Source: Halobacteroidaceae bacterium
GTDB taxonomy: Bacteria > Bacillota > Halanaerobiia > B1SED10-174
Direction: 5' to 3'
NCBI GenBank assembly: GCA_003551665.1
Contig: PUNE01000127.1
Span: forward strand, 2,640-66,639
Length of the DNA stretch: 64,000 nucleotides
Shown: one piece after another, positions 1 through 64,000 of the stretch
How the letters are laid out: the number at the start of each line of letters is the position of its first letter
Numbering within the stretch: position 1 is the first letter of the stretch
Position numbers and translations under genes: made by a program
The notes under the pieces: generated by a model
Database searches by the model: none
The model's input: the letters and a program-made list of their open reading frames with translations, nothing else
Told to the model about the DNA's origin: nothing

Positions 1-1
1 T

Positions 2-211
2 GAAGATAAAACCGTAGAAGAAACAATTGAAATTGCGGTGCAGGTTAACGGCAGGGTTCGGGGCACTGTCCAGGTCCCCAGAGAAGCCGGAGAGGAAGAA
101 GTAAAAGAGGAGTTATTAAAAGTAGATTCAATCCGCCGCCACATTGATAATAAAGAAATTGTAAAGGAAATATATATTCCCGGGAGAATAATGAATATAG
201 TTGTGAAGTAA
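2..211 (+). CDS. leuS: Leucyl-tRNA synthetase, C-terminal fragment (gene starts upstream of the window)
   Basis: Frame-2 translation ...IEIAVQVNGRVRGTVQVPREAGEEEVKEELL...KEIYIPGRIMNIVVK* matches the conserved LeuRS C-terminal tail (QVNGK.R..i.v....e......a......gk...k.i.vPgk.vNiVv). TAA stop at 209-211. Confidence 0.8.
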   Translation, partial: EDKTVEETIEIAVQVNGRVRGTVQVPREAGEEEVKEELLKVDSIRRHIDNKEIVKEIYIPGRIMNIVVK

Positions 212-247
212 GAAAGGGCCGGCACTGGAAGAAGTGCCGGCTTTCCC
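212..247 (+). terminator. Rho-independent terminator after leuS
   Basis: GCCGGCAC (218-225) pairs with GTGCCGGC (234-241), 8-nt loop, followed by TTT. Confidence 0.6.
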
Positions 248-268
248 TCGCTGAGGGGAGGTGGTTTT

Positions 269-1831
269 TTGCAAAAGATAATCCTCCTTGATGGCTATAT
301 TGATGAACCATCCTGCCTGGGAGTTTCCCCCTATATTTCCCCCCAGATCAGGTATGTTTACGGTGCTCTTTTAAGAGGAGGGATAAAAAGAGAGCAGATT
401 TCTTACCTGACTGCAGATCAGGCCCGGGAAGAGATTCCCCCCGGGGACTGGCTTCTGGTTCTGGGAGGGACAACTGTTCCCGGCCGTTACCTTGGAGGGA
501 AGCCCCTTAGCCTGAAAGAAATGGAAAAAGTCGCTCTTAAACACCCGGCCAGGGAAAAGTGGTTGCTGGGGCCGGTAGTAGAAGCAGGCTTCAGGCCCCC
601 GGGCTACGATCATTATGTCGGGGAGGAACTGGTCCGAGAGGTAACAGGAAGGGTGAAGGGGGTTCGGGAGTTTTCCATTTCTTACCTGAGAGAAGTTGCT
701 CTGGAGGGAGCGGCTCTTTTGCCCTGCCATCCACGCTTTCCATACGTGATTGCGGAAATGGAAACCTACCGGGGTTGCCAGCGGCCTTCTCAATGCCTTT
801 TTTGTAGCGAAGGGTTTAGAAAGTTCCGCTATGTCCGCCCTGCTGAGGATGTTGTGGCCGAGGTGGGGGAGCTCGCTAACCAGGGAGCCCGCTATTTTCG
901 CCTGGGCTGTCAGCCCGATCTTTTGAGTTATAATGATGGCAGGAAAAATACCCTGGAAAGGTTATATGCAGGTATCAGGGAGGAAGTTCCTGGCCTTAAG
1001 GTTTTGCACCTGGATAATATAGAACCGGGAAGCCTGGCAGGAAGAAAGGATGCAGAGGCCCTTTTAAAGATAATAACCAGGCACAATACACCTGGAGACA
1101 TCGCTTCTTTCGGGCTTGAATCGGCCGATCCAGAAGTTATCAGGGTTAACAATATTGGGGTAACACCAGAAGAATGTAAAAAGGCAGTTGAACTGGTTAA
1201 CAGGATTGGGGGGGCAAGGGAAAAGGGCCTGCCCAGGCTTTTGCCTGGTTTGAATTTTCTGCACGGGCTCCAGGGAGAGAGCAAAAAAACCATGGATCTG
1301 AACCTGGAATTCCTCAGGGACCTTGTGAAAGAGGATTTTTTACTGCGGCGGATTAATATTCGCCAGGTAATTGCCCACGGGAATTACCCAAAAAAACCGG
1401 TGCCCAGAGGAGCATTTGAGCGTTACAAGGAAACCATTAACCGGGAAGTAAATCGCCCAATGCTGCAGAAAATATTCCCCCGGGGCCTGATATTCAACGA
1501 GGTTATTCCGGAAATAACTGATGGAAATATTACCTTCGGTCGCCCCCTGGGAACATACCCAGTACGAATCGGTATTCCGGGAAAGAAAAAACTCTTTCAA
1601 CCCCTGCAGGTAAAAATAATTGACCACGGTTTCCGGTCAATTACCGGAATTCAATACCCCTTCAATATTAATCAGGCTGAACACGAGGAACTCGTTTCCA
1701 TTCCGGGAATAGGGAAAAAAAGGGCGGCAGAGCTTATTCTTAACAGGCCATATTTAGACAGAAAGGACATGGAGGATCGGCTGGATAAGGAACTGGTGAA
1801 AACGCTTCAGGAACTGATTGATTGTTACTAG
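269..1831 (+). CDS. Radical SAM enzyme with C-terminal helix-hairpin-helix (COG1031-like)
   Basis: TTG start after GAGGGGAGGTGG. Cys triad YRGCQRPSQCLFCSE. C-terminal IPGIGKKRAAELI HhH motif. 520 aa. Confidence 0.7.
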   Translation: MQKIILLDGYIDEPSCLGVSPYISPQIRYVYGALLRGGIKREQISYLTADQAREEIPPGDWLLVLGGTTVPGRYLGGKPLSLKEMEKVALKHPAREKWLLGPVVEAGFRPPGYDHYVGEELVREVTGRVKGVREFSISYLREVALEGAALLPCHPRFPYVIAEMETYRGCQRPSQCLFCSEGFRKFRYVRPAEDVVAEVGELANQGARYFRLGCQPDLLSYNDGRKNTLERLYAGIREEVPGLKVLHLDNIEPGSLAGRKDAEALLKIITRHNTPGDIASFGLESADPEVIRVNNIGVTPEECKKAVELVNRIGGAREKGLPRLLPGLNFLHGLQGESKKTMDLNLEFLRDLVKEDFLLRRINIRQVIAHGNYPKKPVPRGAFERYKETINREVNRPMLQKIFPRGLIFNEVIPEITDGNITFGRPLGTYPVRIGIPGKKKLFQPLQVKIIDHGFRSITGIQYPFNINQAEHEELVSIPGIGKKRAAELILNRPYLDRKDMEDRLDKELVKTLQELIDCY

Positions 1832-1843
1832 GAGGTGTTCTGG

Positions 1844-2779
1844 TTGCAAAAAGATATTGATGCACTCCCGGGGGAAAGGTGGTTCCCGGAGGAAAATGAT
1901 TTTGGGGAAGAAATAGAAAAGTACTGGGGCTCCTGGGGAGTTGCTTCAGAAGTTTCCCAGCTAAAAGCCGTTCTGATGCGCAGGCCTGGAAAGGAAGTGG
2001 AAAATTTTTCTTATGAGGAAGTTCGCTTCCGAGCCCCGGTTTCAGCAGAAAAAATGCGGGAAGCCCACGACCGCCTGACCGATTGTTATCGAAGCTATGG
2101 GGTGGATGTTTATTATGTCGATGAACAGCGTACAGATAGGCCCAACGCTTTTTTCATGAGAGATTTAATGTTCATGACCCCTCAGGGGGCGATAGTTGGG
2201 AGGCCAGCCCATCCTACCCGCAGGGGGGAGGAAAGATATGTAGCCCAGGCTTTAGCCCGTCTGGGAGTGCCAATAATCAAGACCATTAATGGTCGTGGAA
2301 TTTTTGAGGGAGCCAATGCCATGTGGGTGGATTCCCAAACGGTTATTCTAGCTTCTGGGTCCAGGGGGAATGAGGAAGGTTTGCAACAGGTAAGGCTTGA
2401 ACTGGAACGCCAGGGTGTTGAAAATTTTATCTGGATGCAGATACCCTACGGTCATGCTCACATAGATGGGATTCTTAATTTGGCCCGTGAAGACCTGGTA
2501 ATGGTTCACGCTCCCCAGGTTCCATATGATGTTTGTGCTGCCCTGCAGGCAAAGGGCATCGAGGTAATTGAAGCGCCTTCAAGGACTGAGGCCAAGGAAA
2601 CAATGGGAATTAACTTTGTTGCAATCAGGCCCGGCCTTGTGGTCCAGGCGGAGGGAAATCCACGGTGCAGGGAGCTATTGGAGAAAAAGGGGGTCAAGGT
2701 TATCCCTGTTGATGTTTTTGAGCTTTTAAAAGGGTGGGGAGGAATCCACTGTGCAACAGGGTTTTTAAAAAGAGATTAG
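1844..2779 (+). CDS. Amidinotransferase-fold enzyme (arginine deiminase / dimethylarginine dimethylaminohydrolase-like)
   Basis: C-terminal GGIHCATG catalytic-Cys motif and HAHIDG. The ORF track starts at GTG 1835, but GGAGG (1831-1835) favours the in-frame TTG at 1844. Confidence 0.65.
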   Translation: MQKDIDALPGERWFPEENDFGEEIEKYWGSWGVASEVSQLKAVLMRRPGKEVENFSYEEVRFRAPVSAEKMREAHDRLTDCYRSYGVDVYYVDEQRTDRPNAFFMRDLMFMTPQGAIVGRPAHPTRRGEERYVAQALARLGVPIIKTINGRGIFEGANAMWVDSQTVILASGSRGNEEGLQQVRLELERQGVENFIWMQIPYGHAHIDGILNLAREDLVMVHAPQVPYDVCAALQAKGIEVIEAPSRTEAKETMGINFVAIRPGLVVQAEGNPRCRELLEKKGVKVIPVDVFELLKGWGGIHCATGFLKRD

Positions 2780-2798
2780 GGGCCGATTGGCCCCTATT

Positions 2799-3728
2799 TT
2801 AATTTATATTCAGTTTTCGGGTGAGTTCTTTGACTTCTTCTGCTGAATTATGCAGGGCTTTTAATTCTTCTTTCTCCAGGGGCAGTTCAATTATCCTTTC
2901 CACGCCTCCTTTACCCAGAAGGACTGGAACACTCAGGAAAACATCTGAGAGGTTGTATTCTCCCTGCAGATAAACCGAACAGGGAAGAATAGCTTTTTCA
3001 TCCCGGAGAATTGCCTGGGCCATTTTCCAGACTGCTGCTGCCGGAGCATACATGGAACTTGTTCCCATGAGCTTGATGATTTCTCCTCCTGCTCCCCGGG
3101 TTCTTTCTATTACTTCCTTAATTTCATCATGTTCAAGGACCTGGTCCAGGGGTTGTCCGGCAATAAAGGAATTAGATCCAACAGGAACCATGGAATCTCC
3201 ATGTCCTCCCAGAACCGTGGTTAAAATGTTTTCAATAGCCACCTGGTGTTTTTCCCGGATAAAATGGGCGAGCCTTCCTGCATCCAGCACCCCTGACATA
3301 CCCATTACCCGGGAGGATTCAAAATTGCTGATCTCCAGAGCCAGGTGAGCCATTGCATCCAGGGGGTTGGTGACCACTATTATGAAAGAATTCGGGCTTT
3401 TTTGCTGGATGGAATCTACCAGCGACGTTATGATTTCTCCGTTCTGGGCAAGAAGGTCATCCCTTGTCATATCAGCAGTCCGTCTCTTGCCTGCAGTAAT
3501 AACAACTAGATCTGAATTTGAAGTATCCTCAATATTTCCTGTTCCGGTTATCTGGCTGTTGGTTCCCCAGATCGATGCCAGGTGCATGATATCCAGGGCC
3601 TTGCCTGCAGCCATATCCCCTTTGATATCATAAAGGGTAACGTCCCCCAGATCCTTAAGAAAAAGGAATAGGGCGGTATTTGCTCCAACATTTCCCGCTC
3701 CAATGATACTGATTTTGGGTCTGGCCAT
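2799..3728 (-). CDS. mdh: NAD-dependent malate dehydrogenase (LDH-like MDH family)
   Basis: N-terminal KISIIGAGNVG Rossmann motif, GGHGDSMVP motif typical of Bacillus-type MDH, 309 aa. Confidence 0.8.
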   Translation of the reverse strand: MARPKISIIGAGNVGANTALFLFLKDLGDVTLYDIKGDMAAGKALDIMHLASIWGTNSQITGTGNIEDTSNSDLVVITAGKRRTADMTRDDLLAQNGEIITSLVDSIQQKSPNSFIIVVTNPLDAMAHLALEISNFESSRVMGMSGVLDAGRLAHFIREKHQVAIENILTTVLGGHGDSMVPVGSNSFIAGQPLDQVLEHDEIKEVIERTRGAGGEIIKLMGTSSMYAPAAAVWKMAQAILRDEKAILPCSVYLQGEYNLSDVFLSVPVLLGKGGVERIIELPLEKEELKALHNSAEEVKELTRKLNIN

Positions 3729-3733
3729 AAAAT

Positions 3734-4900
3734 TTAACCCTCCCTGCTTTTTAAGAATTGTTCCATCCTATCCATCCCCTCCGCAATTTCCTCCAGCGAG
3801 GTTGCAAAGGAAATGCGGACATAACCAGGGGCACCAAAAGCGCTGCCGGGTACCAGGGCAACCCCCTGTTCTTCCAGCAAATCCCTGCAGAAACTAAAAT
3901 CATCTTGTTCAATGTCTCCTATATAGGGAAAGACGTAGAAAGCTCCCTGGGGTTTTTGGAGTTGAAGGCCGGGCATTTTTTCCAGCCTTTTAACAATAAA
4001 TTTACACCTTTCTGCGAATGCTCTGACCATTATTTCTACCGAGCTCTGATCCCCGGAAAGTGCTTCAAGAGCCGCTTTCTGGGCAATGGAATTGGGGTTA
4101 GAAGTATAGTGCCCCTGGATCCGTCCCATGGCACCAATCAGTTCTTTTGGGCCTGCACCCCAGCCAATTCTCCATCCTGTCATGGAATATTTTTTGGACA
4201 CAGCATTAACCACGAGTGTTTGTTTTTGAATTTCGGGGTCAATGGTAGCAATTGAAATATGCTGGTTATCTCCATAAACGAGAAAATCATAGACTTCATC
4301 TGTAATAATCCAGATTTGATGTTTCTTTGCCAGCCGGGCCAGTCCAGCCAGGGCATTTTCGCTATAGACTCTTCCGGTGGGGTTGCTTGGCGAGTTGACA
4401 ATAATTGCACGGGTCCGGGGAGTTATGGCTTTTTCAACTGCTGTTAAATCCAGATCGAAAGTCGGTGCTTCAAGAGGAATGAAAACGGGTTTTGCCCCCG
4501 CCATTTTAGCCATTTCCGGGTAGCTCACCCAGTAGGGTGCAGGTATAATTACTTCATCGCCGGGATTGCAGCAGGCCATGATTGCCGTTGCCAGGACCTG
4601 TTTGGCACCATTGCCAACAATAATCTGACCGGGATTATAATCCAGGCCAAGGCTGCTTTTGATTTGGGCTGCTGCGGCTTCTTTTAAAGGGGTTATACCA
4701 GTTGCAGCTGTGTACTTGGTAAAACCATCCAGCATTGCTCTGTGGGCGGCTTCTTTAATATTGTCTGGGGTGTCAAAGTCAGGCTGTCCAGCTCCAAAAC
4801 TGATAACATTTTCCCCGGCCTCTTTTTTTTCGTTAACCTTAGCTGTAATTTCCAGTGTGGGAGAAGGGGGAATGTTTTCCACCAGGTGAGAAAGTTTCAT
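3734..4900 (-). CDS. Class I PLP-dependent aminotransferase (aspartate aminotransferase-like)
   Basis: SKKYSMTGWRIGW PLP-lysine motif, NPSNPTG, 388 aa. Lies 5 nt from mdh on the same strand. Confidence 0.8.
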   Translation of the reverse strand: MKLSHLVENIPPSPTLEITAKVNEKKEAGENVISFGAGQPDFDTPDNIKEAAHRAMLDGFTKYTAATGITPLKEAAAAQIKSSLGLDYNPGQIIVGNGAKQVLATAIMACCNPGDEVIIPAPYWVSYPEMAKMAGAKPVFIPLEAPTFDLDLTAVEKAITPRTRAIIVNSPSNPTGRVYSENALAGLARLAKKHQIWIITDEVYDFLVYGDNQHISIATIDPEIQKQTLVVNAVSKKYSMTGWRIGWGAGPKELIGAMGRIQGHYTSNPNSIAQKAALEALSGDQSSVEIMVRAFAERCKFIVKRLEKMPGLQLQKPQGAFYVFPYIGDIEQDDFSFCRDLLEEQGVALVPGSAFGAPGYVRISFATSLEEIAEGMDRMEQFLKSREG

Positions 4901-5024
4901 GGAAAAACCTCCTTATGTTTTTCTTCTTCCTTACTATTTCGCCGGGGTAATTCATTAACCTTTAAACCAAAACAAAAACTACCTCTGGTTATTAATGCAA
5001 TTAATTGGAAGCAAGGGACCAAAC

Positions 5025-5052
5025 TTGACAATGCGGAAAATTGTGCTATACT
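5025..5052 (+). promoter_or_regulatory. Sigma-A type promoter (TTGACA, 16-nt spacer, TGcTATACT extended -10)
   Basis: TTGACA 5025-5030 and TATACT 5047-5052 with TG two nt upstream. Precedes the 113-aa HTH gene. Confidence 0.55.
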
Positions 5053-5088
5053 TGTAGCATAGATGTTGCATTTTTGGGGGGATAAAAT

Positions 5089-5430
5089 GTGGTGAAGAGA
5101 AAAGTCACCCAAAAGGAAAAAACCAATTTAATCCATGCCACGGAAAAAGCACTCAGAGAACTAAATGAGGGCGGGGAAAAAATTGATTTTCAAGCCGTTG
5201 CGAGGAAACTGGGAGTTGCAAGGTCTACTCTTTACAGGAATCAAACGGTTTATAGTTTGATTAATAATGCCCGCCACAATCAATTTTTTGTCAGTGACCC
5301 CATTAATCATTTCCAGAGAGAAATTGAGGGAATCAAGGGAAGGTTGGAGGAGTTGGAGGAGAAGGTGGCCCGGATTATGGAAAAAGAACAGGTTTCCCCC
5401 CCCAATAAATTATCAAAAGGAGGAAGGTAG
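5089..5430 (+). CDS. Small helix-turn-helix plus coiled-coil protein, function unknown
   Basis: IDFQAVARKLGVARSTLYRN HTH-like segment followed by heptad-rich EIEGIKGRLEELEEKVARIMEKE. GTG start 8 nt after GGGGGG. Confidence 0.55.
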   Translation: MVKRKVTQKEKTNLIHATEKALRELNEGGEKIDFQAVARKLGVARSTLYRNQTVYSLINNARHNQFFVSDPINHFQREIEGIKGRLEELEEKVARIMEKEQVSPPNKLSKGGR

Positions 5431-5432
5431 TA

Positions 5433-6455
5433 GTGAAGATTAAAGAGAGAGCAGTGGTCAGGATGGCGACTGTACTATTAATGCTATTCATGGTGTTTTC
5501 TTGGAGTCCTCAAGTTGATGCGCAGGAACAAATGGTTTTTGCCGATTTTAACTGGGATAGTGTCCAGGTCCACAACAGAATTGCAGGTTTTATTGCCAAG
5601 CATGCCTTTGGCTTTGAACCGGTATATGAGTTTGGAGAAACTGTTCCCCTGATTACCGGTCTGCGGCGCGGTGATGTTGATGTTTCCATGGAGATGTGGG
5701 TTGATAATACTCGAGAAATCCATGAAGAAGCAATGGAAGCCGGAGATATTATTGATTTAGGGCCCAATTTCCCCGATTCTCCCCAGGGCTGGTATATTCC
5801 GACCTTTGTAATTGAAGGGGATGAAGATCGTGGTATTGACCCAATAGCTCCTGATTTAAAATCCGTTTTTGACCTTCCCGATCACTGGGAACTATTCCGC
5901 GATCCTGAAAACCCTGATAAGGGACGCTTTTACAATGCTCCTCCAGGATGGGTTGTACACGACATTAATATTACCAAATTTGAAACCTATGGGCTCGATG
6001 AGCATTTTGAAATCTTCAATCCTGGTTCTGACGCCGCCCTGGCAACTGCTTTTGTCACGGCTTACGAACGGGGAGAACCCATTATCGGGTATTACTGGGA
6101 GCCCACCTGGTTGACTGGTCTATTAGATCTGACCATGCTGGAAGAACCTCCCTATGACTCCGAACAGTGGGAAGAAGATAAAGGTACTGAATTTAACCCC
6201 TGCCCGGTCCATATTGCGGTAAACTCTGGTCTGGTCGAAAAATCGCCCCAGATGGTTTCCTTCCTGGCTCACTACGAAACCACCATGGACCAGAACAATG
6301 AAATTCTTGCCTACATGAGGGAAGAGGAAGCTTCAATCGAAGAAGCAGCTTTATGGTTTTTGGACAATTACAGGGATGTTTGGCATGAATGGTTCGTCCA
6401 GGACAGCTTAATAGAAAAAGTAGAAGCGGCTATAGCCGAGGAGCTTGGTAACTAG
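5433..6455 (+). CDS. opuAC: Glycine betaine/proline betaine ABC transporter substrate-binding protein
   Basis: Signal peptide, then FADFNWDSVQVHNRIAGFI... and IIGYYWEPTW, typical of ProX/OpuAC. Very acidic. Confidence 0.75.
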   Translation: MKIKERAVVRMATVLLMLFMVFSWSPQVDAQEQMVFADFNWDSVQVHNRIAGFIAKHAFGFEPVYEFGETVPLITGLRRGDVDVSMEMWVDNTREIHEEAMEAGDIIDLGPNFPDSPQGWYIPTFVIEGDEDRGIDPIAPDLKSVFDLPDHWELFRDPENPDKGRFYNAPPGWVVHDINITKFETYGLDEHFEIFNPGSDAALATAFVTAYERGEPIIGYYWEPTWLTGLLDLTMLEEPPYDSEQWEEDKGTEFNPCPVHIAVNSGLVEKSPQMVSFLAHYETTMDQNNEILAYMREEEASIEEAALWFLDNYRDVWHEWFVQDSLIEKVEAAIAEELGN

Positions 6456-7330
6456 TGACCAAGGCAATTGAAGTAAAAGACCTGTGGAAGGTCTATGGAC
6501 CCAGAAAAGAAAATGTACCCCTTGATCAACCGGAGAAGTTATCGAAAATGGAAGAAAAACGGGAAGCCGTTGTTGCAGTCCGCGATGTTTCTTTTTCCGT
6601 TGACTCCGGGGAAGTCTTTGTGGTAATGGGTCTTTCCGGCAGCGGGAAATCAACCCTGATCAGGTGTTTGATGCGGCTGGTGGAGCCGACTGCAGGCAGC
6701 ATTAATATGAACGGGGAAGATGTTTCTTCCCTTAGCAACCAAGAATTAACTCAATTCCGGCGGAATGCGGCGGCCATGGTGTTTCAACACTATGGCCTCC
6801 TTCCCCACCGGACTGTCCTGGAGAATGTTTCATTTGGTTTAAATTTAAAAAAGGTCCCTCGCAGGGAGCGGGAAGAAAGAGCCAGGGAATTGCTCAGCAC
6901 CGTTGGGCTGGAGGGATGGGATAATTATTATCCAGCAAATCTAAGTGGAGGTATGCAGCAACGAGTAGGAATTGCAAGGGCCCTTGCTTCCGACCCACCA
7001 ATTTTGCTAATGGATGAGCCATTTAGCGGACTGGATCCGCTGATTAGGCGAGAGATGCAGGAAGAAATGGTTGACCTCCACCAAAAAACAAACAAGACAA
7101 TTTTCTTTGTTACCCATGACCTTGATGAAGGGATGCGCCTGGGTGACCGGATGGCAGTAATGCGCGGGGGATCTTTTGTCCAGGTTGGAACACCCGAAGA
7201 AATTCTGGATGACCCTGCAGATGAATATGTTGCCCGTTTTGTCCAGGATAAAAAAGAAATGTTTCAAGAAGCGGAAAAAGAAAACAAAGGCAAGCAGGAT
7301 AGAAAGGGGTTGACAGAGGATGTTTCCTGA
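6455..7330 (+). CDS. opuAA: Quaternary-amine ABC transporter ATP-binding protein (no CBS domains)
   Basis: Walker A GLSGSGKST, signature LSGGMQQRV, Walker B LLMDEPFS, H-loop VTHD. Only 291 aa, ending in a Lys/Glu-rich tail. Confidence 0.8.
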   Translation: MTKAIEVKDLWKVYGPRKENVPLDQPEKLSKMEEKREAVVAVRDVSFSVDSGEVFVVMGLSGSGKSTLIRCLMRLVEPTAGSINMNGEDVSSLSNQELTQFRRNAAAMVFQHYGLLPHRTVLENVSFGLNLKKVPRREREERARELLSTVGLEGWDNYYPANLSGGMQQRVGIARALASDPPILLMDEPFSGLDPLIRREMQEEMVDLHQKTNKTIFFVTHDLDEGMRLGDRMAVMRGGSFVQVGTPEEILDDPADEYVARFVQDKKEMFQEAEKENKGKQDRKGLTEDVS

Positions 7331-8171
7331 TGCGTGGGAGTTTAGCATAGCACGATGGATCAATGATTTTACCAACTGGCTTTTAACAACTTTTTCAGCA
7401 TTTTTCGATGCTCTGTCGGGGATCATCCTTTCGCTCCTATTAAATATCCATTCTGGACTGGAAACTATCCCCTGGTGGATTTATATCCTGGCTATTGCTC
7501 TAACTGCTTTTTTCACCACAAAAAAGATTGGACTTACTATAGTTTTGAGTATTTTACCGGTTATTGTCGGGCTTTTCGGCCTGTGGGACCTGGCCATTGA
7601 AACAATTGCCATCGTTTTAACTGCAGTTGTTATTGCCATAATCATTGGTATTCCCTTAGGAGTTATTATGGCTGAGTTTAAAAGGATGGAAGGTCTGGGC
7701 CGGCCTATTCTTGATGCCATGCAGACCATGCCCAGTTTCGTTTACCTCATCCCAACAATGATGCTTTTTGGCCTGGGGAAAGTACCCGCAGTCCTGGCAA
7801 CGGTAATTTATGCTGTCCCACCGGTAATCAGGCTTACAAACCTTGGTTTGCGCCAGGTATCCCAGGAGGTCCAGGAGGCTGCACTGGCTTATGGAGCTAC
7901 CCGTTTTCAACTTCTCAAAGAAGTGCGCATTCCGCTGGCCATGCCCTCCATCCTTGCAGGCGTTAACCAGACAACCATGATGGCTCTGGCCATGGTGGTT
8001 ATTGCGTCAATGATTGGTGGAGGTGGACTGGGGTATGAGGTTCTTGTTTCCATCAACAGAATTGACGTGGGAAGGGGTTTTGAGGCAGGTATTAGCGTAG
8101 TAATTCTGGCTATTGTAATTGACAGGCTCACCCAGGGTTTTGCCAAGCGCTTCGAACCCCCGAGCAACTAA
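7320..8171 (+). CDS. opuAB: Glycine betaine ABC transporter permease
   Basis: Multi-TM protein with the EAA-type loop AALAYGATRFQLLKEVRIPLAMPSILAG. Overlaps opuAA by 11 nt. Confidence 0.8.
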   Translation: MFPDAWEFSIARWINDFTNWLLTTFSAFFDALSGIILSLLLNIHSGLETIPWWIYILAIALTAFFTTKKIGLTIVLSILPVIVGLFGLWDLAIETIAIVLTAVVIAIIIGIPLGVIMAEFKRMEGLGRPILDAMQTMPSFVYLIPTMMLFGLGKVPAVLATVIYAVPPVIRLTNLGLRQVSQEVQEAALAYGATRFQLLKEVRIPLAMPSILAGVNQTTMMALAMVVIASMIGGGGLGYEVLVSINRIDVGRGFEAGISVVILAIVIDRLTQGFAKRFEPPSN

Positions 8172-8178
8172 AAATGAA

Positions 8179-8207
8179 GGCACCTGTTTTTGCAGGTGCT
8201 TTTTTTT
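8179..8207 (+). terminator. Rho-independent terminator after the betaine operon
   Basis: GCACCTG (8180-8186) pairs with CAGGTGC (8193-8199), then T8. Confidence 0.8.
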
Positions 8208-8303
8208 CGGGGAAAAAGAAACTTAAAAAGAAATTTAATAGGGTTATAGCCTTCCAAAAAAGAAGAATGGAAAAACTCCTTACAAAAAAGGGGCTTTAGT
8301 TGT

Positions 8304-8332
8304 TTGACATGAGGGGAAACCCCTGTTAGAAT
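8304..8332 (+). promoter_or_regulatory. Near-consensus sigma-A promoter
   Basis: TTGACA 8304-8309, 17-nt spacer, TAGAAT 8327-8332. Confidence 0.65.
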
Positions 8333-8380
8333 TAAATAAAAATACCAAATTAAAAATAATTATAAGAAAGGAGTGACCCC

Positions 8381-8569
8381 ATGATTTGCTCATATGCGGC
8401 CATGGATAAGGAGAAACTGGAAGGCTTAAAGGCTCTGGAGAAGGAATTGGGTTCGATCCTTCTTGCTTTTTCCTGCAAAGAAGTTACGCCAGCAAAGCTT
8501 TCCTCCGAGCAACTAGAAAAAATAAAGAACCTGGAGAAAGAACTGGGGATGGTTATTGTAGCTATTTAA
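8381..8569 (+). CDS. 62-aa protein with an internal duplication, function unknown
   Basis: ATG 7 nt after AAAGGAG. Two copies of a 20-aa unit: EKLEGLKALEKELGSILLAF and EQLEKIKNLEKELGMVIVAI. Confidence 0.55.
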   Translation: MICSYAAMDKEKLEGLKALEKELGSILLAFSCKEVTPAKLSSEQLEKIKNLEKELGMVIVAI

Positions 8570-8660
8570 TTTTTGAGTCTATAAATTTTTTTATACCCGG
8601 GGTATTTTTGAGAACCTGGTCTGATGGAGTTTTGTTGAAGGTCTGCCGGGGGTGAAATTG

Positions 8661-8689
8661 TTGACTCTGGAGGATCCCTGTGGTAAAAT
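8661..8689 (+). promoter_or_regulatory. Sigma-A promoter driving the ileS leader
   Basis: TTGACT 8661-8666, 17-nt spacer, TAAAAT 8684-8689. Confidence 0.6.
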
Positions 8690-8695
8690 AACTCC

Positions 8696-8945
8696 AAATA
8701 GGCTAGGAGCGGGAGGAGTACCCATTACTGACTCTTATAGCGAACCGGGGCTGGTGGAAGCCCGGTAGATAGGAAGTGGGGAATATCACCCGGGAGCTGC
8801 AGACTGAATTATCAGTAAGTCTGTCGGTTGCCTCACCGTTAACAGGGGTAGGGCATTGGAGTGCCTGATTGAGTGGGCTATTTTGGCCAATTAAGGTGGT
8901 ACCGCGGGAAACCCCGTCCTTAAAGAGGATCGGGTTTTTTTTATT
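8696..8945 (+). promoter_or_regulatory. T-box riboswitch leader with Ile (AUC) specifier
   Basis: T-box sequence AATTAAGGTGGTACCGCGGG at 8889-8908. Candidate specifier GAATATCA (ATC 8785-8787 followed by a purine). Terminator AAACCCCGTCC...GGATCGGGTTTTTTTTT at 8909-8943. Confidence 0.85.
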
Positions 8946-8973
8946 GCCAGCATTAAGCAAAGGAGGAAGAAGG

Positions 8974-11900
8974 ATGTTTAAAGAAGTTCCCGCCAAACCT
9001 GAATTTCCCAGGCTCGAAAGAGAAATCTTAAGATTCTGGGAGGACAGGCAGATTTTTAAAAAACTTCAGGAAAAAAATAAAGGTAATGATCACTATTCTT
9101 TTATTGATGGGCCGATTACCGCCAACAACCCCATGGGAGTCCACCATGCCTGGGGAAGGACCTACAAGGACGTTTTCCAGAGGCACAGGGCAATGCATGG
9201 TTTTGACCAAAGGTACCAAAATGGGTTTGATTGTCAGGGCCTTTGGGTTGAAGTCGAGGTGGAAAAAGCCCTGGACTTAAATTCCAAAAAAGATATTCTG
9301 AATTATGGTCTGGATAATTTTGCCCGGGCCTGCCGGGAAAGGGTTGAGAAGTACGCCGGCATTCAGACCGAGCAGTCCAAACGCCTGGGGCAGTGGATGG
9401 ACTGGGAGAACTCCTATTATACAATGGATGATAGCAATATCGAGCATATCTGGCATTTTCTAAAAGTCTGCCAGGAGAAGGGTCTTCTGTACAGAGGTAG
9501 TAGTGTAATGCCCTGGTGTTTACGCTGTGGAACATCCCTTTCCCAGCACGAACTGGCTGATTCTTACCAGGATATGACTCACCCTTCAGTTTTTATTACT
9601 CTGCCCATCGAGGGGCGGGAAGATGAATATTTTGCAGTCTGGACAACAACTCCCTGGACCCTTCCTGCAAACGTTGCCCTTGCAGTAAATCCTGAACTGG
9701 ATTATCTCAAGATTAAATTGGAAAATAGATATGTCTGGGTTGCTGAGGAGGCCAGTGAGCGCCTTGATGGCGAGCACCCTGTGGCTGAGAGAGTCAGGGG
9801 AGAAAAACTCCTCGGCCTGGCCTACCGGGGCCCATTCGATGAATTGCCCGCCCAGGAAAAAGTAAAACACAGGGTAATTCCATGGGAAGATGTAAGTGGT
9901 GAGGAAGGAACGGGTATAGTCCATATTGCACCAGGATGTGGTGCAGAAGACTATGGCCTGAGCCAGGAACACAACCTGGATATAATTGCCCCGATTGATG
10001 AAGCAGGAGATTATTTCAAGGGTTTCGGTTTCCTGACGGGGAAAAATGCCATAGAGGTTGGACAACCGATTATTGACAACCTGGCTGAGAAGGGCTACCT
10101 GTTGAAGGTGGAGGAGTACCATCACCGTTATCCCGTATGCTGGCGCTGCGGGGAAGAACTGGTTTTCCGCCTTGAACAGGAATGGTTTATTAAAGGGGAT
10201 CCCATGCGCGAACCCATGCTTGCCAATGCCAGGGAAGTTCACTGGCAGCCAGATTATGCCGGCAAACTGATGGCGGACTGGCTTAATAACATGGGAGACT
10301 GGTGTATTTCCAGAAAGAGGTTCTGGGGATTGCCCCTGCCGTTTTATTCCTGCTCCTGTGGGAAAGTAACTATAATTTCTTCCCGGGAGGAACTTGAGGA
10401 AAAGGCCACAACTCCGGTAACCGACCTCCCCGAACTACACCGGCCCTGGATTGACCAGTACAGGATTAATTGTCCTCAGTGTGGAGAAGAGGTGGAGAGG
10501 ATTTCTGAAGTTGGTGATTGCTGGCTGGATGCAGGAATAGTTCCTTTTTCCACTCTGGGTTATTTGGACAGAAAGGATGGGCGCCACTACTGGGAGAAAT
10601 GGTTCCCTGCCGATTTTGTGGTAGAAATGCGGGAGCAGATCCGGCTCTGGTTTTATGCCCAACTATTTATGAGCAGTGTTCTTGAAGATACTCCCCCTTA
10701 CAAGCGGGTAATGACCTATGAGAAAGTTCACGATGAGACCGGGCGGCCCATGCACAAGAGCTGGGGCAACGCTATCTGGTTTGATGACGCAGTGGAAAAA
10801 ATGGGTGCTGATATAATGCGGTATATTTACACTTCCCGCAATCCCAATGTTAATCTAAACTTTGGCTATAGTATCGGAGAAGAAGTCAAGCGGAAACTCC
10901 TGACCTTCTGGAATACCTATTCTTTCTTCATAACCTACGCCAGGCTGGACGGTTGGCGCCCCCAAAAAGATCCTCACAGGGTTCCCCTGGATCCCGAGAA
11001 AAAGGGAGATAGCCATTCTGAACTCCTGGACAGATGGCTTATTGCCAGAGTGCAAAAAACCATTGAGGAGATGGACGAAGCGCTGTGGAATTACGATACC
11101 ATGCGGGGGCTGAGGAGCCTGGATGGGTTGATTGAAGATACCTCTCGCTGGTATGTGCGAAGAAACAGGCGCCGCTTCTGGAAGGGAGAAGAGGATTCGG
11201 ACAAAGACCAGGCCTACCAGGTTCTCTATTACACCCTGGTTGCTATTGACAAACTCATTGCCCCCCTACTCCCCTTCATCAGCGAGGATGTTTACCAGAA
11301 CCTGGTCCGGGGTGTCCTGTCAGATCAGCCGGAAAGCGTTCACCTCTGTGCTTATCCCCTGGTTGAAAAAGAATGGATTGATAATGAGCTTCTGGAGGAA
11401 ATGGACCGAATAATGAAGGTTTGCAGTGTTGCCCATTCTGCCCGGAACCAGGCTGGAATCAAGGTAAGGCAGCCCCTGAACCTCCTGGAAGTTGCCGGAG
11501 ATGAGGAGATGAGTCGGGCAATTGAAAAAGGCATGGAAATTATCAAGGACGAGGTCAATATTAAAAATATTGAGGTTGTTGCTGAGGGAGTAGGGTTTTA
11601 TGATTTCAGGCTGCAGCCCAATTTTGCTAAAGTGGGAGCAAAGTACGGTCCCCTGGTTCCCAGGATCAAGAAAGCCCTGGAGGAAATTGATAGTGAGACG
11701 ACAGTACAAGTTCTTGAAGAGCATGGGAAAATAACTCTTAAACTTGAAGATCAGGAGGTTGAGCTGAGTTCCGAGGAGATTAATATCCAGAAAAAAGCCC
11801 CGGCTGATAAAGCTGTTATTGAAGAAGAAGGTGTCCTGGCTGCCCTTGATACTGAAATAACTCCTGAGCTTCTGCGAGAGGGACTTGCCCGCGATATTCT

Positions 11901-12135
11901 CAGGCACGTCCAGACTCTTCGCAAGGACAGCGGTCTGGAGGTTGAAACGAGAATTAATATTTCTTTCAGGACCGAAGGATTGCTGGAGCGGGTCATGGAA
12001 GAGTACGGAGAATATATAAAAACAGAAGCCCTGGCTGACAGCCTGAAATCTACGGATGAGGTGGAAATGCCAATTAAAAAAGAACTGAATCTGGGTGAAG
12101 AGCAGATAGAAATTGGCCTGGAGCCAGTAAAATAA
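8974..12135 (+). CDS. ileS: Isoleucyl-tRNA synthetase (long form, 1053 aa)
   Basis: ATG at 8974 after AAAGGAGGAAGAAGG. WCISRKRFWGLPLP and MHKSWGN (KMSKS-like) motifs, plus the Ile-specifier T-box. The ORF-track start at 8869 lies inside the leader. Confidence 0.9.
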   Translation: MFKEVPAKPEFPRLEREILRFWEDRQIFKKLQEKNKGNDHYSFIDGPITANNPMGVHHAWGRTYKDVFQRHRAMHGFDQRYQNGFDCQGLWVEVEVEKALDLNSKKDILNYGLDNFARACRERVEKYAGIQTEQSKRLGQWMDWENSYYTMDDSNIEHIWHFLKVCQEKGLLYRGSSVMPWCLRCGTSLSQHELADSYQDMTHPSVFITLPIEGREDEYFAVWTTTPWTLPANVALAVNPELDYLKIKLENRYVWVAEEASERLDGEHPVAERVRGEKLLGLAYRGPFDELPAQEKVKHRVIPWEDVSGEEGTGIVHIAPGCGAEDYGLSQEHNLDIIAPIDEAGDYFKGFGFLTGKNAIEVGQPIIDNLAEKGYLLKVEEYHHRYPVCWRCGEELVFRLEQEWFIKGDPMREPMLANAREVHWQPDYAGKLMADWLNNMGDWCISRKRFWGLPLPFYSCSCGKVTIISSREELEEKATTPVTDLPELHRPWIDQYRINCPQCGEEVERISEVGDCWLDAGIVPFSTLGYLDRKDGRHYWEKWFPADFVVEMREQIRLWFYAQLFMSSVLEDTPPYKRVMTYEKVHDETGRPMHKSWGNAIWFDDAVEKMGADIMRYIYTSRNPNVNLNFGYSIGEEVKRKLLTFWNTYSFFITYARLDGWRPQKDPHRVPLDPEKKGDSHSELLDRWLIARVQKTIEEMDEALWNYDTMRGLRSLDGLIEDTSRWYVRRNRRRFWKGEEDSDKDQAYQVLYYTLVAIDKLIAPLLPFISEDVYQNLVRGVLSDQPESVHLCAYPLVEKEWIDNELLEEMDRIMKVCSVAHSARNQAGIKVRQPLNLLEVAGDEEMSRAIEKGMEIIKDEVNIKNIEVVAEGVGFYDFRLQPNFAKVGAKYGPLVPRIKKALEEIDSETTVQVLEEHGKITLKLEDQEVELSSEEINIQKKAPADKAVIEEEGVLAALDTEITPELLREGLARDILRHVQTLRKDSGLEVETRINISFRTEGLLERVMEEYGEYIKTEALADSLKSTDEVEMPIKKELNLGEEQIEIGLEPVK

Positions 12136-12162
12136 ACAAAGCCCCTGAGGGGGCTTTGTTTA
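12136..12162 (+). terminator. Rho-independent terminator after ileS
   Basis: ACAAAGCCCC, loop TGAG, GGGGCTTTGT, then TT. Confidence 0.75.
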
Positions 12163-12183
12163 CCTTAAAAGGAGAGGTGGCCG

Positions 12184-13374
12184 GTGAAAGATAAAATCAA
12201 TAACTACATCGAGGAAAAAAAAGATCGCTGGGAAGAAGTTGCCCGCTACATCTGGGAAAATCCCGAACTGGGACATCAGGAGTTCAGGGCTCAAAAAGTC
12301 CTGGTTGATTTGCTTATTGAACTTGGCTTTGAAGTTGAAAAGGGAACAGCCGGGCTGGAAACTGCTTTCTGGGCGGAAAAAGGGAATAAAGAAGGTGGGC
12401 CGACTATTGCTTTTCTGGCGGAATATGATGCGCTCCCCAACCTGGGCCATGCCTGCGGACATAATCTCATAGGGGTTATGTCAGTTGCGGCGGCTGCAGC
12501 CCTTGGAAAGGTGCTTCCTCCTGGGGCAGGGAGGGTAGTTGTAATCGGTACTCCCGCCGAAGAGACTGACGGGGGCAAGGTAAGCATGGTGGAGGCAGGG
12601 ACATTTTCCGAAGTGGATGTTGCCATGATGGTTCATCCCTCCAGTAAATATGAAAAGAGCGGCAGCTCCCTGGCGCTGGAAGCAGTCCAGTTTGATTTTT
12701 TTGGCCGATCATCCCATGCTGCAGCTTCTCCGGAAAAGGGTTTGAATGCGCTGGATGCTGTAGTTAACATGTATAATGCAATCAGCAATTTAAGACAGCA
12801 GGTTCCTGATGGGGTTAGAATCCACGGAATTATTTCCAGGGGTGGTGAAGCAGCAAATATGATTCCCGAGCAGACCCAGGCCAGGTATTATCTGCGGGCA
12901 CCTGAATTAAGCCAGCTTGCAGATATAAAGGAAAGGGTGGTTAATTGCGCCGAGGGTGCTGCACTAGCGACAGGATGCCGGGTTGAAATATCCAACTACG
13001 AAATGGGTTATGCTCCTCTGAAATCAAATCAAAAACTGAATGATCTCTTCCAGGAAAACCTGGTTTCACTTGGTGTTTCTCCCGGGGAAATTGAAGAGGG
13101 GTCAGCAAAGGGTTCAGTTGATATTGGAGATGTAAGTCAGGTTGTTCCGGCCATTCATCCCACTATTAAAATAATGGACGAACCCCAACCCGGACATACA
13201 AGGGAGTTTGCTCTGGCAGCAAACAGCCCCAGAGCCTTCGAGGCCATGCTGCTGGGGGCAAAGGCTCTGGCTTTTTCCGGGTATGATTATTTTGCCCAAA
13301 CGGAAATCCAAAAAAGGGTGCAGGAAGAATTTGGGGCTGCAAAAAGGAATAGAAAAGACAAAACCTCTGATTAA
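12184..13374 (+). CDS. M20-family amidohydrolase/peptidase (AbgB-like)
   Basis: LAEYDALPNLGHACGHNLIG metal-site motif, GTPAEE, 396 aa. Confidence 0.75.
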   Translation: MKDKINNYIEEKKDRWEEVARYIWENPELGHQEFRAQKVLVDLLIELGFEVEKGTAGLETAFWAEKGNKEGGPTIAFLAEYDALPNLGHACGHNLIGVMSVAAAAALGKVLPPGAGRVVVIGTPAEETDGGKVSMVEAGTFSEVDVAMMVHPSSKYEKSGSSLALEAVQFDFFGRSSHAAASPEKGLNALDAVVNMYNAISNLRQQVPDGVRIHGIISRGGEAANMIPEQTQARYYLRAPELSQLADIKERVVNCAEGAALATGCRVEISNYEMGYAPLKSNQKLNDLFQENLVSLGVSPGEIEEGSAKGSVDIGDVSQVVPAIHPTIKIMDEPQPGHTREFALAANSPRAFEAMLLGAKALAFSGYDYFAQTEIQKRVQEEFGAAKRNRKDKTSD

Positions 13375-13388
13375 ATCAGAGGTTTTTA
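13359..13388. terminator. Bidirectional terminator between convergent genes
   Basis: ACCTCTGAT (13363-13371), loop TAA, ATCAGAGGT (13375-13383). A-tract on the 5' side and T5 on the 3' side. The loop is the M20 stop codon, and the T-tract overlaps the stop of the minus-strand gene. Confidence 0.7.
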
Positions 13389-15047
13389 CTTGAAAAGGTG
13401 GCAGGCAACCCGGCGGCCGGGCTCAACTTTTTTAAGAACCGGGGGGGCTTTCTGGGAAAACCTTACCCAAACCCGCCGGTTTTCATATTCAACTTCTGTA
13501 CAGGCTTTGGCCAGTACTTCATGTTCAGAAGCCATTAATGCCTGAACTTTCTCTATTAAGTCCTGCCAGGAAATACCAGCCGAATGGGCGAGTTCCAATG
13601 CCAGGTCGCCATCTTTATGACCGAAACTGTTAATGGATTGACTAAGATCGCTTTTTTGGATAAGGTTCTCAAGGTCGGCCCCTTCCCAGCCGCAATAAGG
13701 AAGGGCATCTCTGCAGGCGGAATGAAAAGAACACCCGTTAATTGGATCCTGGACGGGTAAGGGAACGGATAAATCCATATCAGATCCCAGAATTGCTCTA
13801 GAGTAGGGGTGGAGCGGTTTTTCCCGGATGGATTGCTGAGGACCATCTTCAATCAGGTTACCTCGAAAAATTATTCCCAGGTTGTGAGTTAGGGAGAGGT
13901 CGGTTCTGGTCGTGGTGATGGTAACATTTGTCCTCTGGTCTTTTATTATGGAATGAAGCAATTTAAGGTTTTCGGGGATCAACCCCCCCGGATTATTTAT
14001 TATAACCAGGCGGGGCTGGATAATAGAGGCCCATAAAAGGAAAATACTCAATTCCTGGGCGGGGGAAATTTCACCGGGAAAAGCTGAAAGGATATTATCC
14101 TGCTGGAGGGGGAAACAGCTGGTGATTTTTTCCTGAAGTTCCGGGAAAATTTGCTCAAGGTTTTTACCTGCCTTTAAATGCCGGGAAAATAATAAAATGC
14201 TCTTGCCTATTGTTTTCCCCGGCAGAAAAACAGGGTGCTGGTAATAGAGCATCTCCCGGGGTTTCAATATGCATACCCTTGTCCCACGGTCCGGGCTTTT
14301 TATCCCTGCGAGGATCTGACCCAGGCTTTCAGCAGTTTGTTTGCTATCGCAGATAAAGGTCCAGGACTGGTTTTGAGCGACATCAATATTCCATTCCTCG
14401 CTGGTATTAACCTGAAAATTATGCAGGGAAAGGATCTTGTAATCAGGAGGAGCTGGTTTCAATTCTGAGGAAGGATTTTTTTCAGGGGGTGGAATGGAGA
14501 TTATATCACCAGCACTCACCTGGAAGTAGTCCTGGATAAGTGGGTTTTGGGGAAGATTCTGGTCGAGAAGCTGTAGAAGAGCAGTATTTTTTTGAGAGAA
14601 AAGCTGAAAAAGCTCTTCGAGGGTTCGCTGGCGGGCAAAAGGGCCAAGATCTGTAAGTGCATCCCGGGCGATGACCAGGGGCGGGGCAGAGAAAGCAATA
14701 TCCAACCACCGAAAAATATTTAGAATATAGGAGGGGAAGTATGCCGGCTTCTTTTGCAAAAAACCCGGAGGCAAGGTAATAATCTTTTCGGCAGTGCTAC
14801 CTGCAGCAGCAGACAGTTGTTTTCCCAGGGATTGAGTGGGGTTAAAATAATCATTTGGTTCTGGGCTAACCCATAGTGCATCTTCAGCAAGCCGGGGGAA
14901 GAGTTCCCCATTTTTTAAAATTGTCGTCAATTGACCTGCAGGGTCTGCAACTTGAAATCTCTGGCCTTCTGCCAGATGAAAGGAACTGATGTTAAGAGCC
15001 GGTGAGTGGTTCTTATCCCGTTCAAGGTTTTTTATTTCAATGAGCAT
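13386..15047 (-). CDS. Fused double OppD/OppF-like ABC ATPase homologue with degenerate catalytic motifs
   Basis: Two ABC-like halves plus the oligopeptide C-terminal module (PLHPYSRAILGS...GCSFHSACRDALPYC...RRVACHLF). Walker A, signature, Walker B and H-loop positions read ADPAGQLTT / PSYIL / LVIARDAL / LLDQ in half 1 and CDSKQTAES / ISPAQ / LVIINNPG / TTRTD in half 2. Confidence 0.7.
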   Translation of the reverse strand: MLIEIKNLERDKNHSPALNISSFHLAEGQRFQVADPAGQLTTILKNGELFPRLAEDALWVSPEPNDYFNPTQSLGKQLSAAAGSTAEKIITLPPGFLQKKPAYFPSYILNIFRWLDIAFSAPPLVIARDALTDLGPFARQRTLEELFQLFSQKNTALLQLLDQNLPQNPLIQDYFQVSAGDIISIPPPEKNPSSELKPAPPDYKILSLHNFQVNTSEEWNIDVAQNQSWTFICDSKQTAESLGQILAGIKSPDRGTRVCILKPREMLYYQHPVFLPGKTIGKSILLFSRHLKAGKNLEQIFPELQEKITSCFPLQQDNILSAFPGEISPAQELSIFLLWASIIQPRLVIINNPGGLIPENLKLLHSIIKDQRTNVTITTTRTDLSLTHNLGIIFRGNLIEDGPQQSIREKPLHPYSRAILGSDMDLSVPLPVQDPINGCSFHSACRDALPYCGWEGADLENLIQKSDLSQSINSFGHKDGDLALELAHSAGISWQDLIEKVQALMASEHEVLAKACTEVEYENRRVWVRFSQKAPPVLKKVEPGRRVACHLFK

Positions 15048-15777
15048 CCTTTTTTCCCCCTTCTGTCAGGAGTGAACAGGCCAGTGCTGTAAGAAGGAAA
15101 AGGAGCCCTGGCCAGAGGAAACTCCACCAGTTATTGGGCCAGTTGGAATGAAGGTAGGCGTTGTTCAATGCGGTTCCCCATGTGGGCAAGAAAGAGGGAA
15201 CTATGCCTAAAAAGCTAACTGTGGTTTCAACTGTTAGGATACAAAGGAAGATCCGGATAAAGGATTTTATCAGGGGAGAAAGTGAAGCGGGTAGGGTGAT
15301 TCGGAAAAACCGGGTGGTTGGGGACAAATCTACAACCCGACTGGCCAGAAAAGAGGGGTGCTCGTTAAGTTTTTCAAGGAAACCAGCAAGCCTGGGATAA
15401 ATATCCAGTCCTGCAAATCCAATTGAACCCAGGGCCAGGGCAGGCAAAAAGTGAAAACCTGTTGCCAATAAAAACAGGGCCAGAATAATAGGAGGCAGGC
15501 CGCTCCAGAAAGGCAAAAGATTAACCCTGGGAAATAGAGCAAGGAGGTAGAAAAACAGGGTCACCGGTAATGCCAGCCCTCCAGAGATGAGAAGCGTGTG
15601 GCGGGTTTTCTGGAAGAAACCTAATGAATCCAGGGGGGGGATTAAGGGAACCAGGATTAGGCCAAAAAGAAAAATTATTGCCAGGAGGTTCAGGGGATAT
15701 CCCGGGTGGTCTAAAAAGAGTTTTTTTATTCTCGGAAAAAAGGGAGTTGGTATCTGTTTCGGGATTTTTTTTGTCAT
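15037..15777 (-). CDS. Divergent, short OppC/DppC-like ABC permease
   Basis: C-terminal half follows the OppC pattern (ITLPASLSPLIKSF...VETTVSFLGIVPSFLPTWGTALNNA...WPGLLFLLTALACSLL). ATGA stop/start overlap with the upstream gene. Confidence 0.6.
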   Translation of the reverse strand: MTKKIPKQIPTPFFPRIKKLFLDHPGYPLNLLAIIFLFGLILVPLIPPLDSLGFFQKTRHTLLISGGLALPVTLFFYLLALFPRVNLLPFWSGLPPIILALFLLATGFHFLPALALGSIGFAGLDIYPRLAGFLEKLNEHPSFLASRVVDLSPTTRFFRITLPASLSPLIKSFIRIFLCILTVETTVSFLGIVPSFLPTWGTALNNAYLHSNWPNNWWSFLWPGLLFLLTALACSLLTEGGKKDAH

Positions 15778-16487
15778 TTAACCCCCTCCCCCCTAAGAAT
15801 TTTATTTGTTTCTTCTCCCATTACCCATAACCAGTTAATGAGCATAACCAGGCTAATGATTGCAGCAAATATTACTGCAACCAAAAGGTAATCCTGCTGA
15901 AGAATACTGTTAAAAAGCAGGGGCCCAATTCCAGGCCAGGCAACTACAGTTTCAAAAGCAAGATGGGAACCGGTGGCCATTAAAACAAAAGATACCTGGG
16001 CTGGCCAGGGCCTTGGTCTCCGGAGGAAATTAACCCCCGCAAATGTATAAAAAAGGAATGCCAGAAAGAAGGGAATAAGGGGGTTATGTTCCGGGGGAAG
16101 ATTAAATAAATGAAAAAAACCCACAAAAACCAGGCCCCACCAGAAAAAGGGGGCGGAGCTGATAACTTTTGCTGCGGAAATGAATACCGGGGGCAACCCC
16201 TCTTTCCAGAAACGGTACAGGACAGGTAGAGCAAGAAGGATTGCCGGCAGGGCCAGGGAAAATGTGGAAAATAACCCGCCTGTTACAAGGGTGGCAGTGG
16301 GAAGACCGTACTGGGAAGATTTTATGTGGTTTATATTCCAGGGGGCATTGAGAAAATCCCAAAATGCTGCCGGTGTTAATTCAAGGAGACCCATAGAGAC
16401 CAGTCGGGCGAAGACAAGAAAGAGGAGGAATATCCAGGTAGCCAAAAAATAAGCTGTGGTTTTAAGGTGCCCTGATAAAAAGTGCAT
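15774..16487 (-). CDS. Divergent, short OppB/DppB-like ABC permease
   Basis: ETVVAWPGIGPLLFNSILQQDYLLVAVIFAAIISLVMLINWLW parallels the OppB C-terminal consensus. ATG at 16487 lies 7 nt after AGGAGG; the ORF-track start at 16523 would overlap the upstream gene. Confidence 0.6.
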   Translation of the reverse strand: MHFLSGHLKTTAYFLATWIFLLFLVFARLVSMGLLELTPAAFWDFLNAPWNINHIKSSQYGLPTATLVTGGLFSTFSLALPAILLALPVLYRFWKEGLPPVFISAAKVISSAPFFWWGLVFVGFFHLFNLPPEHNPLIPFFLAFLFYTFAGVNFLRRPRPWPAQVSFVLMATGSHLAFETVVAWPGIGPLLFNSILQQDYLLVAVIFAAIISLVMLINWLWVMGEETNKILRGEGVK

Positions 16488-16503
16488 TTTCAGTCCTCCT
16501 GGA

Positions 16504-17607
16504 TTATATTTGGAAATTACCATCCTTGTAGATCAATTCCCCATCGGCGAAAATTTCTCCACCGGTGCGCATATCGCACAATAAATCCCAGTGGATTGCG
16601 GATTTATTTTTGCTTCCCGTTTCAGGGTACCCGTTACCCAGGGCCAGGTGAATGGTTCCGCCAATTTTTTCATCAAAGAGCATGTTTTTGGTGAAATGTT
16701 TGATCCCATAATTGGTCCCCATTGCAATCTCTCCTACATAGGAAGAGCCATCATCAGTTTCGAGAATTGTCTGGAGCAGGTCTTCTCCTTTTTTGGCAGT
16801 GGCATTAACTACCTTTCCCCGGGAGAAGGTTAGCCTGATATCTTCAATTTCCCGGCCCAGGTATATTCCGGGAAAGCTGAAACGGATATGGCCGTTTACA
16901 GAATCTTCTACTGGAGCAGTAAAGATTTCCCCGTCGGGGAAGTTGTTTTTTCCATCGCAGTTTTCCCATTTTCGTCCCGAAATATTCATTTTTAGGTCAG
17001 TGTCTTCGGACTTGAAATGGAGTTCAGAGCATTTTTCCAGGTGGTTTATATATTTTTCATGCTGGTTGTGGATTTTTTTCCAGGCTGCAATGGGATCCTT
17101 TTCATTTAGCAGGCAGGCCCCGAAAACGAATTCAGTATATTCGTCAAGGGACATATTTCCTTCCTGGGCAGCGGCGTAAGTTGGATACTGGGTTCCGCAC
17201 CAGCTCAGTTTTCCTTCGGCTGCTCGTTTCATAAATGTTTGCATGATTTCAGTGCTTGCCCTCTGGCTCTGTCTCATTTTCTCCGGGGAAATGTTGCTCA
17301 ATTCCCGGGTATTTAATGGAGCACTGATACTGAGCAAGGCGTCATATTCGTTGGCAATAAGATTGACTACAGGCGAAATATACTCGACCTGGTGGTCGGC
17401 CCCTTCTTTTAATAGGATTTCTGTGAGCCCTGGCAACTGCAAGCGAGTTTCAGGGTAAGCTCCCATGCGGATTCCTTCCCGGAAAACTTCTTTAATAAGG
17501 GGGTAGGCAGCTTCCTGAGAATTAATTGCCAGCTTCTGACCTTCCTTTAAATCCAGGGAATGGTTGACCAGGACCCGGGCCATTTTAGCTATACGTGGAT
17601 CAGGCAT
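16504..17607 (-). CDS. M29-family aminopeptidase (AmpS/PepS type)
   Basis: N-terminal ARVLVNHSLDLKEGQKLAI and C-terminal GTIHLALGNGYPETGSKNKSAIHWDL are typical of thermophilic metalloaminopeptidases. Confidence 0.8.
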   Translation of the reverse strand: MPDPRIAKMARVLVNHSLDLKEGQKLAINSQEAAYPLIKEVFREGIRMGAYPETRLQLPGLTEILLKEGADHQVEYISPVVNLIANEYDALLSISAPLNTRELSNISPEKMRQSQRASTEIMQTFMKRAAEGKLSWCGTQYPTYAAAQEGNMSLDEYTEFVFGACLLNEKDPIAAWKKIHNQHEKYINHLEKCSELHFKSEDTDLKMNISGRKWENCDGKNNFPDGEIFTAPVEDSVNGHIRFSFPGIYLGREIEDIRLTFSRGKVVNATAKKGEDLLQTILETDDGSSYVGEIAMGTNYGIKHFTKNMLFDEKIGGTIHLALGNGYPETGSKNKSAIHWDLLCDMRTGGEIFADGELIYKDGNFQI

Positions 17608-17610
17608 TTT

Positions 17611-18504
17611 TCATTCCTCCTCGGGGCAAATAACCCTAAATTTTTGGTGAATAACTCCAACCTGGAGAGGGGTGGAGCCATAAATTGAACCGTCAAACAT
17701 TTTTGGATAATCCGCAACAGTTGTAAGATTGATCTTGCTGGCTCTGTGGAATTCCACCTGGGGGTGATTGCGGTGTCCACCGCTGTAAACCCGTGGGAGC
17801 AGGCCAAGCAATCCTCCCCGAGAAAGATTGTTCATGATTACCACGTCCAGCAAACCATCCTGTGGATCGGCATCAGGGGCCACCATCAGGCCACCTCCAG
17901 TAAAACGGGTATTGAGAATGAAAACCCCACTGGCCTGGCGAATTAGTTTTTCCCCATCAAGATCAAGTTCAAGGGGAATGGGTTGGAGCAGGGAAACCGT
18001 TTTAACAACGTTATAGGCTATGGCCATGGAACCCCGAAGCAATCCTTTGTAATTATTGGTTCTATGCATTACTTCAGCGGGAAAACCAACTCCAGCAATA
18101 ATAGAAAAGAGCCGGTCTTTTTCTTTTCCCAGATCAATCCTGCGAATTCGGCCTCCGGCCAGAAGTGAAACGCTTTCCAGGGGCTGGAGGGATATTCCCA
18201 GGCTGCGGGCAAGGTCATTTCCTGTTCCCAGAGGTATAACTCCAAAGACGGGGCCTTCCGGCCCCAGACCATTTATTACTTCGTTAACTGTTCCATCTCC
18301 CCCGACTGCACAAACCGCATCAAAGTTATTGTTACCGGCTTCCTCTGCCAGGTGGGTTGCGTGGTCAGGTGCATCGGTTTTCACCAGTTCATATGGGATC
18401 CCGTAATGTTTTAGCCTTTTATGGAGTTCGGGAATAAGTTTTCCCGCCCGCCCCCCTCCGGCAACAGGATTTACAATTATTAAAACCGAGCTGAATAAAC
18501 CCAC
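17611..18504 (-). CDS. YegS/BmrU/DagK-family lipid kinase
   Basis: NPVAGGGRA, GGDGTVNEV and GTGNDLARSLG motifs, 297 aa. Confidence 0.8.
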   Translation of the reverse strand: MGLFSSVLIIVNPVAGGGRAGKLIPELHKRLKHYGIPYELVKTDAPDHATHLAEEAGNNNFDAVCAVGGDGTVNEVINGLGPEGPVFGVIPLGTGNDLARSLGISLQPLESVSLLAGGRIRRIDLGKEKDRLFSIIAGVGFPAEVMHRTNNYKGLLRGSMAIAYNVVKTVSLLQPIPLELDLDGEKLIRQASGVFILNTRFTGGGLMVAPDADPQDGLLDVVIMNNLSRGGLLGLLPRVYSGGHRNHPQVEFHRASKINLTTVADYPKMFDGSIYGSTPLQVGVIHQKFRVICPEEE

Positions 18505-18515
18505 CTGTTTTCCTC

Positions 18516-19799
18516 CTAACCCTTAATGGATATATTGACTGGGTTGATCAATACGGGAGGCAGAAGCATATTATCCGCCCACTTTTGTTCCGAACCTATT
18601 GCAGAGATTCTTTCTTTGAAAGCCTGGAAAATATTGAGGGAGAACATGGCATCTTTAACCCTGCCCTCAATCCGGCCGTTTTTAATTTTATATCCCAGGG
18701 AAATATTGCCGCTAACCTGGCCCCCGTAAGGATTGCCTGCCCAGGCACCCATGGTTCCCGCAATCAAAAGCCCTTCATCGATACTTTCCAGCATTTCCGA
18801 AAAAGAATTATTTCCGGGTTCCATAACCAGGTTGTTGAAGTCCGGACCATTTTCTCCCCCGGTCCCAGTAGGAGAAAGGTCCAATTTGTGAGCTGTTTCC
18901 AGATCAAGAACGTAATTCTTAAGCCTTCCCTTTTCTATCAGGGGGAAGGAGGAGCAGGCCACTCCTTCCCTATCAAAGGGCTTACTTGCAGGGCCCCGAT
19001 CCAAAATCCCCTGGTTGGAGAGACTGAACTCGGAAGAAAAAACCTGTTCTCCAAGCCTGTTTTCCCAGGGAGAAAGGCCACGGACAACTGCCTGTCCGTT
19101 CAGACAGGCCTCCACCGGGTGGAGAATATCTGCTAAAGTTTCGGGAATAAAAAGGACAGGATAGTTTCCTGAGCGCAGGGGTACATTGGTACGCCCCCAG
19201 TCAATTTCCCGCAGGAGATTTTCGCAATCGTTTTCCCAGTCGATATCCCGCCAGTGAGTTCTTTGGGGAAAAGAGTAGTTGACCAGAAGGTTTTTCCCTT
19301 CAATTAATCTCAGGGCAAAAAGGACCTTTACCTGGCTTTGCCGGAATGAACTGGAAAAACCAGCACTGTTTTCCAGCTCGAAGAAATTTTTTTCTTTCTG
19401 GATGCTGACTTCTGCCTGGATGTCGGGATGATATTGTGTAGCCTTATTGATAAAATCCTGTGCAGTTTGGATCAACTCTTCCAGGGGGAGGTTTACTAAC
19501 TCTTCGTCCCAGATCTCGGGCTTTTTTAACCGGGTCTGCGCGGGGAAGGCAAAGTCAACGCGGGGACCATAATCTAAGGTTTCTCTTGCCATTTTACTTA
19601 AGTATTCTCTATTGTTGGGTTTGGTATTTTCCCCAATTCCAATTCTTCCGTTTTTTATCAACCGCAGGACTTCCCGATTGGTTTCCCCGGAATTAATTTT
19701 CTTCAAACGGTTATTGGCGAATTGAACAGTAGTATGGCTGCTTTGTTTCCTGTAGAGATCACCCTGTTCCCCTGCTTGCAGCATTTTTTTTAATTGCAT
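18516..19799 (-). CDS. pmbA: PmbA/TldE-family metalloprotease subunit
   Basis: TldD/PmbA-fold C-terminal region (GLLIAGTMGAWAGNPYGGQVSGNISLGYKIKNGRI). Lacks HExxxH. 1-nt overlap with tldD. Confidence 0.75.
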   Translation of the reverse strand: MQLKKMLQAGEQGDLYRKQSSHTTVQFANNRLKKINSGETNREVLRLIKNGRIGIGENTKPNNREYLSKMARETLDYGPRVDFAFPAQTRLKKPEIWDEELVNLPLEELIQTAQDFINKATQYHPDIQAEVSIQKEKNFFELENSAGFSSSFRQSQVKVLFALRLIEGKNLLVNYSFPQRTHWRDIDWENDCENLLREIDWGRTNVPLRSGNYPVLFIPETLADILHPVEACLNGQAVVRGLSPWENRLGEQVFSSEFSLSNQGILDRGPASKPFDREGVACSSFPLIEKGRLKNYVLDLETAHKLDLSPTGTGGENGPDFNNLVMEPGNNSFSEMLESIDEGLLIAGTMGAWAGNPYGGQVSGNISLGYKIKNGRIEGRVKDAMFSLNIFQAFKERISAIGSEQKWADNMLLPPVLINPVNISIKG

Positions 19800-21175
19800 T
19801 AACTCTCACCTCCAATTACGACGTTCTGGACCCGAATATGAGGTGATCCCTCACTGGTGGGAAGTGGTGATTGTTCGAATTTTCCGCAACCGCCAGCATT
19901 ATTCAAAATTACAAAATCCTTCCCGATCCGGTCGATATTATCGAGGGTATGAAAGACATTCCCGGTCAGGGTAACGTTTTTTACAGGTTCTGCAAGCCTG
20001 CCGTTGCGGATCATCTGACCTCGGGTGGCAGTGAAGGTAAAAAGCTCTCCATTTGTTTCTCCCCCGATACCCCCGATGGCATACACCCCCAGGTCGATTC
20101 CCGAAAGCATTTCTTCGAAGGTGTCAGGACCGGCTTCAATACAGGTTGACCGCATGCGGCAGATGGGAGGAAAACGATAGTTGATTGCCCGGGCATTTCC
20201 AGTTGGCCGAGCTTCCATTTTGGCAGCTGATTCCCGGGAGTGAAGATGTCCCACAACTTCCCCACCTTTAATCAGGTAGGTTTTTTCCGTTGGAGTTCCT
20301 TCGTCATCGTATTGCATGCAGCCCCGATTTCCCCATTCCCGTCCACTATCATAAATATTTAAAAAAGAGGGGCCGTAGCGGGTCCCCAGTTGCATCAGCT
20401 TGAGGAGGTTTTTATCTTCATAAATTTCATCGGCTTCACTTAAGTGCCCAAAAGCTTCGTGGACAAAGAGTCCTGCCATTTCAGGGTCCAGGATAACTGT
20501 GTACTCTCCGCCCTTTACGGTGGGAGCGGTTAACTGGTCAGCAGCCCTCTGGGCGGCAGCTATAACTGCTTCATCGTGTCCCCGTGCGGTTCCAAAATCA
20601 TTGGTTGACCCAAAAGATACTGCATCGTAGGTTCTATCCTGCCCGTCACTTGCCGTTGCCCCAAGATTGCCCCCGATATCTGTCTTTTCCTGGTAGATGA
20701 AAGAGCCATCTGAATTGGCGAAATACCAATTAGTATGTTTGTCAAAGTAGACAATTCGAGTGCTGGTGATGCGGGGATCGGCTTTCAGAATAAGCTGGTT
20801 ATAGTGTTCAAGGAGTTCTGCTTTTTCTTTTAGAGTAATTTTCCGTGGGTCTTCGAGATATTTTGTAAAAACTTCATCTTCTATTGGTTCGGCCGGAGCG
20901 AGAGTTGTAGATCCATTTTTCACCCTGTTAATTGTGCTGGCCTGTTCTTCGGCCAGACGCAGCTTTTTTTCCAGGTCATCCAGGTGGTTAAATGAAACAA
21001 AACCCCATCCATTTCCGATGAGGCTTCGAATACATCCTCCAAACTGAATTTTACGTTCCATTTTCTCAATTTCCCTGCCCCGGAAAGAAATGAATGTAAC
21101 CTCGGTTTCTTCAATTCGAATATCACAGTAATTAGATTTGCTTAGAGAAAGCAGGTCTTGCATTTTTAACTGCAA
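19799..21175 (-). CDS. tldD: TldD-family zinc metalloprotease
   Basis: HEAFGHLSE zinc motif and GGCGK C-terminal motif. In-frame starts at GTG 21190, TTG 21175 (8 nt after GGAGG, preferred) and ATG 21163. Confidence 0.8.
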   Translation of the reverse strand: MQLKMQDLLSLSKSNYCDIRIEETEVTFISFRGREIEKMERKIQFGGCIRSLIGNGWGFVSFNHLDDLEKKLRLAEEQASTINRVKNGSTTLAPAEPIEDEVFTKYLEDPRKITLKEKAELLEHYNQLILKADPRITSTRIVYFDKHTNWYFANSDGSFIYQEKTDIGGNLGATASDGQDRTYDAVSFGSTNDFGTARGHDEAVIAAAQRAADQLTAPTVKGGEYTVILDPEMAGLFVHEAFGHLSEADEIYEDKNLLKLMQLGTRYGPSFLNIYDSGREWGNRGCMQYDDEGTPTEKTYLIKGGEVVGHLHSRESAAKMEARPTGNARAINYRFPPICRMRSTCIEAGPDTFEEMLSGIDLGVYAIGGIGGETNGELFTFTATRGQMIRNGRLAEPVKNVTLTGNVFHTLDNIDRIGKDFVILNNAGGCGKFEQSPLPTSEGSPHIRVQNVVIGGES

Positions 21176-21229
21176 ACAAACCACCTCCACAGTCCAGATA
21201 AATCGGTATAAAATCTGGATCGATTTTTT

Positions 21230-22087
21230 TCAGGAAACAGAAAACTCCAGGAGTAGAAAATCCGGTTCGGTGGCCTTTCCCCAGGGTAAAAATCCCCGTC
21301 GTTTGAAAAACTGAATCAGGGGAGGATAGGAAGGGATTTTAACCATAACTGAACCGGCCTTTTGTTTTTTGCTCAGGTTCAAGGTCCAGTTTAGAAGGAG
21401 ATTTTGCACCTCCAGACTGCCAGAAATTGAAGAAATGTAGGCAAAATCATTTGGGGAAGAAGGCGGAGTATATAGTATATAACCCCGATGCAGGGAATAT
21501 ATTTGGCCTTTTTCAATATATTTTTCCAGGCTGTTCTGGCTTAGGTGCCGAAACTGCCAGTTGGCTGCCATGTAACCATTCCCGTATTTTATGAAAGGGC
21601 TGCGACTGATATCTTCCATTATCTGAGGGGTAATTTCTGTTATGCGCCGGGGAACAGTTTTGGATTCAGGTGTGGGTGCATTCAGGGGACGACTGAAAAG
21701 GTGATATTTCCCTGCAATACGTGCCCCCCGGTTGCGGGCCATATTAATTGAAGCTTCATTTGAGGAATGAGCGGCATAGCGGACAACGTCCACGCCATCT
21801 TTTTTGGCTTTTTCCAGGAAATATTCCAGTAGACCGCTTCCGATTCCCTCACCTCGCCTTTCTTTTTTTATTCGGGCACCGTGTAACCAGGCTTCTCCGG
21901 GGCCGAGAAGGGTAAACTTGCCGTATCCTACCAGTTCTCCATTAATGAGGACGGCAGTGAACTCACCGTCCTCTTCATTTAGCCATTCATCCCAGACAAG
22001 GTGAATGTAGTCCTCTCCATCCCATGTTTCAGCCGCAATGGCAAGGGCAGCCTCTTTGTCTTCAGGTTTTAGGGGGCGGAATTGCAT
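21230..22087 (-). CDS. GNAT-family N-acetyltransferase with an extra C-terminal domain
   Basis: RIKKERRGEGIGSGLLEYFLEKAKKDG acetyl-CoA-binding motif. About 140 additional C-terminal residues. Confidence 0.7.
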   Translation of the reverse strand: MQFRPLKPEDKEAALAIAAETWDGEDYIHLVWDEWLNEEDGEFTAVLINGELVGYGKFTLLGPGEAWLHGARIKKERRGEGIGSGLLEYFLEKAKKDGVDVVRYAAHSSNEASINMARNRGARIAGKYHLFSRPLNAPTPESKTVPRRITEITPQIMEDISRSPFIKYGNGYMAANWQFRHLSQNSLEKYIEKGQIYSLHRGYILYTPPSSPNDFAYISSISGSLEVQNLLLNWTLNLSKKQKAGSVMVKIPSYPPLIQFFKRRGFLPWGKATEPDFLLLEFSVS

Positions 22088-22119
22088 CAGGGATATCCCT
22101 CCTGTGGTAAAGAAAAATC

Positions 22120-22617
22120 TTAAAAAGGTTCGAAGCCCATGTCAAACCAGAATTCCTGCATCATCTGCTGGTACATTTTATAGAGGTAGTTAAGGTGTTT
22201 TTCTTCCCAGTTGGCCAGTTCGACAAAAAGGTCCCTGGCTTCTTTTTCAGAAACCTGCTGGCTTGCCTTTTTATAAAAATCGTGGAAATCCTTCTCTATA
22301 AGGTAAGCCATGCGAATGATTGGCAGGTCCTTTTTTGTTTTCTGGTCCAGTTCTTCTTCCTGTCGTCTTTCAAAAATGAACTCTTCTTCAGTAATGTTTT
22401 CTGGGTCAAAAGAAATTGCCTGCCTTTCTCCCAGTTCCAAAATTTTATTCTGGATAAAGTTTACGTGTTCCTGTTCAAAATCCGATAGCTTTTCGAAAAG
22501 CTTTCTGGCCTCAAAATCATGTACATTTTTGGCCTGTTCCCTGTAAAAAGAGGCGCCCTTTTTTTCCATTTCCAGAGCATACTCAAGGATTTTTTTGGTT
22601 TTACTCAAAATAATCAC
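22120..22617 (-). CDS. Ferritin-like/rubrerythrin-family diiron protein (no rubredoxin domain)
   Basis: Two helix pairs with E...ExxH-type spacing (ALEMEKKG...FEQEHVNFI; IEKDFHDFY...WEEKHLNYL). Confidence 0.65.
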   Translation of the reverse strand: MIILSKTKKILEYALEMEKKGASFYREQAKNVHDFEARKLFEKLSDFEQEHVNFIQNKILELGERQAISFDPENITEEEFIFERRQEEELDQKTKKDLPIIRMAYLIEKDFHDFYKKASQQVSEKEARDLFVELANWEEKHLNYLYKMYQQMMQEFWFDMGFEPF

Positions 22618-22660
22618 CCCTTTTTTTTGTTAATTCGTCATTCAGCAGCGGATACCTTTC

Positions 22661-22693
22661 CAAAAAGAAAAAGAGTCCCAGGTGGGGACTCTT
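22661..22693 (-). terminator. Rho-independent terminator after mgtE
   Basis: On the minus strand, AGAGTCCC pairs with GGGACTCT and is followed by TTTTTCTTTTT, immediately after the mgtE stop. Confidence 0.75.
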
Positions 22694-24091
22694 TTATACA
22701 ATTCCCAGGAAAAAATTGGCTAAAAGGAAATAAATTAAAATTCCACTCATATCTTTTATGCTGGTAATGATGGGAACCGAACCTGCAGCCTGGTCAAACC
22801 CCATGGCCAAAACAAGGCGGGGAATTAAAAAACCAAGAACACTCGCCAGGACCATGGTAAAAATAAGGGAAAGGGTAACAACGATTCCAATGTTAAAATC
22901 CCCCTGCCAGAACCAGGCAAAAAGGCCCCCTCCGACACCAATTAAGACACCAAGGGCCAAACCAACCAGTGATTCCCTTAGGACGTATTGCCAGAAACTG
23001 TCAAGTTTAATCTGGCCAAGGGCAATGGCCCGGGCAAAAATAGTTGAAGACTGGGTACCAACGTTTCCTCCCATGTCCATAATTACGGGGATAAAAAAGG
23101 CCAGTGCAACTACTGTTTCCAGGGTCTGCTCAAAGGCCCCGATCAATCTTCCCGCAAGCATCCCTCCCACAAGGGTTATCAGGAGAAAGGGAAGCCTTAC
23201 ACGCAGGGACTGCGTCATTGGACCTTCAATCAGGCGGAGGCTGCGGAGCCCTTCCTGTTCAACGGGTGTAACCCCCACCGAAGAATAGGCGGTCATTGTT
23301 TCTTCTCTTTCCAGGACATCGAGGGCGTCATCAATGGTAATAATTCCAACAAGACGGTTTTCTTTATCTACAACAGGGATGGCCAGAAAATCCAGATCTC
23401 CAAGCAGGCGGGCAACCAGTTCCTGCTTGTCGTGAGTGTTAACTGCAATAACTTCGGGGTCCATTAAATCTTCTACTATTTGCTCCGGTTCCGCCACAAC
23501 AAGGTTGCGAAGGGAGACCACTCCTTCCAGGTGGCGCTGGCGGTCGGTAACGTAGCAGTAATAAATTGTTTCAGATGTAAGCCCAGCTTTGCGAATACGG
23601 TCCAGAGCTTCTTTTACTGTCATTTCTTTTTTTAGTGATAAGTAGTTGGGGGTCATCAGCCTTCCAGCACTGCCCCGTGGGTAACCAATGAGAGTCATGG
23701 CTTTATCAAGCTCGTGTTCTTTCAGAGAGCCCAATAATTTTTTGGCTACTTTTGCGGGAACTTCATCCAAAAGCTGGACCTGGTCATCGGGGGGGAGGTG
23801 GGAAAACATTTTTGATCCTTCTTCAGTTCCCAGGCTCGCAATTACCTGAGTCTGGTCTTCTGGTTCAAGCTCCTCAAAAACTTCAATGGCGTTGTTTTTT
23901 GTCAGGAGTCTGAAGGCAGGACCAATCATGGGGAAGGGAAGGTGGTCAATGATGTGGGCGGCTTTTGTTACGTTCTGGTTAAGGAATTCTTTTGCCTCTT
24001 CTAACCGGCCTTCATGCAACATTTCTTCAACCAGCTTAACTTCTTCTTCAAGTTTAAAGCTCAGGGTTATCACCTCCTGGAGAAACAGCAT
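22694..24091 (-). CDS. mgtE: Magnesium transporter MgtE
   Basis: N-domain, tandem CBS region (YCYVTDRQRHLEGVVSLRNL...; AIPVVDKENRLVGIITIDDALDV) and TM domain with PVIMDMGGNVGTQSS. Start uncertain (see findings). Confidence 0.85.
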   Translation of the reverse strand: MLFLQEVITLSFKLEEEVKLVEEMLHEGRLEEAKEFLNQNVTKAAHIIDHLPFPMIGPAFRLLTKNNAIEVFEELEPEDQTQVIASLGTEEGSKMFSHLPPDDQVQLLDEVPAKVAKKLLGSLKEHELDKAMTLIGYPRGSAGRLMTPNYLSLKKEMTVKEALDRIRKAGLTSETIYYCYVTDRQRHLEGVVSLRNLVVAEPEQIVEDLMDPEVIAVNTHDKQELVARLLGDLDFLAIPVVDKENRLVGIITIDDALDVLEREETMTAYSSVGVTPVEQEGLRSLRLIEGPMTQSLRVRLPFLLITLVGGMLAGRLIGAFEQTLETVVALAFFIPVIMDMGGNVGTQSSTIFARAIALGQIKLDSFWQYVLRESLVGLALGVLIGVGGGLFAWFWQGDFNIGIVVTLSLIFTMVLASVLGFLIPRLVLAMGFDQAAGSVPIITSIKDMSGILIYFLLANFFLGIV

Positions 24092-24767
24092 AAATAAATT
24101 ATACTATTAAATGTATAGTAAAAGCAAATAAAACTGCGGGATAACATAGGAAAGAAAACTGGAAACCAGAGGGTTATTATAATTGAGCCTTCCAGGGAAT
24201 AACTGCCCTGATAAGGGTATAAATGAGGTCTGGATTGGTTAACCGGTTCAACTGGGTATCGGGTTATAAGCAAAAAGGGGTGCAGCCCTCAAATGCTCTT
24301 TTGTTTTACCAATATAGCAGATGTTTTGCGGGTTAAAGGGCTCCTTGGGAAGAGGAAGGCGAGTTTAACGGGGAGCTATTACGGTGATAAAAATAATTTG
24401 AGAGTGGAATTGATTGTCGCTCTAGAGAATATTACAGCATTGGATATAGAGGTTCCAGGAAAACTGAACTGGTTTTAGAAAAATTTACATCCAGTATACC
24501 CGGCAGGGTTTCCCCTAACCTGTTGCTTTCTGGGACTGTATTAGAAGTAATTTTGCAAAAAGACCCCAGCCTTTCCTTTGGCCAAGAGCTAGGTTGCTAA
24601 AAAGTAGAAGAGGAGTTTATTCAATTGGTTTTCAACAGGGTTGGTTTCTTAAGGGCAGGTGGTAGCAGGGTAAAGTAATGCTTAAATAAATTTGTTGAAG
24701 GGAATTTATTTTTAGTGTAGAAGTTCAGAAATAGGATTACATAAATATGGTAATAACCCCCCACCAC

Positions 24768-24816
24768 AGAGAGGGCCACCCAATTCCGGGATTGGGTGAC
24801 CTCTCTTTTATTTTTT
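24768..24816 (+). terminator. Strong hairpin with a plus-strand T-tract (possible plus-strand terminator; also directly follows the minus-strand stop codon)
   Basis: AGAGAGG-GC-CACCCAAT / ATTGGGTG-A-CCTCTCT, about 15 bp, followed by TTTTATTTTTT on the plus strand. On the minus strand it is followed by TGTGGTGGGGGG with no U-tract. Confidence 0.45.
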
Positions 24817-25893
24817 CCCGTAACTCAGAAAAATGCCACTGATGAGTGAAGTCAGGGGAATAGAGATTATTAAACCAGTGCTCCCAGCAAGGGCCCTGAC
24901 AATTTCCGAAGCAATCAGGTCCATGTTAACCAGCTGGAGAAGAGAGGGTTGTTCAGCAAGCAAAAGAAGGAGCAGGGGAAGAGCACCACCAACATAAGCA
25001 AGGATAAGGGTATTTATCATTGTCCCCATAATATCACGCCCGATGGCAATTCCTGCTCCATAGAGGTCACCCAGGGTTGAACGGGGCTGGGCCAGGTGAA
25101 CCTGTTCCATTCCAGAAGCAATGGAAATTGTTACGTCCATTATTGCTCCCAGGGCTCCGAGAACAATTGCTCCGTAGAGGAGACCTTCCAGGTTGAGTTC
25201 CCTTCCTCCTATGAACTGGAGGAGCGGAGCTTCGTGGGAAACAAATCCTGTTAACTGGCTCAGATTCCCAAAAAAGAAGGCCAGGATCCCGGCGATTAAA
25301 AGTCCCCCACCAATACCCAGAAGGGCAGAAAGTGTTTTGAAATTCAGACCACTGATGATTAAAAGGGTAATGGTTGCAATAAAAACGGCGAAAAAGGAGA
25401 TAAGGGGGAGGGGGCTAAAACCCTGTAGCAGAAGGGGTAATAAAACCTTTACAATCAGGAGGATGGTTATGGCCAGGGCGGCCAGGGAATGGGATCCCTT
25501 ATTTTTACCTACAATAATAAGGGATGTAATAAAAAGGGCAGCGAGAACGAGAAGAAAGGGATGGCGGCCGAAATCTTCAATATTTGCTTCCCGGAGGTGG
25601 CCATCACTGGTTTTCAGGGAGAGAATAACAAGGTCCCCTTCTTCCAGGTGGATATCAAAGCGGGGATTTCCGCTCAGAGAATTGGTAGTTGAAACGGTTT
25701 CCCCGGAAAAATCACCGCTGGTGATTTTAACAATTACTTCCTGTTCCTCCCAGCCCCCCGGAGCAGTGGTAGTCTGCCCAACGTGGAGAACTCTTCCCCG
25801 GGAAACATCCTCATCAGGACCGATGCCCCCGGTAAAAGAAGGTAAAAGCAAGAGCGAAGCAATTACCAGAAAAAGGGTTACATTTTTGAACAT
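24808..25893 (-). CDS. YibE/F-family integral membrane protein
   Basis: Signal/TM segment, soluble N-terminal beta-rich domain, then about 7 TM helices ending GMEQVHLAQP...GRDIMGTMINTLILAYVG, typical of YibE/F. Confidence 0.65.
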   Translation of the reverse strand: MFKNVTLFLVIASLLLLPSFTGGIGPDEDVSRGRVLHVGQTTTAPGGWEEQEVIVKITSGDFSGETVSTTNSLSGNPRFDIHLEEGDLVILSLKTSDGHLREANIEDFGRHPFLLVLAALFITSLIIVGKNKGSHSLAALAITILLIVKVLLPLLLQGFSPLPLISFFAVFIATITLLIISGLNFKTLSALLGIGGGLLIAGILAFFFGNLSQLTGFVSHEAPLLQFIGGRELNLEGLLYGAIVLGALGAIMDVTISIASGMEQVHLAQPRSTLGDLYGAGIAIGRDIMGTMINTLILAYVGGALPLLLLLLAEQPSLLQLVNMDLIASEIVRALAGSTGLIISIPLTSLISGIFLSYGKK

Positions 25894-25911
25894 TAAAATT
25901 TCTCCTTACTT

Positions 25912-26706
25912 TTAACGGGAATTATTTTTTATAAGGTTATAGCGGGGCAAATCCAGGTGTGAAAAAAGAAATCGTCTTTCCAGAAGTAAAATCAGGAGGC
26001 TGGAAAGGGCTACACTGGCTAAAATTGCCAGCATTATGGTGATCTGATATTTTATTGCAATGAGGGGCGGGGTGCCGCCAAGAATCTGGCCAGTCATCAT
26101 CCCGGGGAGAAAGACAATACCCATTCCTGTCATTGAAGAAAGGGTTGGGAGCAGTGAAGCCTTATAGGATTGTTTGAAAATTTCCAGGGAGGCTTCTCTG
26201 GCGTTTGCTCCCAGTGCTGCCTTGGTTTCGATTTCCAGTTTCCTATCCCGGACTCCGGTAAAAAACCTTTCCACTGCAAGTGTGCTTCCATTCATGGAAT
26301 TACCGATTATCATTCCGGCCAGGGGAATGAAAAACTGTGGATCATACCAGGGAGTTACTTCTACAATGAAAAAAAGGAAAAAAAGCAAGACAAAGCCCGT
26401 TCCTAAAAACAGGGAGCAGAGCAGACTCAGGAAAATCTGGAAGTAAGATACCCCGGACCGCTCCATGATTGTCCAGGCTCCAAAGAAAACCATAAGCAGA
26501 AAAATCCCCGTAATGATAATGGGCGATTCCCATTCAAACACATAAACCAGAACCCAACCCACAAGAAACAGTTGAAGGGTCATACGCAGGGTGGAAACGA
26601 CCAGGTCTCTGGTTATTTCCAATCTGTTAATCTGGGATAGAAAAAAAACAATGAAAAAGAGAATGTAGGCAATAATCATTCCGGATATTGGTATATCAAC
26701 TGTCAT
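25912..26706 (-). CDS. fetB: UPF0014/FetB(YbbM)-like ABC permease
   Basis: 264-aa polytopic protein with VFLPGMMTGQILGG motif. 4-nt overlap with the partner ATPase. Confidence 0.65.
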   Translation of the reverse strand: MTVDIPISGMIIAYILFFIVFFLSQINRLEITRDLVVSTLRMTLQLFLVGWVLVYVFEWESPIIITGIFLLMVFFGAWTIMERSGVSYFQIFLSLLCSLFLGTGFVLLFFLFFIVEVTPWYDPQFFIPLAGMIIGNSMNGSTLAVERFFTGVRDRKLEIETKAALGANAREASLEIFKQSYKASLLPTLSSMTGMGIVFLPGMMTGQILGGTPPLIAIKYQITIMLAILASVALSSLLILLLERRFLFSHLDLPRYNLIKNNSR

Positions 26707-27362
26707 TTTTTTATCCCCCCTTTTTTCAGCTGGTGGTTTTGGAGTCGATAATGAACATCAGCCTGCTGGAGAAGCTTTGGATCGTGGGAAATGAACATTA
26801 CAAGCCGGGGAGTATGAATTTGAAAAATGCAGTCTAAAAGGGAGTCGCTCAGCTCCTGATCAAGGGCTGAGGTTGGTTCGTCCAGAAGGAGAACTTTAGG
26901 TTGAAGTAAAAGACTTCGGGCTATTGCAATTCTCTGTTTTTCTCCCCCGGAAAGTTCAGAGCTATTTTTTCCCAGATAAGAAACCGGAAGAGACATGGCC
27001 TGCAGGGCTTTTTCAAGCATACTCCTGGCAGGAGGGTTTTGCTTAAAACGGGGTAAAGAAAAGGGGAAAAGCAGGTCATCCTTTACCCGGGGTCCGAATA
27101 ATAGGGGTTCTTGAAACAGGAGAACAACTTCCCGCCTTAAAAGGGTGTGCTCAATGCTGGTAATGGGCTTCCCCTCAAAAAAGATTTCTCCAGTTGCTGG
27201 TTCCCAGAGGCGATTGAATATCTTGAGAAATGTTGTCTTTCCTGCCCCGCTTGGCCCCGAAATCCCAATAATGTTATCGGGGGGGATTTCCAAACTGGTC
27301 TTTTCTAGTATAGTCCTATCTTCAATTATTATTGAGACCTCTTGCATCTTAAAGATTGACAT
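26703..27362 (-). CDS. fetA: FetA(YbbL)-like ABC ATP-binding protein
   Basis: Walker A GPSGAGKTT, signature LSGGEKQR, Walker B LLLDEPTSALD, H-loop ISHD. 219 aa. Confidence 0.7.
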   Translation of the reverse strand: MSIFKMQEVSIIIEDRTILEKTSLEIPPDNIIGISGPSGAGKTTFLKIFNRLWEPATGEIFFEGKPITSIEHTLLRREVVLLFQEPLLFGPRVKDDLLFPFSLPRFKQNPPARSMLEKALQAMSLPVSYLGKNSSELSGGEKQRIAIARSLLLQPKVLLLDEPTSALDQELSDSLLDCIFQIHTPRLVMFISHDPKLLQQADVHYRLQNHQLKKGGIKK

Positions 27363-27554
27363 CTGGCCAACCTCCCTTAGTTTAGTTATTTTTGGAAAAG
27401 AGTTTAAAATCCTTCTTGAAAATAAGGGGGAGGGAAAAAAGGAGTTAGGGTGATGTAAACGAATTAATAATAAGAAGATAAGCAGGAATTATCCTTTAAG
27501 AACTATAAGATTATTTAATTCTGAAAAATTTTTTACACAAACCCGAAGGAAAGG

Positions 27555-27812
27555 ATGAAAAAAATGTTTGGAAGAATTGGGGTTCCGGAACTATTGTTAA
27601 TTCTGGTAGTTGTACTCTTAATATTTGGCCCGAAAAGGTTGCCCGAAATAGGGAAATCAATTGGTCGGGGTTTGCGGGAATTCAGGAGCGCTTCAAAAGA
27701 TTTCCAGCGCAGCCTTGATGATGATGATTCTGAAGAAGAAGAACAGGAAAAAAAGGGGAAAAAGGAGAGCGAAGAACCAGAGGAAGAGCCAGAAGAGAAG
27801 CAGGAAGGGTAA
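27555..27812 (+). CDS. tatA: Twin-arginine translocase subunit TatA/E
   Basis: [41 protein letters not shown] is the canonical TatA TM plus amphipathic helix. Poly-acidic tail. Confidence 0.9.
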
Positions 27813-27815
27813 GGG

Positions 27816-28442
27816 ATGGAATTTAAAAGACTGGAAAGAGTCACAGGAATTATTCTTGCCGGGGGAAGCAGTCGAAGAATGGGAAGGTGCAAGTGGAGTC
27901 TTAAGCTGGCAGGGAAAGAGTTGATTTTCTGGACTGTTCAAGCTCTTTTGCCCCTGGTTGGGGAAATCGTTATTGTGAAGAGGCCAGGCCAGCCCATAGC
28001 GGTTCCCGGGGTAAGGATTGTAAATGATGATCTCAGCTATCCTCCCTCAGCCCTGCGAGGTATTGTTGCTGGTCTGATAGCAAGCAAAACCGGGTGGTCT
28101 TTTTTTTGTGGATGTGATATGCCTTTTATTCGCCCTGAACTGGTTAGTTTTCTCTATCAAATGACTCCGGGTTTCAGGGGAGTTGTTCCCGTCCTGGAGG
28201 ATGGCCCCCATCCCCTGCACAGTTTTTACCATCGGGACCTGATCAAACCCATTAAAAAAAACCTGGAAGAAAGGGATTTAAAACTTCTGAAAATTACAGA
28301 ACAGGCCGGTGTAAAAATGGTGACTGAAGAGGATTTTTCGGGGGTGGAACTTGATCGGTCCTCCTTTTTTAATATTAATACTCCTGAAGATATCCAACTT
28401 GCGGAAAGAATGATCGCTGCCCGGGGGGATAAAAGTGGATGA
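27816..28442 (+). CDS. mobA: Molybdenum cofactor guanylyltransferase
   Basis: GIILAGGSSRRMG N-terminal motif, CGCDMPF, 208 aa. Confidence 0.8.
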   Translation: MEFKRLERVTGIILAGGSSRRMGRCKWSLKLAGKELIFWTVQALLPLVGEIVIVKRPGQPIAVPGVRIVNDDLSYPPSALRGIVAGLIASKTGWSFFCGCDMPFIRPELVSFLYQMTPGFRGVVPVLEDGPHPLHSFYHRDLIKPIKKNLEERDLKLLKITEQAGVKMVTEEDFSGVELDRSSFFNINTPEDIQLAERMIAARGDKSG

Positions 28443-29151
28443 AATAGCAAAAATGTCCCTTGTTCAACACCTGGAAGAGCTCCGCTACAGGCTTTTTGTC
28501 ATTGTAGGCTTTGTGTTCGGGTTCAGTCTGGTTTGTTTTGCCTTTGTCGACCAGCTACGGGCAATTATCCTGTTGCCCGCGCATGGGCTTTCACTTGTTT
28601 ATCTCTCGCCTCCCGAAGCTTTCTTAGGCAATATCCGACTTGCCTTTTCCTCGGGTTTATTTTTTTCTTTACCAATTATTCTTTATCAGATACTTGCTTT
28701 TATTTTGCCCGGGTTCTATAAAGAAGAAAGAAGAGTTTTGGTTCCTTCTTTTTTGGCCATTGGTTTCCTTTTTTACCTGGGTTTAATTTTTGGTTATTAT
28801 GTGGTTTTCCCACTTGCAATAAATTTTTTCCTTGGTTTTGCCGGCGAAGAGTTAGTTCCCATGTTTACCTTCCAGAATTACCTTGGATTCTTTTTGCGGT
28901 TTCATTTTGCCTTCAGTATTGTTTTTCAGTTGCCGCTGATTATGTTAATTCTGGGTTTCCTTGGAGTTGTAAGCTACAAGACTCTGGGAAGGATAAGGAA
29001 ATATGCAGTGCTGTTGATTATTATTATTTCTGCAATTCTTACTCCACCCGACTTTTTTTCTCAACTGCTGATGGTCGGGCCCCTTTATTTGCTTTTTGAA
29101 ATTGGCATGGTTTTGATTCGCCTGGTTGAAAGAAGGAGAAAAAGGGCTTAA
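28435..29151 (+). CDS. tatC: Twin-arginine translocase subunit TatC
   Basis: HLEELRYRL N-terminus, six TM helices, TPPD motif (AILTPPDFFSQ). GTG 28435 overlaps the mobA stop; alternative ATG at 28453. Confidence 0.9.
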   Translation: MDEIAKMSLVQHLEELRYRLFVIVGFVFGFSLVCFAFVDQLRAIILLPAHGLSLVYLSPPEAFLGNIRLAFSSGLFFSLPIILYQILAFILPGFYKEERRVLVPSFLAIGFLFYLGLIFGYYVVFPLAINFFLGFAGEELVPMFTFQNYLGFFLRFHFAFSIVFQLPLIMLILGFLGVVSYKTLGRIRKYAVLLIIIISAILTPPDFFSQLLMVGPLYLLFEIGMVLIRLVERRRKRA

Positions 29152-29175
29152 GAAAAAAGGGGAGTGGGGCAGGGT

Positions 29176-30081
29176 ATGAAAAGAGTTTTTGTTTTAACTT
29201 TGATTATCTCTCTGGTGTTCCTATCCCTCCCGGCGGGTGGGGAGAACTGGTTTTTTGATGGTGAACTGGAATTATATTTTGAATATCACCCGGCAGTTTC
29301 CATCCCCAGGGGAAGCCTCCTTTTTGTCCACGGTTTGGGTGGATCAACTTTTAGCTGGAGAAAAACTGCCCCCTACCTTGCGGATGCTGGTTATGAAGTT
29401 TATGCTGTTGATCTGCCGGGATTCGGGAAAAGCCCTGGAGCGGATGGCCTGGATTTATCACGGGCAGGATATGCCCGAATGCTCTGGGGTTTCTGGAAGG
29501 AAAAATCCCCTCCTGAGCCGTGGTATTTTATCGGGCACTCTATGGGGGGCGGGGTAGTAGTTCAAATGGCGAGCATGGGAAAAGGTGAGGTTGAAGGTCT
29601 GATCCTTGTCGCTCCAGCCCTGCAGGGACAGGGTGGGGGTTTCTGGGCCAACATTTTTCGCTGGAGGCCAGCCCGTAAATTGGGAGGATGGTTTATGGAA
29701 AAATTTTTTCTAAACGAGGAAAGGGTGGAAGAAATCCTTAATTCCGCCTATGGCCGGGAACCTACCCCTGAAGAATTATCCGCATATTATGAACCCCTGG
29801 CCAGGCCAGGGGCGTTGGAGTTTCTTTTTAAAATGACTGCAGATAACAGGAAAGCCAGGGTTGAAGATCCTGAAATTGTCAGAGAAAAAACTTTTTTTAT
29901 CTGGGGCGAGGAGGATGAATGGGTTCCCCCCCCCAAAGACCAAAAAGAACTGGAGCAATTCTTGAGCTATGAACTTAGGACAATTCCTGGCGGGGGCCAC
30001 CTGGTCATGGAGACTCACTGGGAAGAAACCCTTGGTTTAATTCTTGGTTTCCTGGGAGGGGCACATAATGATCCCCATTAG
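29176..30081 (+). CDS. Secreted alpha/beta hydrolase
   Basis: Signal peptide, HGLGGS, nucleophile elbow GHSMGG, C-terminal GGHLVMETH. ATG 29176 preferred over the GTG at 29164. Confidence 0.7.
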   Translation: MKRVFVLTLIISLVFLSLPAGGENWFFDGELELYFEYHPAVSIPRGSLLFVHGLGGSTFSWRKTAPYLADAGYEVYAVDLPGFGKSPGADGLDLSRAGYARMLWGFWKEKSPPEPWYFIGHSMGGGVVVQMASMGKGEVEGLILVAPALQGQGGGFWANIFRWRPARKLGGWFMEKFFLNEERVEEILNSAYGREPTPEELSAYYEPLARPGALEFLFKMTADNRKARVEDPEIVREKTFFIWGEEDEWVPPPKDQKELEQFLSYELRTIPGGGHLVMETHWEETLGLILGFLGGAHNDPH

Positions 30082-30730
30082 AGACGATGTGCCCCGGAGA
30101 AGATTTCCCATCATTACCTGGTTATTAATCCTGGTCAATTCTGGTATTTTTTTCTGGCAGACCCAGTTTTCCCAGATGGAGTTAATGAGTTTTTTTTATA
30201 GTTATGGAATAGTTCCCCGCCTGTTTTTAACCTCAATTCCTCCCGACTTGGCAGTTCTGGTCAGTTCTATGTTTTTGCACGGCAACCTTGGGCACCTGAT
30301 CGGGAACATGTGGATTCTGGGACTTTTTGGAGACAATGTTGAAGACCGGCTGGGGCATTTTTCTTTCCTGCTTTTTTTTCTGGCAGCGGGTGCTTTTTCG
30401 GGACTGGTCCACATTATCTTTAATCCGGCTTCAATGGTACCTACTATAGGTGCTTCCGGGGCAATTGCCGGTGTAATGGGAGCATACCTTTTCCTGTTTC
30501 CCCTGGCCAGGGTTACTGCAGTAATTCCCATAATAATAATCCCATATTTTTTCAGGGTTCCTTCGTTTTTATATATCGGTGCGTGGTTTTTGGTTCAGGT
30601 CTATTACGGGACACTGGCCCTTGGATTGGGAGCCCCATACGGAGGAATTGCCTGGTGGGCCCATATTGGGGGATTTGTTTTCGGGGTAATTTTTTACAGG
30701 TTTTTCCGGAGTGCCCCTAGGCGTATTTAG
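30068..30730 (+). CDS. Rhomboid-family intramembrane serine protease
   Basis: FLHGNLGHLIGNMW, catalytic GASGAIAGVMGAY and downstream AHIGG. ATG 30068 follows GGGAGGGG. Confidence 0.85.
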   Translation: MIPIRDDVPRRRFPIITWLLILVNSGIFFWQTQFSQMELMSFFYSYGIVPRLFLTSIPPDLAVLVSSMFLHGNLGHLIGNMWILGLFGDNVEDRLGHFSFLLFFLAAGAFSGLVHIIFNPASMVPTIGASGAIAGVMGAYLFLFPLARVTAVIPIIIIPYFFRVPSFLYIGAWFLVQVYYGTLALGLGAPYGGIAWWAHIGGFVFGVIFYRFFRSAPRRI

Positions 30731-31262
30731 CCCTTTCACCGCCAATTAATTTTGGACGGGTTCGGGCCATGGTTAAGTGGGCCGAACCTAAAGAAGTACT
30801 TGGGGGGCGCACAGGCACAGCGACGGGCTTCAGGTGCATTCCGATGAAGGTATCTCCGATATCCATTCCGGCATGGGCTTGGATTTTTTCAACAAGAACG
30901 GGGTTTTTTAATTTTTCCATAGCAATGGTGGCTGTTGCGCCTCCGGCTTTGGAGTGAGGTATTGCATTGACGATTTCCAGGCAGTATCTTCGTGCACAAT
31001 CTTCCTCTACAACCAGGGCCCGGTTAAGATGTTCGCAGCACTGAACAGCCAGGAAAATTTGGTTTTTCTGGGTTTCATCATAAACTGCCTGAAAAATGTG
31101 TTCCGCAATTTCCAGGCTGGAAGCGGAACCTATTTTTTTGCCCAAAACCTCACTGCTGCTACACCCTAGGACAAAAATATCCCCTTCTCTTAAGTTAGCC
31201 TCGGGCAGAAGGACTGCCAGTGCATCCTTAATTTTTTCCCGTAATTCCGCATAATCATTCAT
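30717..31262 (-). CDS. UPF0340 (YwlG/TIGR01440) family protein
   Basis: GDIFVLGCSSSEVLGKKIG... and GMDIGDTFIGMHLK match my recollection of the YwlG family. Confidence 0.6.
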   Translation of the reverse strand: MNDYAELREKIKDALAVLLPEANLREGDIFVLGCSSSEVLGKKIGSASSLEIAEHIFQAVYDETQKNQIFLAVQCCEHLNRALVVEEDCARRYCLEIVNAIPHSKAGGATATIAMEKLKNPVLVEKIQAHAGMDIGDTFIGMHLKPVAVPVRPPSTSLGSAHLTMARTRPKLIGGERAKYA

Positions 31263-31388
31263 CTGCAGACCTCCTTTCTATAATCAGGATACAACATCTC
31301 CCGGGGTTTTTCCACTTTTTTTCTCCCCGGGAAGGAATCGAAGGTAATACTGCGAATAAAGCAATAAAAGCTACCGAGGAGGGGTACA

Positions 31389-31904
31389 ATGCGCTTAAAG
31401 GGAAAACACGTTTTGATCCTTGCCGAAGCGGAGTTCGAAGATATTGAACTCTGGTACCCGCTTCTTCGTCTCAAAGAAGAGGGGGCAAAGGTTTCAGTAA
31501 TTGGGAATTCAGGGGAGTATATGGGGAAAAAGGGAATGGGTGTAAAGGTTGACGCCAAGCCCGAAGATATAAATCCTTCCAAGGTTGATGGGGTTGTGGT
31601 TCCCGGAGGCTGGGCACCGGATCGTCTGCGCAGGCAGGAAAATATTTTGAAACTGGTCCGGGAAATATATAACGGGAAAAAGCTTGTTGCAACAATATGC
31701 CACGGGGGATGGGTTTTGATTTCTGCTGATATTGTCTCCGGACATCAAATGACTTCTTTTGCAGCAATTAAAGATGACTTAAAAAATGCGGGAGCTGATT
31801 TTGTAGACGACGAGGTTGTGGTTGATTATAACATTATTTCTTCCCGTACTCCCCTTGATCTCCCGGCTTTCATGCGGGAAATAATAAACTTCCTTGAAAA
31901 GTAA
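31389..31904 (+). CDS. DJ-1/PfpI-family intracellular protease/deglycase
   Basis: FEDIELWYP, VVPGGWAPDRLR, nucleophile elbow ATICHGGWVLISA. Confidence 0.85.
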   Translation: MRLKGKHVLILAEAEFEDIELWYPLLRLKEEGAKVSVIGNSGEYMGKKGMGVKVDAKPEDINPSKVDGVVVPGGWAPDRLRRQENILKLVREIYNGKKLVATICHGGWVLISADIVSGHQMTSFAAIKDDLKNAGADFVDDEVVVDYNIISSRTPLDLPAFMREIINFLEK

Positions 31905-31931
31905 AAGAGGGGGGTAAAACCCCTCTCTTTT
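31904..31931 (+). terminator. Rho-independent terminator after the pfpI-like gene
   Basis: AGAGGGG pairs with CCCCTCT, 7-nt loop, then CTTTT. Confidence 0.7.
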
Positions 31932-32212
31932 ACTTTCAGTTTCTTTTGGGGTGGCAATAATACAGCTCCAGAAGGTTCCCAAGGATTGGCAAACCACTAT
32001 TGGGAGAAATGATTTCAGAAAATCTCATTTAGGACTCTCTTTCCGGGGCTGTTTCACCAGTTAGAACCTAATTTTCGGGAAATAAGACATCCCGGACCAG
32101 GGATTGTTCCAAACATGAGTCAACCACTTATTCACAGCACCCATTTTGGATTTTCCTGATTACCTTCGCTTATGATTTTTCAGTTCAGTTCTCCACCAGG
32201 ACAAAATTTTCC

Positions 32213-32241
32213 CCAAAAAAACTCCGGATTGCTCCGGAGTT
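32213..32241 (-). terminator. Rho-independent terminator after the rubrerythrin-like gene
   Basis: AACTCCGGA pairs with TCCGGAGTT, loop TTGC. Followed on the minus strand by T-rich TTTTTTTGGGG. Confidence 0.7.
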
Positions 32242-32813
32242 TAGACCATCCAGTTCCAGACCTTGCTTTCAGTTTCAGAAAACCAGTGATCCCGGTCGGT
32301 CAGGTAATAATAGACATTTTGCAGGGCATCGAAATGCCTTTTTTCTTCTTCTTTCATTTTTTTGAAGAAATCCCTTGTTTTTTCATCCTCCGCTTCCCGG
32401 AAGAACTTATCGTACATTTCAAAACCCTTGTTTTCAATATCCATGGCCATTTCGTAGCCGTCCAGGTTACTCATTTTTTTCTCCTGCAACTGCTCTACTT
32501 TAAAGGCACTGAAATACTCTTTCATCTGTTCCTCAATTGTTGTTTTCATCAGCGGATCTTGGCCCAGAGCTTCACCCTTATCCAGTTTTCGCCTGATGTC
32601 ATCAATTATCAGGATGTGCTCAACTTCTTCCTTGGCCAGGGTGTAAAACAGGCGCCGTCCCAGGCGGTTTTCAGTCTGGGATGCCAGTTCCATGTAGAAG
32701 GAGACTCCTTTTCTTTCGAAGTTTACTGCCCCCTGTACGGCTTCTTCAAGATTCATTTGACTCTCCCCTTTCTTAAAATCCTTCCTAGTTAGTAATTCTT
32801 CCTGATCAAACAA
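32241..32813 (-). CDS. Ferritin-like/rubrerythrin-family protein (second copy)
   Basis: AVNFERKGVSFYMELA...LAKEEVEHILII and MAMDIENKGFEMY...MKEEEKRHFDAL helix pairs. Confidence 0.65.
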   Translation of the reverse strand: MFDQEELLTRKDFKKGESQMNLEEAVQGAVNFERKGVSFYMELASQTENRLGRRLFYTLAKEEVEHILIIDDIRRKLDKGEALGQDPLMKTTIEEQMKEYFSAFKVEQLQEKKMSNLDGYEMAMDIENKGFEMYDKFFREAEDEKTRDFFKKMKEEEKRHFDALQNVYYYLTDRDHWFSETESKVWNWMV

Positions 32814-32834
32814 AAACCTTTAATCCGGTTGGAA

Positions 32835-34430
32835 TTATTCTTGAAGAATGGCAAACCCATCTGGAGGCAGCAAAACCCTTTTTTTGCCTGCTTCAATTTC
32901 AAGAGTGGGGCAGGAAAAGGCGAGATGGGGTGAAACGAATTTACTGGGAAGTTCAACGGGCTGATCTCTGGAAGAAAAGTTGATGAGGATTAAAAGGTTT
33001 TCACCAGGAACCTTCCGCTGGTAAGCCAGGACCGAGGAATTTGAAGGGTTGGTAAATCTTATTATTCCGCTTTGAAGTGCATTGGAACTGTTCCGAAATT
33101 TGATCAACCTGCGGTAAAAATGGTAAAGAGATTGGGGATCTTTTTTCTGATCTGCAACGTTAACCCGGGGGAAGTTGGGATTGACAGGAAGCCATGGATT
33201 GGCATCGGTGAAACCTGCGTTGGGACTATCATCCCACTGCATGGGAGTCCTGGAGCCATCACGACCCGGATGGAAAGGCCAGTACCTTTTCCCCACAGGA
33301 TCCCGGATTTGGGCCCGGGGGATTCTCCCCTGGGGCATACCAAGTTCTTCCCCGTAGTAAATGACAGGGGTTCCCTTTAGGGTTAAGACCATTCCTGCTG
33401 CCGCCCTGGCCCGGTTTTGGCAATTTCCATAACGGGAGAAATGGCGAGGGACATCGTGGTTGGAAAGAGTATAGACAGGCCAGTTTCCTGTGCCCAGGAG
33501 TTTTTCCCAATCTTCAATTGAGACTTGAAAGGCTTTCGCTTTCCATGGTTGTTCCAGGAAATCGAAATTGAAATTCAAATGAAGGCCATCACTGGCAGGG
33601 CCATAATAGGAAGCGGCAATTTCGGTATTGCGCTCGGCAACTTCTCCCAGGGCCAATTTATGGGGATAAAGGTCCACAAGAGACCGGATTTCCCTCATTA
33701 TTTCTATGGTTTCCGGCCGGTTTTTATCGTAAATATGCTTTTGCATTTCGTACGGGCGCCTTCCTATGCAAAGGGGATTGGAGCGAAGCCTATCATCTTT
33801 CAGAAAAAAGTCCACAACATCCAGGCGGAAACCGTCAGCGCCTTTTTCCAGCCAGAATCTGATAATATTGTACAACTCTTTTTTTACATCTGGATTTCTC
33901 CAGTTTAGATCTGGTTGTTCAGGTGTAAAGGAATGGAGGTAGTATTGCTTTCTTTTTTCTGACCAGGTCCAGGCTGAACCACCAAAAACAGATTTCCAGT
34001 TATTGGGCGGTCTCCGGGGAGGGCGGGGGTTTGCCCAAATATACCAATCCGACCTGGTGTTATTACGGGAAGACGAGGATTCAATAAACCAGGGATGGAG
34101 GTGAGAGGTGTGGTTTAAAGCAAGGTCCAGAATAATCCGGATATTTTTCTTCCGGGCAGTTAGAAGCATTTCCTGGAAAAGGTCCATAGAACCGAATAGA
34201 GGTTCAATATTATAATAGTCAGAGGTGTCATAACCGAAATCGTACATGGGGGAAGGGAAAATAGGGCATAACCAGAGTCCACTAACCCCCAATTCCTCAA
34301 GGTAATCTAGTTTTTTAATAATTCCCCTGAGGTCACCAATTCCATTGCCGGTGGTATCCAAAAAAGAACGGGGATAAATTTGATAGATAACTCCTTTTTG
34401 CCACCAGGGTTGTTCGGGCAAGAGGATCAT
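32835..34430 (-). CDS. GH13 alpha-glucosidase / oligo-1,6-glucosidase family
   Basis: WWQKGVIYQIYPRSFLDTTGNGIGDLRG, DLALNHTS, GFRLDVVDF, GEV, SNHD conserved regions. ATG 34430 follows GGAGAAAGG; the ORF-track TTG at 34457 has no SD. Confidence 0.85.
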   Translation of the reverse strand: MILLPEQPWWQKGVIYQIYPRSFLDTTGNGIGDLRGIIKKLDYLEELGVSGLWLCPIFPSPMYDFGYDTSDYYNIEPLFGSMDLFQEMLLTARKKNIRIILDLALNHTSHLHPWFIESSSSRNNTRSDWYIWANPRPPRRPPNNWKSVFGGSAWTWSEKRKQYYLHSFTPEQPDLNWRNPDVKKELYNIIRFWLEKGADGFRLDVVDFFLKDDRLRSNPLCIGRRPYEMQKHIYDKNRPETIEIMREIRSLVDLYPHKLALGEVAERNTEIAASYYGPASDGLHLNFNFDFLEQPWKAKAFQVSIEDWEKLLGTGNWPVYTLSNHDVPRHFSRYGNCQNRARAAAGMVLTLKGTPVIYYGEELGMPQGRIPRAQIRDPVGKRYWPFHPGRDGSRTPMQWDDSPNAGFTDANPWLPVNPNFPRVNVADQKKDPQSLYHFYRRLIKFRNSSNALQSGIIRFTNPSNSSVLAYQRKVPGENLLILINFSSRDQPVELPSKFVSPHLAFSCPTLEIEAGKKRVLLPPDGFAILQE

Positions 34431-34646
34431 CCTTTCTCCAGAAAAAGGGACTGCCAACCGGTTTGGATCAAATCGTGGTGAGACCCCAGAAAAGATGAAG
34501 CCAGAATAATCTTCGGAGGGTATAAGTTATCCCACCGGGAGAATATAGTTTTCCAGTTTGCAGGGTACAGGAAATCCCGGAGAGAATATAAAAAAAGAGC
34601 TTGCTTCAGTAAGCAATTTAATAAAAAAAAGGGAAGTGAAGCAAAA

Positions 34647-35549
34647 ATGGTAATAATTAAAGCAGAACAGGCGATTTATTCTTTTGCCCCGGATAATAAA
34701 CCGGTGGCAACTGTTAAAGCGGGGGAAGTTGCAGTTTTTGAAACCAAGGATTGTTTTAGCAACCAGATTCAATCTTCAGAGCAGCTTTTTGAAAGCGCTG
34801 ATTGGTCTGCGATTAACCCCGCAACGGGTCCCCTGGGAGTGGAAGGGGCCCGGGAGGGGGATACTCTGGTAGTGGATATTCTGGATATTGAAACTGCTGA
34901 TTTTGGTGTTATGACTGCAGTAGCAGATATGGGGGCTATCCCTAATCTCCTGGATGGTTCAGAAACAAAAATTGTCCCGATTAAGAATGGATGGGCTGAA
35001 TTCAGCAGCAAGCTGAAACTCCCTGTAAAACCAATGGTAGGGGTTATAGGAACTGCTCCGAAGGTAGAAACCATCCCCTGTGGAACTCCGGGAACACACG
35101 GGGGAAATATGGACACCAAAGAAATACGCAGGGGAACTAGGCTTTATCTTCCGGTCTGGCAGGAAGGAGCACTCCTTGCCGTGGGCGATCTGCATGCTCT
35201 GCAGGCAGATGGTGAGGTGCTTTTCTGCGGAATTGAGGTTGCGGGAAGGGTAACTGTTAAAGTTGACATTCTCAAAGAAAAAACTCTGCCCACTCCTATC
35301 CTGGAAACAGAAGACCATTTCTACATCATTGGCTCGGCAGGAGACCTTGATGAAGCTGCAAAGGTGGTTATGGAGTGGACCCATGCGTTTCTAAAGGAAA
35401 GGCTTCCTCTGAGTAAAAATGAAGTGGGGATGCTGATGAGCCTTGTCTGTGACCTGCAGATTAGCCAGGTTGTGGACCCCCTTCTGACCTGCCGTATGGC
35501 TATTCCTAAGGCAGCTTTTTCCCCCTTTCAATTATCCTTTGGGGGCTAG
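34647..35549 (+). CDS. Acetamidase/formamidase-family amidohydrolase
   Basis: N-terminal PVATVKAGEVAVFETKDC, GPLGVEGAREGDTL, HGGNMD, typical of FmdA/AmdA. Confidence 0.75.
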   Translation: MVIIKAEQAIYSFAPDNKPVATVKAGEVAVFETKDCFSNQIQSSEQLFESADWSAINPATGPLGVEGAREGDTLVVDILDIETADFGVMTAVADMGAIPNLLDGSETKIVPIKNGWAEFSSKLKLPVKPMVGVIGTAPKVETIPCGTPGTHGGNMDTKEIRRGTRLYLPVWQEGALLAVGDLHALQADGEVLFCGIEVAGRVTVKVDILKEKTLPTPILETEDHFYIIGSAGDLDEAAKVVMEWTHAFLKERLPLSKNEVGMLMSLVCDLQISQVVDPLLTCRMAIPKAAFSPFQLSFGG

Positions 35550-36039
35550 GTATTGCGGTAAGATCGATCAACCAGCTGGCAAGGAAAACGCGTAATAAAG
35601 AAAGGTAAATTATCGCGCCCCAGATTACCAGAAGGGTTTCCCACTGCCAGAGGTTATAAATCAGGCCAACCGCCAGACCAGCAGCAGGAGGGTGTTCGGA
35701 ATTTGTTGCTGCCATAAAAAATAGGGTGAGGCCAGCAGCCAGAGCCCCAATAGAAACTGAAGAAAGGGAAGAGCCTCCGGTAAAAAGAACTATGTAATAA
35801 GCCAGAATTCCAACTACCGTTCCCCAGAAATACCCCCCCAAAATTCGGCGGGGCTGAGAAGAATAAGAATGGGGAAGGGAAAAGACAACAAATATTGTGG
35901 CGCCAATAGTACTGATTATTGCCCCGTGCTGATTGAGGTCAAGGATTAAAAATAGAAAAAATACAGAAACCGTTGCCAGCAGACATTGAATAAGGTATTG
36001 TTTTGGGCTTTTCTTCATTTGCGGGTCCCAGAACGGCAT
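35506..36039 (-). CDS. HPP-family membrane protein
   Basis: Four to five TM helices with the SEHPPAAG (HPP) motif. Its 3' end overlaps the convergent formamidase gene by 44 nt. Confidence 0.7.
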   Translation of the reverse strand: MPFWDPQMKKSPKQYLIQCLLATVSVFFLFLILDLNQHGAIISTIGATIFVVFSLPHSYSSQPRRILGGYFWGTVVGILAYYIVLFTGGSSLSSVSIGALAAGLTLFFMAATNSEHPPAAGLAVGLIYNLWQWETLLVIWGAIIYLSLLRVFLASWLIDLTAIPSPQRIIERGKKLP

Positions 36040-36150
36040 AGGTTCAATGCTCCTTTGGGGTCGGCCCTAAGCTTGCCGACCCTTTTCTTAATTGCAAGTT
36101 TAAAACATTGATTATTATTTCCCGCAAACAGGTTTTTTCCCTTTTTTTCT

Positions 36151-36189
36151 TTTACACAAACTTTACATTGCCATAAAATTCCCCTTACA
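36151..36189 (+). promoter_or_regulatory. Pho box array (PhoP-type direct repeats)
   Basis: TTTACA (36151), TTTACA (36162), ATAAAA (36173), CTTACA (36184): four hexamers at exact 11-bp spacing, about 50 nt upstream of pstS. Confidence 0.7.
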
Positions 36190-36239
36190 ACCCCGGTTTA
36201 AAATTAGAGCAGAAAGAAAATTTAAAGGGGGTTTTTTAT

Positions 36240-37127
36240 TTGCGCAAATCATTGGTTATTGTTTCCCTGTTGTTAATGGCTTTTTTCTTTGGTAGTGTTT
36301 TGCAGGCTTCAGCAGAAATGATTCAAATCAGGGGTTCGGATACAGAGGTTAATCTGGTTCAGCGCCTTACAGAAGTTTTTATGGACCAGAACCCTGGAAG
36401 CTATTTTGCAGTAACGGGTGGAGGTTCAGGAACAGGGATTGCAGCTTTAATTAACAAACAGATTGATATTGCAAATTCATCACGAGAAATGTCTGAAGCG
36501 GAAATTGAACAGGCTCGTAACAATGGTGTGGAACCGGTACCCTTCATTTTTGCCCAGGATGGGCTGGCCGTAGTTGTTAACTCTTCTAACTCTGTGGAAG
36601 AACTAACTATTGAGGAAATTGGAGCAATATTCCGCGGCGAGATAACTAACTGGAGCGAAGTTGGCGGAAACGACCAGAAGATTTCTCTTTATGGAAGACA
36701 GAGCAACTCAGGTACTTTTGTTTACTTCCGAGCCAATGTTGTAAAAGGTGATTACTCTCCTCAGAAAAAAATGATGAACGGCAATGCACAGATAGTTGAA
36801 GGTGTTCTTGCTGACCGGGCCGGTATTGGTTACATCGGAATTGGTTATGCAGTTGATGGTGGCGAGGTTGTTCCTGGCCTAAGTGTTTTGAAAGTAGCGG
36901 CAGATGAGACTTCTCCAGCAGCTACTCCACTTGAACTGGAAAATATTATGCAGGGTCTTTACCCAATAGTTCGTCCTCTTTATCATTACACCGACGGGAA
37001 ACCTGAAGGCAAGGTAAAAGGGTACCTTGAATTTATAATGACCGAAGAAGGCCAGAATATTGTAATCAAGGAAGGTTTTTTCCCTATTACAGATGATTAC
37101 CGACGCCAGAATGAAGCCAGTTTTTAA
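36240..37127 (+). CDS. pstS: Phosphate ABC transporter substrate-binding protein
   Basis: Signal peptide, IRGSDTEVNL, VTGGGSGTGI, SSREM, GTFVYF motifs. Confidence 0.85.
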   Translation: MRKSLVIVSLLLMAFFFGSVLQASAEMIQIRGSDTEVNLVQRLTEVFMDQNPGSYFAVTGGGSGTGIAALINKQIDIANSSREMSEAEIEQARNNGVEPVPFIFAQDGLAVVVNSSNSVEELTIEEIGAIFRGEITNWSEVGGNDQKISLYGRQSNSGTFVYFRANVVKGDYSPQKKMMNGNAQIVEGVLADRAGIGYIGIGYAVDGGEVVPGLSVLKVAADETSPAATPLELENIMQGLYPIVRPLYHYTDGKPEGKVKGYLEFIMTEEGQNIVIKEGFFPITDDYRRQNEASF

Positions 37128-37187
37128 ATCTTAAAAAAGTGAAGGGGCCTGCCCGGAGGGGCAGGCCTGGAGGGCTGGAGAGCCTTC

Positions 37188-38087
37188 ATGGAGGTGGGGA
37201 TTGTGAGTTATCGGCGCTTTAAAGAGAGGGCCATTGGAATCTTTTTTGCCGGGAACGGAGTAGTAGTTATTTTGCTCCTGCTGGCAATCCTTTATTTGCT
37301 GGGGCAAAATAGCTGGCCATTTTTTAAGGAAGTAGGGTTTTTGAAACTTTTTACTGACAATCAGTGGAATCCAACTTCATTCTTCGGGCCCATTTTTGGG
37401 ATCCGGCCCATGATGATCAGCACCATAATGGTAACTGCTGGGGCTCTTGCTATTGCTTTTCCCCTTGGGGTGGCCTGTGCTGCTTACCTGGCCAAGATGG
37501 CTGTTTCCTGGGAACGAGAAATTCTGAAACCATTTGTGGAAATCCTTGCCGGAATCCCCTCAGTGGTTATAGGGTTTTTCGGGCTGGTGGTTTTAAATCC
37601 GATTATAGCAAGAATTTTTGGATTGTCCAACGGCTTAAATGTCCTTAATGGGAGCATACTTCTGGCGATTATGGCTTTGCCAACGGTTATTTCTCTTGCA
37701 GAAGATGCCCTTACTGCAGTTCCCAAAAGTTTTGAAGAAGGTTCCCTGGCCCTGGGGGCAACCCCGTGGCAAACACTCTGGCGGGTAACCCTGCCAGCTG
37801 CTAAATCGGGAATAGCAGCCTCTTTCATGCTGGGAATGGGCCGGGCAATAGGTGAGACCATGACGGTTTTAATGGTTATGGGGAATGTTCTTGCTGCTCC
37901 GGGTTCGTTTCTTGATCCGGGGATGACCATGACTGCGGTAATTGCCATTGAACTGGGGGAGGTTCCGTTTAATACGACCCACTACTTTGCACTTTTTGCT
38001 GTTGGGTTGGTTCTTTTTATTATGACCTTCCTGGTTAACCTGGCTTCAGATTTGATTTTAAACCGCTTCCAGGGGGTAGAAAAATGA
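37188..38087 (+). CDS. pstC: Phosphate ABC transporter permease PstC
   Basis: EGSLALGATPWQTLWRVTLPAAKSGI EAA loop and GRAIGETM. Confidence 0.85.
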   Translation: MEVGIVSYRRFKERAIGIFFAGNGVVVILLLLAILYLLGQNSWPFFKEVGFLKLFTDNQWNPTSFFGPIFGIRPMMISTIMVTAGALAIAFPLGVACAAYLAKMAVSWEREILKPFVEILAGIPSVVIGFFGLVVLNPIIARIFGLSNGLNVLNGSILLAIMALPTVISLAEDALTAVPKSFEEGSLALGATPWQTLWRVTLPAAKSGIAASFMLGMGRAIGETMTVLMVMGNVLAAPGSFLDPGMTMTAVIAIELGEVPFNTTHYFALFAVGLVLFIMTFLVNLASDLILNRFQGVEK

Positions 38088-38950
38088 ATAATAATGGCAA
38101 AATCCACGAAAAAATTGGTTTTTTAATTTTCCGGCTGGCAATGCTCATTGTGGTTGCAGGTATTGTGTACATCTTTTTTGATATTATCAGCAAGGGAGCA
38201 GGGGCCTTAAGCCTGGAGTTTCTTACCGATCGTCCCAGGGATGGGATGACTGGGGGAGGGATTTTCCCGGCAATAGTTGGAACAGTTTATCTAATTTTAA
38301 TTACCACCTTTGTTTCCGTTCCCATCGGAGTTGGTGCCGCAATTTTCCTCAATGAATATTCCAGGGAAAACTTATTGACCCGTTTGATCCGGATGGCCCT
38401 CAGGAATCTTGCCGGCGTTCCTTCCATTGTGTTTGGACTTTTTGGGGTTGCCTTTTTTATCCAGTATATGGGTTTGCGTCCCTCTCTCCTGGCGGCAGGC
38501 CTTACAATGGGTATTTTAACTCTTCCAGTTACAGTTACTGCAAGTGAAGAAGCTCTGAAAACGGTCCCGGCCAGCTTCCGGCAGGGTGCTCTTGCCCTTG
38601 GTGCATCACCCTGGCAGATGATCAGGGGTATAGTTTTGCCCCAGGCTCTTCCTGGAATGTTGACCGGCGCAATTCTTGGACTAGCCCGGGCGGCAGGAGA
38701 AACGGCCCCCATATTGTTTACAGGAGCCGCTTTTTTCCTTCCATTTTTGCCCAACTCCATTCACAGCCAGTTTATGGCTCTTCCCTACCACCTGTATATT
38801 CTCGCAACACAGCACCATGCTATAGCAAAAGTTCGTCCTCTGGCTTATGGAACTGCCCTGGTTTTGTTGCTGCTGGTAATAATATTGAACGGAACTGCAG
38901 TCATTTTAAGGGCTCATTACCGCAATAAAATGAGACGGGGAGGGATTTAG
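38084..38950 (+). CDS. pstA: Phosphate ABC transporter permease PstA
   Basis: QGALALGASPWQMIRGIVLPQALPGM, ARAAGETAPILFT. 4-nt overlap with pstC. Confidence 0.85.
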   Translation: MNNNGKIHEKIGFLIFRLAMLIVVAGIVYIFFDIISKGAGALSLEFLTDRPRDGMTGGGIFPAIVGTVYLILITTFVSVPIGVGAAIFLNEYSRENLLTRLIRMALRNLAGVPSIVFGLFGVAFFIQYMGLRPSLLAAGLTMGILTLPVTVTASEEALKTVPASFRQGALALGASPWQMIRGIVLPQALPGMLTGAILGLARAAGETAPILFTGAAFFLPFLPNSIHSQFMALPYHLYILATQHHAIAKVRPLAYGTALVLLLLVIILNGTAVILRAHYRNKMRRGGI

Positions 38951-39786
38951 GCCTTTTTGGGTTTTGTTTTTTTCAGATATTTATCAATGGCCGGGACCAC
39001 AAGGTTCATTCCCAGGATTGCAAAGGTTGTTCCCTCAGGGAGCCAGCCCCAGAGCCGCATGGCCATGACGATAAAACCGATGCCGATTCCGAAAACAAAT
39101 CTTCCCGACTGGCTTTTGGATGATGTGACAGGATCTGTTGCCATGAAAAGTGCTCCCAGAAGAAGGCTGCCGGAAAGGATATGGAAAAGGGGATCTTCGC
39201 CAGCAAGGAGTGCAATAACCAGTACTGTAGCCAGAATACCTACGGGAATGCGCCAGTTGGCGTATTTTTTATAAACAAGGTATCCTCCACCGATAAGGAG
39301 CAGCAGGGCTGAGGTTTCTCCAATACTGCCGGAAATATTTCCCAAAAAGAGTGGGAGATAACCCGCGGTCCCTTCTCCCAGGGGTGTCGCAGTTGTGGTT
39401 AAATCGAAGGGTGTTTTCCAGGGGGCAAATGCGCCCGGAAAGGCGTATACAATAAAAAACCTTCCAGTCAATGCGGGATTTAGCAGGTTCCGACCAAAAC
39501 CTCCGAAGAGCTGTTTCCCCACAACTATTCCAACTGCACTTCCCGCCGCAGCCGCGTAAAGCGGAGTAGAAGGAGACAGGGATAGGCCCAGCAGCAGGCC
39601 AGTTATTATGGCGCTCAAGTCTTTCAGGGGGATTTTTTTCCCTGTAAGCCTACAGTACAGGTATTCTGCAGCAACAGCGCTTGCTGTGCTTACCAGCAGC
39701 AAAAGAAATGCAGGGAACTGGAAGAAAATTATGGAAACCAGAACCAGGGGAGACAGGGCCAGAAGCATGCCGCGATTCATTGGCAA
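38947..39786 (-). CDS. Stand-alone RnfD/NqrB-family membrane protein
   Basis: FGGFGRNLLNPAL, DLTTTATPL (flavinylation-type motif), GSIGETSALLLLIGGGYL, MATDPVTS, NLVVPAIDKY all parallel RnfD. Confidence 0.75.
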   Translation of the reverse strand: MPMNRGMLLALSPLVLVSIIFFQFPAFLLLLVSTASAVAAEYLYCRLTGKKIPLKDLSAIITGLLLGLSLSPSTPLYAAAAGSAVGIVVGKQLFGGFGRNLLNPALTGRFFIVYAFPGAFAPWKTPFDLTTTATPLGEGTAGYLPLFLGNISGSIGETSALLLLIGGGYLVYKKYANWRIPVGILATVLVIALLAGEDPLFHILSGSLLLGALFMATDPVTSSKSQSGRFVFGIGIGFIVMAMRLWGWLPEGTTFAILGMNLVVPAIDKYLKKTKPKKA

Positions 39787-39929
39787 TTATATCACCCTTT
39801 CTTCGGCATTCTTATATTAGAAATACACGAAAACTAACTACTTTCCTTCCCTGTTGACAGCTTTGGAGTAAAGGAGTAAAATAAAAAGGAAGGAAAACTA
39901 CCTGAATAAGGGGTTATGGGGGGGATATT

Positions 39930-40355
39930 TTGGGGAAAAAATTAATTTTTTTCCTTCTGGTTATTTTCCTGATAGGAATGGTTGTATATTCCAATCCTCA
40001 GGAAAAAACTGAAGAGGTTGATATTAATGTGGAACAGGCCCTGGAGCTCATTGAAAAACATGCTGAAGAAGAAAGGTTCCTTTTATTGGATGTTCGGACT
40101 CCAGGGGAATTTGATGAGGGCCATCTCAAAGGAGCAATTAACCTCGATTTTTACAGCGAGGATTTCAGGGACCGTCTTGCTGAGCTGGATCCTGAATACA
40201 CTTACCTGGTGTACTGTCGTTCTGGGAACCGGAGCGCAATGACAGTCAGTATTATGGAGGAAATGGGAATTAACAGGGCTTATAATCTCCTGGGTGGAAT
40301 TATTGCCTGGGAGGCGGAAGGTCATTGTATTATTCAGACCGAGACCAAGAAATAG
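39930..40355 (+). CDS. Membrane-anchored rhodanese-domain sulfurtransferase
   Basis: N-terminal TM helix, LLDVRTPGEFDEGHLKGAINL, active-site loop YCRSGNRS. Confidence 0.8.
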   Translation: MGKKLIFFLLVIFLIGMVVYSNPQEKTEEVDINVEQALELIEKHAEEERFLLLDVRTPGEFDEGHLKGAINLDFYSEDFRDRLAELDPEYTYLVYCRSGNRSAMTVSIMEEMGINRAYNLLGGIIAWEAEGHCIIQTETKK

Positions 40356-40399
40356 ATAAGAAAAATAAAACCCGCCCCTCATTGTGGGGCGGGTTTATT

Positions 40400-40900
40400 T
40401 TATTCAGCGGAGAATTTTCTTTTGCCAAGTTCTCCATCAAGGAACAGTGTTCCGGGAGAGTTTTCTCCAACCATTTTGATTTTGTCCAGGAGCTGGCTCA
40501 TGGTAGCTTCTTCTTCTACCTGTTCATCAATGAACCATTGCAGGAAAGAAACAGTAGGGTAATGATTTTCTTCCTGTGCGACCTCCAGGATGGAATTGAT
40601 TAATCCCGTTACCAGTTGCTCGTGCTCAAGGCTCAGTTCGAAAACCTCCTGTAGAGAAGAAAAATCGGTTTTGGGGTCATCAAATCCGGTTATTAATGGT
40701 CTTTGACCGATTTCAGTTAAAAAGTCAAAAAATTTCATTGCATGGAAACGTTCTTCCTCAGCCTGGGCAATGAAGAAATTAGCGAAACCATCAAGGCTTT
40801 TTTCGCTGCAGTATGAGGCCATTGCCAGGTAATAGTGGGCAGAAAAAAACTCATGCTTGATTTGTTCGTTTAATTTTTCAAGTAATTTTTGTGAGGGCAT
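40400..40900 (-). CDS. ftn: Non-haem ferritin
   Basis: LNEQIKHEFFSAHYYLAMASY...AEEERFHAMKFFDFL ferroxidase-centre residues, 166 aa. Confidence 0.85.
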   Translation of the reverse strand: MPSQKLLEKLNEQIKHEFFSAHYYLAMASYCSEKSLDGFANFFIAQAEEERFHAMKFFDFLTEIGQRPLITGFDDPKTDFSSLQEVFELSLEHEQLVTGLINSILEVAQEENHYPTVSFLQWFIDEQVEEEATMSQLLDKIKMVGENSPGTLFLDGELGKRKFSAE

Positions 40901-41048
40901 TTTTTCCTCCTTTAAGATTTAATATAAGGATTTTATCACTTTTATGAACTAAAAGCAAATTTTTCCTGTTGGTTGAGCAGGAAAAAGAGAGGATAAATAT
41001 AAAATGGGAAAAAAGTGGACAAAGAGAAACCATGAAGGAGGAGAAAAA

Positions 41049-42473
41049 ATGGGTGAATATTTGGTTGAGGGGAAGTTTGTTTTGACCATGTCTGGTGCGG
41101 GGATTGGAGTGATAGAAAATGGTGCAGTAATTGTTTCAGGCCAGGAAATTTCTCAGGTGGGTAATGCCGAAGAATTGAAAGAAAAGCATGCTGAATTACC
41201 TCACCTTGGAGGGCCTGAAAAGATTGTTATGCCGGGATTAATTGATGCCCATATCCATACCGGGATTGCCTTGTTGAGGGGAACAGCCCAGGATACCTGG
41301 AACTGGATGCAGCAGGGGATAGCCCCATTTAAAAAACATATGCAGCCCGGGGATGTCCGCCTGGGATCAATGGTCAATATTATAGAGGGGATAAAAAGCG
41401 GCACAACTACTTTTGCGGATTACGATTATCCCCTGGATGAAATCATAAATAATTACCTGGAAATTGGCTCCCGGGCTTGCCTGGCTTCAACCATAAACGA
41501 ACTTTCGCCAGGGATGGATAAATTAAAAATTGGGGAATTATATCCCCTGGATGAAGACCTTGGCCGGGAACGACTGGAAAAGGCCCTGGAACTTATGGAA
41601 AAATGGGAAAAAGGAGGAGAAGGCCGGCTGACTTTTCTTCTGGGACCCCAGGGACCGGATATGCTGGGGGAGAAGTTGCTTGAAGAAATAAAAGATTTGA
41701 GCCAGGGGTACGGTTATAAGATGCACATGCATGTAGCCCAGGGGGATAGGGAGATTGACCAGATGGAAAAAAGGTATGGATTGCGATCGGTTCCTTTCCT
41801 GGAAAAAATGGGTTTAATCGATGAGAACCTGATAGCAGTTCACCTGACAGAGGCCACTGAAGAGGAAACTTGCCTTCTGGCAGAAAAGGGGGCGAAGATG
41901 GTCCACTGCCCGGGAAGCATTGGAATAATTGATGGTCTTGTTCCCCCGGTGCTTGAATTTCTTGAGGCAGGTGGAAGCGCCGGGCTGGGAAGTGACCAGG
42001 CCCCGGGAAATAACTGCAATAATATGTTCAATGAAATGAAGATGGCCTGTATCCTGAACAAGGTGAAAAAAGCAGACCCAACTGTAATGCCTGCCTGGAA
42101 AGCTTTGCGCATGGCGACTATTGAGGCAGCTGGTGTTTTGGGTATGGAAGATACCATAGGTTCACTGGAAGAAGGGAAAAAGGCAGATCTACTTATCATC
42201 GATATCAACCAGCCTACCCTGGTTCCTATCCTGGGTTCCCCAATCCGCAATATTGCCCCCAACCTTGTTTATTCAGCCCGGGGACACGAAGTTGAAACTG
42301 TAATGGTGAACGGTGAATTGATAATGGAGAATCGCAAAATGAAAAGAGTGGATGAGGAAAAAATCTGCAGGGAAGCCAGCGCTGCAGGAGTTGAACTGGC
42401 AAAAAGAGCAGAGGGGGATATTCTATCTTCAGCAAATGAAATGGTCCAGTTGATGGAAAAAGGATACCTCTAA
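41049..42473 (+). CDS. Amidohydrolase-superfamily deaminase (MtaD / TRZ-ATZ-like)
   Basis: PGLIDAHIHTG, HMHVAQG, VHCP, GSDQAPGNN motifs. ATG 41049 follows GGAGGAG; the ORF-track start is at 41004. Confidence 0.75.
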   Translation: MGEYLVEGKFVLTMSGAGIGVIENGAVIVSGQEISQVGNAEELKEKHAELPHLGGPEKIVMPGLIDAHIHTGIALLRGTAQDTWNWMQQGIAPFKKHMQPGDVRLGSMVNIIEGIKSGTTTFADYDYPLDEIINNYLEIGSRACLASTINELSPGMDKLKIGELYPLDEDLGRERLEKALELMEKWEKGGEGRLTFLLGPQGPDMLGEKLLEEIKDLSQGYGYKMHMHVAQGDREIDQMEKRYGLRSVPFLEKMGLIDENLIAVHLTEATEEETCLLAEKGAKMVHCPGSIGIIDGLVPPVLEFLEAGGSAGLGSDQAPGNNCNNMFNEMKMACILNKVKKADPTVMPAWKALRMATIEAAGVLGMEDTIGSLEEGKKADLLIIDINQPTLVPILGSPIRNIAPNLVYSARGHEVETVMVNGELIMENRKMKRVDEEKICREASAAGVELAKRAEGDILSSANEMVQLMEKGYL

Positions 42474-42539
42474 AATTAAAACCGCCCCGAAGAGCGGTGG
42501 AAGTCGTGTTCTTAAGAACACTTCAAATTTTTCCCTCCC

Positions 42540-43328
42540 CTATTTTTGATAGCGGTAATAGATGGTCTTGTCCTGCAGGGGTTTAACTCTGGGCTTTGGG
42601 GTGTGTTCGTGGACGAGCTGGGAAAGTCGGTCCGGGTAATCAGTAATTATTCCATCTACTCCTATCTTCAGCAGGCCAAACATGTCCTCCAGATTATTTA
42701 CAGTAAAGGGATTTATAAAAAGGCCATTTTTGTGGGCCCCTTTTACCAGGGCCCCGTCCACACCCATCCAGAAAGGGTGGATTCCATCAACTCCAACTTC
42801 AGTTGTGTATATCCACGGCTTATACATGCGGGCGAAATACAAAAGGGCAGTTTTTATGTGAGGATTATGGTCTTTGACAGTTAGCAAACTGGGGTGGTTG
42901 AAAGAGGAAATAATAACCTTGGGTCCGAGGTTGAATTTCTCTACCATTTCGACAACCTTTTTCTCCAGGTTGGGGTAGGGAATGATACCATTTTTCAGCT
43001 CAATATTCAGGACAATATCTTTATTTTTTATCAACTCAAGAAGATTCTGGAGACGGGGAATTCCTTCTCCCCGGAATTTTTCTCCCTTATGGCGACCCGC
43101 ATCCATTCGGGACACTTCATCCCAGGAAAAATCTTTTAAAAGCCCCCGGTTTCCTGTAATGCGGTAAACATCCTCGTCGTGAAAGATTACTATTTCTCCG
43201 TCCTTTGTTAGCTGGACATCACACTCCAGGCCAGTAGCACCGCTGGCAAGTGCCTCCCGGAAGGCCATCATGGTATTTTCGGGAAAAAGGGATGAAAATC
43301 CCCGGTGAGCAATAATTCGAGGGATCAT
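42540..43328 (-). CDS. Glycerophosphodiester phosphodiesterase
   Basis: IIAHRGFSSLFPENT, LECDVQLTKDGEIVIFHD, IELK motifs. Confidence 0.85.
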   Translation of the reverse strand: MIPRIIAHRGFSSLFPENTMMAFREALASGATGLECDVQLTKDGEIVIFHDEDVYRITGNRGLLKDFSWDEVSRMDAGRHKGEKFRGEGIPRLQNLLELIKNKDIVLNIELKNGIIPYPNLEKKVVEMVEKFNLGPKVIISSFNHPSLLTVKDHNPHIKTALLYFARMYKPWIYTTEVGVDGIHPFWMGVDGALVKGAHKNGLFINPFTVNNLEDMFGLLKIGVDGIITDYPDRLSQLVHEHTPKPRVKPLQDKTIYYRYQK

Positions 43329-43383
43329 AATTACGCCTCCTTAAAAAAGACGGTTTTTCAACTGGAGGGGGAGGAAGAGGCTG

Positions 43384-43412
43384 TTGACCACTTCCCCGGG
43401 TAATGGTAAACT
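43384..43412 (+). promoter_or_regulatory. Sigma-A promoter for tRNA-Ala
   Basis: TTGACC 43384-43389, 17-nt spacer, TAAACT 43407-43412. Confidence 0.5.
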
Positions 43413-43433
43413 ATAATCGGAATAAAAAGGTTT

Positions 43434-43508
43434 GGGGGTATAGCTCAGTGGGAGAGCGCCTGCTTCGCAAGCAGGAGGCCGGCGGTTCGAATCCGCCTAT
43501 CTCCACCA
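43434..43508 (+). tRNA. tRNA-Ala (anticodon CGC), CCA encoded
   Basis: Cloverleaf: acceptor GGGGGTA/TATCTCC with G3:U70, D-arm AGCTCAGTGGGAGAGC, anticodon stem CCTGC/GCAGG with loop TTCGCAA, T-arm GGCGGTTCGAATCCGCC. Confidence 0.92.
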
Positions 43509-43513
43509 TTTTT

Positions 43514-43537
43514 TTGGGGGGGAACCCCCATTTTTTA
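43514..43537 (+). terminator. Terminator after tRNA-Ala
   Basis: GGGGG(GG)AACCCCC hairpin followed by T6. Confidence 0.6.
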
Positions 43538-43545
43538 TCTCCAGT

Positions 43546-44091
43546 TTATACTCTTTTTTTCTTTTTGTTTTTTAATTTAGAATCAATTGAATAAAAAGAG
43601 GTTTTCAGGAGGCTAAAAAAGCCCCAGCCAAGTAAAAGACCGGTAAGAGCATATATAATTCCTTCTAAGCTTGTTGGGATGCCCGGGGTATAATAAAAAA
43701 GAGACTGCCGGGCAATATCCCAGTCAACTTCCTGGAAAAAAACCACCCATCTGGTGAAAGGTCCTGCCTGTTGGAGATTGGAAAAGGAGGTTTCCAGGGC
43801 TTCCAATCTTTCAACCAGACTAACCAGAACCTCTCCCGAGGCCTGAAATAACCTTTCTTCAGCTTTGAGGTGGGCCGCAATATATTCGTCAAAACCAATT
43901 CCCAGTGCTTCTGCTGCCTGCTCATAACTGTTAACAGTTCGGCGGGCTTCATTTAAATGTCCTCCCAGTCGCTGAAGATACTGGCTGAAAAACTGGGGAA
44001 ACTGGGCCATAATTATTGCCCCGAGAATTGATAGTAACCGGTCGGCAATACCCGAAAAGAAAGCACCGATTTTTTTTGCTAGGAAATACAT
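43546..44091 (-). CDS. DUF2937-like membrane-associated protein
   Basis: N-terminal LSILGAIIMAQFPQFFSQYLQRLGGHLNEA resembles my recollection of DUF2937. C-terminal TM helix. Confidence 0.5.
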   Translation of the reverse strand: MYFLAKKIGAFFSGIADRLLSILGAIIMAQFPQFFSQYLQRLGGHLNEARRTVNSYEQAAEALGIGFDEYIAAHLKAEERLFQASGEVLVSLVERLEALETSFSNLQQAGPFTRWVVFFQEVDWDIARQSLFYYTPGIPTSLEGIIYALTGLLLGWGFFSLLKTSFYSIDSKLKNKKKKRV

Positions 44092-44186
44092 CCAGTTTTC
44101 CTCCCTTTATAATATGAGGATTACGTCAAGGGAAGTTAATTTCCTTCAAAGATGGTTATTTTAAAAAAATGAAAGGAGGCAAACTA

Positions 44187-44540
44187 ATGTCCTGGGACGG
44201 CACAATTGTGTTTTTTGGAACGGAAGATCTGGATAATAACGCAGTTTTTTACAGGGACACCCTGGGTCTAAAATTGTACAAAGACCAGGGGGTATGTCGA
44301 ATTTACGAGGTCCCCGGTGGGGGTTACCTGGGTTTCTGTACTCATTTGGAAATAACCCAGAAGGGGAAGGCTCCAATTATAACAATCCTGGCTGATGATG
44401 TTGACCACTGGCACCAGAAACTGGTTGATTGTGGGTGGGAGGTAGAAAGCGAACCAAAACACAACCCTAAATTTAATATTTATCACTTTTTTACCAGGGA
44501 CCCGGACGGATATACAGTGGAAATCCAAAAATTTTTGTAG
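44187..44540 (+). CDS. VOC (glyoxalase/bleomycin-resistance) family protein
   Basis: FYRDTLGL...; C-terminal FFTRDPDGYTVEIQ. ATG 44187 lies 7 nt after AAAGGAGG. Confidence 0.7.
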   Translation: MSWDGTIVFFGTEDLDNNAVFYRDTLGLKLYKDQGVCRIYEVPGGGYLGFCTHLEITQKGKAPIITILADDVDHWHQKLVDCGWEVESEPKHNPKFNIYHFFTRDPDGYTVEIQKFL

Positions 44541-44545
44541 GTTAC

Positions 44546-44580
44546 CCAGGCAGGGTTTTATACCCTGCCTTTGGTTTTTA
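44546..44580 (+). terminator. Rho-independent terminator
   Basis: AGGCAGGGT pairs with ACCCTGCCT (9 bp), loop TTTAT, then T-rich TTTGGTTTTT. Confidence 0.7.
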
Positions 44581-44768
44581 TGGGTAGCTATTTCGGGTTT
44601 TGAATAATTCGGGAGAAGGAATAAACTTTGAAAAGGGATGGAAGAATGTTTTTAAATACCTTGGGAAAAAAATTTGCAAATTTTATAGAAGGAATCGGGA
44701 CTTTTTTATGGAAAAATAATTGAGGAGGGAGACCAAAACTCTAATTTTTTTAAAGGGGGATTTTTTAA

Positions 44769-46388
44769 GTGAAAAAGTTAGTTCTGGTTTTATTAATTAT
44801 GGCGCTGGTTCTCCCGGCTACCGCCGCCATTGCCCAAGAAGAACCTGAGAAGGGAGGTACTTTCCACCGGGGAATGGTTATCAGCCCGCGGGGGATGTTT
44901 AACCCCATTCTTTACACTGAAGCCTATGATGCTGATGTTATTGTAGCGGTTTTTGATTCTCTGGTTACTGTAAATCGTGAACTGGAAATTGTGCCTCAAA
45001 TCGCTGAAAGCTGGGAATTTTCTGAAGATGGCCGCACCCTCACTTTTTACCTGAAAGAAGGGGTTAAGTTTCATGACGGCGTTGAATTGACCGCTGAAGA
45101 CGTTAAATATACTTTTAAAACCATCATGCATCCACACTATACCGGTGTTCGCTTTGGGGACTTTGCCCTTGTAAAAGGTGCAGAAGCCTACAAAGAGGGC
45201 GAAGTTGATTATGTAGAAGGTATCGAGATAATTGATGATTATACCATCAGTTTTACCACGGAAGAAGTTTATGCTCCATTTTTAAATGAGTTCACCTACG
45301 GGATTCTTCCCTCCCATATCCTTGAAGATGTGCCCGTAGCGGAACTTGAAGCCCATGATTTTAATCAAAACCCAATTGGAGCTGGGCCATTTAAGTTTGT
45401 TGAATTCCGCCCGGACCAGTATGTAGTCCTGGATGGTTTCGAGGATTACCACCAGGAAGGACCCTATCTGGACCGTATGGTTTACCACATTCTCGATGAT
45501 GAAGCCCGTCCGGTTTGGTTGCGCCAGGGCCGCATTGACTATGTTGGTATTTCTTCCGAACAGGTCCCCATGGTTGAAGCCCTGGATTTTGTAGATGTCT
45601 TTGACTATGAAGCACTGAGCTACACCTATATCTGCTTTAACCTCAGGCAGGAGCGCTTTGATGATCCAAGGATCCGCCAGGCTGTTGCTTACGGCTATGA
45701 CAGGCAGACGGTTAAGGATATTATCCTCGATGGTTACGGGGTAATTGCCAACGCTCCAATGCCCACGGCCTCCTGGGCTTATACCGACGAGGGGATTAAT
45801 GAGTACCCCTTCAATCCTGATCGTTCCATTGAATTGATGGAAGAAGCAGGTTGGGAGCGCGGTGCCGATGGAGTTTGGGAAAAAGACGATATGCGGATGG
45901 AGTTTGAATTCATCTATACTGAAGCCACCCGGGCCCAGGAACAAATGATGATGCTCTTCCAGCAGAACATGGAGGACATTGGTTTTAAGGTTCACCTCCG
46001 TCCAATGGAATTCTCGGCTGCTGTAGATCGCATTGACGCCCGTGAATTTGATGCCTTTACCCTGGGCTGGAGTCTTGGTGTTGATCCTGACCCCTACGGA
46101 ATCTGGCATTCAACTTCAATGTGGAACGATGCGGGCTGGGTCAATGAGCGTTCTGACGAACTCATTGAAACAGGACGAACCACTGTTGATATGGATGAGC
46201 GCGCCGAGATTTATGCAGAGTGGCAGCGTCTAATGAATGAAGAACTCCCCAACGTTTTCCTGATGTATTCTGTAAGTATTGTTGCTGCAAACGAAAGATT
46301 GAAAGGAATCGATGATGATCCCGGGGCCCAGGGAATATTCTGGACCGAGATTCTCCACAAGCTCTGGATTCCTGCTGACCGCCAGTAA
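44769..46388 (+). CDS. Family-5 peptide/nickel ABC substrate-binding protein
   Basis: Signal peptide. SLVTVNRELEIVPQIAESWEFSEDGRTLTFYLKEGVKFHDG is the canonical SBP_bac_5 signature region. Confidence 0.85.
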   Translation: MKKLVLVLLIMALVLPATAAIAQEEPEKGGTFHRGMVISPRGMFNPILYTEAYDADVIVAVFDSLVTVNRELEIVPQIAESWEFSEDGRTLTFYLKEGVKFHDGVELTAEDVKYTFKTIMHPHYTGVRFGDFALVKGAEAYKEGEVDYVEGIEIIDDYTISFTTEEVYAPFLNEFTYGILPSHILEDVPVAELEAHDFNQNPIGAGPFKFVEFRPDQYVVLDGFEDYHQEGPYLDRMVYHILDDEARPVWLRQGRIDYVGISSEQVPMVEALDFVDVFDYEALSYTYICFNLRQERFDDPRIRQAVAYGYDRQTVKDIILDGYGVIANAPMPTASWAYTDEGINEYPFNPDRSIELMEEAGWERGADGVWEKDDMRMEFEFIYTEATRAQEQMMMLFQQNMEDIGFKVHLRPMEFSAAVDRIDAREFDAFTLGWSLGVDPDPYGIWHSTSMWNDAGWVNERSDELIETGRTTVDMDERAEIYAEWQRLMNEELPNVFLMYSVSIVAANERLKGIDDDPGAQGIFWTEILHKLWIPADRQ

Positions 46389-46417
46389 AACAGCAAAAAA
46401 AATTACAGGGAAAAACC

Positions 46418-46448
46418 GGAATGGCAGGCGGCATCCGTCTGCCATTCC
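46418..46448 (+). promoter_or_regulatory. Intercistronic stem-loop after the binding-protein gene
   Basis: GGAATGGCAGGCGG, loop CAT, CCGTCTGCCATTCC: about 14 bp, no T-tract. Confidence 0.55.
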
Positions 46449-46473
46449 CATTAATTAGCTGGAGTGATGGATT

Positions 46474-47433
46474 ATGATGACTTATCTAATCCGGCGAGTT
46501 CTTTTCCAGGGGGTTCCTGTTTTAATCGGATTTACCTTTTTGGTATTTTTGATGATTAACTTTGCTCCCGGGGATCCGGTAACTCACCTGCGAGGTGTTC
46601 CCGATTTAGATCCCAGGGTAATTGAGGACAGGAAGACCCAGTTAGGTCTTGACCGCCCTCTGGTTGTTCGCTATTTTGACTGGGTTGGCGAACTGCTGCA
46701 GGGCAATCTGGGGAGATCTTTTGATAGTGCCCGTCGACCTGTAGCGGACCTGATAAGAGAAAGACTCCCGGTAACGATTCTGCTATCGGTTTCAAGTATA
46801 ATAATTGGGTGGGGGATAGGTATTCCTGTGGGCATCTACTCTGCCCGACGGCAGTACACCCTTTCCGATTATTCGATTACCTTTTTGGCTTTTGTGGGGG
46901 TTTCAGTTCCAAATTTCTTTTTTGGGATGGTTTTACTCTATATTTTTGCCCTGATTTTAAATGTCCTTCCCGCAGGGGGGTATTTCAGTCCCGGTGAGGA
47001 GTTCAGCTTTTTAGGCATGTTAAGTTATCTGGTAATGCCCGCCTTTACCCTGGGCCTGGCCAGTATTGCCAGTATAACCAGATATATGCGGAGCAGCTTG
47101 CTTGAAGTTATCCGCCAGGATTACCTGCGGACAGCAAGGGCAAAGGGATTGCGGGAGAGAGTAGTTATTTACAAGCACGCTCTCAGGAACGCTTTGATCC
47201 CGATTTTGACTCTGATGGGTTTTATGGTTCCGATTATTTTTTCTGGGGCTGTAATAACCGAGCAGGTTTTTTCCTGGCCCGGACTGGGAAGAATGGTTAT
47301 TGATGCAACCCACCAGAGGAACTATCCTGTCATGATGGGAATTAACCTTATGTTCGGGATCCTGACTTTTTTGGGGAATGTTGTTGCTGATGTTGCCTAT
47401 GCGATTGCCGACCCCCGGATACGGTATGATTGA
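46474..47433 (+). CDS. Peptide ABC transporter permease (DppB/OppB type)
   Basis: YLIRRVLFQGVPVLIGFTFLVFLM N-terminus, RTARAKGLRERVVIYKHALRNALIP, TEQVFSWPGLGRM. Confidence 0.85.
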   Translation: MMTYLIRRVLFQGVPVLIGFTFLVFLMINFAPGDPVTHLRGVPDLDPRVIEDRKTQLGLDRPLVVRYFDWVGELLQGNLGRSFDSARRPVADLIRERLPVTILLSVSSIIIGWGIGIPVGIYSARRQYTLSDYSITFLAFVGVSVPNFFFGMVLLYIFALILNVLPAGGYFSPGEEFSFLGMLSYLVMPAFTLGLASIASITRYMRSSLLEVIRQDYLRTARAKGLRERVVIYKHALRNALIPILTLMGFMVPIIFSGAVITEQVFSWPGLGRMVIDATHQRNYPVMMGINLMFGILTFLGNVVADVAYAIADPRIRYD

Positions 47434-48338
47434 GGAGGGAGATTATAATGGCTGAAAATAACGAAGAAAGAGTGTTGTCGAGAAGAAATATAGAATCTCC
47501 CTGGGCTGTTGGCTGGCGAAGGTTCAAAAAGAACCGGATTGCTTTGCTCGGAGCCATATTTTTGCTGATTTTCGTTTTCCTGGCAATTTTTGCTCCGTAC
47601 CTTACACCTCACAGCCCCACCAGGGCGGATTTTTTGAAAAGAAACGAGGCCCCTTCCAGTGAGCACTGGCTTGGGACTGATGAAATGGGTAGGGATATCC
47701 TGACCCGGACCCTTCACGGGGGGAGGATATCTCTTTCCGTGGGCCTGGTCTCTGTCTCAATAACAATGTTTATTGCCCTAATCCTGGGTTCGATTGCTGG
47801 CTATGCCGGTGGCTTTACAGATACAATCATCATGCGCCTGGCAGATATATTTTTAAGCTTCCCGTTTTTGATCCTGGCTATTACCGCCTCTGCTCTTCTG
47901 GGGCCAAGTATTTACAACGTTATGATTATACTCGGGGTTATTTCCTGGCCGGGTCCCTGCAGGCTTTTAAGGGCGGAATTTTTGAAACTCAAATCCCAGG
48001 ATTTTATTCAGGCTGCTGTTGCCCTGGGAGGAGGGCATCGCCGGATAGTTTTGATCCACCTCCTGCCCAATGCAATTCCACCCCTTTTGGTAGCAGCAAC
48101 CCTGGGAGTGGCCAGTGCAATTATCGGGGAAGCCGGCCTCAGTTTCCTGGGCCTCGGTGTTCCCCCGCCAGCACCTTCCTGGGGCAATATGCTTAATTCT
48201 GCCCGGGCTCTGCACATCATGGAAGGTATGCCCTGGATGTGGCTCCCACCAGGAATTGCAATTTTCCTGGCAGTTTTAAGTATTAACTTCCTTGGTGATG
48301 GATTGCGCGATGCTCTAGACCCCAAACAAGAAGGATAG
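47430..48338 (+). CDS. Peptide ABC transporter permease (DppC/OppC type)
   Basis: HWLGTDEMGRDILTR, QAAVALGGGHRRIVLIHLLPN, SFLGLGVPPPAPSWGNML. Alternative ATG at 47448. Confidence 0.85.
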   Translation: MRREIIMAENNEERVLSRRNIESPWAVGWRRFKKNRIALLGAIFLLIFVFLAIFAPYLTPHSPTRADFLKRNEAPSSEHWLGTDEMGRDILTRTLHGGRISLSVGLVSVSITMFIALILGSIAGYAGGFTDTIIMRLADIFLSFPFLILAITASALLGPSIYNVMIILGVISWPGPCRLLRAEFLKLKSQDFIQAAVALGGGHRRIVLIHLLPNAIPPLLVAATLGVASAIIGEAGLSFLGLGVPPPAPSWGNMLNSARALHIMEGMPWMWLPPGIAIFLAVLSINFLGDGLRDALDPKQEG

Positions 48339-48350
48339 GAGGCTTTAGAA

Positions 48351-48803
48351 TTGATTGAAAGCAGGGATTTTCCCAACCCCAAGGTTAAGCTGTACCACTT
48401 TATAGCAAAAGACCGAGCAAAGGATGTTTTGCAAAATGGTCTTAGGCCGGAGAAGCCTGCTTACATTCTGGACTCCGAATTACGGAAGAAACCCGCCGTT
48501 TTATGCTACCTTCAGCCCGAAGATGACCTATGGGGTTTTGATAAAAACGAAGAGTATACTCTCCTGGAGGTCAGAGTGGATCCACGCCTCTGTACTGTTG
48601 CTGACCATGCTCTGTTTTTTGAGAGTTGGCGATGTCTGAATGGGGGAGCTCCTGCCAATGAAGACCCGCAAAAAGCAATGGAATTGATTAAACAGTATGA
48701 TCAAAGGGCTCTTCCATTAAGGATTTATCGCCAGGGGATGCTCCAGGCTCCTGAAGTTCTGGTCAGGGGTTCCATTCCTCCCGAGGAAATTGAAGAACAT
48801 TAA
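48351..48803 (+). CDS. Hypothetical 150-aa protein, possibly ART-fold (Tpt1/KptA- or DarT-like)
   Basis: TTG start 8 nt after AGGAGG. KLYHFIAKDRAKDVLQNGLRP at the N-terminus and PEVLVRGSIPPEEI at the C-terminus resemble the first and last motifs of the Tpt1 NAD-binding domain. Confidence 0.3.
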   Translation: MIESRDFPNPKVKLYHFIAKDRAKDVLQNGLRPEKPAYILDSELRKKPAVLCYLQPEDDLWGFDKNEEYTLLEVRVDPRLCTVADHALFFESWRCLNGGAPANEDPQKAMELIKQYDQRALPLRIYRQGMLQAPEVLVRGSIPPEEIEEH

Positions 48804-48883
48804 AGGGAACAGGATTTCCCCTTCCCGTATTGAGCTGCTTTTGTAGTAATTTAATCCTCATTTAAATTACCAGTGGAAAAGAA

Positions 48884-48916
48884 GAAGTCCCCGGTGTTTT
48901 TCCGGGGACTTTTTTT
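48884..48916. terminator. Terminator shared by convergent genes
   Basis: GAAGTCCCCGG pairs with CCGGGGACTT(T), 7-nt loop. A-rich on the 5' side and T-run on the 3' side, overlapping the HIT gene stop. Confidence 0.7.
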
Positions 48917-49289
48917 AATAATCTACAATGTTTTCTTTAAAGTTGCGAATTCCTCCTCGAGGGTTTTTTACATCCCCAAGGTAGCGGGGGATAATGTGGA
49001 TGTGGAGATGAAAAATTGTCTGGCCAGCAACCTCCCCCAGGTTGATGCCAATATTAAAGCCATCCGGTTGGTATTGTTCAAGAAGGTATTTGCGGCTTTC
49101 AACTGTGAGGTTGTGCAGGGCAAGGACTTCTTCCTCGGTAGCAGAAAATATATCCGGGAAGTGTCTTTTGGGAATAAGCAACATGTGCCCCTGGTTAACA
49201 GGGTACTTATCATAAATTGCAAAAGCGAAGTCATTTTCCAGGACAATTTTCCGTGGGGGATAGTTGCAGAAAATGCATTTTTTTTCCAT
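48915..49289 (-). CDS. HIT-family nucleotide hydrolase/transferase
   Basis: CIFC...VNQGHMLLIPKRH and histidine triad HLHIHIIPR. Confidence 0.85.
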   Translation of the reverse strand: MEKKCIFCNYPPRKIVLENDFAFAIYDKYPVNQGHMLLIPKRHFPDIFSATEEEVLALHNLTVESRKYLLEQYQPDGFNIGINLGEVAGQTIFHLHIHIIPRYLGDVKNPRGGIRNFKENIVDY

Positions 49290-49300
49290 AAGGGTCCTCC

Positions 49301-49909
49301 TCAGTTAGTGGGCGGGTAAGGGTGAAGCTCTATTTTTTCTACTGAAACTTTGTAAGCAAAATTATCCTGATCTTTTTCTAAAATCTCCCCATCAATTTCT
49401 CCAATAGCCGGTAATTCCCGGGGTGGGGCAATATCCACTAAGTGAATTCGGTTTAGGTTTTCAGTTGTCAGGGTAAGGGATCCATCCTCCATTTCGAGTC
49501 TTCCCTTGGTTTGAATCCTATCGCCTACTTCCAGGGAGGGTAGGGGTTTGGGGTGTCGGAAAATATTCCCAAGGCCTCTTCCGTTGTGAAAGATGAGTAT
49601 TGGACGGGAATCCTCCAGTATAATTTCTCCCCATACCTGTATAGTTGTTCTTTCAGGTGGTATCCAGTCCAGAACTTTTCCCCTGACAGGAATTTCGTTG
49701 CCTTCCTGCTGAAGAACCCCTCTTACTTCGGGGAGTTCAACCCGGGGTGAACGTTGATAGGTTCCGCTAAGACGGATTTTGCGCCCCGCAAAGGTTTCCG
49801 GGTCCTGCAGAACAGACCCGATGGTTGTAAAGGGGTAAACTGATTCTGCAGGGGCACATCCACCCAAAATTAAAGCAGCGATTATAATTGATAGATATTT
49901 TTTTTTCAT
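49301..49909 (-). CDS. Lipoprotein of unknown function
   Basis: MKKKYLSIIIAALILGGC lipobox at the ATG 49909 start; the ORF-track start at 49996 is less likely. Confidence 0.55.
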   Translation of the reverse strand: MKKKYLSIIIAALILGGCAPAESVYPFTTIGSVLQDPETFAGRKIRLSGTYQRSPRVELPEVRGVLQQEGNEIPVRGKVLDWIPPERTTIQVWGEIILEDSRPILIFHNGRGLGNIFRHPKPLPSLEVGDRIQTKGRLEMEDGSLTLTTENLNRIHLVDIAPPRELPAIGEIDGEILEKDQDNFAYKVSVEKIELHPYPPTN

Positions 49910-50089
49910 TTTATCACCTACTGGTACAGCATTTTTAAACCAGATAACCCTTTTGTCAACTTTACATTTTCCACAAAAGGTTCGTTCTTCCTTCAATAGT
50001 GTTTAAAAAAAATTAAAAGGAAGGACAGGAGGCGAAGATGAAGAAATAAAAAATTAGCGTGTAAACAAATCTAGGGAGGAAAAATAAAA

Positions 50090-50545
50090 ATGATGCCCCA
50101 AAAAAGAAGATTTGGCCAATTACTCCGCAAGGAGATAAAGGAGCAGCACCATCTTTTTGACAGAGATATTGTCAGCAGTCAAGATTGCAGGCAGTTTGTT
50201 GATGAAATTGAGGAAATCTGGCACAGGCTGGGAGTATTAACCGAGAATTTCCGACTGGAAATTCTGGAGGGGAAAAAAATCTGCTTTATCAGATCTATAA
50301 GCAAAGAGGAGAGGAAAGAGTACGAGCTGGCAAGGATTCCCCTGGAAACAGGACGCGAAGGAAAGGGTACTGATCTTCTCCAGCTTACCTGGCTTTTGAT
50401 TATTGAATCCTGGGACCAATTATTCGCCCGGAGGCTGGAAAAAGAAAAAGGAGATCTTTTCCTTGACCGGTTAATCTCATTTCAGGAGAAAGAGTATGCA
50501 AAAATGATTGAAAAACTGGAGGGAGAGAATAATGGTGGGGAATAA
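50090..50545 (+). CDS. Hypothetical protein (151 aa)
   Basis: Open frame with GGGAGGAAAAATAAAAATG start context. No recognisable motifs. Overlaps the next gene by 14 nt. Confidence 0.45.
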   Translation: MMPQKRRFGQLLRKEIKEQHHLFDRDIVSSQDCRQFVDEIEEIWHRLGVLTENFRLEILEGKKICFIRSISKEERKEYELARIPLETGREGKGTDLLQLTWLLIIESWDQLFARRLEKEKGDLFLDRLISFQEKEYAKMIEKLEGENNGGE

Positions 50546-50822
50546 TGAAGAGATGAAAAAGATGAGGGTGTTTGCGGAAAAATATGCAGAAAAATCAGGG
50601 TATCGTTTAAACCCTGATACCGAAATTGTTGAAATGATTCTGAAGGGCCTGGTAGAGAATAAAAAAGAGTACGGTCGCCAGTACTGTCCCTGCCGTTCGG
50701 TTACTGGCGATAAAGAGGAAGATAAAAAAAAGATCTGCCCCTGCTTCTGGCACAAGCAGGAGATTGAAGAAGATGGGATGTGTCACTGCCAGCTATTTGT
50801 GGCCCCGGAAAAAAAGGATTGA
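50532..50822 (+). CDS. Ferredoxin:thioredoxin reductase catalytic-subunit-like protein
   Basis: CPC...CPC...CHC cysteine pattern (YCPCRSVTGDKEEDKKKICPCFWHKQEIEEDGMCHCQLF). ATG 50532 follows GGAGGGAG. Confidence 0.75.
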   Translation: MVGNNEEMKKMRVFAEKYAEKSGYRLNPDTEIVEMILKGLVENKKEYGRQYCPCRSVTGDKEEDKKKICPCFWHKQEIEEDGMCHCQLFVAPEKKD

Positions 50823-50882
50823 AATTTAACTTGCCCTAGCATAAAATAAATAGGAAACCTGTCTGTTTCAGGGAGGAAACTT

Positions 50883-52286
50883 ATGGAACTTTATATTTTT
50901 AACACCAAGTCCAGGAAAAAAGAAAAATTGCAACCCCAAAAACCCCCAAAGGTTGGTCTTTATACCTGTGGCCCCACAGTTTATGATTATGCCCATATTG
51001 GGAATATGAGGGCCTATGTTTTTTCTGATACCCTTCGCCGGGTCCTGGAATATAATGATTTCCAATTGCATCATGTTATGAATATTACTGACGTTGGCCA
51101 CCTTGTTTCCGATGCCGATGAAGGGGAAGACAAGATAGTTGTTGAAGCACGGAAAAAGAAAAAATCTCCCTACGAGATTGCTGATTTTTACACCGATATT
51201 TTTTTCCGCCATGCCAGAAAATTAAATATCAAAGACCCATCCATTACCTGCAAGGCAACGGATCATATCCAGGAGATGATCGATTTCGTAAAGGTTCTCG
51301 TCGATAGAGGGCATGCTTATGAAATCAGTGACGGGATATATTTTGATATTTCCACCTTTCCAGATTACGGTAAACTATCGGGAATAGATCTTGAAGAGCA
51401 GCAGGAGGGTGCGCGGGTGGAAGTGAACCCGGAAAAAAAACATCCCGCTGATTTTGCCCTGTGGAAAAAGGCCCCGAAAAACCACATTATGCAGTGGCCC
51501 AGTCCCTGGGGAATGGGATATCCTGGCTGGCACATCGAGTGCTCGGCAATGGGTTTGAAATACCTTGATGGTTTTTTCGATATTCACACCGGGGGAGTAG
51601 ACCATATTCCCATTCACCACGAAAATGAAATTGCCCAAAACTGGGGATATACCGGAACTGAAGTAGTAAAATACTGGATGCATAGTGAGTTTTTGCAGGT
51701 TGATGGCGGAAAGATGGCCAAAAGCCTGGGTAATTTCTTTACCCTGGATGATATCGAAGCAAGAGGTTTTGATCCCCTGGCCTTCCGATACTTATTATTG
51801 AATGCCCATTACCGGAAAAAAGTGAATTTTACCTGGGAAGCTCTGGAAGGAGCTCAGAAGGCTATCGACAGGCTTACCGAACATGTTTTGAAATTCAGGG
51901 AAGCTCCGGCAAAAAAGGGCTGCGGGCCCCGGCTTCAGAAATATAAAGAGAAGTTTCTTGAAGCAATAAATGATGATCTGAATGTTCCCCGGGCAATTGC
52001 TCTGGTCTGGGATGTTTTAAGAGGTGAAGAGCCGGCAAGTGAGTATTACCAGTTTTTGCTGGATGTTGATAGGGTTTTGGGATTTGGAATGAAAGATATG
52101 GAAAGGAAAGAAGAAGAGATTTCTGCTGAGATCAGGAAACTGATTGAACGTCGGGAAGAAGCCAGGAACAAAAGAAACTGGGAGGAAGCTGATGCAATTA
52201 GAGATCAGCTTTTGGAAAAAGGAATTCGCCTGATGGATACTCCCGAAGGTGTCCGCTGGGAAAGGATAAGAAAAAAAGAAGAATAG
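50883..52286 (+). CDS. cysS: Cysteinyl-tRNA synthetase
   Basis: YTCGPTVYDYAHIGNMR (HIGH region), WPSPWGMGYPGWHIEC, KMAKSLGN (KMSKS). Confidence 0.92.
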   Translation: MELYIFNTKSRKKEKLQPQKPPKVGLYTCGPTVYDYAHIGNMRAYVFSDTLRRVLEYNDFQLHHVMNITDVGHLVSDADEGEDKIVVEARKKKKSPYEIADFYTDIFFRHARKLNIKDPSITCKATDHIQEMIDFVKVLVDRGHAYEISDGIYFDISTFPDYGKLSGIDLEEQQEGARVEVNPEKKHPADFALWKKAPKNHIMQWPSPWGMGYPGWHIECSAMGLKYLDGFFDIHTGGVDHIPIHHENEIAQNWGYTGTEVVKYWMHSEFLQVDGGKMAKSLGNFFTLDDIEARGFDPLAFRYLLLNAHYRKKVNFTWEALEGAQKAIDRLTEHVLKFREAPAKKGCGPRLQKYKEKFLEAINDDLNVPRAIALVWDVLRGEEPASEYYQFLLDVDRVLGFGMKDMERKEEEISAEIRKLIERREEARNKRNWEEADAIRDQLLEKGIRLMDTPEGVRWERIRKKEE

Positions 52287-52303
52287 AATCAGGAGCAACC
52301 AGA

Positions 52304-52333
52304 GAAAAGGTCCGCAAGGACCTTTTCTATTTT
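52304..52333 (+). terminator. Rho-independent terminator after cysS
   Basis: AAAAGGTCC, loop GCAA, GGACCTTTT, then CTATTTT. Confidence 0.8.
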
Positions 52334-52396
52334 AAAGTAGAAAGGAAAAAATGAAAAAAAATAGAAGATATTTGGCAATAGGAGGGAGGGAAACTA

Positions 52397-54307
52397 ATGG
52401 GAGGGGAAAAGATTTTAACCAGAGCACCCCAGGAAAATTCAGGGGCAGAGGTTCTTGTTACTGGAAATGAGTTCCTTTCTCTGCCTGCTCTTTTCCAGCA
52501 GGGACTGGTGGAAAGCATTAACTTTTTGAGCGAAAAAGCCCGGGGCCTATTAGAATTCCGCCCCGAAGCCGGAAAATATTTTTTGGTTCCCTTTTGCCGG
52601 CAGCAGGACCGGGTTTTACAGCCAAAAAAATGGACATGGAAACAGCTGGATTACTGGGTCCCGGTTGTTGAGATTTCCTGTCCGGGGGGGAAAATGGAAA
52701 TAACCTATCTCTTTCCTCCCGAGGAAAGAGGAGGAGTAATAATAATTGGTTATAAGAACGAGGGGCTTTTTGCCCAGGAAATTTCTCTGGGACTTAAAGG
52801 CAATTGGGTAAGCTGCAACCAGACAATTTACCGTTCCCGGAAGATTTCAGGAGAAAAGAAACTGGTCCAGGATAACTGGACTCAAACCTTGAATCTGGAA
52901 TTTTCCAGCGGACTATCCCTCGGAGCCCTTGCTATTAGGGGAGGGGAAGGTGGAGATAAAGCCCAGGTAGCCGGCGGAGAAAAAACTCGTCTTTTGCAGG
53001 AAGGAGAAGGTATAACTGCAGGAAGAGAAAAAATTGAATTTGTCCTGGAACAGGAATATTCCCTGAACCCAGGGGAAGAGGTTATCTGGCCGGTTTATAT
53101 TGCCGGGGGAGCAGATCCCGATGCTGCTGCAACCACCTGTGTGCATCTTCACCGCCAGGGCTGGGAAGAGATGCTTTCCAAAAGCCGGAGCTGGCTCCAG
53201 GAAAAAAAGGTCCAAACCAGGCCACCAACCCTGGAAAAGAAACTAAATTACAACCTTTTTTTCAACTATTTCTTTTCTCAGGGCAGATCAATTGAAAAGG
53301 GGGATTTACACCTCCTGACATCCCGCAGTCCACGTTATTATGTCAGCGGAGCTTACTGGCCAAGGGATTCTCTCCTCTGGAGTTTACCGGGGATTATGGA
53401 GATTGACCCGGATAGGGCAAAAGAATTATACAGGGTTGCAGTTAACAGGCACTGGAATGAGGGAGGAACCCATAGCCAGTACATTACCGGGGGAGAATTA
53501 TACCCCGGTTTTGAGGTGGACCAGCTTTGCGCATATTTTATCGCGATGGAAAGGTTTTGGAACCTTCCGGGAGGAAAGCTACTGGTCGAAGGGATGCCAA
53601 TTAACAGGATGGCCAAAGATTTTTTCCGCTGGCTATATGCCTGGAAGCATGAAGAGGAGTTTCTCTTTGCAACATTTCTTGATCCCGCTGACGATCCTCC
53701 GACCTACCCCTACGTTACCTATAACCAGGTTTTGATCTGGAGGGTTCTTGGGTTTTTCAAAGAACTGGCCCGGGCTGATTTGCTGGGATTGCCCGCATCC
53801 TGGTTGAAAAGATTACGAGATGGTATTGAGAACTCTATTCACCAGCACGCTGTGGTGAAAAGTGACGGGGATAAAGAAATCCTTGCGGGAACTTTTGATG
53901 CTCGGGGAAATTATGAGTTATATGAAAATCCCCCGGGTGCCCTTTCTCTTTTACCTTACTGGGGTTTCCTTGCAGCTGATGATCCCATTTATAAAAATAC
54001 AATGGAATGGGTCCATTCTTCTCAAAATCAATATTACCTGGGCAAGGGTAAATTTCCGGGGATTGCTTCTGCCCATGCTGATGGGGCCTGGGTCCTTGCT
54101 GTGGTAAGTGAACTCCTTTCCGGTTATCGGCCCGGGGAAAACCGGGAATGGATAAAGAATGCCCCCCTGGACGGGGGTCTGGCCTGCGAAACAGTGGATC
54201 CCGAGACGGGGAAGGCTAAAACTGGCCTTGCTTTTTCCACCTGTTCAGGCTTTTTGGGTTATTCCCTTGCAGTTGACAGGAGGAGGCAGGGAAATGAGCC
54301 AGGTTAG
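52397..54307 (+). CDS. Large (alpha/alpha)6-barrel glycoside-hydrolase-like protein (GH125/DUF1237-like C-terminal half)
   Basis: YYVSGAYWPRDSLLW, FEVDQLCAYFIAMERFW, FLDPADDPPTYPYVTYNQVLIW and LAFSTCSGFLGY parallel GH125 blocks (WLRDS; ELDSL..P..L; RPSDDa..Y.ylIPsNmf; FaWaN..F). About 300-aa N-terminal beta-rich domain. Confidence 0.5.
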   Translation: MGGEKILTRAPQENSGAEVLVTGNEFLSLPALFQQGLVESINFLSEKARGLLEFRPEAGKYFLVPFCRQQDRVLQPKKWTWKQLDYWVPVVEISCPGGKMEITYLFPPEERGGVIIIGYKNEGLFAQEISLGLKGNWVSCNQTIYRSRKISGEKKLVQDNWTQTLNLEFSSGLSLGALAIRGGEGGDKAQVAGGEKTRLLQEGEGITAGREKIEFVLEQEYSLNPGEEVIWPVYIAGGADPDAAATTCVHLHRQGWEEMLSKSRSWLQEKKVQTRPPTLEKKLNYNLFFNYFFSQGRSIEKGDLHLLTSRSPRYYVSGAYWPRDSLLWSLPGIMEIDPDRAKELYRVAVNRHWNEGGTHSQYITGGELYPGFEVDQLCAYFIAMERFWNLPGGKLLVEGMPINRMAKDFFRWLYAWKHEEEFLFATFLDPADDPPTYPYVTYNQVLIWRVLGFFKELARADLLGLPASWLKRLRDGIENSIHQHAVVKSDGDKEILAGTFDARGNYELYENPPGALSLLPYWGFLAADDPIYKNTMEWVHSSQNQYYLGKGKFPGIASAHADGAWVLAVVSELLSGYRPGENREWIKNAPLDGGLACETVDPETGKAKTGLAFSTCSGFLGYSLAVDRRRQGNEPG

Positions 54308-55034
54308 AATAGGGGTTGTGTCGTGGGAAAATAAGCCCGGGAGTTTTTCTGAATACCTGGCCAGAGCAAAAACCGATATCGATGAACTTGCCGGTAAAGG
54401 GGCGGAACTTGTTCTGCTGCCGGGTTTTTTTGAAGAAAAAGTAGAACAGAGAAACTGGTTGGCCCAGCACCAGGAAATAGCTGATAGAACTGGCCTTTTC
54501 CTGGTTTTTGGACCTATAAAAGATACCTCAGGCAGACTGGAAGGTATTATTATTGACGGCAAGGGGAAAATAATCGGTAGGCAGCAGGAAATAGGGATCA
54601 GATCAAGCGGCGAAATAACCGTTTTCCCTTCAAAGTTGGGCAACCTTGCTCTGGCCATCGGAAAAGATGTTTATATTCCCGAATACAGCAGGGTTCTTGC
54701 GGGAATGGAAGCAGATATTGTTCTTGCCCCCCTGGTTGAACAACAAAGGAGGGGAGGGTGGCGCTGGGAACTTTCTGGTCTTTGGAGAGAGGTTCAGCAG
54801 AACCAGTTCTGGGGAGCCGAATCGGGATGCGGGATTCGCCCCGGGGGGGTTTTTGGTCCCTGCGAAGCAACTGAAGACCGGACGGGGATTCTGGAAAAAG
54901 GCTGGGGCCCTATCCAGGCTACCCTGGATGAGAGAAAAAGGAATGAAGCTCTTGAGACCTTTCCTGTTCATTCCCAGTTAAGCCCCCTGACTGTAGATAA
55001 TTTCCTGGAACAGTTATCCGGGGGTGGTAGGTAA
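54294..55034 (+). CDS. Carbon-nitrogen hydrolase paralogue lacking the Glu-Lys-Cys triad
   Basis: ATG 54294 after AGGAGGAGG, overlapping the upstream stop by 14 nt. CN-hydrolase layout, but LVLLPGFF (Glu to Gly), IIGRQQEIG (Lys to Gln) and LALAIGKDVYIPEY (Cys to Gly). Confidence 0.6.
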   Translation: MSQVRIGVVSWENKPGSFSEYLARAKTDIDELAGKGAELVLLPGFFEEKVEQRNWLAQHQEIADRTGLFLVFGPIKDTSGRLEGIIIDGKGKIIGRQQEIGIRSSGEITVFPSKLGNLALAIGKDVYIPEYSRVLAGMEADIVLAPLVEQQRRGGWRWELSGLWREVQQNQFWGAESGCGIRPGGVFGPCEATEDRTGILEKGWGPIQATLDERKRNEALETFPVHSQLSPLTVDNFLEQLSGGGR

Positions 55035-56062
55035 TGTTACCTCTGGTTAAAGCCTGGCTCCAATGGAAAACCAGGAAGTCCGCAGCAGAGAGAGTCTTAG
55101 CTGGAAAGAAATTTAACTCCCCACCACCCCCTCCCGATCCCAAAGAGCTCCGGGTGGCGACAGCGCAGATGGAGCTGATTACTGCCCGCAATACCCGAGA
55201 GTATATTGATTGGCTATACCATCCCCTATACGAAGCCCAGAGCAGGGGAGCTCAATTGTTTCTCTACCCGGAATATGTTACCCTGCCCCTTCTGGGTCTT
55301 CTTCCTGCACTGGGTGGGGGGGACGAAAAAGAGCTTGATCCAGGAGAAGTTTTCCGGTTTGTTGCTCCTTACATGAGCCCGATTTATTTCCAGGTTTTGG
55401 GCGAACTGGCCCGGAAAGCAGGAATCTATATTGGGGGGGGAAGCCTGTTTTTGTTCAAGCAGGACAGGTTATTCAATACAGCCTACCTTTTTGACCCCGA
55501 GGGAGAAATAATTCTTGCCCAGAGCAAAATGAACCTGGTTCCCCAGGAAAGAGATTGGGGTGTGGAAACAGGCTCAGGACTGGAGGTGGTTGAAATCGCC
55601 GGAGGCTGGCGCATTGCTATGCCGGTTTGTATGGATGCCACCTACTTTGAGATATTCCGTCTGGCAGGAGCGGAGGGGGCCCACCTTGCCCTTGTTCCAA
55701 TTGCTGATTTGAATGCAGATTATAGTGAGCATATGGCCCTGCGAGGCATATGGGGAAGGGTGCAGGAAGAGCCGGTTTATGGGGTGAAAAGTGCTCTTGT
55801 GGGCGAATTTTTCGGGTTTAAATTTACCGGTAAAGCCGGGGTTTATGGGCCCGGGGAAATTACCCCGGATAAAGAGGGAGTACTGGATGAGGCTAAAAAC
55901 CCTGAACAGGGGGCCATAATCGAGGCAGTCCTTTCTCGGACCGAACTGGAGATATTCAAAAGAGAAAGGCTTGTTCCCAGTGGAGACCTTTATAGCAGGT
56001 ATATGGCAAAGAGTTATGAAAAACTGCTGGAGAAGGAAAAAAGTGAAGGAAAAAGAGCATAA
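55034..56062 (+). CDS. Carbon-nitrogen hydrolase (nitrilase superfamily), triad intact
   Basis: TAATG overlap with the upstream gene. LFLYPEY (Glu), AQSKMNLVPQE (Lys), IAMPVCMDATYFE (Cys). About 45-aa basic/Pro-rich N-terminal extension. Confidence 0.7.
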   Translation: MLPLVKAWLQWKTRKSAAERVLAGKKFNSPPPPPDPKELRVATAQMELITARNTREYIDWLYHPLYEAQSRGAQLFLYPEYVTLPLLGLLPALGGGDEKELDPGEVFRFVAPYMSPIYFQVLGELARKAGIYIGGGSLFLFKQDRLFNTAYLFDPEGEIILAQSKMNLVPQERDWGVETGSGLEVVEIAGGWRIAMPVCMDATYFEIFRLAGAEGAHLALVPIADLNADYSEHMALRGIWGRVQEEPVYGVKSALVGEFFGFKFTGKAGVYGPGEITPDKEGVLDEAKNPEQGAIIEAVLSRTELEIFKRERLVPSGDLYSRYMAKSYEKLLEKEKSEGKRA

Positions 56063-56067
56063 GCTTT

Positions 56068-56105
56068 AAAAAAGCCTGAAAAAGCATCCTAACAGGCTTT
56101 TTTTG
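56068..56105 (+). terminator. Rho-independent terminator
   Basis: AAAAAAGCCTG pairs with CAGGCTTTTTT, 14-nt loop, then T-run. Confidence 0.7.
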
Positions 56106-56118
56106 TTACTGATGCCTT

Positions 56119-56147
56119 TTGCAAGCCTGGGGAAAAAGAATTAAAAT
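56119..56147 (+). promoter_or_regulatory. Sigma-A promoter of the ctsR-clpC operon
   Basis: TTGCAA 56119-56124, 17-nt spacer, TAAAAT 56142-56147. Confidence 0.55.
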
Positions 56148-56160
56148 AAAAGACAAAGAA

Positions 56161-56185
56161 AGTCAAAGTCAAATATGGAGTCAAA
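56161..56185 (+). promoter_or_regulatory. CtsR operator (three AGTCAAA heptads)
   Basis: AGTCAAA at 56161, 56167 and 56179, matching the RGTCAAA repeat of the CtsR box. Located between the -10 and the ctsR start. Confidence 0.75.
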
Positions 56186-56197
56186 GGGGGGCTGGTT

Positions 56198-56668
56198 TTG
56201 TCTACCCTGGTCACCAGGATTGAATATTATCTTAAGAAAATGTTGGAAGAACAAGGGCGTTTGAGAATTCAGCGAAATGAAATTGCAGCCCGTTTTGATT
56301 GTGCTCCCTCCCAGGTTAGCTATGTCCTGCAAACCAGGTTTTCTCTGGACAGGGGCTATCTGGTTCAGAGCCAGAGAGGGGGCGGGGGTTTTGTTGAAAT
56401 CGTTGAAATTCCCAGGGAGGCAAGGAAGGAATACCTTTCCCGTCTGCACAACTCCCTTGGAGCAGGAGTCACGCAGCAGGAAGCCCGGGATATTCTGCAC
56501 CGGCTGAAAAAAGATCAACTTCTTACGCACCGTGAATGCCTGTTGTTGCAAAATATAATTCACCGCAACGTTTTGGATTTGTCTTTGCCCCGGCGGGATA
56601 TTTTGCGGGGGAAAATCCTAAAAAGCGTTATTGAAAGCCTTTACTGGAACCTACAGGAGGAGGGTTGA
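56198..56668 (+). CDS. ctsR: Class III stress-gene repressor CtsR
   Basis: IQRNEIAARFDCAPSQVSYVLQTRFSLDRGYLVQSQRGGGGFVEIV is the conserved CtsR HTH plus glycine-rich loop. Confidence 0.92.
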   Translation: MSTLVTRIEYYLKKMLEEQGRLRIQRNEIAARFDCAPSQVSYVLQTRFSLDRGYLVQSQRGGGGFVEIVEIPREARKEYLSRLHNSLGAGVTQQEARDILHRLKKDQLLTHRECLLLQNIIHRNVLDLSLPRRDILRGKILKSVIESLYWNLQEEG

Positions 56669-56672
56669 TAAA

Positions 56673-57188
56673 ATGCTGTGCCAGGAATGCGGAAAAAACA
56701 AAGCCACTGTTCACCTGACCAGGATTAAGAATAATGAAAAAACAGAAATATATCTTTGCGAGGAATGTGCTCAGAAAAAGGGAGAACTAAATCTGGCCCA
56801 GGATACCCTCTCACTTCACAATTTTTTAACCGGTTTTCTTGGGGGCGGCCAGCCCCAGCAGACATCCCAAACCGGGGATTTGGTTGGAGTTTCAGATTGT
56901 CCTCGCTGTGGTCTTTCTTATAATGAATTCAGGGAAAAAGGACGCCTTGGTTGTGTTCAGTGCTATGAGAATTTTGAGGAGCAGCTTACCCCATTGATAA
57001 AAAGGATCCATGGGCGCGAGGAGCATCGGGGTAAGGTTCCTGCTCGAACCGGAGGATTAATTCGGAAGAAGAGAGAAATTGAAAAACTCCGGGAGGAAAT
57101 GGAAAAAGCGGTCCGGGAAGAAAATTTTGAGGAAGCAGCAAGAATTAGAGATGATATCAGAAAAATGGAAAAGGAACTGGAGGGATGA
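56673..57188 (+). CDS. mcsA: McsA (zinc-finger/UVR-domain activator of McsB)
   Basis: MLCQECGKNKATVHLT, CEEC, CPRCG, CVQC zinc-finger pairs. C-terminal UVR motif EENFEEAARIRDDIRKME. Confidence 0.9.
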   Translation: MLCQECGKNKATVHLTRIKNNEKTEIYLCEECAQKKGELNLAQDTLSLHNFLTGFLGGGQPQQTSQTGDLVGVSDCPRCGLSYNEFREKGRLGCVQCYENFEEQLTPLIKRIHGREEHRGKVPARTGGLIRKKREIEKLREEMEKAVREENFEEAARIRDDIRKMEKELEG

Positions 57189-57194
57189 TAGGAT

Positions 57195-58247
57195 ATGCCA
57201 CTCGATAAAAGGGTGAAAAATGAACAGAGCAAGTGGATGCAGGGCAAAGGCCCCATGAGCGATGTGGTTATTTCCAGCCGGGCCAGGCTGGCCAGAAACC
57301 TTGCCCAGTTTTCTTTTCCCAGCAGAGAAGATGGAAAGCAGCTTCACCAGGTCCGGGATAAAATCAGGGAAACCTTAAAGGGCCTTCAGTATAAACTGGA
57401 CTTTCTCCAGATGGAGGAGCTACCTGAACTGGAAAAAAGGGCGCTTGTGGAAAGGCACCTGATTAGTATTGACCACGCAACACAGGGGCCTAAAAAAGGG
57501 CTTGCCATTGATAAAGACCAGATGATCAGTATTATGGTCAATGAGGAGGATCACCTGCGTATTCAGGTTCTTTTCCCGGGTATGCAGCTACTGGATGCCC
57601 TGCGCCTGGTTGATGAAGTGGATGACAGGCTGGAAGAAAAGCTTGAATATGCCTTTCAGGAGAAATGGGGCTTTTTAACATGCTGTCCTACAAACCTGGG
57701 AACAGGGCTCAGGGTTTCGGTGATGGTTCACCTTCCCGGTTTAAATATGACCGGAAGGTTGCAGCAAACCCTACAACTGGTTACAAGATTGGGACTGGCT
57801 GTAAGAGGGCTCTATGGTGAGGGAAGCGAGTCTGCCGGAAACCTCTTCCAGCTTTCCAACCAGACCAGCCTTGGCCTGCGAGAAGAGGAAATAATTGATA
57901 ACATTTCGGGAGTAATTGACCAGGTTGTTGAAAGAGAAAGAGAAGCAAGGCAATACCTGGTAAAAGAAAGAGAAATGGACATCAAAGACCGGGTTTGGAG
58001 AGCTTATGGAACTCTGTCGTATGCCCAGAAGATTTCCAGTGAAGAAGCCGTTTCACTTCTTTCTGACCTAAAACTGGGAATTGACCTGGGAATAATCAAA
58101 GAAATGGATCCTGCTATTTTAAGTCAGCTTATGGTTTTTATTCGTCCTGCAACATTGCAAAGAATAAATAACAGGGAGCTGAATGAACTGGAAAGGGATA
58201 TAAAAAGGGCGGAACTAATAAAGAAGAAAATGGTTGGAGGTGGCTAA
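57195..58247 (+). CDS. mcsB: Protein arginine kinase McsB
   Basis: [31 protein letters not shown] phosphagen-kinase motifs. Confidence 0.92.
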
Positions 58248-58248
58248 A

Positions 58249-60684
58249 ATGTTTGGAAGATACACCGAGAGAGCACAGAAGGTATTAATGCTGGCGGAAA
58301 AAGAAGCCCGCCGTCTTAACCACAATTATATAGGGACCGAACACCTTCTTCTGGGATTAATTCAGGAAGGCCAGGGTGTTGCAGCAAAAGCACTGCGGTC
58401 AATTGGAATTAACCTTGACCAGGTCCGGCAGAGTGTTGAACGCTACGTGGGGGAAATGGAAGCCGGGCAGAATCCTGAAATTACACTGACTCCACGTTCA
58501 AAAAAGGTTTTGAACCTTGCTCTTGATGAGGCCCGGCAGTTAAACCACAATTATATTGGGACAGAACACCTTCTACTTGGACTGATAAGAGAAGGGGAAG
58601 GCGTTGCTGCAAGGGTTTTAACCGAGCTTGGCGCCGATCTTGAAACCCTGCGGAATGAAGTTATGAGTCATCTGGGCGGTGTTTCTGGGGAACAGGCTCC
58701 TCGGGGACAGACAAAAACAAACACTCCCACTCTGGATGAGTTTAGCAGGGATCTTACCCAGCAGGCAAGGGAGAACAAGCTGGACCCGGTTATTGGAAGA
58801 TCTCGCGAGATCGAGCGCGTGATCCAGATTTTGAGCCGGAGAACCAAGAACAACCCGGTTTTAATTGGTGAACCAGGAGTAGGAAAAACTGCAATTGCTG
58901 AAGGGCTGGCCCAGAGAATTGTTGAAGGCAACGCTCCAGAAATTCTGCTCAACAAGAGGGTTATTCTGCTTGACCTGAGCGCGATTGTAGCTGGTTCCAA
59001 GTACCGCGGGGAATTCGAAAAGAGAATGAAATCCGTGATGGATGAAATACGCCAGGCCGGTGACGTAGTACTCTTTATCGACGAACTGCACACCCTGGTG
59101 GGTGCCGGTGCTGCAGAAGGTGCAATTGATGCCGCAAATATTTTAAAACCAGCCCTGGCCCGGGGTGAACTCCAGTGTATTGGGGCGACCACTCTTGATG
59201 AGTATCGCAAATATATTGAAAAGGATTCGGCCCTGGAGAGACGTTTCCAGTCAATCATTGTTAATGAATCAACCCCTGAAGAGTCAAGGAAAATACTGGA
59301 AGGCCTTCGGGATAATTACGAGGCACATCACCGGGTAAAAATCCTTGATACTGCAATTGATGCGGCTGTTAACCTTTCCCACCGATATATTACTGATCGG
59401 TTCCTTCCTGACAAGGCAATTGATTTGATTGACGAAGCGGGATCAAAGGTTAGGCTCAAGAAAAATACCCGGCCTCCCGAGATTAAAAACCTATCGGAGG
59501 AGCTGGAAAAAGTTGAGCAGGAAAAGGAAGAAGCCATTCGTTCGCAGGAATTTGAAAAGGCTGCTCAGCTGCGCGATAAAGAACGGAAACTAAAAGAAGA
59601 ACTGGATGAAAAGAAATCAGAATGGGACAAGCAAAAGGGCCGTGATGAACTGACAGTAGATGAGGAAGATATTGCCCAGATTGTCTCCCAGTGGACTGGA
59701 ATTCCGGTAACCAAGCTTGCCAGCGAGGAAAGTGAAAAACTCCTCCGCCTGGAAGATGAGCTCCACAGGCGGGTAATCGGGCAGGATGAGGCAGTAACTG
59801 CTGTTTCTCGTGCAGTTCGTCGAGCCAGGGCTGGGCTGAAAGACCCCGGTCGTCCCATTGGTTCGTTCATTTTCCTGGGGCCAACTGGAGTTGGTAAAAC
59901 CGAGCTTGGCCGGGCCCTTGCGGAAGCCCTTTTCAATGATGAGGATGCGTTGATTCGGATCGACATGTCCGAATACATGGAAAAACATGCCGTATCCCGC
60001 CTTGTGGGTTCTCCTCCGGGTTATGTGGGCCACGAGGAGGGTGGTCAGCTTACGGAAAAAGTAAGAAGAAGGCCGTTTTCGGTGGTCCTGTTTGACGAGA
60101 TTGAAAAAGCCCACCACGACGTGTTTAACATCCTGCTCCAGATCCTGGAGGATGGTAACCTTACAGACACTCACGGCAGGCGGGTGGACTTTAAAAATAC
60201 TGTTGTAATTATGACCTCTAACGTTGGAGCAACCTTAATTGAAAAACAGGGTGGAGTCGGTTTCCAGCCTGTTGAGGCAGAAGAAGATGAACAACAGCTT
60301 TACGATAAAATGAAGGAAAAGGTAACGTCGGAGCTGCGGCGTACCTTCCGGCCAGAATTCCTGAACCGGGTTGATGAGTCCATTGTTTTCCACGCCCTTA
60401 ACAAACAGCACATCAAGGAAATAGTTGACCTGATGCTGGAAGAACTTCACGAGCGGCTTGGGGAACAGAAGTTAAGCCTGGAAGTTACCCCTGAGGCAAA
60501 AGACCACCTGGCCAGGGAAGGGTTTGACCGGCAGTTTGGAGCCAGGCCTTTACGCAGGACTATCCAGCGCCTGGTTGAACATCCCCTTGCAGATAAAGTG
60601 CTGTCTGGAGAATTTAAACCCGGTGATACAATCCGGGTAGTGGTCATTGATGGCAGGATTAATTTCGATAAAAAAGGCGCCTAG
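58249..60684 (+). CDS. clpC: ATP-dependent Clp protease ATP-binding subunit ClpC
   Basis: Duplicated Clp-N repeats, two Walker A sites ([16 protein letters not shown]), UVR linker ([11 protein letters not shown]). ATG 58249 follows GGAGGTGG. Confidence 0.95.
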
Positions 60685-60747
60685 ACCTTGTAAGAGGGCG
60701 AAAAACTTGCTATAATGAAGTTAGACGAGAATAGCGGGAGGCCCTCA

Positions 60748-62076
60748 ATGAAGAAGGGAAAAAACAGCTTTGTCTGTCAGGAGTGTGGCTACAAGAGCAT
60801 CAAATGGCTGGGGCAGTGTAATTCCTGTGGAGAATGGAATTCAATGGTTTCCACAGGAGACCTGGCAGGTCCTGTAAACCAGCCTAAATCAATAGATGAA
60901 ATAACCGGGGCCCGTGAAGAACGCCTCCCCTCAAGCATTGGAGAACTGGACCGAGTTTTGGGGGGAGGCCTGGTCCCCGGTTCCCTAATTTTAGTCGGTG
61001 GAGACCCGGGAATCGGAAAGTCAACTCTGCTCCTGCAGGTCGCGGGGGGATTGACTGCAAACGGCCCGGTTCTTTATGTTTCGGGGGAAGAATCGCTGGG
61101 GCAGCTTAAACTGAGAGCTCAGCGACTGGGGGTTTCAGGTAATGATTTAAAGGTTCTTGCTATGACTGATCTTGGTGCACTGGAGCAAATCCTGCAGGAT
61201 CTGGAACCCGGGATGTTAATAATTGATTCTATTCAAACCATGTCTTTCCCCCACGTTGATTCCATGCCTGGAAGTGTAACCCAGATACGAGAGCTTGGTT
61301 CATATTTTCTCCGGTATTCCAAGGAAAATGATGTTCCCGTTTTCCTTGTGGGGCATGTTACCAAGGATGGGTCTCTCGCTGGACCTAAAATTTTGGAACA
61401 CCTAGTAGATTGCGTCCTTTACTTTGAAGGTGACCAGCACTATTCCTTTCGAATTTTGCGGAGCATAAAAAATCGTTTTGGTTCTATTAACGAGGTGGGG
61501 GTTTTCCGAATGGAGAACGCCGGGCTGCTGGAAGTCCCCAATCCATCTTCAATTTTTATTGAAGAAAGGCCAAAACAGGCTCCCGGCAGCGCCATTTTTC
61601 CTTCCATGGAAGGAAGCAGGCCAATAATGGTTGAAGTTCAGGCCCTGCTGTCACCAACCTCTTTTGGCCAGCCCCAGAGAATGACGGCAGGTGTTGATCA
61701 CAGAAGGGTTTCAATGTTAATGGCAGTTCTGGAAAAAAGGGCCGGCCTGGAAATTGGCTGGCAGGATGTTTATGTTAATGTTGCAGGAGGGATCAGACTG
61801 AACGAACCTGCAGCTGACCTGGCTATGCTGGCGGCAATGGCCAGCTCTTTCCTGGAAAGACCTGTTCCAGATGATGTTATCCTGTGTGGGGAGATTGGCC
61901 TGACAGGAGAATTGAGGGGAGTGCCCCGACTGGGAGAGAGATTGCGAGAAGCCGAAAAAATGGGCCTGCGAAGGGCATTGCTGCCTGAGAAGGCCCGTGT
62001 CCAAACAGGGATGGAAGTGGTTCCCCTGGCATCAGTCCAGGAGTTAATCCAGTATCTTTTTGCCAATAATAAGTAA
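60748..62076 (+). CDS. radA: DNA repair protein RadA/Sms
   Basis: FVCQECGYKSIKWLGQCNSCGEW zinc finger, GDPGIGKST Walker A, KNRFG motif, Lon-like C-terminal domain. Confidence 0.95.
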   Translation: MKKGKNSFVCQECGYKSIKWLGQCNSCGEWNSMVSTGDLAGPVNQPKSIDEITGAREERLPSSIGELDRVLGGGLVPGSLILVGGDPGIGKSTLLLQVAGGLTANGPVLYVSGEESLGQLKLRAQRLGVSGNDLKVLAMTDLGALEQILQDLEPGMLIIDSIQTMSFPHVDSMPGSVTQIRELGSYFLRYSKENDVPVFLVGHVTKDGSLAGPKILEHLVDCVLYFEGDQHYSFRILRSIKNRFGSINEVGVFRMENAGLLEVPNPSSIFIEERPKQAPGSAIFPSMEGSRPIMVEVQALLSPTSFGQPQRMTAGVDHRRVSMLMAVLEKRAGLEIGWQDVYVNVAGGIRLNEPAADLAMLAAMASSFLERPVPDDVILCGEIGLTGELRGVPRLGERLREAEKMGLRRALLPEKARVQTGMEVVPLASVQELIQYLFANNK

Positions 62077-62091
62077 GGGAGGTGTATATTT

Positions 62092-63180
62092 TTGGACGAA
62101 AGGGGCATTTCCAACAAAGCATTTTCTCCCATATTAAAACTTGTTGCCCCGGGGACTCCTTTGCGAGAAGGATTGGAGAATATTCTAAGGGCAAAGACCG
62201 GTGCCTTAATTGCACTTGGTGATAGTGAAGAGCTTTTGGGTATTGTTGACGGCGGATTTAATATTAATAGCGAGTTAACGCCTGCCCGCCTTTACGAACT
62301 GGCAAAAATGGATGGAGCTATTCTCCTTAGCAAGGATGGAACTCGAATCCTTGTTGCCAACGCCCACCTTGTCCCTGATCCTTCCTTGCCCACCGAACAG
62401 ACTGGTATCCGGCACAGGACCGCGGAGAGAGTCAGCAAGCAAACCCGGGAACTGGTTATTTCCATATCCCAGCGTCGGGATATCATTTCCCTTTTCTTCG
62501 GGGAAGACCATTACATCCTCGAGGATATCAGGGTGATACTTACCAAGGCCAATCAGGCCTTGCAGACCCTTGAAAAATACCGTACTGTTTTAGATCAAAC
62601 CATAACAAATCTTAGTGCCCTGGAATTTGAGGATATGGTTACTGTTTCGGATGTTGTCCTTGTTGTCCAGAGGGCAGAAATGGTCCTGGACATCCAGCGG
62701 GAGATTGAAAGATATGTTAGTGAACTTGGTGATGAAGGGCGCCTTATCAGGATGCAGCTGGATGAGCTGGTTGCCAACGTCTGGGAAGAAACCCTGATGA
62801 TAATTCGAGATTATGGTGTTGATGAAGAAGGAAACGAACCTGTCGATGCCGAAAGTATTCTTAATGAGCTTCTTGAGTGGACAAGTGAGGAACTGGTCAA
62901 CATGCCCAACATTAGCAAAATTCTTGGCCACGGGGGAAATATCTCTTCTCTCGAAAATCCTGTTTCTCCAAGAGGATATCGTCTTCTGAGAAAAATTCCC
63001 CGGCTGCCGCTCCCAGTAATAGAAAACCTCATCCAGGAGTTCTCGAAATTCCAGGCCATTTTAGGGGCCAGTATCGAAAAACTGGATGAGGTTGATGGTA
63101 TTGGTGAAGTCCGGGCAAAAGCCATAAAAGATGGCCTGCACAGGCTTAAAGAACAGGTCTTTTTGGACCGACAGATTTAG
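62092..63180 (+). CDS. disA: DNA integrity scanning protein DisA (diadenylate cyclase)
   Basis: DAC domain (GALIALGD, DGAILLS, GIRHRTAERVS) and C-terminal HhH (VDGIGEVRAKAIKDGL). Confidence 0.92.
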   Translation: MDERGISNKAFSPILKLVAPGTPLREGLENILRAKTGALIALGDSEELLGIVDGGFNINSELTPARLYELAKMDGAILLSKDGTRILVANAHLVPDPSLPTEQTGIRHRTAERVSKQTRELVISISQRRDIISLFFGEDHYILEDIRVILTKANQALQTLEKYRTVLDQTITNLSALEFEDMVTVSDVVLVVQRAEMVLDIQREIERYVSELGDEGRLIRMQLDELVANVWEETLMIIRDYGVDEEGNEPVDAESILNELLEWTSEELVNMPNISKILGHGGNISSLENPVSPRGYRLLRKIPRLPLPVIENLIQEFSKFQAILGASIEKLDEVDGIGEVRAKAIKDGLHRLKEQVFLDRQI

Positions 63181-63596
63181 CGAAGATTAAAAATTCCCAG
63201 CGTGGACATACGGTTTAATTCCTTTTCCATTATCTGGGAAAGGTCAAGGTCCAGCACATCGCAGAGGGCGGCCAGGTAGAAAAGGGTTTTTCCGATTTCA
63301 TCCTCAAGAACCTCCCGGCAGTCCTCGCAAAGTCGTCCCGATAAATGGTTGTCCATATATTCCTTCATCTGGGTAAAACTGATATCGTCGGGCATTTGTT
63401 GTTTTTCTGCGCTAACCTGCAAACAACCGCAGCTGGTAATTGATTTTACTACTGCCCGGTTTGTTCTGCTCGAAGCTTCCTGAAGTTTGGAGATAATATC
63501 CAAAACGCTCTGATGGCGGATTAAATACTGGGATACAATATCCTGAAAGCGACAGCACAGTTCTTCCCTTGCAGCTTGATCCTTGGGATCTGTCAT
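63177..63596 (-). CDS. Cys-rich hypothetical protein with a MazG-like C-terminal helix
   Basis: SCGC and CEDC cysteine pairs. EIGKTLFYLAALCDVLDLDLSQIMEKEL resembles the MazG-type helix. Overlaps the disA 3' end by 4 nt (convergent). Confidence 0.4.
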   Translation of the reverse strand: MTDPKDQAAREELCCRFQDIVSQYLIRHQSVLDIISKLQEASSRTNRAVVKSITSCGCLQVSAEKQQMPDDISFTQMKEYMDNHLSGRLCEDCREVLEDEIGKTLFYLAALCDVLDLDLSQIMEKELNRMSTLGIFNLR

Positions 63597-63680
63597 ACTG
63601 ATCTCCTCCTCGGGACGAATTAACTTCTTCTATTCAATTATAGACATTGATTAGTTGCTTTGTCAAGTTGCCCACCTGGT

Positions 63681-63709
63681 TTGACCACCAGGAGGGGTAG
63701 TGGTATAAT
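63681..63709 (+). promoter_or_regulatory. Consensus-like sigma-A promoter for carD
   Basis: TTGACC 63681-63686, 17-nt spacer, TATAAT 63704-63709. Confidence 0.65.
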
Positions 63710-63742
63710 TATTAAGTATGATTTTACTTGGAGGGGTTTTCC

Positions 63743-64000
63743 ATGTTTGAAGTTGGCGACAAGGTTGTCTACCCCATGCACGGTGCGGGTACAATAACTT
63801 CTATTGAAGAAAAAGAGTTTTTGGGAGAAACCAAAAGATACTATATCATGGAAATGCCCCTTGGTGATATGCGGGTCATGGTTCCCATGGATAAAGTTGA
63901 CACGCTGGGACTGCGTTTTATTATCTCTCCTGAAGAAGCCAGAAATGTGCTTAGAGAACTCTGCAACGAGCATGAGCAGGGAAGCAAAAACTGGAACCGT
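63743..64000 (+). CDS. carD: CarD/CdnL-family transcriptional regulator, N-terminal fragment (runs off the window)
   Basis: MFEVGDKVVYPMHGAGTITSIEEKEFLGETKRYYIMEMP is the conserved CarD N-terminal Tudor-like domain. Confidence 0.9.
   Translation, partial: MFEVGDKVVYPMHGAGTITSIEEKEFLGETKRYYIMEMPLGDMRVMVPMDKVDTLGLRFIISPEEARNVLRELCNEHEQGSKNWNR

Follow-up and report, generated by a model that had tools for sequence, protein, structure and literature searches.

A fused OppD-OppF-type protein with degenerate ATP sites and a retained HPY/four-Cys tail, encoded beside two reduced OppB/OppC-like proteins

The assembly of Opp/Dpp translocators needs a [4Fe-4S] cluster: Cys-to-Ser mutation or oxidation leads to the disassembly of E. 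coli DppBCDF, and in Mtb OppABCD the cluster has a stabilising role (PMC12136057). The published papers leave the role of the cluster beyond assembly open. The HPY motif and the C-x5-C-x6-C...C pattern of E. coli DppD/DppF and OppD/OppF and of T. tengcongensis DppD (PDB 4fwi) align with the protein that we describe here. Like this protein, Mtb DppD (PDB 8wd9/8wda/8wdb chain D) and Mtb OppD Rv1281c (8j5q-8j5t chain D) consist of two fused nucleotide-binding domains (NBDs), and they serve an OppB/OppC-type permease pair, as we suppose for our protein. The mycobacterial proteins, however, are active ATPases with intact motifs and a binding protein, and share only 12-16% identity with it. Mtb DppD carries no Fe-S tail and Mtb OppD carries one.

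We analysed a stretch of 64,000 nucleotides (the window). It encodes a fused OppD-OppF-type protein which appears to be catalytically dead and which we refer to as the dead protein. The gene, its signals and the parts of its product are as follows.

13360..13386, minus strand: perfect 12-bp hairpin AAAACCTCTGA-TTT-AATCAGAGGTTTT, beginning at the stop codon and followed by a T-rich tail
13386..15047, minus strand: fused, apparently dead OppD-OppF-type gene, 553 aa, stop codon included
13386..13415, minus strand: terminal strand RRVACHLFK, in which C549 is the Cys at the fourth ligand position; stop codon included
13416..13682, minus strand: alpha/beta insert domain of about 90 residues (456-544), opening with CGWEGADL, between Cys3 and Cys4
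13683..13853, minus strand: oligo_HPY module, residues 399-455, with H413-P414-Y415 and Cys439/Cys445/Cys452
13854..14438, minus strand: NBD2, OppF position, residues 204-398
14439..14477, minus strand: short Pro-rich linker, residues 191-203
14478..15047, minus strand: NBD1, OppD position, residues 1-190
15055..15063, minus strand: strong Shine-Dalgarno sequence GAAGGGGGA, within the 3' end of the OppC-like gene

The genes upstream are these.

15037..15777, minus strand: reduced OppC/DppC-like permease, 246 aa
15774..16487, minus strand: reduced OppB/DppB-like permease, 237 aa when counted from the Met at which the orthologues start
16504..17607, minus strand: M29 aminopeptidase gene, same operon, only in the clade of the window
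17611..18504, minus strand: YegS/DAGK-type lipid kinase gene, same operon, only in the clade of the window
18516..19799, minus strand: PmbA/TldE gene, without HExxxH, upstream partner conserved in both clades
19799..21190, minus strand: TldD metallopeptidase gene, HEAFGH present, upstream partner conserved in both clades

A rubrerythrin gene is found in the same co-directional gene string. The dead gene starts with ATG and overlaps the upstream OppC-like ORF by 11 nt; this overlap and the internal Shine-Dalgarno sequence indicate that the two genes are translationally coupled. The hairpin is likely a bidirectional intrinsic terminator common to the dead gene and a convergent M20 gene. A previous examination of the letters alone (the sequence-only reading) had described the frame as open, tightly coupled and cleanly terminated, and these signals bear it out.

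The same reading had proposed two tandem ABC ATPase domains of the OppD-OppF type. Profile searches give few hints of this: NCBIfam yields weak Opp/Dpp matches (below 27 bits, residues 273-462 only), Pfam ABC_tran (PF00005) has no match in the window protein at E<=1, and even P0025, a member of a distant clade of the family (see below), reaches just 18.3 bits at a cut-off of 25. Despite the missing ABC_tran match, the Opp/Dpp homology is far above chance. The family profile finds PDB 4fwi, the best sequence match among solved structures, with E=2.7e-12, and hhalign aligns NBD1 alone over 185 columns with single-NBD Opp ATPases at 93.8% probability (E=1.8e-7). The AF2 model (pLDDT 79.7, pTM 0.81) predicts two ABC NBD folds, each with a RecA-like core and a helical subdomain. 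Foldseek returns the fused Mtb DppD and OppD as best matches (E ~1e-17, TM 0.52-0.57) and many single NBDs as well, so that the proposed tandem architecture is confirmed. Model confidence is lowest at residues 188-194 in the linker region. The linker stands where canonical fused OppDF proteins have their first HPY/Cys tail, and NBD1 has no tail of its own.

We read the substitutions in the catalytic motifs from an alignment, anchored at the motifs, with fused OppDF proteins whose catalytic residues are intact. Walker A, GESGCGKS in the intact proteins, is ADPAG(2-residue deletion)QLTT in NBD1 and CDSKQTAES in NBD2, and a regex scan of the dead protein for the Walker A pattern GxxGxGK(S/T) finds 0 sites. 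The signature LSGGM/Q is replaced by FPSYI and ISPAQ, Walker B (ADEP/CDEP) by ARDA and INNP, and the H-loop (ITHD/N) by LLDQ and TTRT, in NBD1 and NBD2, respectively. Measured against intact relatives, the motifs are lost from both NBDs in all four family members. The strings quoted earlier thus do stand at the motif positions, and a mis-registration, named beforehand as the finding that would overturn the claim, is not the case. One assignment has to be corrected, as YFNPTQSLGKQL, formerly taken for the Q-loop, is the Opp-family SLNP...GxQ segment just past it.

The C-terminus, in contrast to the catalytic motifs, is retained. Alignment to 4fwi and E. coli DppD/DppF places the four Cys at the [4Fe-4S] ligand positions, with Cys439, Cys445 and Cys452 coinciding with three of the four ligands, and we infer that they bind a [4Fe-4S] cluster. 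C439, C445, C452 and C549 as well as H413-P414-Y415 are invariant across all alignments, as anticipated for this region. Between the two dead clades, conservation is highest in the C-terminal module (invariant columns: HPY/Cys 30%, insert 23%, NBD1 18.5%, NBD2 14.5%). A profile check, suggested together with the original claim, finds oligo_HPY (PF08352) at residues 399-452 with 23.3 bits, below the cut-off of 27.1, and nothing for ABC_tran; TIGR01727 scores 25.0 bits (cut-off 37.6), and P0025 passes the oligo_HPY cut-off narrowly with 27.6 bits. Cys3 and Cys4 are 96 residues apart, compared with 16-17 in E. coli DppD/DppF, and the domain is fused to a dead NBD; about 80 residues are therefore extra, not the about 90 first estimated. 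The parallel drawn to the Fe-S region of mycobacterial OppD is correct insofar as Mtb OppD does have such a domain, but there it follows NBD1, whereas in the dead protein it follows NBD2, at the DppF position, and includes the insert of about 80 residues. When the well-modelled C-terminal module was compared with the PDB by Foldseek, nothing significant was returned (best E=0.04, TM ~0.3). Many matches of about 75 residues to subdomains of family-5 SBPs and to ArgR-C were among the results; these look like generic alpha/beta similarity.

Could the dead NBD dimer mainly be the carrier of a redox or oxygen sensor? Oxidation of the [4Fe-4S] domain would then disassemble or switch the complex and regulate, for example, peptide flux or peptidase access in hosts that are strict anaerobes. 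The invariance of the ligand-position Cys and HPY in the most conserved region would fit, as would an extra Cys, C516, that is conserved in the dead family only. E. coli DppBCDF is dissociated by oxidants via its cluster, and the host belongs to an anaerobic, Halanaerobiales-like lineage with the rubrerythrin gene in the same string. Ordinary active transporters, however, have the same domain and only a structural role has been shown there; in addition, the nearby genes include none for a regulator or an output domain. Since the cluster is required for Opp/Dpp assembly, a redox role is unnecessary to account for the tail; the simplest explanation for its being kept is that, as published, the cluster holds these translocators together. 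We regard a sensor as unlikely. Of the metal/redox module proposed by the sequence-only reading the retained HPY/four-Cys domain stands, and the redox part is not needed.

The two upstream proteins had been taken for permeases. Both give weak but specific OppB/OppC/DppC matches far under the family cut-offs, and the alignments indicate that they are reduced, strongly degenerate OppB/OppC relics. The OppC-like protein aligns to residues 138-290 of E. coli DppC, including the coupling helix (LASRV ~ TASRV) and the gate residues, and lacks the OppC_N periplasmic loop H.LGTD..GRD. In the OppB-like protein the alignment to OppB/DppB is limited to TM5-6 (ETVxAWPGIG...QQD); a deletion of about 27 residues follows the EAA position, and the loops on the periplasmic side have become shorter. 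Because this subunit is without most of the coupling-helix region, the docking of NBD1 is uncertain. A gene for a binding protein (SBP) is absent from the dead operon of the window and from those of L001, L003, L007 and L009. The sole SBP_bac_5 of the window belongs to a separate canonical OppA-OppB-OppC set (SBP_bac_5/OppB/OppC) 30 kb off, at 44769-48338, which has no adjacent ATPase genes.

Full-length orthologues with 52-55% identity occur in two lineages (553/554 aa) and share the substitutions without any frameshift. The distant clade (P0025/P0177/P0178) is 25-27% identical to the window protein, compared with 66% for IleRS and 64% for TldD. It has the same dead architecture, the gene order TldD-PmbA-B-C-DF with overlapping ORFs and, at the NBD2 signature, the replacement motif ISPxxEL, of which ISPAQEL in the window protein is an instance. 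The dN/dS of the dead gene is 0.25 at dS 0.61 (NBD1, the fastest-evolving part, 0.47; NBD2 0.12), that of the two permease-like genes 0.19 and 0.27 and that of neighbouring genes 0.03-0.15. The three module genes evolve 3-5x faster than their neighbours, which indicates relaxed constraint. The frames are open in all copies, also across lineages with saturated dS. From these data we conclude that the gene is kept by purifying selection, and we reject a pseudogene on account of the open frames, the dN/dS of 0.25 and the conserved synteny; the earlier argument against decay is thereby upheld. A mis-assembly or MAG artefact is rejected as well, since the gene recurs in several separately assembled records. 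The family is rare: at 50% identity just two clusters among 1.84 billion representatives belong to it, its members all come from uncultured organisms, and it is confined to a few Halanaerobiales-like metagenome lineages, several of which have sample names that point to sediment. Word-indexed searching with a profile of the four sequences gave no further family members, and with the C-terminal fragment alone just two weak partial matches.

One might still see in the three genes a slowly decaying relic without function, heading for loss, with frames that are open only transiently. The loss of all catalytic motifs, the raised dN/dS, the rarity of the family and the large deletions in the OppB-like protein and in NBD1, whose beta subdomain is short of about 25 residues, would all be in line with this. 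Yet the three overlapping ORFs stay open and of constant length at saturated dS and down to the 25%-identity clade, dN/dS values of 0.12-0.27 are clearly below 1, and the Shine-Dalgarno sequence and translational coupling are conserved among relatives. The new shared motif ISPxxEL and the conserved C-terminal residues also speak against decay, and so does the chance of about 2e-12 for an open frame of 553 codons (0 of 20,000 shuffles). We therefore consider a relic of this kind very improbable; these comparisons point to a real pseudo-enzyme and not to a decaying gene.

There is equally little in favour of cryptic nucleotide binding, in which ATP or another nucleotide would be held by non-canonical residues, perhaps with slow hydrolysis, and the module would still be an energised transporter. 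Although the RecA-like/helical ABC fold is predicted with good confidence and the length of the P-loop is kept in NBD2, the Gly-rich P-loop with its Lys and Ser/Thr is missing, acidic residues (D, E) occupy P-loop positions and in NBD1 two P-loop residues are deleted. NBD2 lacks the Walker B acid pair (INNP); signature and H-loop His are missing, and the D-loop is shortened. The Q-loop Gln position is P/G in NBD1 (P in the window protein) and in NBD2 it is Q in the window protein only, with E/E/R in the relatives. That the motif residues differ between clades indicates drift and not an alternative nucleotide site.

Just as improbable is that the dead protein, alone or together with its permeases, acts as a dominant-negative or regulatory partner of the canonical OppABC at 44.7-48.3 kb. 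The lack of adjacent ATPase genes in that set would suit such a role, but these genes may lie beyond the 64 kb of the window, and an NBD that is dead could not power transport. We judge it unlikely that the dead protein serves this set because translational coupling ties its gene to permease relics of its own, with which it co-evolves.

The ancestry of the family can be read from active ATPases with the same insert. Eight OppF-type proteins (P0026, P0031, P0032, P0038, P0040, P0074, P0116, P0147) and the fused OppDF of L017 have, like the dead protein, in the second NBD an insert between Cys3 and Cys4 that starts with CGW(E/T)G(R/A)D. Since catalytically active ATPases have it, the insert is not peculiar to the pseudo-enzyme, which inherited it from an active OppF subfamily, and we dropped it as a novel feature. 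Unlike in the dead family, Walker A/B, signature and H-loop are intact in these proteins, their operons contain an SBP gene and full-size permeases, and linkage to TldD/PmbA is absent. The operon of L017 combines an intact fused DF with the CGW insert, as in the layout of the dead protein, with a beta-propeller-bearing OppC, as in the distant dead clade; its propeller OppC aligns end to end with that of L007 (E=7e-65). The L017 operon is apparently functional and of the ancestor type. The other active insert-bearing ATPases lie in normal Opp operons.

Other dead ATPases of the Opp type are present in the databases, so that the window protein, which had been called an unusual pseudo-ATPase, is unusual but not unique. 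P0097 is dead in both NBDs, P0063 largely in both and P0041 in one; like the window protein they are fused OppDF-type proteins with replaced catalytic residues. They differ from it in their independent origins, their closeness to canonical families (the Gsi/Yej/Opp models of NCBIfam give 250-300 bits as opposed to below 27 bits) and the loss of the Cys box, and P0097 and P0063 are, unlike the window gene, orphan genes without adjacent permeases. We know of no characterised member among the three.

We suggest that the protein is probably a selected pseudo-ATPase, the cytoplasmic subunit of a relic Opp-type translocator with the two reduced OppB/OppC-like proteins. This agrees with the central idea of the sequence-only reading, a selected, non-hydrolysing ABC scaffold that keeps its Cys-rich/HPY module, which is supported by the alignment, the orthologues and dN/dS. 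The module most probably descends from an active importer of the order 'SBP - OppB - OppC(beta-propeller) - fused OppDF(CGW insert)'. All catalytic motifs, and with them presumably ATP binding and hydrolysis, the binding protein and the first HPY/Cys tail were lost during this descent. In the clade of the window the propeller went as well, together with part of the coupling region of OppB. The HPY/four-Cys domain would have been retained since a purely structural NBD dimer still requires it, the [4Fe-4S] domain holding the NBDs and the complex together. The dead NBD protein would assemble with the reduced OppB-like and OppC-like proteins and work without ATP and without a binding protein, together with co-transcribed cytoplasmic peptidases, TldD/PmbA everywhere and M29 in the clade of the window. 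The linkage to TldD/PmbA could in part be inherited synteny, as the two clades are related (IleRS 66%). As to the role, we can only speculate that the complex is a membrane platform, or a passive conduit that may be sensitive to oxidation, and that it supplies TldD/PmbA with peptides or brings peptides into position for it. More specifically, and doubtful in our view, a type I importer might have turned into an ATP- and SBP-independent complex in which the [4Fe-4S]-held dead NBD dimer is a redox-sensitive clasp or docking site coupling the membrane pair to TldD/PmbA. Such a complex, e.g. a gated peptide conduit or a hand-over platform, would mean, if it exists, that a new functional class has arisen from the Opp fold.

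A whole Opp-type translocator that stays under selection after the loss of both ATP sites and of the binding protein would be a natural experiment. It raises the question which non-catalytic uses the NBD scaffold and the Opp/Dpp iron-sulfur tail can have, and whether the membrane domain of a type I importer can do a job that does not depend on ATP. The conserved TldD/PmbA link offers a testable partner, and the cellular role of TldD/PmbA is itself poorly defined.

Literature searches turned up no relevant description of an ABC importer ATPase that is dead throughout, nor of TldD/E-ABC neighbourhoods, a paper on T. kodakarensis TldE being unrelated. To our knowledge, hardly any pseudo-enzyme that stems from an ABC ATPase has been documented in an importer, and the cases with a degenerate site keep one working site. 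CFTR, SUR, TM287/288 and Pdr5 are ABC transporters with one degenerate ATP site, and SbmA/BacA is an ABC-fold peptide transporter without NBDs. They are precedents for catalytic loss in an NBD and for an ABC membrane domain that operates without ATP hydrolysis. The CFTR-type cases, however, keep at least one working ATP site, SbmA/BacA has shed the NBD, and all of them have the exporter fold. In contrast, the system described here would be a type I importer in which both sites are dead and the NBDs are nevertheless retained.

The reading frame at 13386-15047 on the minus strand exists as called and encodes 553 aa from an ATG start. Pfam does not recognise an ABC_tran domain in the protein; its sole Pfam match is oligo_HPY (residues 399-452, 23.3 bits, below the cut-off of 27.1), and the NCBIfam matches to Opp/Dpp/Nik ATPases are weak and confined to residues 273-462. 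With a profile of the protein and two orthologues we matched the DppD NBD of T. tengcongensis (PDB 4fwi, E=2.7e-12) and also E. coli DppD/F and OppD/F and Mtb Rv1281c. The N-terminal half alone aligns with a single-NBD Opp ATPase profile over 185 columns (93.8% probability, E=1.8e-7). Homology to the Opp-type ABC ATPases is secure despite the poor profile scores. The AlphaFold2 model (pLDDT 79.7, pTM 0.81) shows the ABC double-NBD fold, and the structures nearest to it come from M. tuberculosis: the fused subunits, with two NBDs each, of its Dpp and Opp importers (E about 1e-17). On profile score, Walker A/B, signature and H-loop alike the protein falls short of what defines a functional ABC ATPase and thus should not be annotated as one. 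An internal control is the intact glycine-betaine-type ABC importer just upstream of the IleRS gene (5433-8171, plus strand; OpuAC binding protein, ABC_tran ATPase, BPD_transp_1 permease), whose ATPase scores normally, so ordinary ABC ATPases of this genome are easily recognised.

The motifs were compared in an alignment anchored on those of catalytically intact fused OppDF proteins; NBD1 and NBD2 are the halves at the OppD and OppF positions.

Motifs of intact fused OppDF proteins and their replacements in the window protein
Walker A: GESGCGKS/T; in NBD1 ADPAG, a 2-residue deletion, then QLTT; in NBD2 CDSKQTAES
Signature: LSGGM/Q; in NBD1 FPSYI; in NBD2 ISPAQ
Walker B: ADEP/CDEP; in NBD1 ARDA; in NBD2 INNP
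H-loop: ITHD/N; in NBD1 LLDQ; in NBD2 TTRT

The D-loop of NBD2 is shortened, and the position of the true Q-loop Gln holds Pro in NBD1 and is unconserved in NBD2. Judged from this alignment, every residue needed for ATP binding or hydrolysis is missing. The motif registration of the sequence-only reading is correct; YFNPTQSLGKQL, which it called Q-loop-like, is actually the Opp-specific SLNP...GxQ segment after the Q-loop. NBD1 further lacks about 25 residues of the beta-subdomain and the whole HPY/Cys tail, which leaves the protein with a single C-terminal module instead of two.

In this module H413-P414-Y415 and the cysteines C439, C445, C452 and C549 are invariant. Between the window clade and a distant clade of dead proteins it is the best conserved part (invariant columns: HPY/Cys 30%, insert 23%, NBD cores 15-19%), which bears out the earlier remark that the four-Cys/HPY region is retained. 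The third and fourth Cys are 96 residues apart versus 16-17 in E. coli DppD/DppF (ligand numbering of PMC12136057), hence an insert of about 80 residues; the extra residues before the last Cys had been noticed rightly but put at about 90. A fifth Cys inside the insert (C516, ...AKAC..., nt about 13500-13502, minus strand) is invariant in all four dead-family members, and by eye no Cys stands at the equivalent position in the active insert-bearing proteins P0026, P0032 and P0038.

In E. coli DppBCDF, four Cys hold a [4Fe-4S] cluster in each ATPase tail, and oxidants or Cys-to-Ser changes disassemble the complex (PMC12136057). In Mtb OppD, too, the cluster domain matters for assembly. Natural systems differ in how many of these domains they have: Mtb DppD has none, Mtb OppD a single one behind NBD1, and E. 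coli two (PMC12136057). A purely structural NBD dimer would still need the Fe-S domain as a 'clasp'; this could explain why the HPY/Cys module is the best-kept region, and redox chemistry is not required. A redox-switch role of the cluster, with which the invariant Cys would agree, is a less likely but live alternative.

A search of 5.8 billion proteins yielded two orthologues, both full-length (one of 553 aa with 55% identity, the other of 554 aa with 52%), on contigs of MAGs labelled Halobacteroidaceae bacterium and Bacillota bacterium and of sediment metagenomes; they share the substituted motifs. The two orthologue lineages are separated by a dS of 0.61, with a dN/dS of 0.25 (NBD1 0.47, NBD2 0.12, HPY/Cys 0.27, insert 0.22); towards the window dS is saturated and the frame is still open. 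In a calibration on fourteen genes of the same contigs, housekeeping and neighbouring genes gave 0.03-0.15 and the two permease-like genes 0.19 and 0.27, similar to the dead-ATPase gene. This pattern indicates that purifying selection on the three-gene module, though relaxed, is clear. Given the base composition, a frame of 553 codons would be open by chance with a probability of about 2e-12, and 20,000 shuffles produced no open frame. The gene shares 11 nt with the ORF upstream of it and has a strong Shine-Dalgarno; at its end stand a perfect hairpin of 12 bp and a T-rich tail, both common to it and the convergent M20 gene. The open frame, tight coupling and clean terminator claimed before are thus all borne out, and the check proposed there, for orthologues with shared substitutions and dN/dS below 1, came out in its favour. 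Plain decay could draw on the relaxed selection, but is very improbable: the gene is not a pseudogene and is kept by selection together with its two membrane partners.

Among 1.84 billion cluster representatives, searched exhaustively with HMMER, only two scored below 1e-30: the representative of the family itself and P0025 (614 aa, E=2e-58). The window protein shares 25-27% identity with P0025 and its cluster mates; in these, all motifs are dead in both NBDs, and the first HPY/Cys tail is lost while HPY, four Cys and insert are retained. Most dead-motif positions differ between the two clades, which indicates drift; ISP(A/E)(Q/E)EL at the former LSGGQ site is common to both and points to inactivation in their common ancestor. 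Cryptic ATP binding, for which the modelled fold might still provide a frame, is hardly to be expected where all nucleotide-contacting motifs are gone.

The order TldD - PmbA - OppB-like - OppC-like - dead DF with convergent IleRS is identical in both clades; IleRS and TldD are 66% and 64% identical between them, the module proteins merely 20-31%. In the window, genes for a YegS-type kinase and an M29 aminopeptidase separate PmbA from the module; the distant clade has neither at this place. Several features adjoin these strings:

21230-24091, minus strand: GNAT acetyltransferase, rubrerythrin and MgtE genes, preceding the TldD-to-dead-ATPase string on the same strand with short gaps; order retained in the contigs L001 and L003, not in the distant-clade locus L007
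8696-8924, plus strand: T-box leader (Rfam RF00230, 138 bits) upstream of the IleRS gene; the 1088-aa ORF from 8869 therefore over-extends, the real start being about 8974 (MFKEV..., 1053 aa as in relatives)
L007 15441-19941, minus strand, beyond IleRS: 546-aa radical SAM gene, 50-aa ORF and ABC-2 type exporter (ATPase and two ABC2_membrane_6 genes) in a row, which looks like a small RiPP-like cluster

The membrane partners of the window protein are encoded by two ORFs.

15037-15777: OppC-like, 246 aa, aligning to E. coli DppC 138-290
15774-16487: OppB-like, 237 aa with the start as in the orthologues, matching OppB/DppB in TM5-6 only (ETVxAWPGIG...QQD)

The DppC-aligned part takes in the coupling helix (LASRV vs TASRV) as well as those residues that PMC12136057 assigns to the hydrophobic gate; the OppC_N loop with its H.LGTD..GRD motif is lost. 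In the OppB-like protein about 27 residues are missing directly behind the EAA position. Several of its periplasmic loops are gone as well, and with them the region of the 'scoop', which in OppB touches the binding protein. Neither reaches a family cut-off, and both are relics too. No copy of the operon has a substrate-binding protein gene. A canonical cluster lies elsewhere in the window (44769-48338, plus strand: family-5 binding protein, 539 aa; OppB, 319 aa; OppC, 302 aa; strong Pfam scores). No ATPase genes follow it, the next ORFs being a 150-aa unknown, 124-aa and 231-aa opposite-strand ORFs and CysRS; the cluster must either share ATPases or have them encoded at another site. Its want of ATPases might invite the idea that the dead protein serves it, which is scarcely probable for a protein stripped of its ATP sites.

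The window complex has kept the pore-lining TM5-6 segments and lost binding-protein contacts and ATP sites, and cytoplasmic peptidase genes are constantly co-transcribed with the module. We therefore favour an ATP-independent role tied to TldD/PmbA peptide handling, in which the complex may act as membrane platform or passive conduit. NBD2, the better-preserved half, would be the docking partner of the OppC-like subunit, in which the coupling helix survives; decay has gone hand in hand in NBD1 and the OppB-like subunit.

The insert (13416-13682, minus strand; also in P0026, P0031, P0032, P0038, P0040, P0074, P0116 and P0147) starts with CGW(E/T)G(R/A)D in about thirty of the 180 proteins collected. 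Wherever their sequences are complete, most of them show ordinary Walker A and LSGGQ motifs, so the insert is not peculiar to dead proteins. In the visible contexts it lies in the second NBD, within ordinary SBP-OppB-OppC-OppD-OppF or SBP-B-C-fusedDF operons. This alpha/beta insert of roughly 80-100 residues (CGWEGRD start, between the third and fourth Fe-S Cys) defines a widespread OppF-type ATPase subfamily. With the C-terminal module modelled alone, pLDDT is 88.5 and above 90 in the insert, for which there is no Pfam model and no significant PDB counterpart (best E=0.04).

The distant-clade OppC-like protein (L007 8314-10017, 567 aa) keeps H.LGTD..GRD and carries a Ycf48/BNR-like beta-propeller of ~320 residues between TM1 and TM2. 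The same propeller occurs in the OppC of L017 (26% identity to the distant-clade protein over 552 residues, E=7e-65). This apparently active operon (metagenome contig Ga0334886_1001436, 4207-10920) also encodes an SBP, an OppB and a 782-aa fused OppDF, in which the motifs of either NBD are intact and the two Cys boxes as well as the CGW insert are present. An OppC subfamily with the propeller in the extracytoplasmic TM1-TM2 loop is thus paired with fused OppDF in L017 and retained in the dead L007. In the simplest history, an active SBP - B - C(propeller) - DF(insert) importer would have lost its SBP, its motifs and the first tail and come to lie behind TldD-PmbA, as in L007; in the window type the propeller would then have been lost, the OppB coupling region shortened and the kinase and M29 genes inserted.

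The dead window ATPase is a well-supported oddity, and in this the earlier view of an unusual pseudo-ATPase stands; it is not unique in kind. Among the top matches of the exhaustive search, P0097 has all motifs dead in both NBDs, P0063 a dead NBD2 and an NBD1 without catalytic Glu and His, and P0041 one dead NBD. In a literature search of incomplete coverage, no account of an importer-type ABC ATPase that is fully dead came up. Through the window family, what the NBD scaffold and the Opp/Dpp iron-sulfur domain do beyond catalysis becomes testable, within the reach of a very narrow, uncultured host range. The protein is an ABC-derived pseudo-enzyme, a kind already known, descending from the fused Opp/Dpp ATPases and working likewise. 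P0097, P0063 and P0041 are independent of its family, far less diverged (250-300 bits to canonical models) and have lost the Cys box, whereas the window family keeps the Fe-S tail. Unlike the window gene, P0097 (L014 8001-9806; beside a MurB-domain gene, near SecA- and Ddl-domain genes) and P0063 (L015 8001-10004) are orphans without adjoining permease genes. What is distinctive in the window family is that its own relic translocator, the Fe-S tail and the conserved TldD/PmbA linkage are all retained.

Follow-up and report, generated by a model that had tools for sequence, protein, structure and literature searches.

A lineage-restricted peptidase operon with a degenerate, predicted non-ATP-driven Opp-type module beside an M29 aminopeptidase

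The stretch of DNA analysed here (the window; 64,000 nucleotides from a Halobacteroidaceae bacterium) was originally predicted to hold an operon of seven minus-strand genes at 13386-21190, in which TldD, PmbA, a YegS-type lipid kinase and an M29 aminopeptidase are followed by a degenerate Opp-like module. All seven open reading frames were found at those coordinates, and Pfam and NCBIfam profiles bear out the first four family assignments (Table 1). From TldD to the fused OppD/F-derived gene (DF) the junctions are, in order, -1, 11, 3, 16, -4 and -11 nt, which agrees with the predicted spacings when the B-like gene is read from the ATG at 16487; we chose this start as in orthologues and it gives the 16-nt gap to M29. 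The most likely start of TldD is the TTG at 21175, which yields a protein of 458 aa as in orthologues and has a GGAGG 8 nt upstream. We rejected the GTG at 21190, which falls within the ribosome-binding site. Below, W denotes the locus in the window and L001, L003, L007-L010, L014, L060 and L065 the loci with which it was compared. Shine-Dalgarno sequences and gene overlaps are conserved across the orthologous loci: ribosome-binding sites are kept in three species and the 1-nt overlap of TldD and PmbA in four lineages.

Table 1. Genes and terminator-like features of the locus, in window coordinates
Feature	Position	Strand	Basis and remarks
Rubrerythrin/ferritin-like gene (Rbr)	22120-22617	-	ORF; orthologues with PF02915; probable first gene of the unit
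GNAT acetyltransferase, 285 aa	21230-22087	-	PF00583, E 1.3e-14
TldD metalloprotease subunit	19799-21175	-	PmbA_TldD domains 1-3; start revised to TTG at 21175
PmbA/TldE partner subunit	18516-19799	-	PF19289, E 5.7e-59
YegS/BmrU-family lipid (DAG-type) kinase	17611-18504	-	TIGR00147, DAGK_cat + YegS_C
M29 aminopeptidase	16504-17607	-	PF02073, E 3.4e-96
OppB-derived permease-like protein (B-like), 237 aa	15774-16487	-	Weak C-terminal NCBIfam OppB matches
OppC-derived permease-like protein (C-like), 246 aa	15037-15777	-	BPD_transp_1, E 1.6e-4; Opp4C, E 8e-11
Fused OppD/F-derived double pseudo-NBD (DF), 553 aa	13386-15047	-	Motif alignment; AF2 + Foldseek
Terminator-like hairpin 3' of MgtE	22669-22695	-	11-bp stem + T-run
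Palindromic hairpin 3' of DF	13360-13386	both directions	12-bp stem, A/T-runs on either side

The locus has the sequence features of a single operon: one strand, short gaps or overlaps, a Shine-Dalgarno sequence for each gene and flanking terminators. Its tight packing and its 3' terminator stand as predicted, the latter being the 12-bp hairpin with T-run downstream of DF, which is kept in orthologous loci (L001 and L003 among them). This hairpin is common to DF and a convergent M20 amidohydrolase gene that abuts the DF end of the operon; the M20 stop codon (13372-13374) sits in its loop, and it reads as a bidirectional terminator. What has to be revised is the 5' boundary, which lies upstream of TldD. 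The GNAT gene ends 54 nt upstream of TldD and Rbr lies 32 nt upstream of GNAT on the same strand, with a GGAGG site kept at the Rbr-GNAT junction. We found no terminator between Rbr and GNAT or between GNAT and TldD, and the nearest kept upstream terminator is the hairpin after MgtE (22695-22669), also present in L001 and L003, so that the transcription unit probably comprises nine genes, from Rbr to DF. GNAT occupies the same position in L001, L003 and L007; its product has an N-terminal GNAT domain and a C-terminal half that is without annotation. Nor did the sequence reveal any terminator between the protease and ABC-like genes, and a promoter scan returned 13 candidates where 14.2 +/- 4.1 are expected by chance.

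The peptidase and kinase genes encode recognisable members of known families. TldD matches PmbA_TldD domains 1-3 (lowest E 3e-56, Pfam) and carries a HEAFGH motif and a C-terminal GGCGK cysteine, HExxxH is absent from the PmbA sequence, and both proteins contain Pfam domains scoring above the gathering threshold. The pair thereby resembles E. coli TldD/TldE (PmbA), which likewise has adjacent genes, HExxxH and a C-terminal Cys ligand in TldD and the three-domain Pfam architecture (PMC6722960). Because they fall well short of the NCBIfam equivalog cutoffs (258 versus 635 bits), we assign TldD and PmbA by profile to a distant subfamily of TldD/TldE. The YegS/BmrU kinase scores 160.7 bits against TIGR00147 (cutoff 118.65), matches both PF00781 and PF19279 and has the GGDGT motif. 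In M29, which belongs with AmpS, PepS and aminopeptidase T, PF02073 spans residues 5-365 of 367, and homologues number in the thousands at E < 1e-30.

DF, on the other hand, has lost every motif of the ATPases from which it derives. In alignments with 4fwi_B, DppD and active relatives, the Walker A motifs are replaced by ADPAGQLTT (with the P-loop region deleted) and CDSKQTAES, the LSGGxxQR signature by ISPAQEL and the H-switch THD by TTRTD, and the Walker B positions read IARD and, in place of LLIADEP, LVIINNP. Neither half retains the Walker A, Q-loop, LSGGQ, Walker B and H-switch set of Opp/Dpp/Nik ATPases. Pfam finds no ABC_tran domain, its sole match being oligo_HPY at E 8.8e-5, under the gathering score. 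This upholds the predicted death of the ATPase, and DF is expected to be incapable of binding or hydrolysing ATP by the canonical mechanism. The fold nevertheless seems to persist: the AF2 model of DF (pLDDT 79.6, pTM 0.81) has the predicted double-NBD fold of the fused DppD/OppD proteins of Mycobacterium tuberculosis, and its best Foldseek matches are 8wdb_D, 8j5r_D and 8wda_D (E about 1e-17). DF also keeps its C-terminal insertion domain and an oligo_HPY region with four cysteines (C439/C445/C452/C549), a putative [4Fe-4S] site with the same C-x5-C-x6-C...C spacing as E. coli DppD/F. The four cysteines and HPY are invariant in all four DF family members, even in P0145, a less degenerate dead DF that is only 27% identical. 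At the old active site, W-type proteins and P0145 carry different motifs in place of the originals, and this speaks against one new conserved ligand site.

The two permease-like proteins are similarly reduced and, as a pair, do not present the BPD_transp_1 core and EAA loop of two Opp/Dpp/Nik permeases. The B-like protein has no Pfam match and its NCBIfam OppB matches (E about 1e-5) are confined to the last ~50 aa. Aligned with the functional OppB of L014 it shows deletions of ~13 aa in the scoop region and ~50 aa at the EAA loop. In OppB the scoop docks the solute-binding protein (SBP) and the EAA coupling loop docks the NBD (PMC12136057), and the B-like protein thus appears to be without either docking loop. 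The C-like protein falls under the gathering score for BPD_transp_1 and has lost a propeller and a GTDxxGRD loop in the alignments; it keeps a degenerate EAA region and the family core E-x2-x-SFLG...WG. Its AF2 model (pLDDT 43) was unusable. No family-5 SBP is encoded with the permeases, and no SBP gene adjoins the module in W, L001, L003, L060 or L010. A module without a binding protein is predicted to be incapable of normal import, and to this extent the original suggestion of something other than an importer stands.

L014 and L065 indicate where the module came from. Both encode an SBP, OppB, OppC and an active fused DF with the same CGWxGxDL...ACHL insertion, and the OppC of L014 carries a YCF48-like propeller. 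In L010 the propeller is still present and the B-like gene is less degenerate, as is the dead DF P0145, so that together the loci make up a series of progressive reduction. From these alignments we conclude that B-C-DF has its origin in a genuine subfamily of peptide importers, of the DppBC plus fused D type, and the uncharacterised subfamily of L014 and L065 is the likely direct ancestor type: the two have the diagnostic C-terminal insertion in common, and L010 shares the OppC propeller as well. Unlike W, this subfamily is complete, has all catalytic motifs and is not linked to M29 or TldD/PmbA.

Among characterised systems, the DF model comes structurally closest to the type I ABC peptide importers DppABCD and OppABCD of M. 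tuberculosis (PDB 8wda, 8j5r), with E 5e-18 and TMq up to 0.57. Both share with the module the arrangement of two permeases with one fused two-NBD protein, as well as a C-terminal oligo_HPY region with the cysteine cluster motif. The locus described here differs from them in that the SBP is gone, both nucleotide sites are without Walker A/B, signature and H-switch, only about 190 aa remain of the first NBD, EAA loop and scoop are missing from the B permease, and an extra ~95-aa insertion lies between the third and fourth cysteine. E. coli DppD/F shares the cysteine spacing and HPY, but its ATPases are separate, active and SBP-dependent, whereas here they are fused, dead and without an SBP. The pairing of B with D and C with F is matched by paired degeneration: B pairs with D in the Dpp complex (PMC12136057), and in DF it is the D-like half that is under the most relaxed selection and has the P-loop deletion, while B has lost its EAA loop.

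We considered whether the module might transport all the same, with B and C forming a peptide path that works as a facilitator or channel or is driven in trans by OppD/F and an SBP encoded elsewhere. The window does contain a canonical OppA-OppB-OppC operon without OppD/F genes, which leaves permeases and ATPases genetically unlinked here, and the C-like protein retains its E-x2-x-SFLG...WG core. We judge this explanation very improbable, however, given that the B-like protein is without the loops that dock the NBD and the SBP (PMC12136057), that the module's own fused pseudo-NBD, under selection, would fill the NBD sites, and that no adjoining SBP gene was found in any of the five lineages named above. 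The OppABC genes without an ATPase, an example of a possible distant partner for B-C, lie at 44.8-48.3 kb.

The rates of substitution indicate that the module is maintained. With dS at about 0.5-0.6 and unsaturated, omega (dN/dS) is 0.20 for the B-like gene, 0.28 for the C-like gene and 0.25 for DF, with upper 95% bounds of at most 0.42. These are the highest values in the operon; neighbouring genes have values of 0.06-0.12 (TldD and M29, 0.06 each), and B-C-DF evolves 3-5 times faster than they do. Within DF the NBD2-like half has an omega of 0.11 and the NBD1-like (D-like) half 0.48. At 40-48% amino-acid divergence the three genes are full-length, intact and co-linear, with length differences of single residues. 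Because omega is 0.20-0.28 and frames and ribosome-binding sites are conserved, B-C-DF appear not to be pseudogenes but to be under purifying, if relaxed, selection and so should have some function. A slowly decaying relic, functionless and persisting through short time or through polar or translational-coupling effects, would explain the stepwise losses along the clade (SBP, propeller, scoop, EAA loop, P-loop), the high omega of the module and of its NBD1-like half in particular, and the outright loss of the module in one lineage. We nonetheless regard a relic as distinctly unlikely: omega is far below 1 for each of the three genes and only 0.11 in the NBD2-like half, homologues of the intact, co-linear genes occur in at least five lineages, a Shine-Dalgarno sequence is kept before each gene, and the four cysteines and HPY persist even in P0145.

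The family is small, comprising two 50%-identity clusters among 1.84e9 representative proteins and three close proteins among 5.8e9, and all its members come from uncultured Halobacteroidaceae-like soda-lake MAGs. Homologues of the module extend down to 66% M29 identity, and M29 is followed by the B-like gene in W, L001, L003, L060 and L010. Comparison of these loci leads us to regard the M29-B-C adjacency as ancestral in the clade. It is, optionally with DF, the only adjacency conserved across the clade, and of the linkage originally proposed for seven genes it is the part that holds. In L007-L009 the order MgtE-Rbr-GNAT-TldD-PmbA-YegS-M29 is intact, B-C-DF is gone and a terminator stands right after M29. 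L007, which has no module, branches within the module-bearing lineages of the M29 tree (bootstrap 96-100), from which we conclude that the module was lost once, in the L007-L009 lineage. The deeper lineage L010 has no kinase gene at the equivalent position, and there a gene on the opposite strand lies between TldD-PmbA and M29-B-C.

These distributions bear directly on the original proposal of a dedicated processing, sensing or export assembly, in which TldD/PmbA, M29 and the ABC-like complex would be one machine and the proteases would act on a peptide bound, sensed or released by the module. The run of genes is tightly spaced with ribosome-binding sites kept in three species, the two blocks are near each other in L010 too, and the convergent M20 gene extends the peptidase theme. 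We consider a single assembly quite improbable all the same. L007-L009 hold TldD-PmbA-YegS-M29 without the module, L010 is split and has no kinase, and since synteny in these genomes extends over the entire MgtE...IleRS block, little can be read from adjacency by itself. Nor does an export or processing role in particular find any support: the module is of importer type, and among the operon genes we found no precursor-peptide gene, modification enzyme, exporter-type ABC (ABC2) or immunity gene of a RiPP or microcin B17-like cluster; the intergenic gaps, at most 76 nt, leave no space for a precursor gene. The microcin or toxin-antitoxin context of E. coli TldD/TldE is likewise absent from this locus, and TldD/E degrades unfolded peptides in general, without specificity (PMC6722960). 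PADLOC anti-phage models gave 0 matches among eight operon proteins. We found no described system with this gene composition, as the original prediction had supposed.

Taken together, the comparisons support a selected, presumably non-ATP-driven pseudo-transporter linked to M29. Our best explanation, to which we give an even chance, is a lineage-restricted peptidase operon with an ATP-dead Opp derivative acting as a non-transporting accessory tied mainly to M29. B, C and DF would form a membrane heterotrimer resembling the DppBCD translocator of Mtb, where a [4Fe-4S] cluster stabilises the complex (PMC12136057). This heterotrimer, locked and without an ATP-driven alternating-access cycle, would be held together mainly by the Fe-S domain and by the C-like/F-like half, which is the better conserved. 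Rather than acting as a pump, it would be an accessory of cytoplasmic peptide catabolism, serving either as a scaffold in the membrane or in a regulatory or sensing capacity, its most plausible partner being the co-translated M29 aminopeptidase. The linkage of the module to TldD/PmbA and the kinase may then reflect clade-level synteny of a peptide-utilisation neighbourhood and not an obligate machine. Since the module evolves faster and one lineage lost it with the rest of the operon undisturbed, it is dispensable and its role could be marginal.

Degenerate nucleotide-binding sites are known from heterodimeric ABC exporters (PMC7756269). Those exporters keep one competent site; here both are lost. 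A transporter scaffold kept after part or full loss of transport or catalysis is common to this module, such exporters and sensors of the UhpC and Ssy1 type. UhpC and yeast Ssy1 are transporter-derived, non-transporting sensors. Known sensors of this kind have an identified signalling partner; none is evident at this locus, and the operon encodes neither a regulator nor an output domain from which a sensor role could be read directly, which speaks against the accessory role. A more specific version, in which B-C-DF is a pseudo-ABC importer serving as an Fe-S-bearing membrane scaffold or redox/peptide sensor that tethers or regulates M29 and has persisted across tens of percent of sequence divergence, we hold to be unlikely; if true, a bacterial ABC importer would here have given up ATP and transport and become a regulatory module without catalysis.

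The ORF list agrees with the original prediction in placing seven consecutive minus-strand genes in this part of the window, and the junction distances quoted for them are right given that the B-like gene starts, as in its orthologues, at the ATG listed in the table. Four of the seven (TldD, PmbA, the YegS kinase and the M29 aminopeptidase) score well above curated cut-offs, and the last three, an OppB-like gene (B-like), an OppC-like gene (C-like) and a fused OppDF-like gene (DF), which together we call the module, are recognisable solely as highly divergent Opp/Dpp components. The TldD start needs revision: the GTG at 21190 sits within the ribosome-binding site, and a TTG start at 21175 is most likely, as it would yield a product of 458 aa matching the orthologues, with GGAGG 8 nt upstream.

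Coordinates and properties of the features discussed, in window numbering unless a related locus is named
Feature	Position	Strand	Matches or motifs	ω (95% CI)
Seven-gene run	13386-21190	-
TldD		-	three PmbA_TldD domains; HEAFGH and C-terminal GGCGK in sequence	within 0.06-0.12
PmbA/TldE		-	E 6e-59	within 0.06-0.12
YegS/BmrU lipid kinase		-	TIGR00147, 160.7 bits vs cutoff 118.65	within 0.06-0.12
M29 aminopeptidase		-	E 3e-96	within 0.06-0.12
B-like	start ATG 16487	-	no Pfam match; OppB-type NCBIfam models E ~1e-5, final ~50 residues	0.20 (0.12-0.30)
C-like		-	BPD_transp_1 E 1.6e-4; Opp4C E 8e-11	0.28 (0.18-0.42)
DF		-	sole Pfam match oligo_HPY, E 9e-5; ABC_tran absent	0.25 (0.19-0.32)
DF residues 219-265	~14253-14393	-	replacement for Walker A and Q-loop
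GNAT gene	21230-22087	-	285 aa
Hairpin 3' of DF	13386-13360		12-bp palindrome
Hairpin 3' of MgtE	22695-22669		conserved terminator
Rejected promoter, just 5' of B-like	16532-16503		10/12
Rejected hairpin within TldD	21028-20998
OppA, OppB, OppC operon	44769-48338	+	OppA: SBP_bac_5, E 1e-91
T-box leader	8696-8924	+	138 bits
M29-M20 space, locus L007	11105-11886
OppC with propeller, locus L014	7885-9582
OppC with propeller, locus L010	8324-9433

The predicted 3' terminator is a near-perfect palindrome flanked by A- and T-runs and kept in orthologous loci. It is common to the convergent DF and M20 amidohydrolase genes, and the M20 stop codon (13372-13374) falls inside the hairpin loop, so that the last M20 codons form one stem arm. 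The 5' boundary fared differently. A 54-nt gap separates TldD from the upstream GNAT gene and a 32-nt gap separates GNAT from a rubrerythrin-like gene, with a terminator in neither; the closest conserved terminator upstream of the run lies 3' of MgtE. The sequence-defined unit therefore extends to the rubrerythrin-like gene and comprises nine genes, not seven. Acetyltransferase models cover the first ~125 residues only of the GNAT product, whose C-terminal ~150 aa have no family match; the gene is 79-83% identical and directly 5' of TldD in four lineages. Two candidate internal signals were rejected: a promoter, because the total count of such sites is at chance (13 vs 14.2 +/- 4.1 in 12000-24500) and its TATAAT is unconserved in the related loci L001 and L003, and a hairpin judged spurious because it is conserved coding sequence and would truncate TldD. 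Terminator-like hairpins in the same interval are in excess (33 vs 19.9 +/- 4.2 in shuffled sequence), most of them inside coding regions with 5-6-bp stems.

Alignment of DF to its orthologues, the solved DppD-type nucleotide-binding domain (NBD) 4fwi_B, E. coli DppD and active relatives confirmed that the ATPase is dead in both halves. In the first, D-like half (NBD1-like) the P-loop region is gone outright, with ~19 residues fewer than in the related DF protein P0145, Walker B reads IARD and the domain is cut to ~190 aa. In the second, F-like half (NBD2-like) Walker A has changed from GESGSGKST to CDSKQTAES, the signature LSGGxxQR to ISPAQELS, Walker B from LLIADEP to LVIINNP and the H-switch from THD to TTRTD. 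Despite this motif loss the double-NBD fold is retained in the predicted structure (AF2, pLDDT 79.6, pTM 0.81), whose best structural matches are the fused double-NBD ATPases of M. tuberculosis DppABCD/OppABCD (E ~1e-17). The HPY motif and four cysteines (C439-x5-C445-x6-C452...C549) are invariant even in P0145, which is 27% identical, and they are spaced as the [4Fe-4S] ligands are in E. coli DppD/DppF; in M. tuberculosis OppD the [4Fe-4S] cluster is reported to stabilise the complex (PMC12136057). The third and fourth cysteines flank a ~95-aa α/β insertion, for which a Pfam scan of the dead protein and three active relatives (E up to 10) returned nothing meaningful.

When 1.84 billion representative proteins were searched exhaustively with a profile, just two DF clusters, those of the window type and of P0145 (E 2e-58), ranked ahead of ordinary active OppD/F proteins; word-based searches of 5.8 billion proteins yielded three matches for DF and three for C-like. 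Among active relatives the closest are P0146, P0152 and the DF of L014, all with GESGxGKT, LSGGxxQR and ADEP intact; they share with the dead DF a diagnostic CGWxGxDL...ACHL insertion. Active relatives stand in complete operons of solute-binding protein (SBP), OppB, OppC and fused DF (loci L014 and L065), and in L014 the first periplasmic loop of OppC houses a YCF48-like β-propeller. OppC proteins with such a ~300-aa YCF48/BNR-like propeller, found in L014 and L010, are partnered by a fused OppDF whose third and fourth Fe-S cysteines are set apart by an insertion of ~95-120 aa, and the pair appears to represent an uncharacterised subfamily of peptide ABC importers.

Set against the active systems, the window module has lost the SBP gene, the OppC propeller and GTDxxGRD loop, the OppB TM1-proximal scoop region, and ~50 residues of B-like spanning the EAA coupling loop; in C-like an EAA region persists in degenerate form, as does the E-x3-SFLG...WG core in recognisable form. 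The OppB scoop docks the SBP and the EAA coupling loop docks the NBD (PMC12136057). The module is thus importer-derived, not exporter-type, and is incapable of the canonical SBP- and ATP-driven import cycle. Residual transport, as a facilitator or powered in trans, is very unlikely given the loss of the B-like coupling and scoop loops, even though the window holds a canonical OppABC operon that lacks its own ATPases. No OppD/OppF genes lie 3' of that operon, where the next four ORFs are without Pfam match and CysRS follows at 50883; its active ATPases must be encoded elsewhere. The operon is the mirror image of the module, in which permeases and a dead ATPase occur without an SBP. The E. coli partners are DppB with DppD and DppC with DppF (PMC12136057); in the module the B-like permease and the D-like half have degraded furthest, consistent with this pairing. 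Two intermediates were found: L010, with its propeller present and a B-like gene still matching BPD_transp_1 (E 2.6e-8), and P0145, with a longer first NBD and IAEEP where Walker B was. Together the loci make up a reduction series that begins with intact L014/L065, has L010 and P0145 as its middle steps, continues with the window type and ends with loss in L007. An AF2 model of C-like from a four-sequence alignment was unusable (pLDDT 43).

We estimated ω from L001 versus L003, at an unsaturated dS of ~0.5-0.6, with bootstrap confidence intervals (table). B-like, C-like and DF are intact and co-linear in relatives, with lengths differing by single residues only, and relatives also share their GGAGG ribosome-binding sites and the -4 and -11 overlaps. 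Compared with those of relatives, the window's three proteins are 52-62% identical and their neighbours 74-90%. The low ω, intact genes and conserved sites therefore indicate a module under selection, with constraint relaxed 3-5-fold. It is not a pseudogene remnant, and we regard as unlikely the view that it is a functionless relic, which both ω and ORF conservation contradict. Within DF, constraint is weakest in the NBD1-like half (0.48), and the NBD2-like half, at 0.11, is as constrained as the housekeeping neighbours. In the latter half the Walker A and Q-loop are replaced by W-x-ID-x-AQNQSWTFICD...GTR-x-C-x-LKPRE-x-LY, near-invariant in the three window-type species and different in P0145, which hints at a lineage-specific new constraint on the former nucleotide site.

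[quoted passage not shown] Two further species (L001/L005 and L003/L004/L013) show the identical order MgtE, Rbr (rubrerythrin-like), GNAT, TldD, PmbA, YegS, M29, B, C, DF, followed by M20 and IleRS, but this says little on function because the surroundings are equally syntenic. L060 (M29 72% identical) has M29, B-like and C-like, and L012, the P0145 locus, has a C-like tail and then DF, convergent with IleRS. In L010 (M29 66%) TldD, PmbA and AHSA1 are followed by an opposite-strand Indigoidine_A gene and then M29, B-like and the propeller-bearing C-like; the kinase is absent and the genes are not one operon. L007-L009 (M29 76%) carry the full run from MgtE to M29; immediately after M29 come a terminator-like hairpin and, on the other strand, a DUF2087 gene. 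The M29-M20 space there is ~780 bp, the DUF2087 gene encodes 94 aa and the hairpin is new; tblastn detected no remnant of B, C or DF in it. The module-less L007 lineage is nested among module-bearing ones in the M29 neighbour-joining tree (bootstrap 96-100), which places the module in the ancestor of the clade with a single later loss. The module is under selection but dispensable. Horizontal acquisition was rejected on this ancestry and on a GC content equal to that of the neighbours. In the outgroup (Caloranaerobacter and others, ~60% identical) no TldD/PmbA or Opp-like genes adjoin M29. Apart from the two species already known, a TldD-pattern scan of the genome contigs, with patterns too narrow for a broad census, returned just an unrelated TldD-PmbA pair in Dehalococcoidia.

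By gene order, then, the conserved core is M29→B→C(→DF); TldD/PmbA lie close by without being part of it, and the kinase, GNAT and rubrerythrin genes are particular to the inner clade. Linkage of M29 to the module thus survives from the original prediction and the full seven-gene linkage does not. An integrated protease-transporter assembly for peptide processing, sensing or export is quite unlikely, since loss in L007 and the split in L010 leave TldD/PmbA, kinase and transporter unsupported as a functional unit. The unit holds no gene for a precursor peptide, a modification enzyme or a regulator and bears no defence signature, PADLOC gave no matches for the operon proteins, and TldD/E is a general protease acting on unfolded peptides (PMC6722960).

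The reading we favour, at roughly even chances, is that the module is a DppBCD-like, non-transporting accessory of cytoplasmic peptide catabolism, most plausibly acting with M29. B-like, C-like and DF would form a DppBCD-like heterotrimer with the C/F half and the Fe-S domain as its chief support, locked and without alternating access, which may serve as a scaffold, regulator or sensor. M29 would be the most plausible associate, the module having trailed its gene since the origin of the clade.

ABC systems with a single degenerate nucleotide site are well known. Non-exhaustive literature searches found no described precedent for TldD/E plus ABC operons or catalytically dead ABC NBDs, nor a described bacterial importer with both sites dead, the SBP gone and the genes still selected. 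Taken singly the enzymes are ordinary; what is unusual is this doubly dead, SBP-less Opp/Dpp derivative under purifying selection. Should the module prove to assemble and to have a function, it would represent a naturally occurring pseudo-enzyme or pseudo-transporter that arose from a type I importer. It would also reveal which Opp/Dpp translocator parts matter beyond transport, namely the C/F half together with the [4Fe-4S] C-terminal and the uncharacterised insertion domains. For comparative work the reduction series is a ready-made set. Known from just a few uncultured soda-lake MAGs, and with its function inferred, the family has limited practical impact.

Finally, the only Rfam match over 8-25 kb was the T-box leader upstream of IleRS. 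The mechanical IleRS ORF start at 8869 falls inside it, so the real start must lie further downstream (orthologues 1053 aa).
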